Of a stretch of 64,000 bases of DNA, positions 1 to 64,000 are shown one piece after another. The stretch is taken from positions 7,812,001-7,876,000 of the forward strand of contig CM102285.1 of the NCBI GenBank assembly GCA_046563655.1, written 5' to 3'. Origin of the DNA: Yuukianura sp. NJ FZ-2021. Its lineage: Eukaryota. The position numbers and the translations under genes were made by a program. The notes beneath the pieces are model-generated. The model was not told the DNA's origin, did no database searches, and worked only from the letters and a program-made list of their open reading frames with translations. Positions within the stretch are counted from its first letter, which is position 1, and each line of letters starts with the position of its first letter.

Positions 1-100
1 TTTTCCGAACGTAAGATTTTTCGAAATTCATTTTTTTTTTCAAATTCAAAATTTTCATTCATATTTTTCAAAAGTGTAATTTTTTGTTTGTTGACCTTAG

Positions 101-3100
101 GTCAACCGTCCAGCGAGAGAATCTTTTGAAAAACCAGTTGCAATCATCCCAGACAGAAATTACTGATTTGAAGGGACAACTGAGAGAAAAGGGAGCCGTT
201 GAAGAACAACGGAACAAGTTGCGGAGTCAAATCGAAGCGTTGTTTGGAATTGCCACTAAATTGGAACCATCGTGTCGTACACCACTGGAGTTTGACATTG
301 CATTTAGAACAACACAAGAACATCTAGTCCAACTACAACATGACAACTCCACTTTGAAACACAAGTAAGCTAAATTGTACTTCTTGGCTTCAAACTTTTA
401 ATTTCCCATTGTTTCAGAGTTCAAAATAATGATGAGAAAATGAAAACTTTGGAAATGGAGGTGAACAAAACTACGGAGTCTGTTCAAACGTTGGCCTCTG
501 AAAAAGAAAAACTGAGCTTAGATTTGACAAAACTCTCACGTCGATTGGCTATGATTGTTGAGGTAACTTATTACTTGAAGTATTTATTTCATTTATACTT
601 AATTAACTTAAACTAATAACTTAATAAATTATTAACTTAGTTAATTAATTGTGATTTGTCCAGGAGCGTGATTGGTTACAAAGACTGAAGACATCGTATG
701 AGAAGAACTTTGAAGAAAGTTCATCGGAGATTAATCCACGGCAAGTGCGGATTTCTGACGTGCAGACTCTTGTTTCACTTTACGAGGAAGCTCTGGCAGC
801 GAATGCTTCACTAAGAAATTCTTGTGAAGACTGTGAACGACATTCTGCAACTATCGAGAGGCTGCAGTCAGAGTTAGTTTTCCAAAAATTCAAAATTTTG
901 AAGTTTGCTCTAGAAATTATCCAAGTAGTGTTGCACGGTTCCGGTTCTTTGGCAAGAATCGAACCGGAACCGGAACCGGAACTGTCTCTCGGTTCCCAAA
1001 ATTTCGAAGAACCGAACCGGAGCCGGTCTGAGAGTTCCGTTCTTGGCTTGGGAATCGAACCGGAACCGGAACGAACCGAGAACTGCGGTTCTGGGAACCG
1101 GTCGATTTTAAAGGTATACTCCCTCCCGTAGCTTTCAAAAAAAGCCTTCCAGATCATGCGGCGTAATAGTTTCGTCAATGAAACCCGTTTGATTAACGTC
1201 GAACAATTAAATTGTGACTTATAATTAGGGGTCCGAATCCGGAGAGAGTTTCTTAAAATCCGGATTTCGGATTTCGGCGGATTTCAAAATTGAAATCCGG
1301 ATTCGAATCCGGATTTCCAGAAAAAATTTTTTACAGAGTTATCAAAAGCAAAACGCGTGTTTTTAATAACCGTATTCATATATTTACGAACAAACATGCA
1401 GCGCGTGATACCGTCTGGTCATGATTCCATGTGAAATGGCCAAAACAACTTGGCGAAAAGTGAAATGGTCAGAGGTGAAAAGGCCAGAATTGAAATGGCC
1501 AAAAAATGAAAAGGTCAAAATGTAAAAACGCCAAAAAGAAAATGGCCAAAAAATAGAAAGGCCAAAAAGTGAAAAGGTCAAAATAAGTCAAGGCCAAAAA
1601 GTAAAAAGACCAGAATTAAGGAAGAAAACTACTTTCAGTGGGTAACTCAATTCTTCTTCAATTCAATTCAATTTTCTTCAATTTTTAAATACAAATATGA
1701 CCCCCTGCCGCGAAAATACATTTTCTTCTGCCTTAAATATTTCGAATTTTTAGAAGACGTAGAAAATGAGAAATACTTCATGTTAACTTTTTCTAAACAA
1801 ACAAATCCCATTTTTTGAAGGTTAAAAAAACCTAATCTAAACGCTATAACAAAATTGTTTAAGCACTTAAAAACGTAACCTAACCTAACAAAATATAAGT
1901 TGAACCCAGTATTACCCTAGTATTGTACCTAGTATAGTAGTGAACCCTAGTATTCTATTTACCTTGAGTTGAACCTATTTTGAGAAAAAATTAGCGAGAG
2001 TCCTTATGGCGAAATTTCAATTTTCATAATTTTCTACAATTCGAAATTGTTGAGAGCGGGTCAAAAATATATTTTTTTTTACATGATTAAGGGGTCATAT
2101 TTGTAAATAAAAATAAAAAATGAAGAAAATCCGAGTTACCCACTGAAAGTAATTTTTTCCCCTGAATTTTGGTCTTTTCAGTTTTTGGCATTTCCTTAGT
2201 TTGGCACATTTCTTCCAGTGGAAGTGGCAATTTAACTAATGTACGTTTAAGCATTCAGCAACACTGCTCTTCTCACCACCTGTGTTACGCCTGTTTATGC
2301 GAAAATATACTTCATATTACAAACACAGTTTAAAAAAGTTTTCGCGCTCATCCTAGAAGCCTTTCTCAAAGCTTTCGAAATCCGGATTTCAACATTTCAG
2401 AATCCGTATTTCGGATAATCCGAATCCGTCAAAAATCCGGATTTGAATCCGGAGCCAAAATCCGGATTCCGACCCCTACTTATAATATACAACTTATGTG
2501 ATTATTGAAACATAATACATTGCATTACGCAATTATACTAAATATATAATAGCATGTTGTAATTGTAATATAATATATAAGTTTCAATTGAAATTATATA
2601 TATTATATGATATAATATATATAGTTTCAATATGACTGCAGCTATATTGATTGGCGCTCTATTGAAAAATATATACAATCGCAAAATGCTACTACTTTAT
2701 ATTGTGCGTGAAACACGTGAAACTGCACCATCCCATACTATTCTATAACCATATTCAGGTATATCTGGTTCCCGGCTCCTTGAGTTGGAATGAACCGGAA
2801 CCGGAACCGTGACGGTTCCCGGTTCCCACTTTAAAAGAGAACCGAACCGGAACCGTCAAGCCAGTTTGGTTCTTGAGAGGGAACCGAACCGGGAACCACG
2901 GTTCCGGAACCGTTGGGAACCGAGAACCGTGCAACAATCCAAGTGCAACGTTGTAAATTAGGTTAGAGAATTGCAGAATAGAATCAACCGTGAACCAAAC
3001 CTGTCGACCAAACACTGACGACTCTTTAGCTTCCGGAGAAAGTTCGTCTTTGCTGGAACTGGAGTCGAAATTGAAGGAATGCCTAGCTGAAAACCAATCG

Positions 3101-3653
3101 TTGACGGAGAGATGCCGTAATCACACTACAGGTACTAATAACACTCCCACCATACTCTAATTCAACAAAAACTGTGGATTTCATCTGAGGAAAAAACCCA
3201 TTTTTTTGAAACTCAGTGACAACTAACATTTTATCTTTTAACATTTTTAGAACTTGATGAGGTGAAATCACGCCTGCAACGTTGCCAACTCCTGAAAGAG
3301 AAGTATCATGACACTCGTACTCAGCTGCAAAACGCTTGTAGTCAATTGTTCGGTTACCACATTGTTGTGAACGAAACCCATGAAAATCATAATGTCTTCC
3401 AACTTACACACATCTACTCACCACACGAAACTTTTAGTTTCCAGGTTTGTTTGTCAACGTTTCCAAAATGACTTTTGAATTGTCAATTTTGAATGTTTCG
3501 ATTTTTCATCTTTAGGAAAGAAAGAATGGTGAGATGTGGCTGATGGACGCTCCACAACATTTTCAAGGCTACATTCCCCACTTTCCGCAACGACAGCCTC
3601 GCTCTGTCCCAGGTTTCTTAGCTGCCGTGACAAACTCGTACCTCCAGGGCTAA
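101..3653 (+). CDS. MAD1-like coiled-coil protein (divergent; 5' part lies outside the window)
   Basis: GT-AG exons 101-364, 418-562, 664-872, 2962-3131, 3251-3444, 3516-3653 join in frame. LSRRLAMIVEERDWLQRLKTSYE and the C-terminal LQNACSQLFGYHI...FQLTHIYS...SVPGFLAAVT match the MAD1 coiled coil and RWD-like CTD. Confidence 0.8.
1226..2478. mobile_element. Non-autonomous hAT-like element (middle layer)
   Basis: 18-bp TIR TAGGGGTCCGAATCCGGA / TCCGGATTCCGACCCCTA (1 mismatch); perfect 8-bp TSD CTTATAAT at 1218-1225 and 2479-2486; AATCCGGATT subterminal repeats. Confidence 0.92.
1425..2215. mobile_element. Long-inverted-repeat (foldback/Mutator-like) MITE remnant, inner layer; ends approximate
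   Basis: ACTTTCAGTGGGTAACTC (1631-1648) is the reverse complement of 2133-2150. TACAAATATGACCCC (about 1690) pairs with about 2091-2105. Tandem AAAAGGCCAAAA units at 1430-1615. Confidence 0.65.
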
Positions 3654-4004
3654 ATTGTCCATAATTCGAGAAACCAGAACCACTATTACCCATGTGGGTG
3701 GAAGTGATATGACATAAACAATTACTAATTATAATATTGTTAGATACATCTAATCATTAGATATAAATATGTAGAGACCTTGTTTATTTGACCTAAATCC
3801 AGACCGTGTTTCTGGTGGAAAGTAAAAGGCAAGTTTGTGCAGGGAAAGTTCTGTAGGAATGTTCCAAATTTCAGTCACTTCACGTTCACGCAACTCTACA
3901 AACATTTCATCCACACTCAGTGATTTGAAAAATTCAAATCAGTGATTTGAAAATAACTCGGAAACGAAAAGGAAACAATAGTGAATAATAACGTTAAAAA
4001 TGTA

Positions 4005-6907
4005 ATGGGAAAAACAAACGCGCCATTCGTCTCACCCTGCCCAAGTTCAACATCAACACAAGGGAGGAGGAAAAACAAATCTGAAATAGAAATGCTTGAT
4101 AACGAAAACAAAACAAAGGAATTCAATGTTGAACCGAACGTTGAAGGAAGTTGTATTAATTAATTTGTTTATTGTATAATTTGTTTAAGTTGTATAATTT
4201 GTTTGTCTTCCCAATTACCAGCTTCCTTTTAAAAGTACTGAAACCTACTGAGAATTTTGTCAAAAATTTTGAAGATATTATTTCTGATTACATTTGGGAA
4301 AGAAAAAGAAATTGGATTAAAAAACCTTTCATTTATTTACCGAAGTCTTTTGGTGGACTTGGGATAAAACACCCCAAACTACAGAACTATATATTTCAAA
4401 TTCGACACTTAATAGATGCAACTCAAATCACTGAAAATCATTATTATTTGAAAGAATCTAAGAATGATGCCTTTAAAATCTTGTTTGAAAACTCGTATCG
4501 AGAAGACTACTTCTCTGAACTTTGTACAGTGATTCAGAAAATCAAATTAAACTTCGAAGAACTACCAAAAAATTTTCTAAGTAAAATTTGTATACAAAAT
4601 AGATCTATTTTTACGAGACAATTTAAAATACTTGAATCCTTCGGAGTCAAGTCAATTGATGAGATTTCCACAATTAAGGAATTGACTATTCCTATTTTTC
4701 GCAAACGAACATTTGAATCCGAAATTAAAACATTTGAGGAAGACTTAAAGTCATTTAAAGAGAACTTATCAAAAAAATGTGAAAAGGTAAAGTTGAAAGC
4801 TGTGAACCCTATCTTTGAAGTCTATGTTTCGTTCAGTAACACAAACGAATATTTGACAACGTTCTTCTCACTATTCCAATACGAGAAATTTTCAATAACT
4901 GACAAACAAAAATTAAAATCTAAGAAGTGGGAAAGACTTAAAAATGAGTTACTTCCTGTCCATATCAAATCCCTAATTTGGAGATTTTGGCATAACGCCA
5001 TTATCTCTTTTGACATCGCCAAAAATATGGGTTTAATATCGGATGGTTGTTGCCCATACTGCCACCAATCCAAGACTACTTCTTCACACTTAGTCTTATG
5101 CAAGTCAACGAAACAATTGTGGGAATATGTTCATTTATTATTGCAAAAATCAAATTCAAAAGATCAGATATACGATAAGACTTTTGGTTGTAAGAATGAT
5201 TTCGCGAACTATCTTATTTTTTGTGCAATAAGTATTTTATACAATAGATTTATTTACAATATTAACTCTGGTAAAACAGATTTTGATATTTTAGGCAAAT
5301 ATAAGCAATTCTTATTCCAAGCAATTTATCTAAGTTTCCATAGTCATAGAAGTAAAAATGATTTAGCAGCATTTAGAAGCCTTTGGTCTGACGCAAAATT
5401 TATAGTAATTAATCAAAATACTGTTGAGATTAAGTTATAAATTTATTTAATTTTCTTTATTCTAGTAATCGAAATTATTTATCTTAAGTAAATCCAATCC
5501 CATTTTCAAAAGTTTGAATTGAATAAATTGATTTAGTCTTAAAAAAAAAAAATGTATTAATTAAACTAATTACGTTAATCGATTAATCTAGTAGTATAAA
5601 GTTTGTTTGCTGTTTCATGTTAAGTTCATTAAAAGATAAGTAATAGCCAAACTTAATCTAATTACAAAGATTACCCACTTACCGTTTTGTTCTTTATTCC
5701 GGAAACACAAGTTTGGTAAGTTATAAAATCAGATGTTCGTTAAATTCTTGAATTTCGTTTGATTTATACCGTACATAAGTTACATTGTTTATTTTTACGT
5801 TTGAAGGTGGTTAATTCAGAGTTATGGAGGGTCATTCCAGGTAATCACAAATCGAAACCTCCCTGTCTCCAACGTCCGCTCCAGGAGGAATTCCGTCCGC
5901 TCCAGGAGGAATTCCGTCCATTCCAGCAACTAGCCAAGATACAACTGCAGACGATCCTCAAATGAACATCGAGTTTGATGAGGCATTATATTTTGTCACT
6001 GAAGACGAATCCATTGTGCACTTCTCACCTCCCTCGATCAGGGCTTCCATTGGAAAGAAGCGACGTCAGACGGTAAGAACTCAATTGATAATCGTGTTCA
6101 GAATTTTGTCAAGAAAAATTACTATTCTTTTCAGGCCGACAGCATGTAACAGCAACCGTTGAAACTGCAGCGTAATGATGCTGATGGTGCACCAGATGTC
6201 CAAACTCAAATTATGTACCAGTCGAACAAAATCTTCAATCTGGAAATAACAGTTTACGAGCTTCAGAAGGAAAACCAAGAGCTCCATGTCAAGTTAACGG
6301 AACAATCCACAGCCGAGGAGAACTCTGCTTTGCAATTGCACCAAAGAAACGATCTCGAAGCTGCACGCGAAGCCCGACGAAATTCGCGTTACGATTTGGT
6401 CAAGGTGAAAAGAAAGGTTCGCAGCTTGGAGAATCTTTATGTGTCGGAGCAAATCAACTGTCAGAATTCGGCCAAAGACTGCCGAAACTTCAAGAAAGAA
6501 AATGAAATCCTGAAGTAAGATTCTTCGAAATTCATTAATTTTTCACAAAAGTAATTTTTTTTGCCCTTAGGTCAACTGTCCAGCGAGAGCATCTTTTGGA
6601 AGAGCAGTTGCTGCCATCGAAGACAGAAATTTCTGGTTTGAAACACATGTAAGCTAAAAAGTCCCTTGTCGTTTCAAAACTTTAATTTTCAAAAATTGTC
6701 CCTTTTTCATAACTTTTGTTTTAGGATTGAAAATTATGAGAAGATCAAAACGTTAGAAATGGAGGTGACGGGAGCTAAGGCATCTTTACATGCCTCGGCC
6801 TCTGGCAAAGCACAAGTACAAGTAGCTGGACTACAGCAACTAAAACAGGAAAACTCCAATTTGAAGCAGACGTTAGCTACTACTCTAGGATTTAATCTGC
6901 TGGAGTC
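4005..6907 (+). pseudogene. Decayed tandem paralog of the MAD1-like gene (N-terminal half only)
   Basis: 6515-6770 is homologous to 11-470, including intron positions. In-frame TAA at 5842 and 6147; a 186-bp exonic deletion; truncated at the MITE at 6908. Assigning exon 1 to 4005-4152 is tentative. Confidence 0.7.
4164..5552 (+). mobile_element. 5'-truncated non-LTR retrotransposon (L1/Tx1-like), 3' part of ORF2
   Basis: ORF 4172-5440 has YIW...LPKSFGGLG (post-RT) and a zf-RVT-like KSLIWRFWH...CPYC...SHLVLC...LW. AATAAA at 5522, poly(A) at 5541-5552, 12-bp TSD TGTATTAATTAA at 4152-4163 and 5553-5564. Confidence 0.93.
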
Positions 6908-7350
6908 TACTGTTCCTCCCAAGCTATAATGGGACTCTGGAATTGAGGAATATGGTGGTTTTCAAGTACACGAACAACCAAATCGACGATTCCTTAAATA
7001 AAACCATTTTTTTCATTCAGCATGATTCATACATATACTACATCAACATTTTGAACATTTTTCAAAATTGTGAACATTTTTCAAAATTTTGAACATTTTT
7101 CAAAATTTTGAACTTTTTCCAAAATTTTGAACATTTTTCAAAATTTTGAACTTTTTCCAAAATTTTGAACATTTTTCAAAATTTTGAATTTTTTCAAAAC
7201 TTTGAATATGTTGATGTAGTACATGTATGAATCTTGCTGAATGAAAAAAATGTGTTTTATTTAAGGAATCGTCGATTTGGTTTTTCGTGTACTCGAAAAC
7301 CACCATATTCCTCAACTCCAGAGTCCCATTATAGCTTGGGAGGAACAGTA
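6908..7350. mobile_element. Palindromic MITE with TA flanks (Tc1/mariner-like)
   Basis: About 140-bp near-perfect inverted arms TACTGTTCCTCCCAAGCTATAATGGGACTCTGG / CCAGAGTCCCATTATAGCTTGGGAGGAACAGTA. The centre is an array of about 21-bp TTTTGAACATTTTTCAAAA units. Confidence 0.88.
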
Positions 7351-7382
7351 TAGGAGTTGATTTTGTGAAAATGTGCAAAATT

Positions 7383-8436
7383 AATAAACCGGTTGTAAAC
7401 CGCGCATACTAATAATAGCTCAGAAATAAGGGGCTGCCCCAGGGGGAATGGGGGTGTTCCCCCCACTTCCCCCCCCCCAGGCGAAGTGGGGGTGTTTCGC
7501 CCACTTTCCCGCCCCCGCCCCAGGGGGAGTGGGGGTGTTCCGCCCACTTTTCCGCCCCACCCCAGGGGGAGTGGGGGTGTTCCCTCCAATTTCCCGCCGC
7601 CCAGGGGGAGTGGAGGTGTTCCCCGCACTTTTTTGCTCCGCAACCCAGGGAGCGCAAGGGTGTGTTCCCCCCAATTTCACGCCCCCTAGGGGGGTGGGGG
7701 TGTTCCCCGCACTTTTTCGATCCGCACCCCAGGGAGCGCGGGGGTATGTTTTCACTCCTCCGGGGGGAGTGGGGATGTGTTCCCCACTGACAGGTGACAC
7801 GTGACAGGTGACACGTGACTGGTGACACGTGGCAGGTGACACGTGACAGGTGAGAGGTGACAGGTGAGAGGTGACACGTGACACGTGGCAGGTGACACGT
7901 GGCAGGTTACACTTGAGACGTGAGAGGTGACACGCGGTCAGCGATAAGTGACAGGTGACACCCGGGAAGTGAAAGGTGACACCCGGCAAGGTGACAGGTG
8001 ACACCCAGCAAGTGACAGGTGACACCCAGCAAGTGACAGGTGACACCCAGCAAGTGACAGGTGACACCCAGCAAGTGACAGGTGACATGTGACACCCAGC
8101 AAGTGACAGGTGACATGTGACACCCAGCAAGTGACAGGTGACAGGTGATTATGTTGGTCAACTGGGTCAGAGGTGACAGGTGAAGTGACAGGAGTGACAT
8201 GTGAAGCGTGAGAGGTGAGTGTGTGGTTCAACTGTGTAATTGATTTTTTGCTAAGCAGGGAACCAAGTGCCATACCAATTGCCTTTCTAGTCTCACAAGC
8301 AGAGTTTTTTATACCTACACTTGCATTACAAATGATCTTTAAAATCGATTTTGACCGGGAAGCAGGTGACATAGGGTCACACATTACACACAAAAGTTGT
8401 TGCTCTCGATGAGATGAACAACTTTTGTTGAGGTTA
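7383..8436 (-). mobile_element. HINE/DINE-1-like non-autonomous Helentron, 3' half (segment B)
   Basis: On the minus strand it ends in subTIR GCTATTAT plus stem-loop CGGTTTACAACCG and TT. It has the 7-bp GTGACAG array and G/C-rich repeats, and is collinear with the complete copy at 21138-22225. Confidence 0.85.
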
Positions 8437-9045
8437 TTATAATAGCGAAGCTATTATGATAAAAGTGGTTTGTCTGTCCGTCCGTCCGTCCGTCCGTCTG
8501 TCTGTCTGGATTAATTATCTCAGAAACTACTGGTCCGATTTGATTCCGGTTTTCACCAGTGACCATGTCATGACCCAGGCTTAGTCACTATTGAATATGA
8601 CCCCCGGGTGTCAACTCCTTCCGGGTCAAAGGTCAAGGTCAACCGGTTTTATTCCCGGTAACATGGAAAATGACCTCTACAAAAGTTGTTCATCTCATTG
8701 AGACTAACAACTTTTGTGGGTAATGTGTGACCCTAGGTCACCTCCTTCCGGGTCAAAATCGATTTCAAAGGTCATTTGTAATGCAAGTGTGGGTACAAAA
8801 AACTCTGCTTGTGAGACTGGAAATGCAATTGGCATGGGAGTTGGTTCTCTGCTTAGCAAAAAATCTATTACGCAGTTCACATATACACTTTACACACGTG
8901 CACTGTGTCCACCGGGTGTCACCTGGTTAGGTTAGGTGCGGAGCAAAAAGCGGGTGAACACCACCACTCCCTCTGGAGGCGGGAAATTGGAGGAAACTCC
9001 CCCTGGGGAGAAGCGGGAATGTGGGGAGAAAACACCGCCTCTCCC
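8437..9045 (+). mobile_element. HINE, 5' part lacking the 3' terminator (segment A)
   Basis: Starts TTATAATAGCGAAGCTATTAT (subTIR plus hairpin), followed by a GTCY microsatellite. It runs directly into IR-like coding sequence at about 9046 with no 3' stem-loop. Confidence 0.85.
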
Positions 9046-11470
9046 CCAGGAGAGTCGCTCGAGTAAATTTTCCGGTAAGTTTTGAATTGCCAGAAATTTT
9101 TCCACTTTTTTCTGGACTTTGTATTTGTCTTTGAATGACATTTGGGGACCATACAAGATGAACCGAAACAGTCCGGAATGTATGAGAGACTCGAACTGCC
9201 TCTGGATCTGCCCTGAGCGGTCAAAGGTCATTGGCCTCATGATCCAAAACACATTGTGTGAAAAGTACTAAATACAAAAAAGTTTTTGCTAAGCCCATTT
9301 CATCGTATTGTGATGAAACGAAGTCAGCGACCTCCAAGGATCACATAATTTGAATAATCATTCTCAAAAATAGATTCTTTTGTCTTTTGTGCAAAAGTAG
9401 ACTTTTGCACACAAACATGTAAATAATTAGAACTAGTTCGTTCATTGACCTATTCTGTTAAACTTAGACTTTACTTGACAAATATGATAATTAGGAGTAA
9501 CTTGTAACTCCTGTGGTTTCCGGCTGGGGCCCTATAAAAGGACCCAGCCCTGCCTGTACAAACATTCATTACACTTCTTCCTTCTGCTCTGCTTGGAGCA
9601 GGAGACTTTACTACTCGCCAGGTTGACCTCTGCGAGGTCAAACTGGATTCATTTTCAAAGTCACTTTTGAATAAAAATTCTAATTCTTACCTTCCACCAA
9701 GGAAGGTCAACAAAACTTGTAGTGTGTTCTTTTTCTTTTAGGCCTAAAAGGCCTTTTTCACTACAGTATATGTAAATTTTGTTGTCACACTTGACAATTT
9801 CTCGCAGAAGTTCGTTCGGTTTCGTTCTATTTTTTACCAAAATAATTGTAATACTTTCTATCAACTTTGGAAATATTTCATTTAGAAGACTTAAATTATA
9901 TGGGTAGAATGCGCGGGCGTGACGAACGACTCCTTTGAAAAAACCAGTTCCTTGTACTAGCTTTTTAAACGACGAAGAATTATACGCCACTCGCTCAGTG
10001 TACGTCAACTGCTCAACTTCCCGCAAGTCGAGTGCTGGACCTCCCACCCTTTCATACGGAATTGCGACTTTAAATTTTCGCTCCAAAGCGTCATTAACTG
10101 ATTCCAGCTTAGTGCTTGGTAATGGCGCGGTTAAGTCTGCTCTTACCTCACCACGATACAAATTTGACAATAAAACTAAGAATATAGCCAGTGTAGCCAA
10201 GAAAAATTTGAGACAATAAATTTTGTTCAACGTAAAAGAAAGGTCAATGTTTTGTTCAAATAGCAATCGAATCACAAAAAAGACGTAGTTATCTGAAGAA
10301 CGTTTCTAAAGAACTAGCGCAAACACAAAATAAACAGTAGCTATAAGTAAGGCCAAAAGACAAATCCAGAGGTCAAAGTTAAACGGTTTTGTGAACGATA
10401 CTAAACTAATAAATTTTTCAGCACCAGCGCAAGTAATAAATTTAACCTCAATACTCTTATACTAGTACGTGTAAAGGTATGGTGGCCTGTGTTGTGTTGC
10501 CTTACTATACATAGTACTATAAATTAATGGGAACGTTGCAGGGTAAACTACCAAACGCATTTCATGTTCTTCAAGAAAAGACGCCTCCTTTGCGTATTCG
10601 CGCGCAAATTTTATGACGTTCAGACCCAAATTAGAATTTAATGATGTTGAAGCTGATTTGTTGAGATGCTGGGTTACGCTTTTTAAAATATTGAAGTAAA
10701 GGGGGTTAGGTACATGAGGACCTTCTACTTGCTCATTCCCTCCGGTTGAAACGAAGTAACCTCGCACTCCGAGTTTACGGAATGCCCATACCATGGGACA
10801 CGCGTGTAGTAGAATTTTTGTCAGTTCAGGATCGAGTAGTGACCGAAAAGGGATTTGCACAACATTTGTATCTATATTGCTAGTGTGTAGAGCATAGGTA
10901 TTGCACGGGGCTGGGGAAATTGTTGTCACGTCGATAATATTGTTCCAAATGCGGTACACAATTACAGGTACCAAAAGGTGCCTGCATTGTTCATCACAGT
11001 TGTGAAGGTACTGCTGGTCTTTTGCCGCAATTTCGTCAGAGTATAGCCATACAAAATAAGTGTTTCGGCCGAAACAGGTTGGTCTGGTTGTTGTGTCGTA
11101 AAAGTCGCACTTCACTAGCCAGTTGAATCGAGACGGTAGTAGACATAACTCAACAGTAGAGAGTTCGTGAACAAAATTTAAAACTATTGCGCATATGTAA
11201 TTTTTTACCAAGTTACTAATTTGTAAAGAGGTAAAGGTAGAGTAAATTTGGGTTTCATTTTGCGGTAGCTGAATCGGTAACTAGCTGAATCGGTTGATTT
11301 GAAAAGTATTTCAATTCAATGCTGTCTGTAGCCTGTGATACTACGAATACATGGCAGTAGTGGTATCCAAGGCTTTCAAATTTAGTTGTCTGTCCAAAAT
11401 GGTCGGAAATTGTGGAGATAATATTTGCAAAATTTATGAAAATTTTGAAAAGTTGGTAGACCGACGTCAT
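9046..11470 (-). pseudogene. Divergent ionotropic receptor (IR)-like pseudogene
   Basis: Intronless paralog of 12161-14262 with KPFNFDLW and LSNLYRGEVRADLTAP. Disrupted by a frameshift (about 11260), a stop at 10462 and another near 10307, a solo LTR, and loss of the last TM. Confidence 0.8.
9309..9765 (+). mobile_element. Solo LTR (457 bp), probably Ty3/Gypsy-type
   Basis: TGTGATGAAA...TTTCACTACA termini; 4-bp TSD GTAT (9305-9308, 9766-9769); TATAAAA at about 9533 and AATAAA at 9670. IR homology resumes on both sides. Confidence 0.88.
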
Positions 11471-12160
11471 TTTATTGGTTTTATAGACAATTCGTCCTAC
11501 CTCACTGTCACTACCACACAACGAAAAAATTCATCTGTAGCAACAGAAGAAACTACCTTTGGTTGAAATTTCGCATTTGAATTTGCAGTTAGTATCATGT
11601 AACATGTACTATGTACTAGAATTTCAAGGCATCATTATTTCTCAACTTTGGATTAGCGCCTAAGTTTGGCCTTCAACTTTTTCTGTTATTAAGTAGCGAA
11701 AGTAGTTACTTCTTAAACTATTGGTTTTAGTCATAACTGCATACAGACAAGTACCGCTAAAGTATACTATTATATCTTACATCGATGCAAATTGTTTTCA
11801 ATTCTATGTGTTTTAGTATAGCCAGTGGTTAGATGCAACTGAATGTTGCATTTTGTCAACTGTTGAGAACTCTGTAATTTCAAACCACGCATATTATTCA
11901 AACGAATAATTTGGTTTTCCATTTCTTTACTCTTTACTTTAGTATGGTAGCTTAAATGCTGCCTAACGTAAACTATTACCTCCTGTTCTATTTTAGGAAA
12001 AAAATGTAAATTCCGCTTTTACTTTATTAACCTCCAATGTCCAAATTCCGCACACTAAGCTAACAGCATTAATTTATATTGGTTTGGTTTAAATTGCTTA
12101 ACCTAACTTAACATATTTAACTTAATTCACTTGTTATTTAACCTATAGTAGAAATAACAG

Positions 12161-14262
12161 TTAATCCAACGCATAACTACACTTGAGGTACACAATTTCA
12201 GCAACAAATGCGATGAGGCAGATGAGCGTAAGTACAGCGTGTACAATAAAAACTCCAAGCAGTAGACCACTGCCCCACGAGAGTCGCTCAAGTAAATTTT
12301 CCGGGAAATTTTGAATTGTCAGAAATTTTTCAACTTTTTTCTTGACTTCGAATTTGTACGTTTTCGGACCATACAAGATGTACTGAAACAGTCCGCAATG
12401 TATGAGGGACTGAAACTGCTTGTGAATATGTCCACCACGGTCAAAGGTCATTGGCCCCATGATCCAATACGTATTGTAGGAAAAGTACTTTTCTTTGCCG
12501 TAGTACAATTTTTTAGACGCTTCGGAATCGAGTTGTACTAAATCTAAAAATGTTTGTCTTAACCCGAACGTATCGTCTATGTAAATTTTGTTTTCACACT
12601 TTAGTATTTCTCGCAGAAGTTTGTTTGCTTCCCGAAAAATTCCAGAAAAATTGGTGTAATGCTTTGTATCAACTTTGGAAACATTTCATTTATAACAGTC
12701 GAATTAGCTGGGTATAATGAGCCGCAGCCGGCGTGATGACAGACTCCTTGGATAAAAGGATTTCCATCCATTGCCTTCATAATGCATTTCCAATTGTGCT
12801 CCATTCGCTTAGTATAGTTCAACATCTCAAGTTCCTCCCAGCAGGATTTGTCTCCGTGCAAATAAGTTGAGTGCATAATTGGAATTTTAAATTTTGCCGC
12901 CAAAGCGTCACTGACTGATTCCAGCCTAGTAGTTGGTAGTGGCGCGGTTAAGTCAGCGGTTACCTCGGAACGATACAGATTTGACAAAGTAACCAAAATT
13001 AAAGCGAGTGTAGCCAAGAAAAATTTTAGACGATAGGTTTTTTTCAATTTACCAGGAAACGTAATGCTTTGTTCAAATAGCAATCGAATCACAAAAAAGA
13101 CGCAATTGTCGGTACAACTGTTGTACTGAACTACAACAAACACAAAATATACAGTAACTATGAGTGAGGTCAAAAGGCAAATCCAGGCGTCAAGGTTAAA
13201 CGGTTTTGCAAACCCTAATAGACTAATAAATGTTTCTACGCCGGCGCAAGTCATGAATTCAAAGTCGTGTGTGGTTTGGAGGTAAACCGATATGTATGGT
13301 AGCATCGTTTTTCTTTTTCTGCCATACATTTCAGCAGTCGGTACTGCGTCCTGGTAAATATAAATCAGTTTTTCGAAGAAGTCACTCATATTCGAATATT
13401 TCCGCTCAAATTTTATTACGTTCGGACCCAAATTTGATTTTGATGCAGCTGAAGCTGATTGGTTGAGATACCGGGTTACGCTTTTTAAAATAATTAGGGA
13501 AACGGGGTAATCAGGATCGTATATTTTCGCATTCCTGTCGATGAAAACATCATTAATTAAGAATTCAGATTCAAGCACGGCCCATCTCATGGGACACGCA
13601 TGAAGCAGGATTTTTGTCAGTTCAGTATCGAGTAGTGACCGAAACGGGACTACTGCAACATTTGCATATATACTGCGTGTTCGGAGAGCGTATGTGTTGC
13701 ATGGTATTGGGGAAACTGTTGTCACCTCGGTAATATTGTTTGAAATACGGTACAGAAATAGTGGTACCGAATGCTCACTCCATATTTCGTCACACTTCTC
13801 AAGGTACCGGTCATCTTTTCCCGCCACTTTGTGAGAGTGTAACCACACAAAGTATACGTTTCGGCCGTAACATGGTTGCAATGTTATTGCATCGTCGGTA
13901 TCGCACTCCACTAGCCAGTTGAATCGAGACGGTAGTAAACATAGTTCCACAGTAGTGAGTTCGTGAACCAAGTTTAGAATGAGTACGCATGCATGATTTT
14001 TTACCAATTTTCTAACTTGTAATGACGTAAATGTAGAGTTAATTTGGGTTTCATTTTGTGGTAGCACAATTAGTTGAATAGGTTGACTTGAAAAATAATT
14101 CAATTCAAAACTTGAGGCAGCCTGAGCGACCACCATTACATGGCAGTAGTCGTATCCGAGATTTTCAAATTTAGCTGCATGCTCGAAATTGGTGGACATT
14201 GTGGAGATAATAGTTGCAAAATTTATGAAAAGTTTGAAAAGTTGGTGCACTGACTTCATCAT
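12161..14262 (-). CDS. Divergent intronless IR-like chemoreceptor with one frameshift (about 12630-12650)
   Basis: M1 KPFNLDAWICLLTSL, pore-region VIRLLFEQS, M2 LSNLYRSEVTADLTAP, C-terminal TM LLGVFIVHAVLTLICLIAFVAEI. Two ORFs (12601-14274 and 12161-12508) join via a single frameshift near A-homopolymers. Confidence 0.78.
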
Positions 14263-14711
14263 GTGTGCTAACAAAGAACTGCCTTGGTTTCAATTTCTCA
14301 CTTGAATTTCTGGTTTTAATGGAACATTTAACTGTTCATGGGACTGTCTATTTTTGAATTCTGAGCTTAAAAGTTTCTGGCCTTCAACCTTTTCTTGTTA
14401 ATCAAGATTGTATTAGCGTGTTGAGATATCAAATGATAGCTCCGGAGTTGTGTCGAGATGGTAATCTTCCAGAACATGACAATTCTCGTGCCGATAGTAA
14501 GATATATTGCCAAATGAGTTGCTACAAAACGCACTTCACGAATTTCCCCGAAACGAATTAGTCAGTAAGGTACTTTACTTCGAAAGTAAACTATTCCGAC
14601 GCGAATTACCGGACGTCTGCTAAAATTAAATTAATTCGACAAATAGTTTTTATAAGCGATAACCACATATAAATCATCATTTTAACACAAAATTTAATCG
14701 GCCGGGTTGTA

Positions 14712-15372
14712 CCGTAAATTTCCTTACAGTACAACGTACTTAAATAGTACACCGGGTCCGGTACCCAAAAAATTAGTTATTCCACCGTCCCTAATAGTAC
14801 ACTGGGTCTCCAATACTCCATCGGCTGTTTGGTAGTTATACAAGAGGAGTATAACAACCGGAGAAGTTGGTTGAGCTAATAGTATAGCCAGTGTTGCTGG
14901 ATGGATAAAATATTACTTCCACTCTCCTCTAAGGTGGTGGGTATATCTGGATTTAATTGGTTTCTTTCGGACCAAACTCAATTTTGTCCGTCAAGAACGG
15001 GATTTTATCCGGATAGATCCATTTATTCATTACAGAATACACAAGGTATCTGCTATTATGCAGAACTAGTATACTTATATACGTACTGAACATGTTTAGT
15101 TGTGTTCAGTGCTTTTTCTTGGTAGGTTTTAAGAGTTTTAAAGCAATTCTACTCATTTCTACATTGGTTTAGAGGCTAGTTTGCTAGTTTTCAATCAAAA
15201 TTCGCATAGGTCTGTGTGATGTCAGTAACCAGTTTTGGTCCAACATATTTTTTTTTGTTAAAAAAAAAGTAGTGCACCGTTCCTAATAGTACACCGTGTC
15301 CCTAATAGTACAGTACCCTTGGAAGTCGAAAACAAAGTTAGCACACCTGGTGAATTATCTGGAAATTTACTG
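14712..15372. mobile_element. Tc1/mariner (pogo-like) MITE
   Basis: TA|CCGTAAATTTCC ... GGAAATTTACTG|TA; repeated CTAATAGTACAC subterminal motifs at both ends. Confidence 0.75.
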
Positions 15373-15558
15373 TATTCTTGATAAGAATTGCTGGGACATT
15401 TTCAGATCTGGAAATTTTTCAGTTACAATATATGTAAATTTTTGTAGGTGAAAGATGCGGATACGACGCATCACCCTTTTGTAGTTTTAAATAGAATTTC
15501 AGAATTGAAATGAAAAAAAAGAAACAGAAATTTCGATTACTAAGAAATTTCGAGTTTA

Positions 15559-16180
15559 CTAAAAGTCCAGAAATGTTTTTGCTAAGCCACTGGCATTATC
15601 TATGTAAATTTTGTCGTCACACTTCACAATTTCTCGCAGAAGTTCTGTTATTTTGCTTCTATTTTTGACAGTAATTCGTGAAATACTTTCCATCAATTTT
15701 TGAAATATTTCATTTATAACAGTCAAATTATATGGGACAGACACACGGGCATAACGAAAGACTCCTTTGATAAAAGCATTTTCTTGCAATATATGCTGAA
15801 CGCACAACCAATTGTACGCCACTCGCTCAGTATAGTTCAACTGCACAAATTTCCGCCAATCACATGCCTCTTCATCTGATGTTTGATACGGAATTGCCAC
15901 TATAAATTTTGCCGCATCATTGACTGATTCTAGCATAGTGCTTGGTAGTGGCGCTGTTGCGTCGGCTGTTACCTCAAAACGATAAAGATTTGAAATAATT
16001 ACCAAAACTAAAGCGAGTGCAGTCAAGAAAAATTTGAGACGATGAATTTTTTCAATTTACCAGAAAACTGAACGTTTTGTTCAAATAGCAATGGACTAAC
16101 AACAAAGATGTAGTTGTCCGTACAACATTTGTATCGAACTACTGCAAACACAAAATAAAACAACTATAAGTGAGGTCAAC
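15559..16180 (-). pseudogene. IR-like gene fragment (M1-M2-S2 region)
   Basis: ISNLYRFEVTADATAPLPS...ELLREIVKCDDKIYID, homologous to the two neighbouring IR copies; both ends missing. Confidence 0.78.
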
Positions 16181-16189
16181 TTAGTAGTA

Positions 16190-16402
16190 TAGCCGGAAAC
16201 CCGTGATGTTTACACATCATGACATTAACTTAAAGCACTAGGTCATCGTAGTGTCAAACGAAAGAGCTAGGAGATTTTTGACATGTAGCTAGAGGATTTT
16301 TAACATTTGGTCAAAAATCTCCTAGCTCTTTCGTTTGACACTACGATGACCTAGTGCTTTAAGGTAATGTCTTGATGTGTAAACATCACGGGTTTTCGGC
16401 TA
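16190..16402. mobile_element. Small hairpin MITE
   Basis: About 90-bp near-perfect inverted arms (TAGCCGGAAACCCGTGATGTTTACACATCA / TGATGTGTAAACATCACGGGTTTTCGGCTA), short loop, TA at both ends. Confidence 0.82.
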
Positions 16403-16781
16403 GTTGAACAGAAAATTGCGAAGGCGAAGGGGGGGGGGGTATGGTAGGGTTAGAGGATAGTATGCATATATTATAGTATGATGTTTATGAGATTTACTTA
16501 ACTTTCACCTTTTGAATCTTTGATAAATTTTAGTGTTTTTATACCATGTGTACACCGGATGGTCTTCGATCCAACCTAGGCCAAACTACTTTTTTTCGCG
16601 TTTTGAAACGAAACTAGTGTCAAAATTTTTCTTTAATTATAAGAAAATTTTTTGCGACTGCGACTAGTCCTATAATTGATTTTGAGAAATGGTTGAAGGC
16701 CTCTCCTCGTCAGTACGATTATGTTATACACTAGTACATGCAAAATCGATAACATTGAACGGTATTGATGCTTTTTTAGCC

Positions 16782-17608
16782 TCAATATGCCGAGGGGCAC
16801 GGTCTGTAGACATAGCCAAGGACACCATCGTTTGTCCATCCCATGTTGTTCATAGCCTTAATGTTGTACTCCAAAGCTAAGCGCCAGACGTGCCCTCTAA
16901 AGAACGAGTAGAGTCCAAAAGTCCCTTCCCTTGGTTCTGAAAAGATGTAAGCTGGTACGTAGGCAGCATTAGTAAAAGGGTTCCAGCCGGGAGTCAGAGG
17001 TTTTGTTGAGAAGCGATTGTTGTATCCATTGTAATATCTGGAGAGCACAACCGTCCCGTTAATTGGCAACTGCGCAACTCGAGCCAGCTCTCCCAAATTC
17101 CAGTGCGAATAGCCTTCTCTTGCTGCATTACAAAGAAAAAAGTTGCGTTAAAGAAAAGCAAACCAACCTAAACCTAGCGTTAACATGTAACGCGGTAATA
17201 ACATTTGACGCGTAAATATAGTAAATATAGATTTAACAAGTAAATATAGCATGTTTAATATGAAGTTACACCTTTAGAAAAATATATTTAATATGTAACA
17301 ATTTCGTAGTGTAACTCTATTTAGCACTGACGCAGGGTTATAGTAACGGATTCATACTTACTAAGGTCGGTCCAAACCGTTGAATAAAGAAAATCCGCTC
17401 CGGAAGGCCGAAGGCGGTAGAACTCTCGGAACGAAACGAAGCGCGAATCCGAGCACACGTCGAAACTGAAATCCGGACATATCTTTGCCTGATCGCATTT
17501 GTCTTTGTAGTAAGCGCAGGTAGCTACTGTCTGCTCTGGTAATGCCATAGTAACATTCTCTCCAGCATAACCGTTAACAATGGACAGGACTAATACAAAC
17601 GTTGACAT
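16782..17608 (-). CDS. Small probably secreted DUF5648-like repeat protein
   Basis: Exons 17608-17362 and 17122-16782 join in frame (TDL-TREGY). Three VxLxRYY/LYSFF...GY-type repeats ending DGVLGYVY; hydrophobic N-terminus. Confidence 0.65.
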
Positions 17609-18094
17609 TTTACGAACAATGTAGACGGAAACGTTAAAATATTGACGATATTTGACGCATTTAGAGCCTTTTATATTCAAATTCCTTTTTAAACCATTTC
17701 TGCTACATTTTTTAACCACAAGTAATGCCTGTGAGGGAACTTTGGCTATTTCATGTCCGGACTCGATGTCAATCCAAGTTTCGCCACAACAAATTAGATG
17801 CAACAAATTTTAAACAAGTGGGTCGTGGTATAATTTAAAATGGGTCAAACGACCGCACAAATTATTGGTCGAATTTCAGTTTCGATCAAAACATTTTAAA
17901 TCACCACTTAACCTTATTATTCTAACGTATAAAATTGATGTCGCGTGTAAATCATATTTTTACAACTATTTGCTTATTTGAAATGATTTTAATTTGAACC
18001 ATTGTGAAAACTGTTCAATTGGTGGGGTTTGAAGCTTAAAAAATATTTGAACCATATTTAAGATTTTGTTTCGAAATGTAAATTATCATAACCC

Positions 18095-19648
18095 TTATAT
18101 CAGTGTTGAAGGACATAGTCTAAAAACATAGCCCAAGAGGTCATCCTTGACCAAGCCCATGTTTTTCATTGCCTTGATGTTGTAGTCCAAAGCCAGTCGA
18201 TGGGAATAATCTTCTCTGTGGAAACGGTGGAGTCCGAAAGTTCCTTCTTTAGGTTCTAAAAAGATGTACGTTTGAACATAGTTTGAATATTTGTTAGGTA
18301 TCCATTCAGCAGTTAGATTTTTTATTGAAAACTGATTCCCCTTGCCATTTAGGCCATTGTAGTACCTCACAAGAGCAACTGTCCCATCCACTGCTGATTT
18401 TGCAACTCGCGCCAGTTCTCCCAAATCCCGGTATCCATAATATACTAATGAAAAAAGAGTTTGGATTTTAGTAATTTAGTTTTTGGTGGCCGAGCTTTTG
18501 TGCACATTTACGCGTGACCGTCGATAACGGTCGACAAGTTACCGTGCATTAGTGACGGGTTACGCCAACGGATATAAACGGCGTAAAGGTAGAAACAAAG
18601 CAAAGCTACGCCAACTCCTATGAAAACTTTTTCGAATTGTTAGTCCATGGAGTTTTAGGGAAAAGCAGTTGAAAAAAATAGTATTTCATATTCCAGTGAT
18701 TTCATCTAGTCGTAAACAATAAGAAACTTACCATTTTCCTCCCAAACTGAAGAGTAGTGATAACCAGGGAGAGTTGTATACTCATACTCGCGGAGCGGAA
18801 CAAACCGCGAATCAGAGCAGACGTCATAAGTAAAGTTTAAATTGATCTTCGCCGTTGCGTTGTATTCTTTTAGCAGTAGCACTTCAGTTAAGTCCAACTT
18901 CTAAGAAAGAATCTCTACCGCCCTTGTCGTGTTTTGCTGAGATTCGGCCAAAACGTTTTCAATTTTCTGGTCAAGAATCGCAGACTGATTTTTTGAACTC
19001 TGTCGCATTTCAGCAACATTTTCTCTCAAAGTATCTTGAAGTTGGAGAGAAAAGTTGTGCATTTGTGCTGTTTGGCTAACAATTGCCCTAGAAATAGAAT
19101 ACTGCATTTCTTTGGTCTGTTTCAAAGCTTCTCCGAATTGTGCTAATTGTTCAGTAAGTTGTGCATTTTGTTTAACAATAGCTTCTTCCCGCTTAACATT
19201 AACAGCGTTAAGCCTAAAAAGTTCTTGGGTGTGAGTGATAAGTTGCTCAATTCGGTTTGTGAGTTCTGCGTTGCGCTGTTGCAGAGATGCGCTCTGATTG
19301 GCTGCGCGAACTGCAAGGTCTGCGTCTTCACTTGCGAGTTTTCCATCTTGTTCGAGCAGCTCTTGGTAGCGTTCAGTCAGCAGTTGCAGGGCGCTCTTTA
19401 GTTCGAGTAGTTGCTGCTCAAAGTCACTCATCTGGAAATGTACACAGTGACTCAACACCATTCGCAGTGTCAAAAAAAATGTTTTGCAAGAAGCATTTTT
19501 TCGGCAAAAACTGAAATTTTCTTACCCCTGTCACAACTCTCTCCAAGTATTTTCGGATCTCCACGTTCCGTTTTGCACGTCGTCCAAAATCTGGCTGCCA
19601 GGAAGCAAATTTTAAAAAAATCAACAAAGGAGCAAATAACAGTCTCAA
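18095..19648 (-). pseudogene. Coiled-coil plus DUF5648-like gene with one in-frame stop; start codon not found
   Basis: Exons about 19648-19526, 19431-18732 and 18444-18095. TAG at 18901-18903 separates the coiled coil from DVCSDSRFVPLREY...LLGYVF in the same frame. Paralog of 16782-17608. Confidence 0.65.
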
Positions 19649-20026
19649 CGAAGCAGTTTTACTGTTGCCATTTACGGAAAATTCAATTTTACCTTTGCAA
19701 CAGCACTACGGAGCAACAGAATGCAAAGGCAAAGAATAATTTGCGCAGAATCCATTGTCGCGACGTAATTTAAATTTATAGAAACTATGAAATTTGAAAA
19801 TATATTATGAAACGAAATTAAATTTGTTAATTTGAGTTAGGTATTTAGTCAACTCTGGTGTAAAACTTGGCTTATGTTGGTCATATATAAGCATCATAAA
19901 CTTCTCACAGAGCAAAATGAAGAATTTTAGTCAAATAAAATGCGGATAGACAATTTTAGTTTACTTTTGATAAAAGTTCGGAAATTGACTTGAATTAAAA
20001 AAAAATTAGGCTCCCGTCTCACATTA

Positions 20027-20918
20027 TTATAATAGCGAAGCTATTATTATAAAAGTAGATTGTCTGTCCGTCCGTCCGTCTGTCCCGGAAAACATTAGAA
20101 CGATTTTCTCCGGAACTGTTGGACCAATTTCAACCGGGTTTTCACCAGTGACCATGGCATGACCCGACCTATTCACTATTGAATATGACCCGCGTAGGTC
20201 AACTCCTTCCGGGTCAAAGGTCAAGGTCAACCGGTTTTATCCCCGATAACATGCAAAATGACCTCTACAAAAGTTGTTCATCTCATCAAAGGGAACAACT
20301 TTTGTGCGTAATGTGTGACCCTAGGTCACCTGCTTCCGGGTCAAAATTGATTTTAAATGTCATTTGTAATGCAAGTGTGGGTAAAAAAAACTGCTTGTGA
20401 GACTGGAAAGGCAATTGGCATGGGACTTGGTTCTCTGCTTAGCAAAAAATCTATTACGCAATTGATATAGTATGTATACACTTTACACACTCGTGCACTG
20501 TGTCCACCGGATGTCACCCATCACTTGCCGGGTGTCACCTGTCACCTCTCAGTTGCCGGGTGTCACCTGTCACCTGTTAATTGCCGGATGTCACCTGTCA
20601 CTTGCCGGGTGTCACCTGTCACGTGCCGCGTGTCACCCTCACGTGTCACTTGCCGGGTGTCACCTGCCACCCCTCAGCTGTCACGTCTCACCTGTCAAAA
20701 CCCCCTGGGGGGAGGCGGGAAAGTGGGGGGAAGACACCCCCACGCCTCCTGGGGTGCGGAGCAAAAAAGCAGGAAAACACACCCCCACTCCCCCGGCGGG
20801 GCGGAAAAGTTGGGGGAACACACCCCCGCTCACCTTTGGAGGGGGGTGGCTTCAGTGTGATTTACAAAACTTCCCTATTCTTCGCTATTATCATTATGGG
20901 CGGTTTACAACCGGTTTA
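20027..20918 (+). mobile_element. Complete HINE (segment C)
   Basis: 5' TTATAATAGCGAAGCTATTAT, GTCY microsatellite, TGTCACC array, 3' subTIR CTTCGCTATTAT and stem-loop CGGTTTACAACCG; no TSD, TT at both ends. Confidence 0.9.
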
Positions 20919-21137
20919 TTTTCCATGTTACCGGGGATAAAACCGGTTGACCTTGACCTTTGAACCCAAAAGGAATTGACACCCGGGGGTCATATTCAAT
21001 AGTGACCAAGGCCGGGTCATGACATGGTCACTGGTGAAAACCGGAATCAAATCGGACCAGTAGTTTCCGAGCTACATGTTGCTTCCGGACGGACGGACAG
21101 ACAAACCACTTTTATCATAATAGCTTCGCTATTATAA
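20919..21137 (-). mobile_element. HINE 5' half (segment D)
   Basis: Minus-strand 5' end with hairpin and GTCY. It stops at GTAACATGGAAAA, exactly where segment B begins in the family consensus. Confidence 0.85.
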
Positions 21138-22225
21138 TAAACCGGTTGTAAACCGCCCATAATGATAATAGCGAAGAATAGGGAAGTTTTGTAAATCACA
21201 CTGAAGCCCCCCCCAAGGTGAGCGGGGGTGTGTTCCCCCAACTTTCCCGCCCCGCCGGGGGAGTGGGGGTGTGTTTTCCCGCTTTTTTGCTCCGCACCCC
21301 AGGAGGCGTGGGGTTGTGTTCCCCCCACTTTCCCGCCCCTCCCCGGGGCAGTGGGGGTGTGTTCCCCCCACTTTCTCGCCCCCCCCCAGGGGGTATTGAC
21401 AGGTGAGACGTGACAGCTGAGGCGTGACAGGTGACAGGTGAGACGTGACAGGTGAGACGTGACAGCTGAGGCGTGACAGGTGACAGGTGAGACGTGACAG
21501 GTGAGACGTGACAGCTGAGGCGTGACAGGTGACAGGTGAGACGTGACAGGTGAGACGTGACAGCTGAGGCGTGACAGGTGACAGCTGAGGCGTGACAGGT
21601 GACAGGTGAGACGTGACAGCTGAGGCGTAACAGGTGACAGGTGAGACGTGACAGCTGAGGCGTGACAGGTGACACCCGGCAAGTGACAGGTGACAGGTGA
21701 CACTCGGTATTTGACAGGTGACACCCGGCAATTAACAGGTGACAGGTGACACCCAGTGGACACAGTGCACGAGTGTGTAGAGTGTATATGTCAACTGCGT
21801 AATAGATTTTTTGCTAAGCAGGGAACCAAGTCCCATGCCAATTGCCTTTCCAGTCTCACAAGCAGAGTTTTTACCCACACTTGCCTTACAAATCACCTTT
21901 GAAATCCATTTTGACCCGGAAGCAGGTGACCTAGGGTCACATATTATACACAAAAGTTGTTTGTCTTGATGATATAAACAACTTTTGTAGAGGTCATTTT
22001 CTGGGTTACCAGGGATGAAACCGGTTGACCTTGACCTTTGACCCGGAAGGAGTTGCCCCACGGGGGTCATATTCAATAGTGAATAGGTCCGGGTCATGAC
22101 ATGGTCAATGGTGAAAACCCGGTTGAAATTGGTCCAATGGTTCCGGAGAAAATCGTTCTAATGTTTTCCGGGACAGACAGACGGACAGACAAACCACTTT
22201 TATAATAATAGCTTCGCTATTATAA
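21138..22225 (-). mobile_element. Complete HINE (segment E), head-to-tail with D
   Basis: Both termini are intact. Its 3' end CCGGTTTA abuts the TTATAATAGCGAAG start of D. The 7-bp array is expanded at 21400-21750. Confidence 0.9.
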
Positions 22226-23389
22226 ACGCTTATATATATTCTCTATATTGCTATATTCGCTATAAAGCAACTACGCAACGCTAAAATGAGTTGCCTGACC
22301 CTTTCGGTTAACCTCTCCGTACATAGGTTACTAAAGGAATTTTTTCACATAACATCACGTAAATTCGTGAGAATCCAGCTGTCTCATTTGCAATCAGCTG
22401 ATGAAGATCAGCTGATTACATGATTGCCATTGTGTCGAGGCCTTACATACTTCCCTCCCAGAAAAAGTGGCGGGAGAGAGGAGAAGTGTTGTGTAAACGG
22501 GGCGGTCGGAGACTCAATGGGTGCCGCCTTTTTCGACATATAGTCGTGCAGCTCAGTTCTAAACGATAATTGAGCGCGCCAAAAACGCGTTTTTAAATTT
22601 TCAAAAATTTTTGAAAACAATAGGCGTAATAATTAAAAATAACACATTTAATTTAATTTTTTACCCCCGTTTAGAACTCTTGGAATGAAGATGTCCTAGA
22701 ATTACGCATATTTGACCTTATTGTCACCCATTAATATTTGAAGCAATAGTCAATTTTCACGTAAAGTCGTCAAGTTATAGACGGACCAGTTAAACTACGC
22801 GAAAAAATGCTATACCTTTTTTGTTAGAATCCAAGCCAGCGGAGGCCTACGCGCTTTGGTAACTAGTTGAGATAAGAATGACATCGCTAGTATTGTAAAA
22901 ACACAGTCATTGTTGATATGTTTAAGCCCAAGCACAGCTATTCGGGTTACGTTTTGTGAGGAACATTTTTCTAGTCAAATGAAGAAACTACGTTGTCCGA
23001 TGCGTTAGCAAGCAGCGTCTTCTAATGCGGAAAGAGTGGCTGTAGTTTTCTGAGCGCCGTACCAATCATTCAGGAAGTGCCCTCAAAACCTTCTTCCATG
23101 GCCGCACTGAGGCCTCATTCAAAAGAAATGGAGAACGGGTTGATGTTTTTATTGTATTTGTACTTTGTTTCTTTTTTTACCTTTTACTTGGTTTTTTTGC
23201 TTGGTCACTTTAGAACATACGTCATCCCTCAGCTAAGTAGTTGCAGCAAAAAAAAAACTTTTTTTAAAGTAAGTTCAATAGATTTAAACGAAAATGAATC
23301 AAAATACAATTTAGAAAGTACCTAATTCAAAATCTGTAAGCAAAAAACCTTGTCGATGGCTGCCACCTCTTTTTCTGTAAATACTGGAA

Positions 23390-24134
23390 GACAATAATTA
23401 TTCGGATACCCTTTCCAGGATTCGAATAAAGAATATCTATTCGAACAGTAAAACATTAATATTCGAATTTCGAATAGTTTAAAGTGCAAATGCAAATGAA
23501 AGTATGCAGACATGTTGTAGATCCTTGCGATTTCAAAACTTTGTTACTACAACTGTCCTTTTTACATTTGGCAAGATGACCTTTGACTTCCCGAAGAAAG
23601 TAGTGCCAAATTGATGTAGTGTCAGAACTCTTACTTTGGACATCGGTAAACGGACTTAACTCGACAACCTTATTTGCATTATGTTGCTCATTAATCTGGG
23701 AAAGCATGCCATTGCTTCTAAAATTAATTGCTTCTAAACGAGAATTGCTTCTAAATTTTGTTTCTAATAACGTTAACGGATAGGTTGTTAGAAGTAATTT
23801 TTAGAAAATTTTCTATTTGAAGCAATTCGTATTAAACAATGGTATGGAGCCATTCAATGTCTCTTTATAATTACAATTGTTAATTAAGGGTCATCAAAAC
23901 CGTTTACCTAACGAAAAAGTCATCAAAACCGACCGCAATTTTTAAAACACAGTGAGAGAGATTGTAAACTGTGCGAGTACAATGCATATGTAGTGAATAT
24001 TTCAAACCACTCCTCCAGATCGATTTCCGCTGAATTATTCGAATACCTCCTCCTGGTATTCGAATTTCGAAGCTCCCAAAACAGAGCTTCGTATTCGAGT
24101 ATTCGAATATTCGTGTTCGAATAGTTATGCTCTA
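23390..24134 (-). mobile_element. hAT transposon remnant with BED zinc finger
   Basis: ORF 23456-23707 has SIWHYF...AKCKKDSC...GSTTCLH (BED). Minus-strand end TAGAGCATAACTATTCGAA with ATTCGAAT subterminal repeats. Confidence 0.7.
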
Positions 24135-27100
24135 TGGTACGTTGCATTCGCCCAGAATGAGACAAAGTTCAAAAAAAAAAATACTAAAAACTTCAGGGTG
24201 TATAGTGCTTTTTGTCCATTTTAGTTTAATAATAATAAGTTAGAAATTTTAATTAAAAAAATTCAAAAGGGCAGGAAAGCGAGAGGGAGAGGAGGGGGGG
24301 CGCCCCAACTTACAACTCAGATTTCGCAGTGTTGCTCCCAGCTACGCAGTAGTATTTTTTAGCAAAAATCTTGTCATTTTTGCATTTAATTGCCGCTATT
24401 TTTCTTTTTATAAGTGATTTTTGGCGCCAACAATAACAGCCCTGGCAAGACTACAAAAACCCTGGTAGAAGGTAGAGAAACTAACGGGTTTTTGGTGTCT
24501 TGCTGTAAAGTACTAATTTTTTCTGTTACAAAGGTTCTACTGACCTTTGACCCTTAAATTCATTAATTTCTTCTGATGACGCTGAAGCCCAAATGCTTCG
24601 TTGATCACATTCTTAGATTGTTCAAATGCATTTCAATTCTTAGCTACCCCACTCAAGCTCAATCAATCAAAGGTCCCCCAGTGGAGACAGATGCAGAAGT
24701 TTTCAATTTTTAAAAAATTCTAAATTTAGCTCAACACCTTCAGGTTAAGATCTCTCTGTTCTTGGTAAATTTTGAAACGGTCGTCAGACGCGCTCCGCTG
24801 CTCTCTTTGACTTCTAAAGCACGTTGTCATTTATTCCGAGCTCATAAAAATCTTGTTCTGTCAAGAGGGACTTGAAGGGTTCTATTATAGAAATTGAATC
24901 AATCTCTAACTCAATTCGACACGCCTCCAAGTGTGTCAACAGGCCACTGCGGAGTTGCTTTTCAGATGACAGTGATGGGTCGCCAGACGTTACAGAATCC
25001 TTGTCACGGCCTTTTGTCAACCTTTAGGTTAGGTTAGGATTAGCTCATCGTTCAAAAGTCATCAATTGATCGCTCGTCTATTAGCTACTTTGCAATGAAG
25101 TTGCCCCGACATTATTGAGTAACCAGAATCAGATCAACACACTTGGTGGGTCCTCATTGCATTTCCATATTCATAAGAAACATTCAATTGACAATTGACA
25201 TTAATCGTCTCTTTTAGTACGTAGCAGATGCAACTCCACCACCGTACCGTAATGCATTCGTAAGTTTCGTAAGTTGTAAGTTGGGATATCGCTGGCCAAA
25301 ATTGGCGTAGACTCAGATTTGTTGTAAAACTGAGAAAATTCGTAACATTTTTGTGGGTGATACCTCATCTTTCACCGAAGTTATATTTTTTTCTTAGAAC
25401 ATTTTTTTTACAATTTTACTAAATTTGATGGCCAAAGATTAGTTATTAGACTTCATAACTTTGCTTCTGTTTTGGATTTGGTTCGGGCATACTCTGTAAT
25501 GTTGTAAGTTACAATTTGTAACTAAATGTCACCTTTCATGTAAAGTTTTGTTATCGAGTTCACGTCCATGTTCCCACGGTGGTTCCAATAGTTTATTCTC
25601 CTGAAACAATTTCCGTTGGGCGGATGACAGTGATCCATTACGTTTGTGCAGGGTGGAATCTGAGAAGATTTGAAGCCATGTCCATGATTCGACACTATAC
25701 CGGAAGCAGGAAATGGATCGTAAAGTTGTGAAGTGAGGCTCATTTGTTAGGATTTGTTGGCAGGAGTGATAGATCCGGGACACGAGGGGACAAAACAAAG
25801 GCCCTTGATCGGTCCATATTGAAACTGTTAAACGAATCTCTTGGCATCGGAAGTTCAATTTTAACCCTTAAGTACAACCGGAACATCCAGTACAAATCTG
25901 AGGCAGAAATTCGAAAAACAATGGAAAGAAAAACTAATTTGTGTTTTCAGAAAATCTAAAACAATCCCCTCCCCGCACGCCCATTTATTTCTTCATCACA
26001 GTTATGTCGAAGCGAAAGGTCAGAAGGTCACCACCACTGCAGGTTAACGTAGAGCCTATGCTAACTAATGCTAGTTCAAAATTAACATGGTCCACAAATC
26101 TAACATGTCTTGACACTCTACTGTTTGACAGGACGTATTGTACATTGATGACTCAACATTTCAGAATCCCGTTTGGAAATTAAGTGAAGGATGGGTGTTC
26201 CAGGAAGAGCACAAGGGAAGATTGGAATTGCAGCATTTTAGTACTTTTTAGTACGAGAGGGTGAGGGTGTCGGTTATTGAAGATGCGGAAGAACAATAAA
26301 GCTGATGATTGTGTTTTGTGTTGTTTCCCAATATCTATAAAACATTCTAAGCTGTAGACTGGGAGTTATGCATCATCCGGGTAATTTCGGAGTGGTGGCT
26401 GCTACTTTACTTTTATTATGAATTATGAAATGATGACCAAGTAAAGAGGCCATCCCATCCTGGATGAGTTATTAAAGGGATGCGTCCAAGGGAGACCAGG
26501 TGAATGGATGATTGCTTGCTTCCATTTTCACCTGGTCCACGCCCAAAATGATAACTGACTCTATAAGCCAGAATACATTGTGTACTGGACCAGCATCCAA
26601 CCACCACTTCCACAAGTACTGGAATTGTACTGGCAAAACACACGCTTATTCATTTTCATCACATCCTCCCCCATTTGCACCCACACGCTCCACGCAACGA
26701 AACACAAAACAACTTTTCACTTTCACCCTCTCCAACAGTTCATCCCTCTCTCTTTTTCAAATTGATCAAAATTATTAGGGCAAGTATAATTTTTAAAACA
26801 AAAACTCAAAAAACTTTTTTTTTCAAATTGCAATGAGCAATGGTAAAAATGAGGGATGTAGTTGATCCTAAATTATTTCTTAATGCCACTACACAGTGTA
26901 GAGTTAAACAAATTGAGGGGGAACGAAACCACAGAGATCCGTTTCATCCCTTAACAATTTTCATTAATTTTAAGATGTTAAGCAAATGTAGTAGAACCAA
27001 AATCTCCGGATCGGAAGTTGTGTCTCTGTGTATGACTAATTGGTATTACTAAAGTTTGAAATTGAAACCTCATCATAAATTCTGAGCAGATCCAATTGCG

Positions 27101-29182
27101 ATCCAATTCAGAATTGGTAGGATTCTTTTGTGGCTTTTCTCAACTTCCGGTTACTCGTGTACAATAACCGATTCCCATGTTTTTGGAAGCACCAAAACCG
27201 CGATGACAGAGAAGCCATATTATTGTAAGCCATTGACATCTGGCCCAGCATGCAGCAGCAGTAGTAGTAGCATACCAAGTATTGTTTTGAATTCTGAAGA
27301 TGCATACTGTTTGAGAGACAGGGGTCAGGGTGCAGTGACACTGACATTCCGTGACACAAGACACTTTTTAATTATGCTGGCTTTCTGGTTCAGTTTCAAT
27401 TCCAGTTGCAGATGGTTCCTGATGATGATGGGGATGCATTTGAATTGTGTTCAAGTGTTGAAACTAATTGATTCAAATTTAGATGAAAGCAAATGTAAAT
27501 GAAAGTGGTGGAATCGGATGTAGCAAATTAGCATGGTTTTCAATCAAGAAAAACCAAAGTGAAAGCGTCATTTGTTGTGTTGCAGAGGGGAAAGTAAAAT
27601 AAAATGAACGCAGCAGGCAACTACATTTTAGAATAAATAAAACATCAACAGGAATTTAAAAAAAAAGTTTTAGTACTAACATTAATTAAGCAGGTTATGT
27701 TAGGCTAACCCTAACCAATTAGAAAGAGCTATTGTAAATATTATTGATTATCTATCACAAATGCTTAAATGTCTAGCGGCTTAATTCTAACTGCCACACT
27801 TCCACTATAATCCACTGGAAAAAAAACTTCTAGTTCCGACTGGACGGAGCTTGGTTAGAAGAAGTTTAGAAATTATGCCCGAAATTAAAAAAAATATTAA
27901 AATTAAATTCAAATCCAGGGTGTAAAACTGTGCCCTTGTGGATTCCTCCATTTCGTCCATTTCTTCCAGTGGACATATAGCCGTGGATGAAATGTCGGAA
28001 AAGTGGCCACGATGTACTATATCGATACACAAACACAATTAAGTATCAAGCAATACTGGAAATCACTGAAACTGTCAACTTAAATTATGAGTTAATCAGA
28101 ATTCCCTATTGTCCTGAAATGTGGTAGCTGGCAAAATTGTCTGTATGAAGATTAGCTTTGCTGTGCATTGTTTTCGAGCTAAACCAATTTTTTGAAACTT
28201 TTTGAACATAATTTTTCCCGTATGAGTTTTCCGAAATTCTATTTCGAAGAGGCATTTTTGAAACTGCAAGCTAAAACAAAGATAACGGTACATTATGAGA
28301 CTAAAATGTTGCGACACAGAGTTCAGTACCCCCTGGGGTCAACGTCTCCAGTGGAATGTTTTTTTACGTTCGGATCGTCCGATCCTCCAACTTCACTGCC
28401 CCCGAATTCCTGCGGTGGTGGGGACAAGTCCCGTCCGAAATTCGGAGTTCAACGTCCTCCTCCAGCCAACAACGTACGACACTTTTGCTGCTAAACGTCA
28501 ACTCCAAGCAGTCTAGACTTGACTCGGGGGTGGGTGCGGGTCTGGAAGTGTCCAAATTGCCTCAAATGTCAAGTTCATTCCCCCACATGCCTATTTCAAC
28601 GGCCAACAGTTGTCAACTTTTTGGAGGGAAAGATAAGCATAGACTGTGTGTTAACGGACAGCCTCTTTCCCTCTCCTACCCGCCACTGCCAACGGACCTC
28701 TCTCAAAAAATACACACAAACAATCCAGGAGAAGCCTCATACGTCATACCCCAGCACTGCTCCACACAAACACCAAGTCCTCCGAGCACTTCATTCCATC
28801 CCTAGACGTCCGTCCATACGGTAGTACCCTCTCCTTAAGTCAACACTGGATTCAAATAACATACGTTTAATCAACGCAAGTCACTTGACGTCGTCATTCC
28901 TTCGTTTTCCTGGTAAGACGCTTATGGACCCGCCCTTTCTATACAGCAGTACAGTTTTTTTTAATGTAGACAATTTAATATAATTGTATTTAACATTTTG
29001 CGGGTGGTTTTTAATTTATTATGTAATTCATATTCGCTAGATCGTTCATAAATCGTTAGATTATTGCCTGTGTGAATTTTAACTTATTCTGATTAATTTC
29101 TTTAATTAATTCTAAAACTGATTTGTTCTGTTGTTTTCAGGATTGACGTCTCTTTTTAATAACGAACTGACTGACCCGTAGC

Positions 29183-32100
29183 ATGAGCCACGGTGATACT
29201 TTTAATTCAAGTAACTCATCTCAGGACCTTTTACAACAAAGACTGAACGAAACAATGACCATGACGACTTCACCGCTTGTTGGTCCACCACCAAGGTCTG
29301 CTCGCAAGATTCTTTTTGGCTACCCAGATCCTGACCTTCCTTGTGCCGTTCTGGCAAGTCTGACTCAACGCAACTGGGCAGGATTCTGCGACAAATGGAA
29401 CGTGGATCCAGTCAATGGTCGTCCAAGGAAGACAGATTCAAGTGCACAGGCAGAAGTCAAACCAGCCTACGACTGGTCTTTGGTCGCTACGAATGATCCA
29501 GAAATTATTGCTGCTGAATCCGAGTCTTCTGGATGCTCCGAGGAGAAGCAGTCCATGATTACGTCTGTCACTGTTCAAATGGACATTGCCATGGCAGCTG
29601 TCACCGCAGGATCCTCTTCCTCACAGTCATTGATGAAGTCAGCGGAAGCCAATCAGGTCAAGAGTTCACTTGCTATTGCTGGGCCTAGTGGATCTACGGA
29701 ACGTATACGCAATAAGAGCCCAATTTCACCACCATCAGCGGGTGCAAAACGCTTCTGCAGCGGCATCTCATCTCCTGGTGGCCGACAACGTGCAATCACA
29801 GGTACTGATTTTTCTAATACTTTCTGTCCCATCCCAGTACAAATAAAGATTTTCTTTACTCTTGACGAAGGACAAGGTCACTTTCTCACTTTCACCGCCT
29901 TCTATAGCCTAAATAGTGGTTATGTTTAACATTATGTAATCTTGATTCGTTGATTCATTATAGATTTTAATCTATTCTTTCCTGTGACATTTTTGTATGC
30001 TTTTAGCATTCCGAAACTGAAACAAAATTGTGAAAGTCATTTTAAGAGATTTCATGGTGGGGCGGGGTGGGTGGATAAGGGACATGTGCGTATCCTATTG
30101 TTTTTGTAGTTTAAATCTCTACCATAGGGGCTGGGGCGGTTAGGAATCTCGCGTAACAAAATTAACTTCTCGGATCCCTTGATGGAGTGGTATTTTTTCT
30201 CAAGGGAACCCAAATCCCTTTAAATCCTGATTTCAAGGGTATGTAAGTACCCTTTACACACACTCAGACGTTATGTAGACGCACAAAAAAGCAGACAAGA
30301 GCCAGACTTCAAAGTCATCTATGGTGGCCCCAGAGTGCCAATGCTGTTTTTCCCATTTTGTAATTCAAAAAGCATTTTCAAATGCATTTTCAATTGCATT
30401 TCATTTTAAAAAGCATTTTCAAAAGCATTTACAAAAGCATTTTCAATTACATTTCATTTTAAAAAGCATTTTCAAATGCATTTTCAATTGCATTTCATTT
30501 TAAAAAGCATTTTCAATTGCATTTCATTTTAAAAAGCATTTTCAATTGCATTTCATTTCAAAAAGCATTTTCAATTGCATTTCGTTTCAAAAAGCATTTT
30601 CAATTGCATTTCATTTCAAAAAGCATTTTCAATTGCATTTCAATTTCAATTTCAAAATGAAAATGCACTTGGCCCTTCTGGGCTCCTAATTCAAATTCAA
30701 TTTGAAAATGAAAATGCATTTGGCCCTTCTGGGCTCCTTATTCAAAAAGTGCGCCTCCTGCATACCATGTGACTTTTTTGTGTCTGAAAGTGGAAAAGTC
30801 TTGAGTTCCTATAGACACCACGAGTGCCAGTTCACAAATGGGCACATATGCCAAATCTCAAGTTATCGAATGTTTTGTTAATTTTAAGTTTGTATTCTAA
30901 TTATCTATTCATTTAAATATTAATTATTCATTTGAATATTAATATAATATACGGTGGTGATATACGTTCTACTACAATGTTTCGATTAAGTTGATCCTGT
31001 TATTTACACATGGTTACTGAAATGTCATAAATCTCTACATTGTAATAAAAATTCATAATTAAATTCATTGTAAACTCATTCCGAAGCGCAAATTCATTTG
31101 TTTTCAATTGGCCATTGACTGCGTTTAGAAAGTCCAACGGACGTAGCTTAGGACATTGGGCATATGAAAAGATAATAATTCTCAAAGTTAACGATTTCTC
31201 AAAAACGAAAGGTCAGAATTTGATGACGTGATGCAGGGGCGGTGTTGGCTTATTGTAGTACCTACACAATAAATTTCAGCTTTCCGACATCTCAACTCTA
31301 ATTTTCCAATAAAGTGAAATCCTTTTGTAGGATAACTTAGGTTATTTTGTTTTAGTTAACCCTAACCTTACTTGCCTGCCCTAACTAAACGAAAAGTCAG
31401 ATTTTCATGTAACTTTTGGGGTATAATTATTAAAGTGCTTAGAGTATCCCCTTTAATTTACAGCTTCGCCACAAGTCGGTTTCTTGGTGAAATGTTGGTG
31501 GAGATAGTGAGTCGACGATTTAGCCGAAGCCCGGGCACTAGCCTGGTTTGTTTGTGTGTTAAATTTTCAATATTGAATTTGATTGATAAAAAATTGAAGT
31601 AAACTTGCTTAGTAAAATGAACGCCGTATTTAATTACCTATCTACACCCACCGCTCCCCAAAGACCGCCTTGTGGCGAAGCTGTAAATTCAAGGGGACAG
31701 TCTAATCAGTTTTATCATTATACCCATGAAGTTTAATCAATTTCTGACTTGTCGTTTTTCAGAAATCGTTAACTTTGAGAATTATTTTCTTAACGAAGTC
31801 CATCGTCGACTCACTATCTCCACCAACATTTCACCAAGAAACCGACTTGTGGCGAAGCTGTAAATTAAAGGGGATACTCTAAGCACTTTAATAATTATAC
31901 CCCAAAAGTTACATGAAAATCTGACTTTTCGTTTAGTTAGGGCAGGCAAGTAAGGTTAGGGTTAACTAAAACAAAATAACCTAAGTTATCCTACAGGAGG
32001 ATTTCACTTTATTGGAAAATTAGAGTTGAGATGTCGGAAAGCTGAAATTTATTGTGTAGGTACTACAATAAGCAACAACCGCCCCTGCATCACGTCATCA

Positions 32101-33664
32101 AATTCTGACCTTTCGTTTTTGTGAAATCGTCAACTTTGAGAATTATTATCTTTTCATATGCCCAATGTCCTAAGCTACGTCCGTTGGACTTTCTAAACGC
32201 AGTCAAACGCCAATTAAAAACAAATGAATTTGCGCTTCGGAATGAGTTTACAATAAATTTAATTATGAATTTTTATTACAATGTAGAGATTTATGAAATT
32301 TCAGTAACCATGTGTACATAACACGATCAACTTAATCGAAACATTGCAGTAGAACGTATATCACCACCGTAGATTATATTAATATTCAAATGAATAATTT
32401 AAATGAATATTTAAATGAATAAATAATTAGAATACAAACTTAAAATTAACAAAACATTCGATAACTTGAGATTTGGCATATGTGCCCATTTGTGAACTGG
32501 CACTCGTGGTGTCTATAGGAACTCAAGACTTTTCCGCTTTCAGACACAAAAAAGTCACATGGTATGCAGGCGGCGCACTTTTTGAATAAGGAGCCCAGAA
32601 GGGCCAAATGCATTTTCATTTTCAAATTGAATTTGAATTAGGAGCCCAGAAGGGCCAAGTGCATTTTCATTTTGAAATTGAAATTGAAATGCAATTGAAA
32701 ATGCTTTTTGAAATGAAATGCAATTGAAAATGCTTTTTGAAACGAAATGCAATTGAAAATGCTTTTTGAAATGAAATGCAATTGAAAATGCTTTTTAAAA
32801 TGAAATGCAATTGACAATGCTTTTAAAATGAAATGCAATTGAAAATGCATTTGAAAATGCTTTTGAAAAGGAAATGCAATTGAAAATGCATTTGAAAATG
32901 CTTTTGAAAAGGAAATGAAATTGAAAATGCATTTGAAAATGCTTTTGAAAACGAAATGCAATTGAAAATGCATTTGAAAATGCTTTTGAAAACGAAATGC
33001 AATTGAAAATACAAATGAAAATGCTTTTTGAATTACAAAATGAGAAAAACAGCATTGGCACTCTGGGGCCACCATAGTCATCCTTGTTTTCGATCCAAAG
33101 GGCTAAAGTAAAGCAGCCAACATTTTCAGACATCTTTCAGCTTTTCAGACTCATGTCTCGTTCGCATCTTGCTCAGATTCGGGAGACGCTTTAATTATTT
33201 AAACTTCCCCCGCCGCACGCAGCTCGTCTATTATGTGTTGAAAGTGATGGGGTTGATGGCTCATAAAAGAAGCACAATAGATTTTGGCATCTCCCAAAGT
33301 ATCTTCCATCACTTGTCACTTCTCTTATCTTTGAACTTAAATGACACTTTGACACTGGCGAGTATCTATTTAAGCTCACTCCAAAATATTTTGACTTCTC
33401 CTCAGCAGTCTATTAGGTCCGAATCTTTCAAATCATTCAATGGCACAGGAAAAGCCTAGTTTAAATACACTTTTTGAGATTATTTTGACCTATTCAATTA
33501 TTCGACACTAATCATTCCGTTGTTTGTGTAACAATTTAGATTACTTGAAGGAAAAGAAGGCCCTGCCTACTCCCATATGCAAGCCAGCAGAGGACAAGAC
33601 TGCACCAGCATCAGCAGTTCCAGGAAGTTTGACGGCAGAAGAGCCGGGCAAATGCAATGAGTGA
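29183..33664 (+). CDS. dap: Cip/Kip cyclin-dependent kinase inhibitor (dacapo/p21/p27-like)
   Basis: Exons 29183-29801 and 33540-33664. CDI motifs ARKILFG...DKWNVDPVNGRP...YDW; splicing creates RQRAITDYLKEKK (PIP degron). A probable non-coding first exon ends at about 28912. Confidence 0.85.
30320..33076. mobile_element. Foldback element or large inverted repeat in the CKI intron
   Basis: Arms 30320-31519 and 31802-33076 are near-identical reverse complements; flanking direct repeat GTCATC at 30314-30319 and 33077-33082; internal GCATTTTCAATTGCATTTCA satellite. Confidence 0.9.
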
Positions 33665-36600
33665 CCTCTTGACCCTCCTTTGTTCCTTGTGAGTGCTGAC
33701 TGTCCACGATCACGCTCCAAACATTTTTTAAGCTGAAAAGGGATATTGGTAGGGACAAGTGTTTAGTCAAATGTAAACAATCTGAACAGAGCATAATAAA
33801 TATTAATATAAATATAACAATTAACAATAAGGGGAAAGTCTTTAATAGAAGTAATTTGCCAAAGTCAGCTTACTTTTCCCTTGATTTCGTTAACATTCTA
33901 ATGCTATTCTTCTAATTGTCAAACTTTTCCCAAGATGGACAAGAAAAGCAGTTGGAAGTTCTAAAACGTTCGTGTGTTAAGTAGTTTTTGTAGTTTAGTA
34001 TTTTTTCAATCCAATATTTTCTAGTCTTACAAGAAAACAGTTACAAAGTCAAGTCAGCTCTTCTTCATTATTAATTTTACAGTTAACAGTAATATGTACT
34101 ATAGAAATTTAAACTAAAAGTTAATCTAGATTGTGTGAAGTCCAGCTCTTAATATGCTAAATAGAAATAAGTTCAGCGTCTAGTGTGGTAAGGCCTACTC
34201 ATTACTTTGTAACAGTTAACATTTCACCTTATGTTTTCGTGTTTTCTTAAAGTTTATAAATAAAATGGAGGTGGGTTTAAAAAAATAAAACAATGGGTAA
34301 ATTTTTGTTTTAAGAAAAACTAAGTTTTAAAAAAATTCGAAATACAATGGAATTCCAGTTCTGAGTTTGCTGAAGACAAAGGGCCCGTTTCCGGCTAGAG
34401 ATGAGCCTCAAACTATTTTTTAATGCAGAACCGTGATTTTGGACTTGAATGTTTTTTGACTGTTGATGTTGAGGGTTTGGCCCTGGACCAAGGAAGCAGT
34501 TCCTTCAGGGATGAGCAATCAAGCTTCAATCCTGCCTCAGCATTTCCAAGTCCCCTTGCAGGGCTCCATCCAACTGGGCACTGATTTTCGGATGAGGAAA
34601 CATAATTCCTGAGGGACTTCGTGCTGGATTTGGAGTCATTTGTAACATCAATCTAAAATTCAAGGGACTTTTAATGTAATTTAGCTTTAATGGAAAGTTT
34701 TTAAGGGCCCCTGCTCCAGGACCTGATTTCCTATTGTTGTCGTCCATTGCCAATGTTTTAACCCCTTCTTTCTGCTCAGTTGAGTGTCCCATTGTTGTTG
34801 TAGTAGCATTGTGTGTGAAGGGCCCCAAAGTCCCTACAACCAACAACAACAAAACAGGTACAATTGTTAAAAATCTCAACGGATCACGATTTTTTATCCC
34901 AGTAATGCGTAAGAATGCCCTTCGGGAGAAATTCTCAAACTTCGTTTTGGCATCTGTCGTCCTGCAATGCAAACGCATCGGTTGTAACAACGTTTTCCAC
35001 TTGATATTCACCAACGGACAACGGATTTGGTTGATTTGGAATATTTGAGAACAGTTTTGAGTTTCCAGAAAACTTCTTTTTTTTTTAAATAGAAAAAATG
35101 CTGGAAAATTTTAACGATTTGCTTTTCCATCTCCAAGGTCATCTTGGAATTCTTGAAAATTGGGAGCCCTTTGGAATTTCAAATTCATCTGTACAATGGC
35201 TACATTTTGAAATTGCATATAATTTGGAGAGACAAAGAGTTGTAATCAGAGGGGGGACTCAAGGGCCCATTGTCTGTAAATAATTGTTTTAGAGGACATT
35301 TAGACGGGACAGGAGCTTTTAGAAAGCGTGAGCACTTCGAGTCTTCAAATCGTGCGTTATACCGAAGGGGTCCTCACATTTTTCAAAAGTTATTATTAAG
35401 GCTACTTAGATGACTTTAAAAACCAAAGGTTTATCACCATAAAGCATACGAATGATACAGAGATATAAGGATTCTTAAAGTTCCTGTTCCGAAGCATTTT
35501 AGATTTTTAGAATTTGAAGTCTCCCTTGGCTGGTCATGTAGTTCCTCACGTCTGGTCATGTCCAAGTCCATGTCTAAGTCGTGAAACGTCTCGAAGTAAT
35601 TTGATCCTTTCCCTAATAAAAAGGTAGGAGAATGAGCCCTTAAATGTCATTTTGAGGATTTGGAAGGGATGCTGCTGGGGGTACTTAAGTCTAAGGCGAG
35701 AGTGATATCTTCTAACGGTGTAGGGTTGTGGAAGAAGATTACCAGTAATCACGAACTGGCATGACATGTCTACATGTCTCGAAGCGTCCCGCTGAAAGTA
35801 ATTCTTGAGTTTCAAGGGTCCCTTGGTATATTTATTCTTGGCCCAAGTTTCAAGTGTCGGGTGACATGTCTCTTAATACTAATCTCCTTCATCAATTCTC
35901 AAATGTTAAGGTTAAGCACACGAGACGTAGGTGACATATACGAAGCGTCGTTGTTGTAGGTAGATTGGTACACGGCCCGAGAATGGAATGTTGCGCAAGC
36001 GTAATGAAAATTCTTGGTCAGGGCTTGTACTATAAATACCGCCCGCCGTGATGCCAGTTCCGTGCGTCCATTTTTTGATTTTTTTTTATAAATGTTTAGA
36101 AGAATTTTAGGCACTTACTTAATCCAATTGAAACTAATTCAAGGCACGAGATCTGATTTTTTCCTTAATTTATTTCAATGTCGTAACCTTAGACGTTGGA
36201 GCCCTTAAAGGGTTCGGGGAGAACAAAAGCCTTATGAAAAATGACACTGCTGGAATTCCCGATGAATAAAAAACGTTTATCTGTCTAAATTAGGAAACGG
36301 CGACCACCGCTGTTCCAGTTTTGTAAAAATTAGGCCCAATTGTAGGATGGAACTTTATTAAATTGACCCCCTGACTTGCCGAATGCAGAGACATGATGAT
36401 CGTAAAGGATGACAAATAGTGGGTCCTTTGTAGGGCGTGTTATAAAAATGGGCCTTCCTTTGTGTACCCTTGAGTTTGAGGCATTGTGTGCTCCGTTGAC
36501 ATATCCAAGCGGTGTCTTCTGTCGTAGTATTGAACTTGTAAAGTGACTCTTCAAGGGTGGTAAATTGTTCATAATTGAAAGTGACTGGACTGGGCTGGAC

Positions 36601-38740
36601 GGGACTTGAAGGGACAATAGAGGCCCTTGGCGTGTTCTGCATTTTGATCAGTTAATATTCAGAACATCTGGATCTGGACTGTTTCTAAGGGCTTAAGAAT
36701 TTTCAAGCATACGTAGCCAAGTATTCATTGATCATGTTGATGACCGTACAGTGACGAAAAGTGAAGTGGTCCAGATTTTAAAGCAGGATGAAGTGCTGAA
36801 GCAGATGATCTGGTTTTGAAGGAATGGAAGTTGACCAATTGATTCAAATTTGAATAATCTCGCCTCAAGGGCTCCTTTAATTCGGCTTGACTTTCTTTTT
36901 AGCTTGCATTTGGAGTGGAAAGTCCAACTCCAGAATGCAGTGGAGCAGATCAATCCAAAGTCAAGGGTCACATTGTCAAGGGCCCTTGGTACCTTAGTAT
37001 TTTGTATTTTTTGAACTGAAATTGCTTCAGGAGTTTTAAAACGCCAGATTTTCTTAAACGCAGAAGCAAAAGATTCAAGTTTGGTTTTTCGATGACGAGA
37101 GACCAAAAATTTTTCAATCTACAAACCCGAATTTACTTATTTGGGTACTTAAGTATTGTAGATTTTGTTTAATTTTAAGGTAACTCTGTCCGTTGGTTAC
37201 GTAATCCATGACAAACGAGTGTTACAAGCGTCGCGTGTTATGCAAATAGCCAAAATCATTTGTAACAATAGTTTTGGTAGTACTGCGTTCCCTTTGTCGT
37301 GGGGCCCTTTGTCACCGGATCCGAAAATAAACAAGAGCAATCTTTGACATAGTGCACATGAGAGACAATGAAATAGGAAGTAATTTGATAATTTAGCATT
37401 TTCCAAGGGGTCCTTGCGTGTTTCAATCTCCTATGTCAATTTGACAAAGTTGGAAAAGCAACAACCTCGAAGGGCCCAACGGCCCTTCCCAGATGCTCAC
37501 AGACTCTGTCATCTGTTGGATCAACTGGACCATGTCAGCGTCACCCTGTCACTCCCTCCGTCGTCATCGTCAAACAGGACCCTACTCAACTACGAACGAG
37601 GACCCTTAAAAAGGCTTTTCCTCATCGCTTCAAGCTTTAAGTGACTCCAAGTCCACTTACTACATGAAATCCTCAGGAGTATCCGATTTCAAGTAACAAA
37701 TTGAATACATCTGGGGAAAAGGGAACAAGGAAGGCTTGGGGCCCTTTGGGTACTTTTAGTGCTGAGAGATTTCGAAATTTGTGATTGGTCTAAAAAACTA
37801 GTATAAATGGTAGGCTAGGCTGCCACAATTTAATAAAATATAACATATTATATTGTTTTTGAATTTTGTTTTATGATATTGTTTATTTGTAACATTCGTA
37901 TTTATTCGTAATTATTGTACAATTTAAAATATTGTTTCTGAATTGACCTTTTGAAATTTTGGCGTCAACATCAGCGTTTTGTTGGAGCGTGTTCAGCTGG
38001 AAGTGATGAATTTGTTTTGAGTTTCGACAATAATGGAGAAAATTCTTTTGTTCTTCAATCTGCCTACCACATCTTCATTCCTTTCTATTTCGTTGGAAGC
38101 AAATGTTAGCAACAAAAGGGAAATGGTGTTTATTATTTACAGATTGCGTAAAAAGGGCGCTGTTTTGATCATCAATCGCTGAATTGCAGTTCTGCCACAC
38201 AAGCAGATTTTCCTTCTAAAAGATCAACGCCATTGAACTGTAGATTATAGTCACAGAGATCAGAATCTTGTCTTTACTAACCACCAAGCAAAATCATTCA
38301 AAATTACAAAAATCGACAGTTCAACAAAAGAACTAAAATTCAATGAGCACCAAAAACTGACGCTTTTAGGCTTTGTGTTTTCTACAATGTTTTCTCAGTA
38401 GTTTTTAGTAAAACATTAATCGAACGCCTGCAGATAGAAATGTTCCAGAAAAAATTACCCGGGTTCCTTCCTTACGAAAAGCGGAACTAACGATTTTAGA
38501 ATTTTTATTTTTACGTATCGTTTCGCCAGGATGAATTTCACTTTATTTCAGGCATATTCATTCATAACGCAACACAATTTCCAAAGAAAGAAGAAAAAAC
38601 AAAAACAAAAGTTATTGACAACCGAAATCGCAAAAAAAGCATTTTTCATCATTTTCACTTTTCAGCATTTCCTATTTTCACGAAAAGATTTTGTCCTTAG
38701 CAAAACCAATTAACATTCATAAGACATTACCCGAGTTGCA

Positions 38741-40394
38741 ATGAGCAGCCGTAAGCCGGACAATGACAAAAAATCACGTACTTGGGAATTTACCACTCGA
38801 CTGGACAGGTCTGGATATCCAACAGTCGTTCCGATCCAACCACTCCATTACCCTCCGAATATCGAATTTGACGACAGTAAGTAGTTTTAGAATCAATCAT
38901 CGACATTAACGTCAGAAATGTAAATCTTTGCGTCATATTCATCTCCTTTCAGTCCCTGGCCTGCAAATCCCACCCCCTCCGGTACCGACACCAAGAGGCC
39001 AGAATTCGGATGAAGACATACCAAACATGGGACGGCGACTCACAGTCACTCCGCGCCAAATAGTCAATCGGATGAACATGCTTGAAGCATTTTCCGACGC
39101 TGTGTCCAGAACTTACCGGCCTCATTCTGACACGGTTCATCACACAGCGCCGAATCCAGATGCAACCTTTGCAACCTATATTCCGTTTCCTTATGACTTT
39201 GAAGTTATACCGGATCCAATGTCGGTTAAGCACACTTGGGTTCAGACGGTGTCGGACTATCTGTTCTACGCATGCGGAGCTGGAGTAATTTTCAATGCCT
39301 CCATCTTCTCTCTGACTCTCTTTGCCACTTTCTTCGTCGCAGACTGCTACGCCAAGCAGTTACTCAAAATGATCCTGGAGGAAGGCACTTACGTCAACAT
39401 TTACGTGTTCGTGTCCACCCATTTGGTATTCACACTCCTCTTCATCCTATTCCTGTGCTATCCTCACCGTGAAAAGTGGGGAAGATTCCACAAGATGGTA
39501 GGTTCATTGAATTCGGGACCACTGCGCATGAGTGGCATTTAAAGTAACTTCAGTTGAGAGTTTCACAAGAAATTGTTTTTCAAATAGCGTTGGATCCCGA
39601 TGGGAATGACCAACATGATTTTGGTAGTGGCAATCCTTGATCAATTTTACTGGCTAACCAATTTCACAGAGGTGGGAAAGCAGTTGAAAGAAAACATGGC
39701 AGAGGGATTGGATGTGACTCAAAATTCGCTGCTGGTCCATACGTCACAAGGATACGTAAGAAAGTTACTTCGAACGCCACAAATTACTAGCATGCTTCTA
39801 TGAACGTTTGATTACTCCAGTTTCAATGTTGCGGAGTGGATGGATACAGAGACTGGACACCGCTGCTGAAAGATAACAAAACACTCTATTACGGCGGTTA
39901 TCCAAAAAGTTGTTGCAGCGATACGGTAGGTACTCACATTCCGATCATTATTGCGTTCAGTGAGAACAACAATATTGTCGAATTTGAGAAAGCAAGTATT
40001 GTCTATGGTTCTTACTGTACCAAACAAAGTGCGAAACAAGTTACTGACATGTTGGTTCATCTAGTATATCAAATCCTGCCATATTCCGGTGAACGAAACA
40101 GTCGTAATGGAGCCGTCCATGAAGTCCATCAATCAACTCTGGCCGACGGGGTGCTATGACCACGAATTGTATTTCCTCCATGTCACCATCATCCTCATTT
40201 GGATTGCCATGCTGTTCATAAGCTTCACCTCTGTAAACGAAACAAAACAACTTAAGTTGACCTCATAAGTTTAAGCTCAGGATTTTTTGAACTTACTCTT
40301 TGCCTTCACCTAGGTTGGTGAGACGTTGGTGCTGTGGTGGATTATACGCCATATTTGCATTCACGACATCAAAACAGATCACCCCTTTAAATGA
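38741..40394 (+). CDS. Divergent tetraspanin
   Basis: Exons about 38741-38877, 38952-39497, 39588-39754, 39821-39925, 40065-40232, 40314-40394. Three N-terminal TMs, EC2 FQCCGVDGYRDW...PKSCC...WPTGCY, then TM4. Confidence 0.82.
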
Positions 40395-40665
40395 ATATTC
40401 GACAATGATGCTGAAGGGAAAATTAAAAAAAATTAAAAGTTTCAACATATAGTTCAAAATAGTTTACTTAATTCCGAGTTTCCATTTCTAATGCTATAAA
40501 GAGCCAAAGAATAAGTATTTCATTTGAGAAAGACGTTAGCGATAGTTCTAAGTACGTGATTTAAGCACCGAGATTCCAATTTCAGACCATAAGATTATTG
40601 AAGTCTAATGCACGAGTGCGAAGTGCAAAGTAAAGCCAGTGATTCCATACTTTCTTCTTCTTTCT

Positions 40666-44256
<3,591 letters not shown>

Positions 44257-45644
44257 ATTTCAATTTTTTCCGGAACAGACTCCAAAACTTCATTCATCCG
44301 AATCTGCAATAATTTATAAAACAAAAAGAACAATAATAATGTGGAATAGAAAAGTAGTGGCTCTGTGTTCTCCAGTGGCTTCTGCATAAATATTAGCATT
44401 GCAATTCAGAGAGGGAACTCCGCCTCAATCCTGGGAACCATTCCACCAGCAAAAGATTTGGATCAATTATTTTATCTTTAACTATATTTTTAATTGCTCA
44501 GATTTATGTCTTTAACCTGCCATTGGCAGGTGCATGTTTTAATTTGTCAAAGTTTTAATAAAGGACCAAAATAATAAATTTAAAAAAAATGTGGAATAAA
44601 TAATCCCTTTCCCTACGTTATACTTAGGTAGGTGTCAGGAAGGATTAAATGGCAGACAACGTACCCACACTGGGGAAATCGCGTTGCAGAGAAGAAACTT
44701 ACCATCTTTCCGTTAATTTAAGGAAGTTCGGAAACCAGTAAAGTATTAAACTCTAGCAACAATACCTTGTTGACGATAGGATCCACCTGAACCTTGACTA
44801 ACCTTCTTTCTTGTTCTTAATTTATTGTAACACCGAAACCAAAACAGAAACAAGTTTCTTTTTACTTACTTAATCAGCTCCAGCAGCTCCAGGATTTCCA
44901 GGGATCCCTTTTCTCTGTTCTCCTAGAAAACTAACTTGTACTACCTACCTGGTCCTGCCACTGCCTACGTCTGGTTAAAAAACCATCGCATTACTTTTTT
45001 CTCGATCCTGTTTTCCTGTCATAGTATAGTACAGTACAAACATACAACATAACAAAAGGTACAAAGGTACAAAAATACATCCAAATTACAAATTGATTTT
45101 GGGTTATACCAAGCTCAATATCTTTCGTTTTGAGTTAGGTAGGGTACGGTTTTAGGGTTTATAGTTTTTATGATTCATAAACCTATGAAGGCAAGAAGAG
45201 AAGACCGCAGGAAATTAAACTTTATGCCACATAAATTAGTAAGCGCTCGATCGAGCAGTACCAGTACTTCCATAAGGTGCGGTAATGAAATTAAACATTT
45301 GTGTGACTTTTTTAACAACAACGTACCTATGCTACACTTCAGACTTTTAGTCAATGCCCTTCTCTTCTTGAGTTTGGTGCTCTTCAAGGGGTCCGAGAAA
45401 AAGCCGGATGCGAATTTCTCGGATCCTGTAGGAGGTGCACAAACTGTGTTTATCAGATTTCTCAGATTCTATACTGTATAACTTCAGGTTGGGGACTATG
45501 GGGACGAATGTGTTTTTAAAAAGCACATTCGGACAGTCGCTTAAGGACTCTACAAAGAAGGGGTACGATTAGTGCGTGTTTTTGGGCCCCTTTTCATCTG
45601 AATTCTATACAACAGCCTGGGCCCCCGATTTTTATTCTTTATTG

Positions 45645-46155
45645 TGGGAATGCACAACTAACCACTTTTCGGGTTTTGCATTGCACAAATGCCGTTGTTC
45701 GGGATTTTATGTTGCACGATTACCACTTTTCAGGTGTTTCATTTGCACAATTACCACTTTTCGGGTTTTTAGTTTGCACACATAAACTTTTGGTTGTCGG
45801 ACTGCACAATTTCACAGTTTTTGAGTTTTTCACATTGCACAATTTCAAAAATTAGAAATTGTGCAAGGTAAACTTTCAACCTTTTCCGTTTTTGCTGCAC
45901 AATACTAGATTTTGGGTTACCGGCATGGTGCACCAGTTTACTTTTGTGTTTTTTGTATTGTACAATTTCAAACTTTTCGGTTTTTGATGTTGTACAATTT
46001 CTAACTATTTCGCTTTCTATATGCACAATTGGCCACTTTCCGGTTATTCTGCTGCACAAATTCCACTTTTCGGTTTTTGTGCTGCACAACTACCACCTTT
46101 TCGTTTCTCTGATGATGCACAATTCCACTTTTACGTTTTACTACTGCAACAACTC
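45645..46155. repeat. Degenerate about 24-bp tandem array with TGCACAA core; probably one arm of a Mutator-like MITE
   Basis: About 20 units of TTGCACAATT-CCACTTTTCGGTTTT; no matching inverted arm seen. Confidence 0.65.
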
Positions 46156-46759
46156 GTATTTTCTTGTTAGGCAATTCTTTCTTTTACCACAAACTTCATC
46201 CAATAATACGGTTGCCTAGGTATTTTTTCTAGAGAAAGTCGAGCTTTTTAAGTTTTTAAAAAAAAAGTGCCAAAAGCTAATGTCCCTTTCGAGAAATTTC
46301 AAATGCAAGGACTCGTTACAACATCACGAAATTTTGGCCCTTACTCGTTAAGCCTAACATTTATCTACTGTGAAAATTTTGTTATGTTGTAAGTAGTCCT
46401 TCTCCAGATTTTTGTGGGCCCAGTTCGCGCCAATAATCGAAAGCGTCCTTTGAGGTTATACATCGATGATTAAGTTCGGTAAGGTGTTTACCAAACCTAA
46501 ACCTCTCCTTATGTGAGTCCGAGGAATCGAATGACTTTGTGCATGCGAGGAATCCGAGTGTCCGTAATCCGAAATTTAGCCAGACCCCTCTCGAAGCCTC
46601 CAATTCTCATTTCTCGTCACACATCAGATGTCAAAGCATAAAGGTGTCTTCGTTTTTTCTTGTTATCGGTTTGTTTTGTACTAAGATTTAATCTACTAAA
46701 GTGGTTTTTAGGATTGATTGGTTGTGTAAGCGATTCGAACGTCAATTTCCTAAGTAAAG

Positions 46760-47605
46760 ATGACTTCGATTCCGACACCGTCGCTTATCTTCAATGACGC
46801 AGACAACGACGTGCCCACCCTGGCGTCTGGCGCAAAAGGTCGACGGGGAAATATGAATTTAGGTACGCATAACGGGCATAGGCTTAGACGCTAACTTCTC
46901 CTAACAGAATTATTGCAAACTTTTAAGCCAATTTAATTCTACCTCGATCAAGGGAGTAAATTCAGGAAAGCAAATATGTTAAAAACGGTTGTATTTCTTT
47001 TTCTTTGTTCTCTGCAGGAGTTGTTGCGACACCTCGAATGGCGCTTGGGGAGGTATCAAACTTTGTTCGCAAGTCCAAGATCTTAACCATTGACGCTACA
47101 CCAAAGCTACGGTCAAATGCCCAGAACAAGCAATCGTCAAGTGATTCCGACGATTTTGAAGCCGTTGAGGCCATCCGAGAAATCAGCCGAAAAGATTTTC
47201 GTTTGGAACAAATTGTGATTAGTCCGCCAATCTCCTCTGCTGGAAGTACAGACGAAATTGAGTTAGCTGGTGGGTCGGACATTGACGATGAGGAATACGA
47301 CCCCATTGAGCACCTCCACATCCCACCTCAAGGTTCACACAACTTACAGCACCAAAAACATTATGAAGACTTGACCTAACCTTCTTATATTTTTACTAGG
47401 GTTTGATGAATGTCCATTTCTTTTGGATGAAACTGAAAAGGAAATGTTCGCTCAAATGGAAAGTGTTTCAGATAAAGTGCCTATGTTTGTGTCTGCCGAG
47501 GTTAGCCTCATTCCGCGTCATCACTCCCGAGACGTCAAGTTGGACTATGAGGATATGCCGGACGCGAGCACCTTGACGTCCGACATCACGAAAGATAACA
47601 TCTAA
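46760..47605 (+). CDS. Securin/pimples-like D-box protein (candidate)
   Basis: Exons 46760-46862, 47018-47332, 47400-47605 are in frame (about 207 aa). D-box RMALGEVSN, basic N-half and acidic C-half, DDEEYDPIEHLHIP resembling the securin separase-binding segment. Confidence 0.6.
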
Positions 47606-48158
47606 CCACTTTGCGAGAAAACAGGTCGAGCCTGATTCTAAAGCATCTCAAGTGTAAGGTATTTTTTGAAAAATGGTATTAATATGCCTGGAATCGATTA
47701 GATAAGTGAACTACAAAAAAATGAATTCTCATAATTTACAATGATAGTTAAGTATGTGCATTTTTTCTCTTATTATCCTTTCTTACTATTTGATTTTTTT
47801 TAACGCATCCGGCAGCATTTTTAGGTTTCACTCAATTAATTCGTATAAAATTTGTAATGACATGTCGAACTGGATCGGTGTATTGAAATGAGGCACAATT
47901 TAAGCCTAAGTAAAAGGGGACTTCGATTAATAAACTTTGTTACACATATTACCTACTAACCTACTATTAGAACTTCTGCGGTTAGTATCGATATGTAATT
48001 ACAAACGTGGGTTGATCTTCGATGTGGACACTGTAGACACTGTGGAACCTAACACTGTACTAACTGACGAAACCGTTAGTAGTTACTGCGTTTATTTGTT
48101 GCTGATGTGTTCGTGTTCCAACTTTATGCTAAATGTAACTAAAAATTGAACTTACGTA

Positions 48159-49873
48159 CTAAAACCTGGTCAGTCGAATTGGTAGGTTTTCTGACTTGTA
48201 GAAATCATTTGCAAATATCAGCACGATGTTCACTTCAAATTCTGAAAAATATACATCAAACACAACGACTTTAGTTCCGTCGTTTTCGTTCTAAAATACG
48301 ATGCGCATTTTCCGAATGCGAGATTGAGATTTTGACTTTACCGATTTTGAAGTTTGTTGTAACTAGGGTGGGACAGGCGAAGAGTCTCGGGAATATCATA
48401 AAAATTGGAATGGGCAGTCCCCTAATAACATTTGAATCTCCAATTTGAATTGTTTGAATTTCAGAAGCTAGACATATTTCAAAAGAGAGGTCATTAGGGT
48501 ATTAACAGTATGACACACGATATGGTTTAAGCTTACCATCTTTAGCAAAGCCTTCAGCACACCCCGTCGTTTCCACTCGAACTAAAACAAAAAACGGAAA
48601 AACTAGAAAGAAATCTTACACGGAGAGTACTTTCTGGCTAGTTAGTACCTAATTGAATTTCAACGGATTTAATTGGAAATTCAGACTTGTCAATGATGAT
48701 TTCTCCAGTGAAGGGTTTCGTTATGGGACACACGGAAGAGTCAATATGTCCATGAGCCTTGAAGAAACCCAACTTACTACCAGCTTCTGTGGCCATATCA
48801 AAATCAACTCGATGTCGTTCAGCCGGCTTGAGTAGTTCGGTGACCAACATGGAAGGAGATGGCAATGAGCTGGCGCTGGCAGTGACGGCAGTTGGACTCC
48901 CGTACTCAACGATAAACTCTGTCGTTTTAGACAGCGATGTTCCGACTAGGAATGTTTTCTTGACCTCACATTTCAAACTGTACTGAATATTGATGAACAC
49001 TCCGTGGTAGGTTTCGTACAATATTTTCGTGTTCCTTGCTCGCAGTGGAAGTTCAAAGTTCCACTCGGATCTTCCGGATGGAATTTTGCCAGGTTTGACA
49101 AGCTCCACTTGGTATGATAAGAGTTGAATTGGCTGTGTAAAAACAACAAAATAGGTTTACTACACCAATTTTATGACGAAAACACTAACAACGATTGGGT
49201 TAACTTCTTGTTTTTTTTCCTTGCCTTGACGGATTGGTAGAAAGCTTCAAAAATTCCAACGGTCTTCGAGCTGAGCTGCAATTTCATAGCGACAAGTTTC
49301 ATAGGTATGAAAGAAGCGTTTAGCTAAGTATATAGAAATAAAAGCAAGTAAATGAGTAACTTCTGAGTTAGTTAACTAATCCCGACATCGAATTCAACGA
49401 CAAACCCTTGAAAAGCCTAAAGCAACTTTTCGTTAGCAGTATCCATCAAAATTGGATTTGCAAAAGTCTTTGATGTTCCTCCTACGACACTTTGACCTTC
49501 CAAAAACTAATTCCTCTCCTTCGACGACGTTAGTGATGAATTTGTCTCCTGCACTAGAGACTGGCATTGGTAGTTACTGCTTGGTCTACATTCTACGCCA
49601 TCATATACCTGAATGCTGACATGTCCTTCCATCGATAGGACGACTCCATCGTGTTTGGTTTCTGACTTGGACTGGAGTATTACAGTTCCCCGTATAACCT
49701 CCTGCAAAAAATTAACCAAATCCAATCCAAAATGTTAAAACCACGCTAGACAAGAATGAATTTAATATTCATCGAAATGTTTGTGAAAGTTAAAGTAATC
49801 GTAACGCAAAACTTACATTTTCGCTGTATATCTTGCTGTACCTATTTAACCTGATGTCAAGCGAAGCACTCAT
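48159..49873 (-). CDS. VPS26C: VPS26C / DSCR3 (retriever subunit)
   Basis: LSSKTVGIFEAFYQSVKPIQL, LYETYHGVFINIQY, VRVETTGCAEGFAKD and FPRLFACPTL across 7 exons. Confidence 0.95.
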
Positions 49874-50375
49874 TACTTTCTGTTCCTGCAGTTCCAATCT
49901 TCCAATATAATCTTTTGTAAGAAAAAATTGGGTTTAACCTAAAACTAAATAAAAATTGCTTAGTTTTTATTCACAATTAAACGAGAAAAAAACAACCGAA
50001 CAGTTGACCGATTACGAAATGACGAACGAGATCGAGATCCCTCACTCAAAACAGCTGAAACCAATTGTGTCGTGTGTCTGTGATTGTGCCGAAGCCGAAC
50101 TGCATAATTTTGTGATAGGAAATAGAAAATTTTTACTTTGCTAGTGCTACAAAATGAAAGTTTTGTGGAAAAACAATAAGTGATAGAAAAATGCTAAATC
50201 GAACTGAAAATGATTTATGAAACAGGGAATGGCTACTAATTTTAATTTTAATAAGTTTCGAATCAAAACAATGCACATGCAATAGATCTTCCTGTAAAAG
50301 GCTTTCCTGTAACTTTCTTCGTTCAAGCCGGTTCAAACTCAGCGTTTCTTCAAGGAAATTAAAATTTTGAAAATT

Positions 50376-53096
50376 TCACAAATCTTTAATTTGGGATTTG
50401 GGCCCTGGATGATCCAGCTCGCTGCCACTTGACCGTGCACGACAGCAACTTCGAACGAAAACGCGCAGGAGGCACCGCGGACGCTTTTTGGTTACTGGTG
50501 ACTTGTCCGTTTTTAATGCCACGTCGAGCGGAATTGGTTCAGAATCATGTGGAGTCTTTGGGGTTTCAAGGTCAGCAGCATCCTGCGCTGCTGCTTCGGG
50601 TAGACAAGCTGCTGCTGCTTGGTCTCCTTCGTCTCCCTCACGGTCACCGGACATCAACATTCCTGGACAACTTTGAGAGCTTGGAATGGAGCGTTCTACT
50701 AAAATTAAAACAAAACGAATTAAGATGATAATTTCAACATTATATTCTAAAACCAATGTTTGGAAATTTCGACTTACCAAAGTCTCCTTGATTAGTGCTA
50801 TTTGAATTGCAATTCACTTGGTCATCCTCTGAACCTCGTCGCTGAGCTGGATCCAGAGACCACGACACAGCTTTGTTCAGCTTCCGATCTTTCGGAGCAG
50901 ATTTTGCAGTTTTCTTAGGCTTGACACAGCCTAAGTCCGAGTCCTCCTCCAAGTTATCGAGAACAGAATCATCAACGGGGTCCGTTTGTGTTTCGACACT
51001 TTGCATGGGTGCGTTTTCTTGTAAATATTGGTTGAGGATGTACCGAAGCCTGTCTGCTCGAGTTGGAACCCACGGAAGAGAAGTTTGGTTTCGACGGGCT
51101 TGAGTACCAAATTCAGAAACGACGAACTTGTGACCTCTGAATGGACGCGGTCGTTGCGTTACTTGGAAATAATCGTATTTCCCACCACCAACGGCGCTTG
51201 GGATAAACCAACGTGGAAGTTGAGGGCCTGGGTCTGGCCCTGACCCTATCGAAGTATGTGAAGAGTCAGACACGGCGTCAAGAACGTCATTAACGGCGTC
51301 TCCGTCGCCCATGTTGCTGTCGACGGATTCGTCGTCATCCGCTGGGATCTCATCGTCCTCAAGGTCATCGCCGTCATTAAGGTCTACATCTTCTTCCGTT
51401 GTGGTCGAACTATCAGTATCACTACTGTCTGAAAGACTGTCGTCGCTGCTGCTGCTTTCTTCCAATTGTTCATGTGATTCTTGCACTCCATCGTTCAAAA
51501 ATCCAGAACTGGCTACCTCCAAGACCTCATTTGCTTCAGAAATGTCGCTTTCAGACGCAGCCCAACCAAGCTCAGCTTCCGAGGGACCCACATTTGTTAT
51601 ATTGTGAAATAGTTCGGAGCGCATAGTTCTCATGAAGCTTGCAGAGTTTCCCTGGTGTGAACTTGAGGGCACAGAAGCTGGACGAGTGAAGCCATGGCTG
51701 CGTCTCGCTTGGGAACTGCGCGGACGCGAACGCGAAGGACTTCTGACTGGCGGGGTTGTATTGATGTAAGCCATGACTGCTCCAATTGCAGGGCGGATTC
51801 CATTAGCTGGAGCTGGAAATGGGTGCTCCGGCGGTGCTCCAACGTCATGATGGACATAGTCTAAAGCGATGGAAGGCACCGGTTGAAACATGTACTCCGT
51901 TAAGTCTTCCTCTTGGGCTCCAAACTGCGCGCTGCTCGAAATTAGTGGTTGTGTGCTTGCATCGGACGCAGACGAGTCCAGAGACGATGAAGTCGAAGAA
52001 TGTGCGGAGCCGTTGGTTCCAGCAGTAGATGTATTTGAAATTCCGTTTTCTGGAATGGTGGAAGAGCTGCGCATGTGATTCAGGGCGTCTAGTGCACTCT
52101 CGTCGTATATCCACGGCGATGATACTTGTAAGCTCGGATAGGAATGTCGGAGGTGGACATACTGTGGCATTTGTGGATTGTTCCAGTAGTTGACTAGTTC
52201 TTCCTGTGCACTGGCAGTAACACGACGCCTCACGCGTCGCGTTTGTTCTGATTCGATTAGAACAGAAGAGTGGCGCCAGAGGCTGTCCGGTGGGAGAGAA
52301 GGACTGAATCTGTGCAAAAAAGAATGGCAACTCCGTCTTTCCTCAACGTTGGTATTGGATGGCTCCTTTCCCGCGGATTCCTCGGTGTTTTCAGTACCAG
52401 TACCAGTGTCGGAATTCTTAGCCGAGTCGATTGATTCTGTGTTTGCAACGCCAAATACCGGAAGACGCAGGACGATGGTTGAGTAAGATGAATTCACAGG
52501 TTCAATTTCGTAATTGTTGTTGGACGCAGGCGCTTCCAGTTGGACACAGGCTGGAGCCGACGAATCGAGTTGTTGAGCCGGAACGCTTTGATGTGCGGCT
52601 GACATATCATTTGGAGAGAGGCATTCATCCGCGGTATTTTCGGCAAGTTGACATCTCTGATCACTCGGGCGACATTTTTCTGTTGAAATGTGTGTCGTCA
52701 CGCTTGAATAAGAACGGGCAAGCTGAGGCTGCACCGGCTGGACGCCATCTTCTTCGGCATGACTGACATTCGGAAGTTGTGTGATCGCAATTAGAGCTTC
52801 CTCTTGAATTCCAGCATCCAACGAATCAGTTTCGGCAACATCCTAAGGTCAAGGTTTTGTTTAGTACCAAATGTAGTTTCCAATATATTAAAAGTTTGTC
52901 ATACGCATTTGTTGACGTCCGTGTTCGATTCATGGGGAGACGTTTCTGCTTCTGCAGTGTCCAGGACCACATCAACTAATGACGGGCGCCGACTAGGAAA
53001 TGAGACATGGCTTTCCGACTCCTGACTTCCGCTTTCTCCAGATGAATTTTGAATGTTGCCATTTTCTTCAGTAGGCGGTTCTTCGCTCACCTCCAT
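50376..53096 (-). CDS. Uncharacterised acidic, Ser-rich, largely disordered protein
   Basis: Exons 53096-52905, 52842-50778 and 50698-50376 join in frame; includes a 693-codon ORF; no recognised folded domain. Confidence 0.75.
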
Positions 53097-54110
53097 CTAA
53101 GCACTTTCCTGAACAATCAAAACAAAGAGAAATTACATAATGCGTGTATTCAACTGGGATAATAATTTAGAAAATCTACTCCATTTTTTCTATCGAATCA
53201 AAGTTATGTTGACAACAACTTACCGAATAAACATGTTGCTCGGGGTTTCAGCAGTAGTTGGAAAAGGACAGCATTTGAACGAAGGAATCTAACTGTCTGT
53301 TTCGAAATTATTCAATTCTAGCTAATATCCCCCGGTTTTCCACGACCTTAACAAAGTCGTCGCGGATTAATGCATTAAAACTAATGAAGAGCATTTAAAG
53401 TTAAACAGTTAACCTCTCATATTCACGCCAACTTAAGATATTTATTGAACATCAATAGGAAAACTTTGCATAAATTATTCAATATGGATTTAAACACCAA
53501 CTTAGCGACCGACTCTGGGTTAAGCTTAGAAAAAGCTTCCAATTGACTTGCTTAATAAAACCGTGAGTTTTAAATTCGGGTTCCGACTAGAGAACGACAT
53601 CAAATACCAAACACGTTTCACCGGGTCTTAAGTGTTCTAAAGTTCACTACACAACTAACATCGAATGCGATGGAGTATAAATTGATTGGTTCACACATTA
53701 TTAAACTGTTGATAGAAACTACTACAAACATGGCGGCGCAGTAGAGCCGTGAGTGCGAAATTTAAAAACGAAATTAATCGCAAAGGTAATGCGTCAAGCT
53801 TCACCAATTCCAATTCTCAGCCAGCGAGCAGGAAATAGTTGGAGAAAAAAAAACACATAAATGGTCCATTTGGCACATTACCGCTTTTGTTCCTTCGCTG
53901 ATTGGGAAGGGAACCTGTCCCTTCAAGTGCTCCTACGAAGTTACTAACTTTAAATAAATTATTAAGTATGAGATCCATTTCGGTAACAAAATAGGGTTTA
54001 AGCGTGATAGGGTTAGTTTGAGTTAGATCCAGCCTAACAATACTTTGAAAAGATCTCACGTCTTGTTCTAAAATTTCCTGATTTTAAAAGTGAGTCAATG
54101 ATTGAAAACT

Positions 54111-56246
54111 CTAGATTGTAGGGCCGCCAGCGCCACCACTGCTACAACCACTGCTGCTACCACCGCTACTCTGCCCCTGCGAGTGCGAACTGAATCCTCC
54201 AAATAAGGAGTACTCCCCAGTATGAGGATTTGGCGGATTCATTGCCAACGATTGGAGTTGCTGAGTAATCAAAGATCCTTCGCTCATGCCACAATGTGGA
54301 ACGCGTAGTGTCTGGTGACTAGTAGACCGCTGTAAGCTTTCCAGCGTTAAAAGTGTGTCTTCTCCAGTAGTGCAAGTTGTCAGAACCACGCCTAACATCA
54401 GATTAATAATCAATACGGAAAAACGAAAAATAGCGTTGAAATACGCTTAAGTTCTTCATACTTACCCGGCATTGATTCTGACGGTGGCCAAAGCGAAGTT
54501 GATTGCTCCATAGTAAAATCCCCCAATTCATCCACCGGTGTAATTTTAAGGGTGGATGGTGACGGTGGCTTCACCGAGAGAAGATTGATGGCATCCAGCA
54601 GTCCATAGTCCAGTTCATCTTCATTGATCCGCGAGGACTCTGGTGAGACAGAACACAAGACCCGGATAACAAAATCGTAGCGTGTTTCAAGACTTGATGG
54701 AGTGCTAAACCCCAGCTTAAATAAACACTACTTATTTAGTACCTGTGCCAACTGAAGTAGAGTGCTGATTGTGCGATGCAGCTGGAACCGACCAGCGTCG
54801 ACTGAATCCTATAGGATTAAATCCAGGATTAGTTGCTGCACTACTACTGGATCCAAAACTTGAAAATGCGGAAATATTGCTACTACTGGGGTTGGGTCCA
54901 GAGCCGCTGCTTCCACTGGTAGTTCCGCCGCTGCTATTACCGATAGCAAATCCCCCTCCCCCGAACGTATGCGTCTGGGCTGACCAACGACGAAAAAGTG
55001 ACGGATACCCACAGTCACCGTGTGGCAGAAGCGGAGAAGGTGGTTGAGATGGTGTAAACTTAACTGAAGGACTGTTAAAAAAAGAAGTCAACTTCATTAA
55101 CTTTTCAGATTAAGTATCCATACAGTTTGAAACTAAATTTTGGGTCAAATAGAAATACCTAGAATTTCTGGACCTTGTGCTATGACCTGTTCCTCCAAAA
55201 TGGTACGGATGATGCATTTGAAAAGATGGTGATGTGCTTCTGGAAGACATGGTGGACAATCCAGAAATGCTGCTCCGAGGGAGGCTGAAACTGAAACTGC
55301 TCATACAACTCTCTGTGCTTTCTCGCCGATCACCTGAAGAAAAGCTGAAGGATCCTGTAGTGGGCGACCTTGCCTGAAAATCCGGTGGTGTGCGCGAGAA
55401 ATACCCCGGGATTCCGTATCCCGTGGACGAAGAGGAAGAGCATTGGAGATACAAAGAGCAAAATCGCCACTGAATTTGAAAAAATGCCGAAAAACAAGAA
55501 CGAAACACCTATAAATGAAACACAAGACAAAATTAATGTTCACAGTACGAAAGTACGATCATCTTAGAGTTAAGAAATGTTGAAAACTTGTTAAAGTTTC
55601 TTACCTCGTATGTGCTATTCGAATGAAATTGCGTCGGGTCCTTCATAACGTTTTGAACGGTTTCTTGAAGAAGTGGAAGTAGTTCAGAAATGAGTGCATT
55701 GGAGTCAGCGGTGGCTACTTTGTGGGTTAGCTCCCAAGTAATAACCGATGAAGTTAGAACATCCCCATCTAAATGTTGCGTCTGAGCGGATGCTGTTCCA
55801 CTGCTACTCGAAGTGGCAGCTAATGGTCCAGGCGAAAGCAGCCGTTCAAAATTTTTAGCGAGTCTCAATCCACTCTCACACAGAACTTCCAGACTCTATA
55901 AATCAAACAAGTAATGTAATTAACTACGTCCATATTTCTGATTTGTAATATTAGTAGGGCATTGAATCTGGTGTTGTTTTTGTAGTCATCTAACTATATA
56001 GTGGACCATTAAAGTCAGAATCGTCAGTACACCAAACAGGGTTGTCGGAATTTGACGTATATACGTCATATATATGACGGTACTTTTCTGAATCAGAGAA
56101 TATTGAATCTCTATCTCGGTTTTTGCCTTGTTGTGTGCCACAATGAAAAGCATATAAAATATCTAATTTTAAAGTTTCGATTAAAATCTCACCTTTATAT
56201 AAGTGGAGAGATTCCTTATCATTTCATGAAGGTTCTGCAAAGCCAT
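54111..56246 (-). CDS. Uncharacterised protein: helical N-terminus, Ser/Gly-rich tail with repeated RRWS
   Basis: A chain of short GT-AG exons starting MALQNLHEMIRNLHLYK, then DDYKNNTRFNALL, then SLEVLCESGLRLAKNF; ORFs between 54111 and 55868 are collinear. Internal boundaries are approximate. Confidence 0.65.
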
Positions 56247-59117
56247 TGCTGGAAGAGGGAGTCCTGAAGATGAGTTCGGTTTCCCCGCAGCAGTGACAGT
56301 GAGAAGATTTTCAGATTTGATTGGTCCCAAACGTGTTCGAAATAATCTCAGTTTCTTAATTGTTATACTTCGTCCACCTTGAATGCTACTCGAGGACTGT
56401 TGCTATTGTAGGTCCAAATGGATACAGGCGTCGGTGTACGTCCGTTCCTGACCCTGCCAGAACACGAACAAAAGCACCCGTGCCTGAAGTGAAAGTTGGT
56501 TTTATAAATGTCAAAGTTCCTCTTAAAATTGAGTTAAGAACTTTCAATATACTATTAAGGTACAGTACCTCTCACAACCTTTTGGTTGCATACACAGCGA
56601 GGGGCCTTCTCTCGCGGAAATCACGAGATTGACCTGGAAACTTGGAAACTCGGAGTTTAGACTGGCGCCTTGGGCCCCTCGCCTATCCAAAGATGAGTAT
56701 GACTTTGAATTCAATCAGCACCACGTTAGTATTTTGGCATCTGTAAATTCGAACGAATGTTAGCATAAACGCTTATGTCTGATGTTGGTTGTATCGTATT
56801 AAGTGTGAGTTAATGATACTGTTCTGGGGGTTCCTTTGTTTAATTCCCCTTTGAAATAGGGAAACTCGTAAGATGACTTCCTTCCACCGTCCTCAGATTT
56901 CCATTCTGTTTTCTTTGGAGCTGATGGCGCACCGAGGTCGGGTCAATCCGGGTAGTATTTGCTTCACAGTAGTGATGTCACGAATAGCTTACTTGGTCAT
57001 TCGTGCATTCCTAATTGTCACTGAAACAAAAGAAGGAAACCCGAATCAGGTACTATTTTTGCATTTCTACTACTACCTACATCCTGACCGACAGCCAATT
57101 TTGTTCACTGTGTAATTACCTACCAATAACCCATGCCAATGAAAATGATTCTGATTAGTCTAGTTTTTAGTATGGACTTAACGAATAGGCTTAAGGTTTG
57201 TCAAGGTTAAGAATCAGTATCAGTTTCAGTGGGGCACTGTACCACACCCAATGTTTGCTTACCTCTTTCCTGCAGGCTTGTAACTTGTAAGATACTATCT
57301 ACGGAGTTGTTTTGTCCTACGCTGCAACACGTACTTTTGTTGTTTGTGTTGGGCTGGAAGTGGCCTTGGATAAGCGAAATGCGATTTGGTGTAAATGTAA
57401 AATGTCAAAGTTGAGGTTGAGACGGTGGGTTTGGTGGATGACGTCTTTCACTTTGCTCCAAAAGTGAAAACAAAAGACAAAGTGCGCGCTTCTCTCGCCT
57501 TCCTTATTGAGTTACTCTGCCCCGCCGTATTGCTCCAATATCGCTACAGAATGACCTAACCTAATATGGAATACTGTAGTAACGACGCTGGACGCTTATA
57601 AGCTTGTTGCATCTCCAGCTCCACTTTCAGTTCGTATCTTCTTCGATCCAAAACATGTGTTAAACTCATTTCTTTTTATAAATTAGCTTTCACCGCATAG
57701 GACTCATGGGCTACCAAATGTGGAAACCACGTCTATGAAATGCTTAGAAAGTCTTCAAAAAGCTAATATTAAACATTTTATCATAAACTTATGTTCACGA
57801 AGTAGATGTCCTGAAAAACTCTCAAGTCAGAATGTTGTGGACCTACACCCATTGTTGTTGTTCCGGAATATTGAGGTTTGCACAAGTAAGCAAACCCTTG
57901 TTGTTAACACCTTCAACATTGAATAACTTCCTTTTGAAGTTACATATGTCATGAATTCAACAATACTATCATATTGATATTACTACTAGAAGTACTATAC
58001 ATTTCGCAGGCTCTGGGTGAAATGGGTTAGTGGCAGAGATCGCATGGGGGAGATCCTCGGCCAACCTGGCCCATCAAGCGACAGATCAGGAAATGAAAGT
58101 GAAGAGGAGAAAGGAAGGAATGAATTGTGAAAATTTAGATACTAAAAGCTTTGTACGGCCGCTCAGAGATTTGTTGCCCACTTTCACCAAAGCATGGACT
58201 GAAGAAACTCTCGATTCTCAAACTTTTGACCTTGACATTCACTTTTAGACCATCACGTTAGTATCGTCACAATAGCAATTACAGCGTACGAGTTGCGCAC
58301 AATTTCGTAAGTCCATGCCTTTTGGTGAAAGCGAGTATTAAATCTTTTCAAACCCTAGCAAGGTAGATACTGAATAGTCTTTGCTGTTTGCTTGCACTAA
58401 AAACCTTTTCATTTCAATTCGGTCGACAATGAATACTAAAGGTTTGAAGAGTTGTGTACAAGTGAAAATTTGTAAACTATAAGAAAGATGATGATGAATA
58501 TGAATTTTACAATGAACAAAGGAAGAAGATGCAGTGTTGCGAAACTTTTTCAAACCTTCTAGTGATGCTCAGCAGGTGAAAGCGAAAGGTTCGTGTGAAT
58601 TCGGAGAAAGCGAACCGTTTTCCAGGGTGTAATGAAAAGCAGTTGAATTGGATTTTGTCAAAAAACAGCGCAGCGCAGACACGGTTTCAGCGATCTCTAG
58701 GACTTAGCACTAAACAAATGAACTAAATACCACTAGCAGAGTGGGCAGGGAATTGGGTTTTCTTCTAGTATAAAGATAGGTAAGATTTAAAACCCTCGTC
58801 ATCAATAAAAAAAAACTCTTCGAATTTGATCGTGTTAATTTGGTGTAATCGTTGTCCACGTGCCCTAACGTTAGTAAGCAAGCTCGCGTGTACCTCCAAG
58901 TACTCATAAAAGCAAAGAATTTGGAATTTTAAAGACATTTTAAGACGAGTTTCTTTCAATTTCAATTGCAGCTTAGGAAAGATTGAAGGGAAAAGTGAAG
59001 TTACCGTTGAAGGAACGGACGCCAGAGCCAAGGGAAACTAGAGTTGGTGGGCGACATCGACATCAATCAATCGGCCTGCCTTTTAGTCGCACTCTTCATC
59101 GTGGTAAAGACTTAAAA

Positions 59118-60707
59118 ATGGCAAACGCATCTAAGAAAGCCGATGAAGCCATGGAACATATTCGAGCGGCAGAGAAAAGGTAATTTGATCAGTTGATGTG
59201 ATTGTCATTTGTCATGAAAGAACAGCTGATTCTGCTTGTTCTTATGTCTATTGATTTAACACCGTGACATTGTTTTAGTTTGAAGACGTCACTACTTAAA
59301 TGGCGACCGGATTACGACATTGCTGCAGAGGAATACAACCAAGCAGGTGAACAACCTATTACGATTATTAACTCCTACTTGACATGAAATTGTTATTAGT
59401 CCTTAGTTTATGTCATTGTCACCTTATTCATTTCGTTTGCGAACAAGTTCTCGAAAATCATCTTCTGGAATAGTAATTACTATGGCTCTTGCTGTGTCAA
59501 TACTTTGATATAGGATTTTAATTTATTATTTTTACAGCGACATGTTACAAAAGCATCAAGGCATATCAGGAATGCAAGCAATGCCTTCTCAAGTGCGCAG
59601 ACTGCCACAAGCAGAATCGAAGGTAAGAACTGAAGTATTTTCTTCCCACGAGTAACCAATAACTAATTTGGCAGAGCAGTATTTAACCTGGATGGAATGA
59701 ATTTGTTCTGGTTAGTTTATTTCATGCCGGAAAATGTCTAGAAAATGCGACCTTGATCGCCAAGGAGCTCAACGATCCAATGGAAATAGCCAATTTGGCT
59801 GAACAGGCTTGCCACTTATACCAGATTCACGGTAAGTGAAACAAGTTGGTCTCCATCAATTTGCGACTGTTTTGTACTTCGTACTTTATCTTTTCTGAGA
59901 ACTTAAACTATTATGTTCTAGGAACACCCGATTCTGGAGCTCTGTGTCTGGACAAGGCAGCGAAAATGATAGAAGTGGAACATCCAAAAAGAGCAATCGA
60001 TTTGTATCGTCGTGGCATTGATGTTGTAATGGTAAGATGAGAGAAGCATATTCTGCTAAATTAGTACAAGGTAATGAACGTTACTGTTAAAACTTCGTTC
60101 CTCTAGATTGAAGATCGACCTCGTCAAGCTGCTGAGTTCTGTAGCAAAATGTCTCGTCTCCTCGTTCGACTGCGCATGTACGACGAGGCAGCAGATGCAA
60201 TAAGGAGAGAAATTGGGCTGAATCAGCAAGGGGAGAACATTCCAGCGGTTGGGCGATTGGCCGTAGCTCTAGTCCTAGTTCAGTTGGCGCGAGAAGATTA
60301 TGTGGCAGCAGAAAAAGCGTTCAAGGAATGGGGAAATTGTTGCGAAGTAGAAGAAGTTCAGACATTGGAAACACTACTGCGAGGCTACGACGAAGAGGAC
60401 CCTGAGGTTGCCCGACGAGCTCTGAATAGTCCGTTTATCAAGCACATGGACGTGGAATATTCGAAGTAAAATCAAATCAATAGAAAAAGAAATGTTATCT
60501 TGTAACTGATCTGTGCCTAACTCTTGTGTTGTGACATTTAGGCTTGCGCGTGACCTACGACTTCCTGCAGGTCTTGTCCAGGCTTCCAAACCCCAAGTTC
60601 GTGAGAATGCTGCACCCAGTTATAAGTCCGTGAATCAAGCGACGCCTCCTGCTGCTCCTGCACCGGTCGCTGACGACGGCGAGGACGATGGAGTGGAACT
60701 CTGCTAA
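59118..60707 (+). CDS. NAPG: Gamma-soluble NSF attachment protein
   Basis: AEKSLKTSLLKWRPDYDIAAEEY, ALVLVQLAREDYVAAEK, LNSPFIKHMDVEYS and acidic tail ending LC; 7 exons. Confidence 0.95.
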
Positions 60708-62118
60708 TTTGCACGGACTAATCGTTCCAGCTAATAACTTTAAACTACTAAATTGTAAACTTAAGCTTCAAACAGGTAAAAAAAACTTTGAAGTTAAAAA
60801 TAATTCCTTCAAGGTTGGCTCACTTTAAATGTTATGCAAGAACGAGATTTAGACTGCAGAAAATTGCAAGCTATCCGTTTCAACTTGCCAAATATGACAT
60901 TTTAAGATATCTATTAGCACCTTCAAAATCGTAGGGTATTAATAACCTAACCTTTAACCTTTTCCCACTGAAGAACTTGGTACTTGTGCTCGAATGTTAG
61001 CAGTAGACATTCCATAACTTTTGTTCTACAAGGTTCACTTTTCAACAAACAGCAGGAGAACAGCAAACAGTTCTTCCGCTGGATTACATTAGAAAAAGTT
61101 TAACTTTCTTACGTCAAAAATAGTTTTTTCAGTATGTTAGGCTTCCTAAAAGTTGAACTTTCCAACTTCATTTTTATTTTTAGTTGATATTGAGAATCAC
61201 TACAAAATGCACAGAAATAGCAATAAGGATGCTGGACGCCTATACCAATTTTGGTAAAGGTTAATCCAATTTGCTTCAGTTTTCTCAAAGTCAAATGCTC
61301 CTTTTTGATCTTCTGAAGCGTTCGCTATTTCAAGTTTAAATGTCACCGTGTTGAACTTTCGAAACGAACGTCACCGCTGCCTGATGACGCCATTTCTGTT
61401 TTGACTTAAAGTTTATACTGTCCCTTGAAAATAGCCTCTCTGTTATGAGGTTGCACAAAACTAAACTATATGTATTCTAACGCTAAAGTATCCATCTTAA
61501 ATAATTATCTCCCCATTTGGATTAAAATGCGAATTTAGAAAGTAAATTGGAATTTGGAAATAAGAAGAAAAAGAAGTTGAAGAGTATTGTAAAAATTAAT
61601 TTCGAAACACTCCCCAAAATATTTACAGTCATCTCTCCATTTATTTCGTGACTTGAAAACAAAAATATGTTATTTGGTAGTTGGCAATTGGCATTGATTA
61701 GTGCTGTTAAAATGCATACAATAACCTATACGATATGCACATAACTCCTACTTACACTAAATAATTCTGTTAATTAACTCAATTATAATCAAAATATTAA
61801 ACTGAAATCTCATTTGTGATGAAGTAGTAAGCTGACAAGTGACAAGTTATAGTATTTAGAAATTATTTTATATTATAAGCACATTACATTATAGCCTACA
61901 TTAGTACATTCAGAAGGAATTACATATTTCAAAAATATTCAAATAGCCAGCGAAAGTTAGTAAGCGTGTGACGACGTGTGAAGAGCTGTTTACGAGTGGA
62001 CTTGGGTAAAAGTACGTTTTGGGTCAAAGGTCAAGCATTTTGAGCACATTTCAAATTAAAACTCGGGTAGTGCTCGGTCGTACAAAGAATGAAGCGGAAT
62101 TTTTCTCATTGAAATCAA

Positions 62119-62977
62119 GGTTGAAGTAAACTTGGGCCGCGCGCCTGTCCCCACCCGTTCAAATTTTCGCGCTGCTTCAATTGTCCCCACCCATTGTCCC
62201 CACTTGGTGGGGACAAATGTGTCCCCACCAGCCTTAAACAACGACTCCACCTAGCGGTTGGTGTCGAACTAACGAATTCGAGCTGGCAACGTTGTAGTTT
62301 TGCTTCAATGTAAAAAACCCACTGTAGAAAAGGCCACCAGGGACTAGGGCAAATGTAATCACTATTGCCAGCTTAACCAAACCTAACGCCGCGCCTTCGG
62401 CGCGGAAACTGCATTGTACCAAGAAGTTTCGGGCTGAAACTACACGAAGAAGTTTCTTTGCAGTTTCCGCGCCGAAGGCGCGGCGTTAGGTTTGGTTAAG
62501 CATGCAATAGTGACTATGTCTGTAGATTTCGCTGATTGTCCTACAATAGTGATTTTTTCTGTAGGCTTTTCTGACTTATACTTGGTTTCCCCAAATTGTG
62601 CGTTGGGAGTGTATCCTTTCTTTTGTGACCCCTTCGCAGCCAAAGTGCTGGGAGTCTCGCTCAGCAGTCACAAAAGAAAGGTGGCAAAAAAAATACACAG
62701 GCGGAATATAGTTTTGGAACGGAGCATAGTCTCACTATATTTATTACCTGTGCCCTGGGTGTAGGCAATGGAGCAACGGTACGACGTTGCCAGCTCGAAT
62801 TCGCTAGTTCCACTTCAGCCGCTAGGGGGAGCCGGTGTAAGGCTGGTGGGTACACTTTTGTCCCCACCAAGTGGGGACAAATGTACCCACTCGGTGGGGA
62901 CGCTGGGTGGGGACAATGGTGCAGCGCGAAAATTTGAACGGGTGGGGACAGGCGCGCGGCCCAAGTTTACTTCAACC
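62119..62977. mobile_element. MITE with GG...CC termini and 8-bp TSD (Merlin-like, alternatively MULE)
   Basis: Perfect TIR of more than 55 bp starting GGTTGAAGTAAACTTGGGCCGCGCGCC; TSD GAAATCAA at 62111-62118 and 62978-62985. Confidence 0.9.
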
Positions 62978-63402
62978 GAAATCAACCGACTGTTCCGTCG
63001 CATAACGTAGGAGGGAGTGACCTTAACGTAGTTGTAATCTAGCATAATGTCGTAGTAAGTTTAGTATAGTGGTGAAAATGAAAACGTTTTAACCGCAATT
63101 TTAACAAAAAAAAAGTAAACCACTTAAAGTAAGTGATTGGATGCCATAAGGTTAAATTAAATTTCAACCCACTTTGATGTTTTGAACCAGATTAGTTTTT
63201 CGTACTTCTTTTTCAATTTAAAATATTCTCATATCCGGAATAATTGTGATAGGAATTTTTTTTGAAAAGTTAAGCAGGTACATGAGTTCCGTTCCAAACA
63301 ATTTCGGACAGACAAAGTTTTAGTAGTACAGAATCGAAGTTTCTCTAAATCGTAAGCAGTATTGCCCTACTATTTAGGATTTGTAGAAACATATTTCTGT
63401 TT

Positions 63403-64000
63403 TTACATTGAGCTTGGCTTGGGAAGTTTGGGAAGTTTTGGTTTCTTTTTATCAGTTCTTTCATGATACTCTTGAAAGCAGGGAACAATACAGAGATTGA
63501 TATGGCACTCGGGACACTGGTACTTCGTCTTCCGCCTCAAGATTCGGCCGCACTGGTCAACCGAATTCCAACAAAAGTTGCAACCTAGGGCTGGTCCAGG
63601 TCTTAGAACTGGACAATGACCAGAACGCTGTACTGGCGGAGTTCCTTCCGGGGCAGAATCTTCTTCCATAGAAACAGAGAAGCTGCCAGCGGCATCGCTC
63701 GCTCCAGTTCGGTGCGTCGTCCTCGGTTCGGGTTCATCCGCGGAGCTTCCTGGGGATACACTTAGGCCGCCTTCACTCTTATAAACTTCCATGTCTTTGT
63801 TTCCCGTGTGCTGGATTCGAGTAAATCCACTGCCTCCGCTAATGTTTCCGCTTCCTTCAGGTACTGGGGACAGAATTTGAATAATTCCGGTACTCGTGTC
63901 GACAAGGTAAGTGCTCTCTCCGTAAGATTCTTCTCCGGATGTATGGGGAAGGTAATACGTAAGGGTACTGGGTTTAAGTCCGGAAGGTCCAGGACTCGTC
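63403..64000 (-). CDS. 3' exon of a gene ending in a piggyBac-type Cys-rich zinc finger (partial)
   Basis: The frame is open from the window edge to the stop at 63403. HCP...CNFC...RRKTKYQCPECHINLCIVPCFQEYH follows a low-complexity S/G/P linker. Confidence 0.8.
   Translation of the reverse strand, partial: TSPGPSGLKPSTLTYYLPHTSGEESYGESTYLVDTSTGIIQILSPVPEGSGNISGGSGFTRIQHTGNKDMEVYKSEGGLSVSPGSSADEPEPRTTHRTGASDAAGSFSVSMEEDSAPEGTPPVQRSGHCPVLRPGPALGCNFCWNSVDQCGRILRRKTKYQCPECHINLCIVPCFQEYHERTDKKKPKLPKLPKPSSM

Follow-up and report, generated by a model that had tools for sequence, protein, structure and literature searches.

A 12.5-kb block of DNA in the 64-kb window (the whole stretch that was analysed) is inserted exactly, and without a target-site duplication (TSD), at a T|T within another HINE. 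The block occupies positions 8438-20919; its first base is the start of the head of one HINE (A) and its last base the end of a second (C), both on the + strand. The interrupted element lies on the - strand, and its two parts, D (20920-21136) and B (7384-8437), rejoin into a single element (D.B) with no base lost or gained. In our estimation there is about an even chance that 8438-20919 is a composite, read-through Helentron unit, which would have transposed from A through to the tail of C. That two HINEs of different subfamilies together moved an intact 11-kb cluster of five host genes, of receptor and DUF5648 type, to a new locus is a proposition that we hold to be evenly poised.

Read in the orientation of the element, D ends in ...AACATGGAAA and B starts with ATAACCTCAACAAAAG, the site of interruption being ATGGAAAA|TGACC. 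Joined, the two have the length of the unbroken site ATGGAAAATGACCTCTACAAAAG in A, C and E (a further HINE of the window), with two substitutions and neither gap nor duplication. Since D and B rejoin without loss or gain and the site is unbroken in all three other copies, the arrangement speaks for one insertion and not for two independent truncations. The target is itself a repeat, and its three unbroken copies in the window provide a built-in empty site, so that no second genome is needed to place the insertion at its exact base. A first-pass annotation of this DNA had taken B and D for halves of one minus-strand HINE broken at a site that is whole in E, a view that stands and that can be extended to A and C. 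It had also described TT at the junctions with no TSD, which agrees with the T flanking every terminus and with a join free of gap or duplication, and a block that starts with a HINE 5′ end lacking its 3′ stem-loop and finishes with the intact end of C, as the motif scans likewise indicate. Its coordinates were right to within 1-2 nt and are revised here to 7384-8437 for B, 8438-20919 for the block and 20920-21136 for D. Alignment of B and D with the family shows D.B to be colinear with A, C and E, with no gap at the join.

A 20-nt head motif occurs four times in the 64-kb window (8438+, 20028+, 21136-, 22224-) and a 20-nt tail motif three times (7384-, 20919+, 21137-), where shuffled sequences lead one to expect none of either. 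All of them fall within 7384-22224, and HINE similarity is limited to 7382-22225 when 7001-23000 is compared with the whole window. With four heads to three tails, head A alone is tail-less. A (8438-9050, + strand) consists of a HINE head and 5′ part, with the head motif at 8438 and no tail motif downstream; its identity to C and E is 86% along some 490 nt. C (20028-20919, + strand) is a complete HINE of 892 nt, its head at 20028 and its tail ending at 20919, where it forms the right end of the block. D, the head-bearing 5′ part of D.B (217 nt, - strand), has its head motif at 21117-21136 and shares 85.8% of 239 aligned positions with A. B, the tail-bearing 3′ part on the same strand, has its tail motif at 7384-7403, the tail ending at 7384; among its features are tandem repeats, both of GTGACAG type and GC-rich, and beyond the split site it aligns colinearly with A, C and E. 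E (21137-22224, - strand) is complete, with head and tail motifs and an unbroken copy of the split site, and its tail adjoins the head of D with no base between them. An internal hairpin of D.B with a 12-bp stem (8390-8428, - strand) lies 9 nt from the T|T that the block entered, and the homologous stretch of A (8660-8725) folds at -14 kcal/mol (z -5.3), none of 200 shuffles doing as well.

The elements of the locus are HINEs, an assignment made on structure only. HINEs are non-autonomous Helentrons, described in the consulted parts of PMC4067079 as having subterminal inverted repeats of 12-15 bp, set back from the termini by 2-4 nt on the 5′ side and by about 38-60 bp on the 3′ side. Here the 5′ repeat, ATAATAGCGAAGCTATTAT, starts at nucleotide 2 and is palindromic, with an 8-bp stem (z -5.6), and its 3′ partner, CTTCGCTATTAT in C and E and GAGCTATTAT in B, starts 40 nt from the terminus in C and E. 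Near the 3′ end B, C and E have a short hairpin, CGGTT-TAC-AACCG, that includes AACCGGTT and stops 6 nt short of the terminus; its fold energy is ordinary (z -1.75 and -0.14). According to the same excerpted source (Thomas et al. 2014, PMC4067079), HINEs insert at T-rich sites and leave the target unmodified; in the window T adjoins four of four heads and three of three tails, and the nested site shows neither gain nor loss against the three unbroken copies. A domain scan of 27 ORFs of the window, all of them outside the tandem repeats of the HINEs, detected neither Rep nor helicase. The likeness to the HINEs, or DINE-1-like non-autonomous Helentrons, portrayed in the consulted parts of Thomas, Vadnagara and Pritham (2014, PMC4067079) thus extends to the palindromic subterminal inverted repeat 2 nt from the 5′ end, the partner repeat 40 nt from the 3′ end, a hairpin or palindrome near that end, internal microsatellite and tandem repeats, T-rich targets left unchanged and directly adjoining insertions. 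Unlike the HINEs of those excerpts (PMC4067079), however, the present block has ends that belong to two different subfamilies and enclose 11 kb of host genes. The Pacific oyster has Cg_HINE (PMC7492417), likewise a non-autonomous Helentron with internal tandem repeats; from what is given there its cargo is apparently satellite DNA, and not genes as in the present block.

Comparison of the copies bears on how many elements contributed to the block. C and E are identical at 208 of 231 positions of the 5′ block and at 59 of the last 60 nt, and by its sequence C is assigned to the subfamily of E from end to end. A and D agree in all of the first 40 columns and in 100 of 108 from column 125 to the break, and share a 35-nt run that is different in C and E; in columns 41-125 A matches D.B at 59 of 85 positions, as many as it matches in C, a figure that stems partly from a 16-column microsatellite gap. 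These similarities suggest a modest grouping of A with D. The last 60 nt of B are identical to those of C at 40 positions and to those of E at 39. Pairing the tail of B with the head of D presupposes the point under test, and B and D have no overlap. With A grouped with D and C of one subfamily throughout, the block is read as one element's head together with a second, entire element, and not as an element with an insert. Alternatively, a single HINE (X) might have entered D.B and then broken, its right end invading a native HINE of C type beside a distant gene cluster, copying leftwards through the cluster and rejoining A by microhomology, which would make C a chimera of a native head and the tail of X. 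Such a course would derive both exact outer junctions from one HINE insertion and would account for the microhomology at 9038-9050. We nevertheless consider it improbable: the head region of A groups with D, C is of the subfamily of E at both ends (208/231, 59/60), and B, the sole tail on a D-type head, is only 40/60 identical to that of C. On this division into A/D and C/E subfamilies, for which there is one example per type, X would have to be a two-subfamily hybrid, or the tail of C would have to have been converted by E.

At the inner edge of A, similarity to the second of the tandem receptor-like units begins at 9038 (matching 12267), while HINE similarity reaches about 9050, within the GC-rich repeats; at 9038-9050 there is accordingly an imperfect 13-nt overlap that resembles both the GC-rich HINE repeat and an exon similar to those of ionotropic glutamate receptors (iGluRs). 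A is fused here into the last exon of an iGluR-like pseudogene (copy 1, 9038-11530, - strand), which has two in-frame stops and a frame change near 11258-11280. A takes the place of the last 34 or so codons of copy 1, and with them of the final hydrophobic helix: the copy 1 product reads ...ENLLERLSWG and continues into HINE-derived residues, whereas that of copy 2 runs 34 residues further. Copy 2 (12164-14289, - strand) consists of ORFs of 562 and 174 codons separated by one frameshift in a T-run near 12640-12650, and copy 3 (15562-16157, - strand) is a fragment covering only the region of copy 2 residues 381-561 (tblastn, blastn). All three copies are therefore disrupted, and none retains an open frame. 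Upstream of C, and on the - strand like the iGluR-like copies, lie two further genes, a (16785-17809; ORFs 17324-17809 and 16785-17147) and b (18098-19521; ORFs 18904-19521 and 18098-18475), which are 57% identical over 112 aa and resemble DUF5648 proteins. Tblastn found no relatives of the cargo genes elsewhere in the 64-kb window, and word-indexed protein searches with an iGluR-like and a DUF-like ORF returned no matches.

The identity of these genes rests on profile-level and feature-level comparison. Copy 2 has 150 relatives at E<=1e-3 (HMMER); its match to Pfam Lig_chan (PF00060) had an E of 1.1 and, at 9.5 bits, fell short of the cut-off (30.8), and each of the 12 relatives checked was without a Pfam family at E<=0.001. 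A 30-sequence family profile matched GluA2, GluN2B, GluD and GluK2 chains in the PDB, with a best E of 3.5e-8, over the M1-pore-M3 transmembrane domain (profile positions 343-442), and the Atlas neighbours of the iGluR-like protein include Lig_chan and Lig_chan-Glu_bd clusters (0.90-0.91). For gene a, 29 of 30 Atlas hits, which are based on protein-language-model features, belonged to the DUF5648 set, the best scoring 0.94; in Pfam, the four DUF-like ORFs scanned gave no match to DUF5648 (PF18885) at E<=10, and gene b gave a sub-threshold match to PhoQ_Sensor. The first-pass description of three IR-like sequences is hence borne out at the profile level but not by Pfam Lig_chan, and that of two DUF5648-like sequences by language-model features but not by Pfam, even at E<=10. 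Its further suggestion, a route for dispersing chemoreceptor families, is weakened by the absence of an open frame from all three iGluR-like copies here.

How, then, could the block have formed? Missed termination and composite transposition have been stated for Helitrons, and end bypass or composite transposition was proposed for HINEs by Thomas et al. (2014), in the consulted parts of PMC4067079. In the composite reading, the small cluster of iGluR-like and DUF5648-like genes would have lain elsewhere, between two HINEs of the same orientation, A upstream and C downstream. A would by then have lost its tail at a microhomology-type junction that fused it to the first iGluR-like gene, within the last exon of that gene. 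An autonomous Helentron might then have supplied a Rep/helicase that nicked at the intact head of A; with no terminator to meet, synthesis would have run through 11 kb as far as the next tail of like orientation, that of C. The single-stranded product would have integrated at the T|T beside the strong hairpin in D.B, itself placed head-to-tail with E. The block does have a head at one limit and a tail at the other, oriented alike, and its upstream element is tail-less; the T at all termini together with the unchanged target matches what the consulted parts of Thomas et al. (2014, PMC4067079) say of HINEs. From this anatomy we infer that a donor existed, that everything moved in a single step, and which way synthesis ran.

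The main rival of the composite reading is an origin in place, which would still be a Helentron-associated gene capture, the 12.5-kb block itself never having transposed. C and A, in either order, would have inserted side by side at the T|T of D.B, and the 11 kb would be later repair filler: the DNA would have broken where A met C, a place at which Rep naturally nicks, with loss of the 3′ part of A, and a copy of the gene cluster would have been joined by microhomology at 9038-9050 and to the head of C. The E|D joint, where the tail of E directly adjoins the head of D, counts against a composite unit in that side-by-side insertion is known in this HINE family, and with it an origin in place becomes possible. 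The imperfect 13-nt overlap between A and the cargo is typical of end joining or template switching, and the cargo closes with four bases, ...TTAT, that it shares with a HINE tail. This course would require two HINE insertions at one site and a complex repair event, including an unusually long templated insertion of 11 kb with its right end exactly at the first base of C, and would leave the common orientation of A and C without a reason; we therefore regard it as rather unlikely, while taking it seriously. A 1263-nt contig from another organism (organism B) matches 19743-20028 with three differences, no further piece beyond the first base of C being among those listed; stretches uncovered in that organism (the flanks, copy 1, copy 3 and gene b) were excluded as evidence. 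That the match stops at 20028 fits an insertion of C at T|T in cargo-type DNA, and fits an origin in place equally well. The composite interpretation offered at first pass retains its anatomy (bounding head and tail, orphan head A upstream, exact insertion), but the same junctions are also accommodated by assembly in place.

Lastly, the arrangement might reflect two nested-HINE loci joined in assembly, or an unrelated rearrangement such as a translocation with breaks at Rep cleavage sites. The region is repeat-rich, the summed contig depth in HINE bins being 100-400 times that of the flank contig, and among the short public-run contigs listed none spans any junction. Repeat collapse, however, joins homologous positions and yields whole elements, whereas here each of the outer junctions links a terminus with an interior site, and the two interior ends complement each other base for base; window-identical contigs also extend across the cargo in three runs of the source sample, though these are not independent of the assembly. 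We give this explanation little credence. Homologous recombination or inversion between opposed HINEs was rejected, since it would regenerate whole elements instead of terminus-to-interior joints.

Four public runs were available, three of them from one sample (the source sample), all as short contigs. In run X1 the contigs identical to the cargo had a depth of 104-130, against 115.9 for the flank contig; cargo depth is close to flank depth and gives no indication of a nearly identical donor, which tells against the composite reading. All remaining cargo-like contigs were 90-95% identical and came from the same sample, and could be paralogues or alleles. Nor did the short contigs listed show a second copy with this A/cargo junction, an empty allele, or a piece extending over the whole stretch. 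An empty B-D joint is not usable in short contigs, as any intact HINE elsewhere looks alike. Joints such as 11319->14128 and 7403->21308, with sides of 21-30 nt between paralogous repeats, were taken as graph or paralogue effects. In each run 13-14 contigs diverge from the window just before 8667/8668 and 12 just after 8718; their loose letters are unlike HINE heads or tails and were not accepted as evidence of an insertion hotspot or of independent modules. They look like divergent family members that keep only the hairpin. The exact 20-nt head motif was found at no locus of the genome contig collection and at one locus (L001) of the metagenome contig collection, the latter dismissed as a chance match with no blastn similarity to the window.

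In bacteria, IS91 and ISCR elements undergo one-ended rolling-circle transposition and, when the terminator is missed, mobilise adjacent genes; being prokaryotic and of unrelated host context, they offer an analogy of mechanism only. Among Helitrons, read-through experiments are reported for Helraiser. Helitron-type elements use A|T targets and have 5′-TC...CTRR-3′ termini, whereas the block is of Helentron type, with a T|T target and subterminal inverted repeats. Helitron gene capture by a missed terminator or composite transposition is on record for maize and bats in the consulted parts of PMC4067079; PMC4224331 belongs to the same literature. Like captured-gene Helitrons as presented in those parts of PMC4067079, the block combines the head of one element with the next usable tail downstream, the upstream terminator being lost and host DNA lying between; unlike them, it carries a whole multi-gene cluster instead of gene fragments, and one copy is known. 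Host coding sequence in or between Helentron ends is represented, in the same excerpts (PMC4067079), by histone gene fragments in a Culex Helentron and by DINE-1-flanked duplications in Drosophila, cases from which the present one differs in that its nested target gives base-exact proof of insertion. As far as the consulted parts of PMC4067079 go, reported Helentron cargo comprises gene fragments only, and composite or end-bypass transposition figures as a hypothesis. Among the literature found on Helentrons, HINEs and gene capture, no multi-gene composite Helentron appears in titles or the starts of abstracts.

Helitron gene capture is already well documented. If the composite reading is true, the block would add base-exact evidence that HINE pairs can relocate gene clusters whole, a capacity that until now has been no more than a proposal for DINE-1/HINE-associated duplications. 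Should a donor be found, the locus would furthermore be an example of tandem receptor-gene arrays seeded at new loci, the copies here being already in decay.

All HINE-like sequence in the window, AT-rich eukaryotic DNA with a GC content of 0.31–0.51 per 2 kb and with host-gene exons that include tetraspanin and Vps26-like ones, belongs to a single repeat family and is confined to 7382–22225 (blastn of 7001–23000 against the whole window). A 20-nt head (5′ terminus) motif occurs four times in the window, at 8438 and 20028 on the plus strand and at 21136 and 22224 on the minus strand, and a 20-nt tail (3′ terminus) motif three times, at 20919 on the plus strand and at 7384 and 21137 on the minus strand; shuffled sequence contained neither. 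Copies C (20028–20919, plus) and E (21137–22224, minus) are complete, with head and tail. D (20920–21136, minus) is a head-bearing part paired with the tail-bearing part B (7384–8437, minus), and the remaining head, A (8438 to about 9050, plus), is an orphan without tail. As defined by Thomas et al. 2014 (PMC4067079), HINEs, which are non-autonomous Helentrons, have 12–15 bp subterminal inverted repeats, sometimes palindromic, located 2–4 nt from the 5′ end and 38–60 bp from the 3′ end, together with a short 3′ palindrome, T-rich insertion sites without target modification and no coding capacity. Here the 5′ repeat begins at nucleotide 2 and is self-folding (z −5.6), in C and E its partner begins 40 nt from the 3′ terminus, a hairpin (CGGTT-TAC-AACCG) ends 6 nt short of the terminus, and a T stands beside four of four heads and three of three tails. 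We assign the family to the HINEs on purely structural grounds.

The first-pass annotation had taken B and D for halves of one minus-strand HINE, and the alignment bears this out. In the orientation of the element, D ends in ...AACATGGAAA and B starts with ATAACCTCAACAAAAG, the same place being uninterrupted in A, C and E (ATGGAAAATGACCTCTACAAAAG, slightly altered in C and E); in a four-way alignment, the rejoined element D.B has equal length, no gaps and two substitutions. Since two independent truncations would not fit together base for base, D.B was once a single element, opened once. The opening lies at T|T, 9 nt from a hairpin with a 12-bp stem (z −5.3). The block between the halves (8438–20919, 12,482 bp) is bounded, as had likewise been proposed, by the tail-less head A and the intact 3′ end of C: its first base is A's first and its last base C's last, both on the plus strand. 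A retains 490 nt of conserved 5′ sequence, at 86% identity to C and E, followed by brief GC-rich repeats, and then stops. As the sequence from 9038 is 81–88% identical to 12267 onward, which is the final coding exon of iGluR-like gene copy 2, and the HINE similarity of A extends to about 9050, the junction falls inside an imperfect 13-nt stretch resembling both parents. The frame of copy 2 runs 34 codons further, a hydrophobic helix among them, whereas copy 1 has A in place of those codons.

C is of one subfamily at both ends, matching E at 208/231 positions in the 5′ block and 59/60 in the tail, and the tail of B is of a different subfamily from those of C and E (40/60 and 39/60 identical, respectively). 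A groups with D, being identical in the first 40 columns (40/40), matching it in 100 of 108 between column 125 and the break, and sharing with it a 35-nt stretch of full identity at which C and E differ; in columns 41–125, owing in part to a microsatellite gap, A is no closer to D.B than to C (59/85 in both comparisons). Together with the uniformity of C, this grouping, which the aligned bases favour modestly, makes the block a composite of one element's head and a second element in full, and the two observations led us to reject the block as one element with an insert. For the same block to stem from one nested element that invaded a HINE adjoining the gene cluster, a two-subfamily hybrid or later conversion would be needed, which makes this account very unlikely. 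The simplest single-event reading, which the uniformity of C and the grouping of A support in addition to the termini, is rolling-circle read-through: transposition would have been initiated at the head of A, would have missed termination, A being tail-less, and would have halted on reaching the next tail of like orientation. The observation underlying the first-pass annotation was confirmed; its interpretation, that A to C moved as one unit, is the best of several, with about an even chance of being right.

Alternatively, the block may have been built in place, C and A having inserted side by side in D.B and a break at their joint having been repaired with 11 kb of sequence copied from another place. 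Side-by-side insertion is exemplified by E and D, as the tail of E adjoins the head of D with 0 bases between, implying that members of the family can also insert immediately next to the ends of other members. This possible, if rather unlikely, history fits all junctions seen, including the microhomology. Misassembly or some other rearrangement is improbable, as repeat collapse would join homologous positions, which is not the pattern seen, and an inversion by homologous recombination between oppositely oriented HINEs is excluded, since it would regenerate whole elements. D is flanked by an inverted repeat made up of the 3′ parts of C (20703–20919) and E (21137–21348), with 94% complementarity over 142 nt, against an identity of about 85% between the 5′ parts of the two copies; either the tails are under better conservation or gene conversion has occurred between C and E.

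The cargo, the host-gene stretch between A and C, contains three tandem units of 2.8–3.2 kb each on the minus strand. Copy 1 (9038–11530) is truncated by A and also has two in-frame stops and a change of frame, copy 2 (12164–14289) has one frameshift in a T-run, and copy 3 (15562–16157) is a fragment. HMMER found 150 relatives of copy 2 at E≤1e-3, 26 of them at ≤1e-10, and 12 of 12 relatives tested matched no Pfam family at E≤0.001. The three copies had been called IR-like: a 30-member profile does reach the channel domain of the GluA2, GluN2B, GluD and GluK2 structures (E down to 3.5e-8), but Pfam Lig_chan matched copy 2 at E=1.1 only. On such sequence matches the label 'iGluR-like' is fair; 'chemoreceptor' is an inference. 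Atlas neighbours of this family (relatives P0004–P0153) are mostly labelled Arthropoda. Two further paralogous genes (16785–19521), 57% identical over 112 aa, had been described as DUF5648-like; language-model features agree, but Pfam detected no DUF5648 domain in them. Their nearest Atlas clusters are 71–100% bacterial and, if the similarity is real, they could go back to an ancient uptake of bacterial genes by an animal genome. Sixteen ORFs at least 90 aa long lie within the cargo or touch it; ten of them were scanned, and none of the ten reached a Pfam cut-off or was Rep- or helicase-like. The rest of the window holds no relatives of the cargo genes.

Parts of the cargo are present in four public sequencing runs, of which three derive from a single sample of organism A, probably the source, and the fourth from organism B; none of the short contigs listed for them spans a junction. 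In run X1, cargo-identical contigs have a depth of 104–130, like a flank contig at 115.9, depth in these short contigs not being copy number. Further contigs of the same sample, 90–95% identical along the cargo (records 5, 8, 25, 26 and 28–30), indicate that a diverged second copy or allele exists. Two bins in the cargo (14414–15014 and 16217–16817) have about 10 to 25 times their neighbours' summed depth in X1 and are probably interspersed repeats inserted within the cluster. A 1263-nt contig of organism B matches 19743–20028 with 3 differences and, among the pieces listed, none of it falls on the window past the first base of C; a stop there fits both composite transposition and construction in place. 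Across 6000–24000, run X3 (organism B) has window-identical or near-identical contigs at depth 4–6 and contigs diverged by 1–9% at depth 124–132, and seems to contain two related genomes at very different abundance.

Other elements lie nearby. Directly right of the HINE nest, at 22227–22980, summed contig depth reaches 12290 in run X4, with a joint that goes back 717; another repeat probably adjoins or encloses the nest. To its left, a foldback or MITE-like element (6908–7350) has 106-nt arms, 94% complementary, around a 19-bp tandem array (7025–7233); in X1, X2 and X3 there are contigs that pass directly from 6907 to 7349 and lack the 441 nt between, which may reflect an empty site or polymorphism. 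A 426-codon ORF at 4160–5437, with a zf-RVT domain just above the cut-off (E=2.6e-6), is probably a retroelement remnant. The large inverted-repeat structure at 30319–33077, with arm pairs of 603 nt at 97% and 427 nt at 99% complementarity composed of 12/17/29-bp tandem repeats, looks like a foldback-type element or palindromic satellite.

Capture of host sequence through missed terminators or composite transposition of neighbouring Helitrons is described in sections of PMC4067079, where the same route is suggested for HINE-associated duplications and histone gene fragments are reported in a Culex Helentron. Our search of titles and abstract openings returned no description of a multi-gene composite Helentron. 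The idea of composite or missed-terminator capture is already in print; the present locus, if the reading is true, would add a variant to it.
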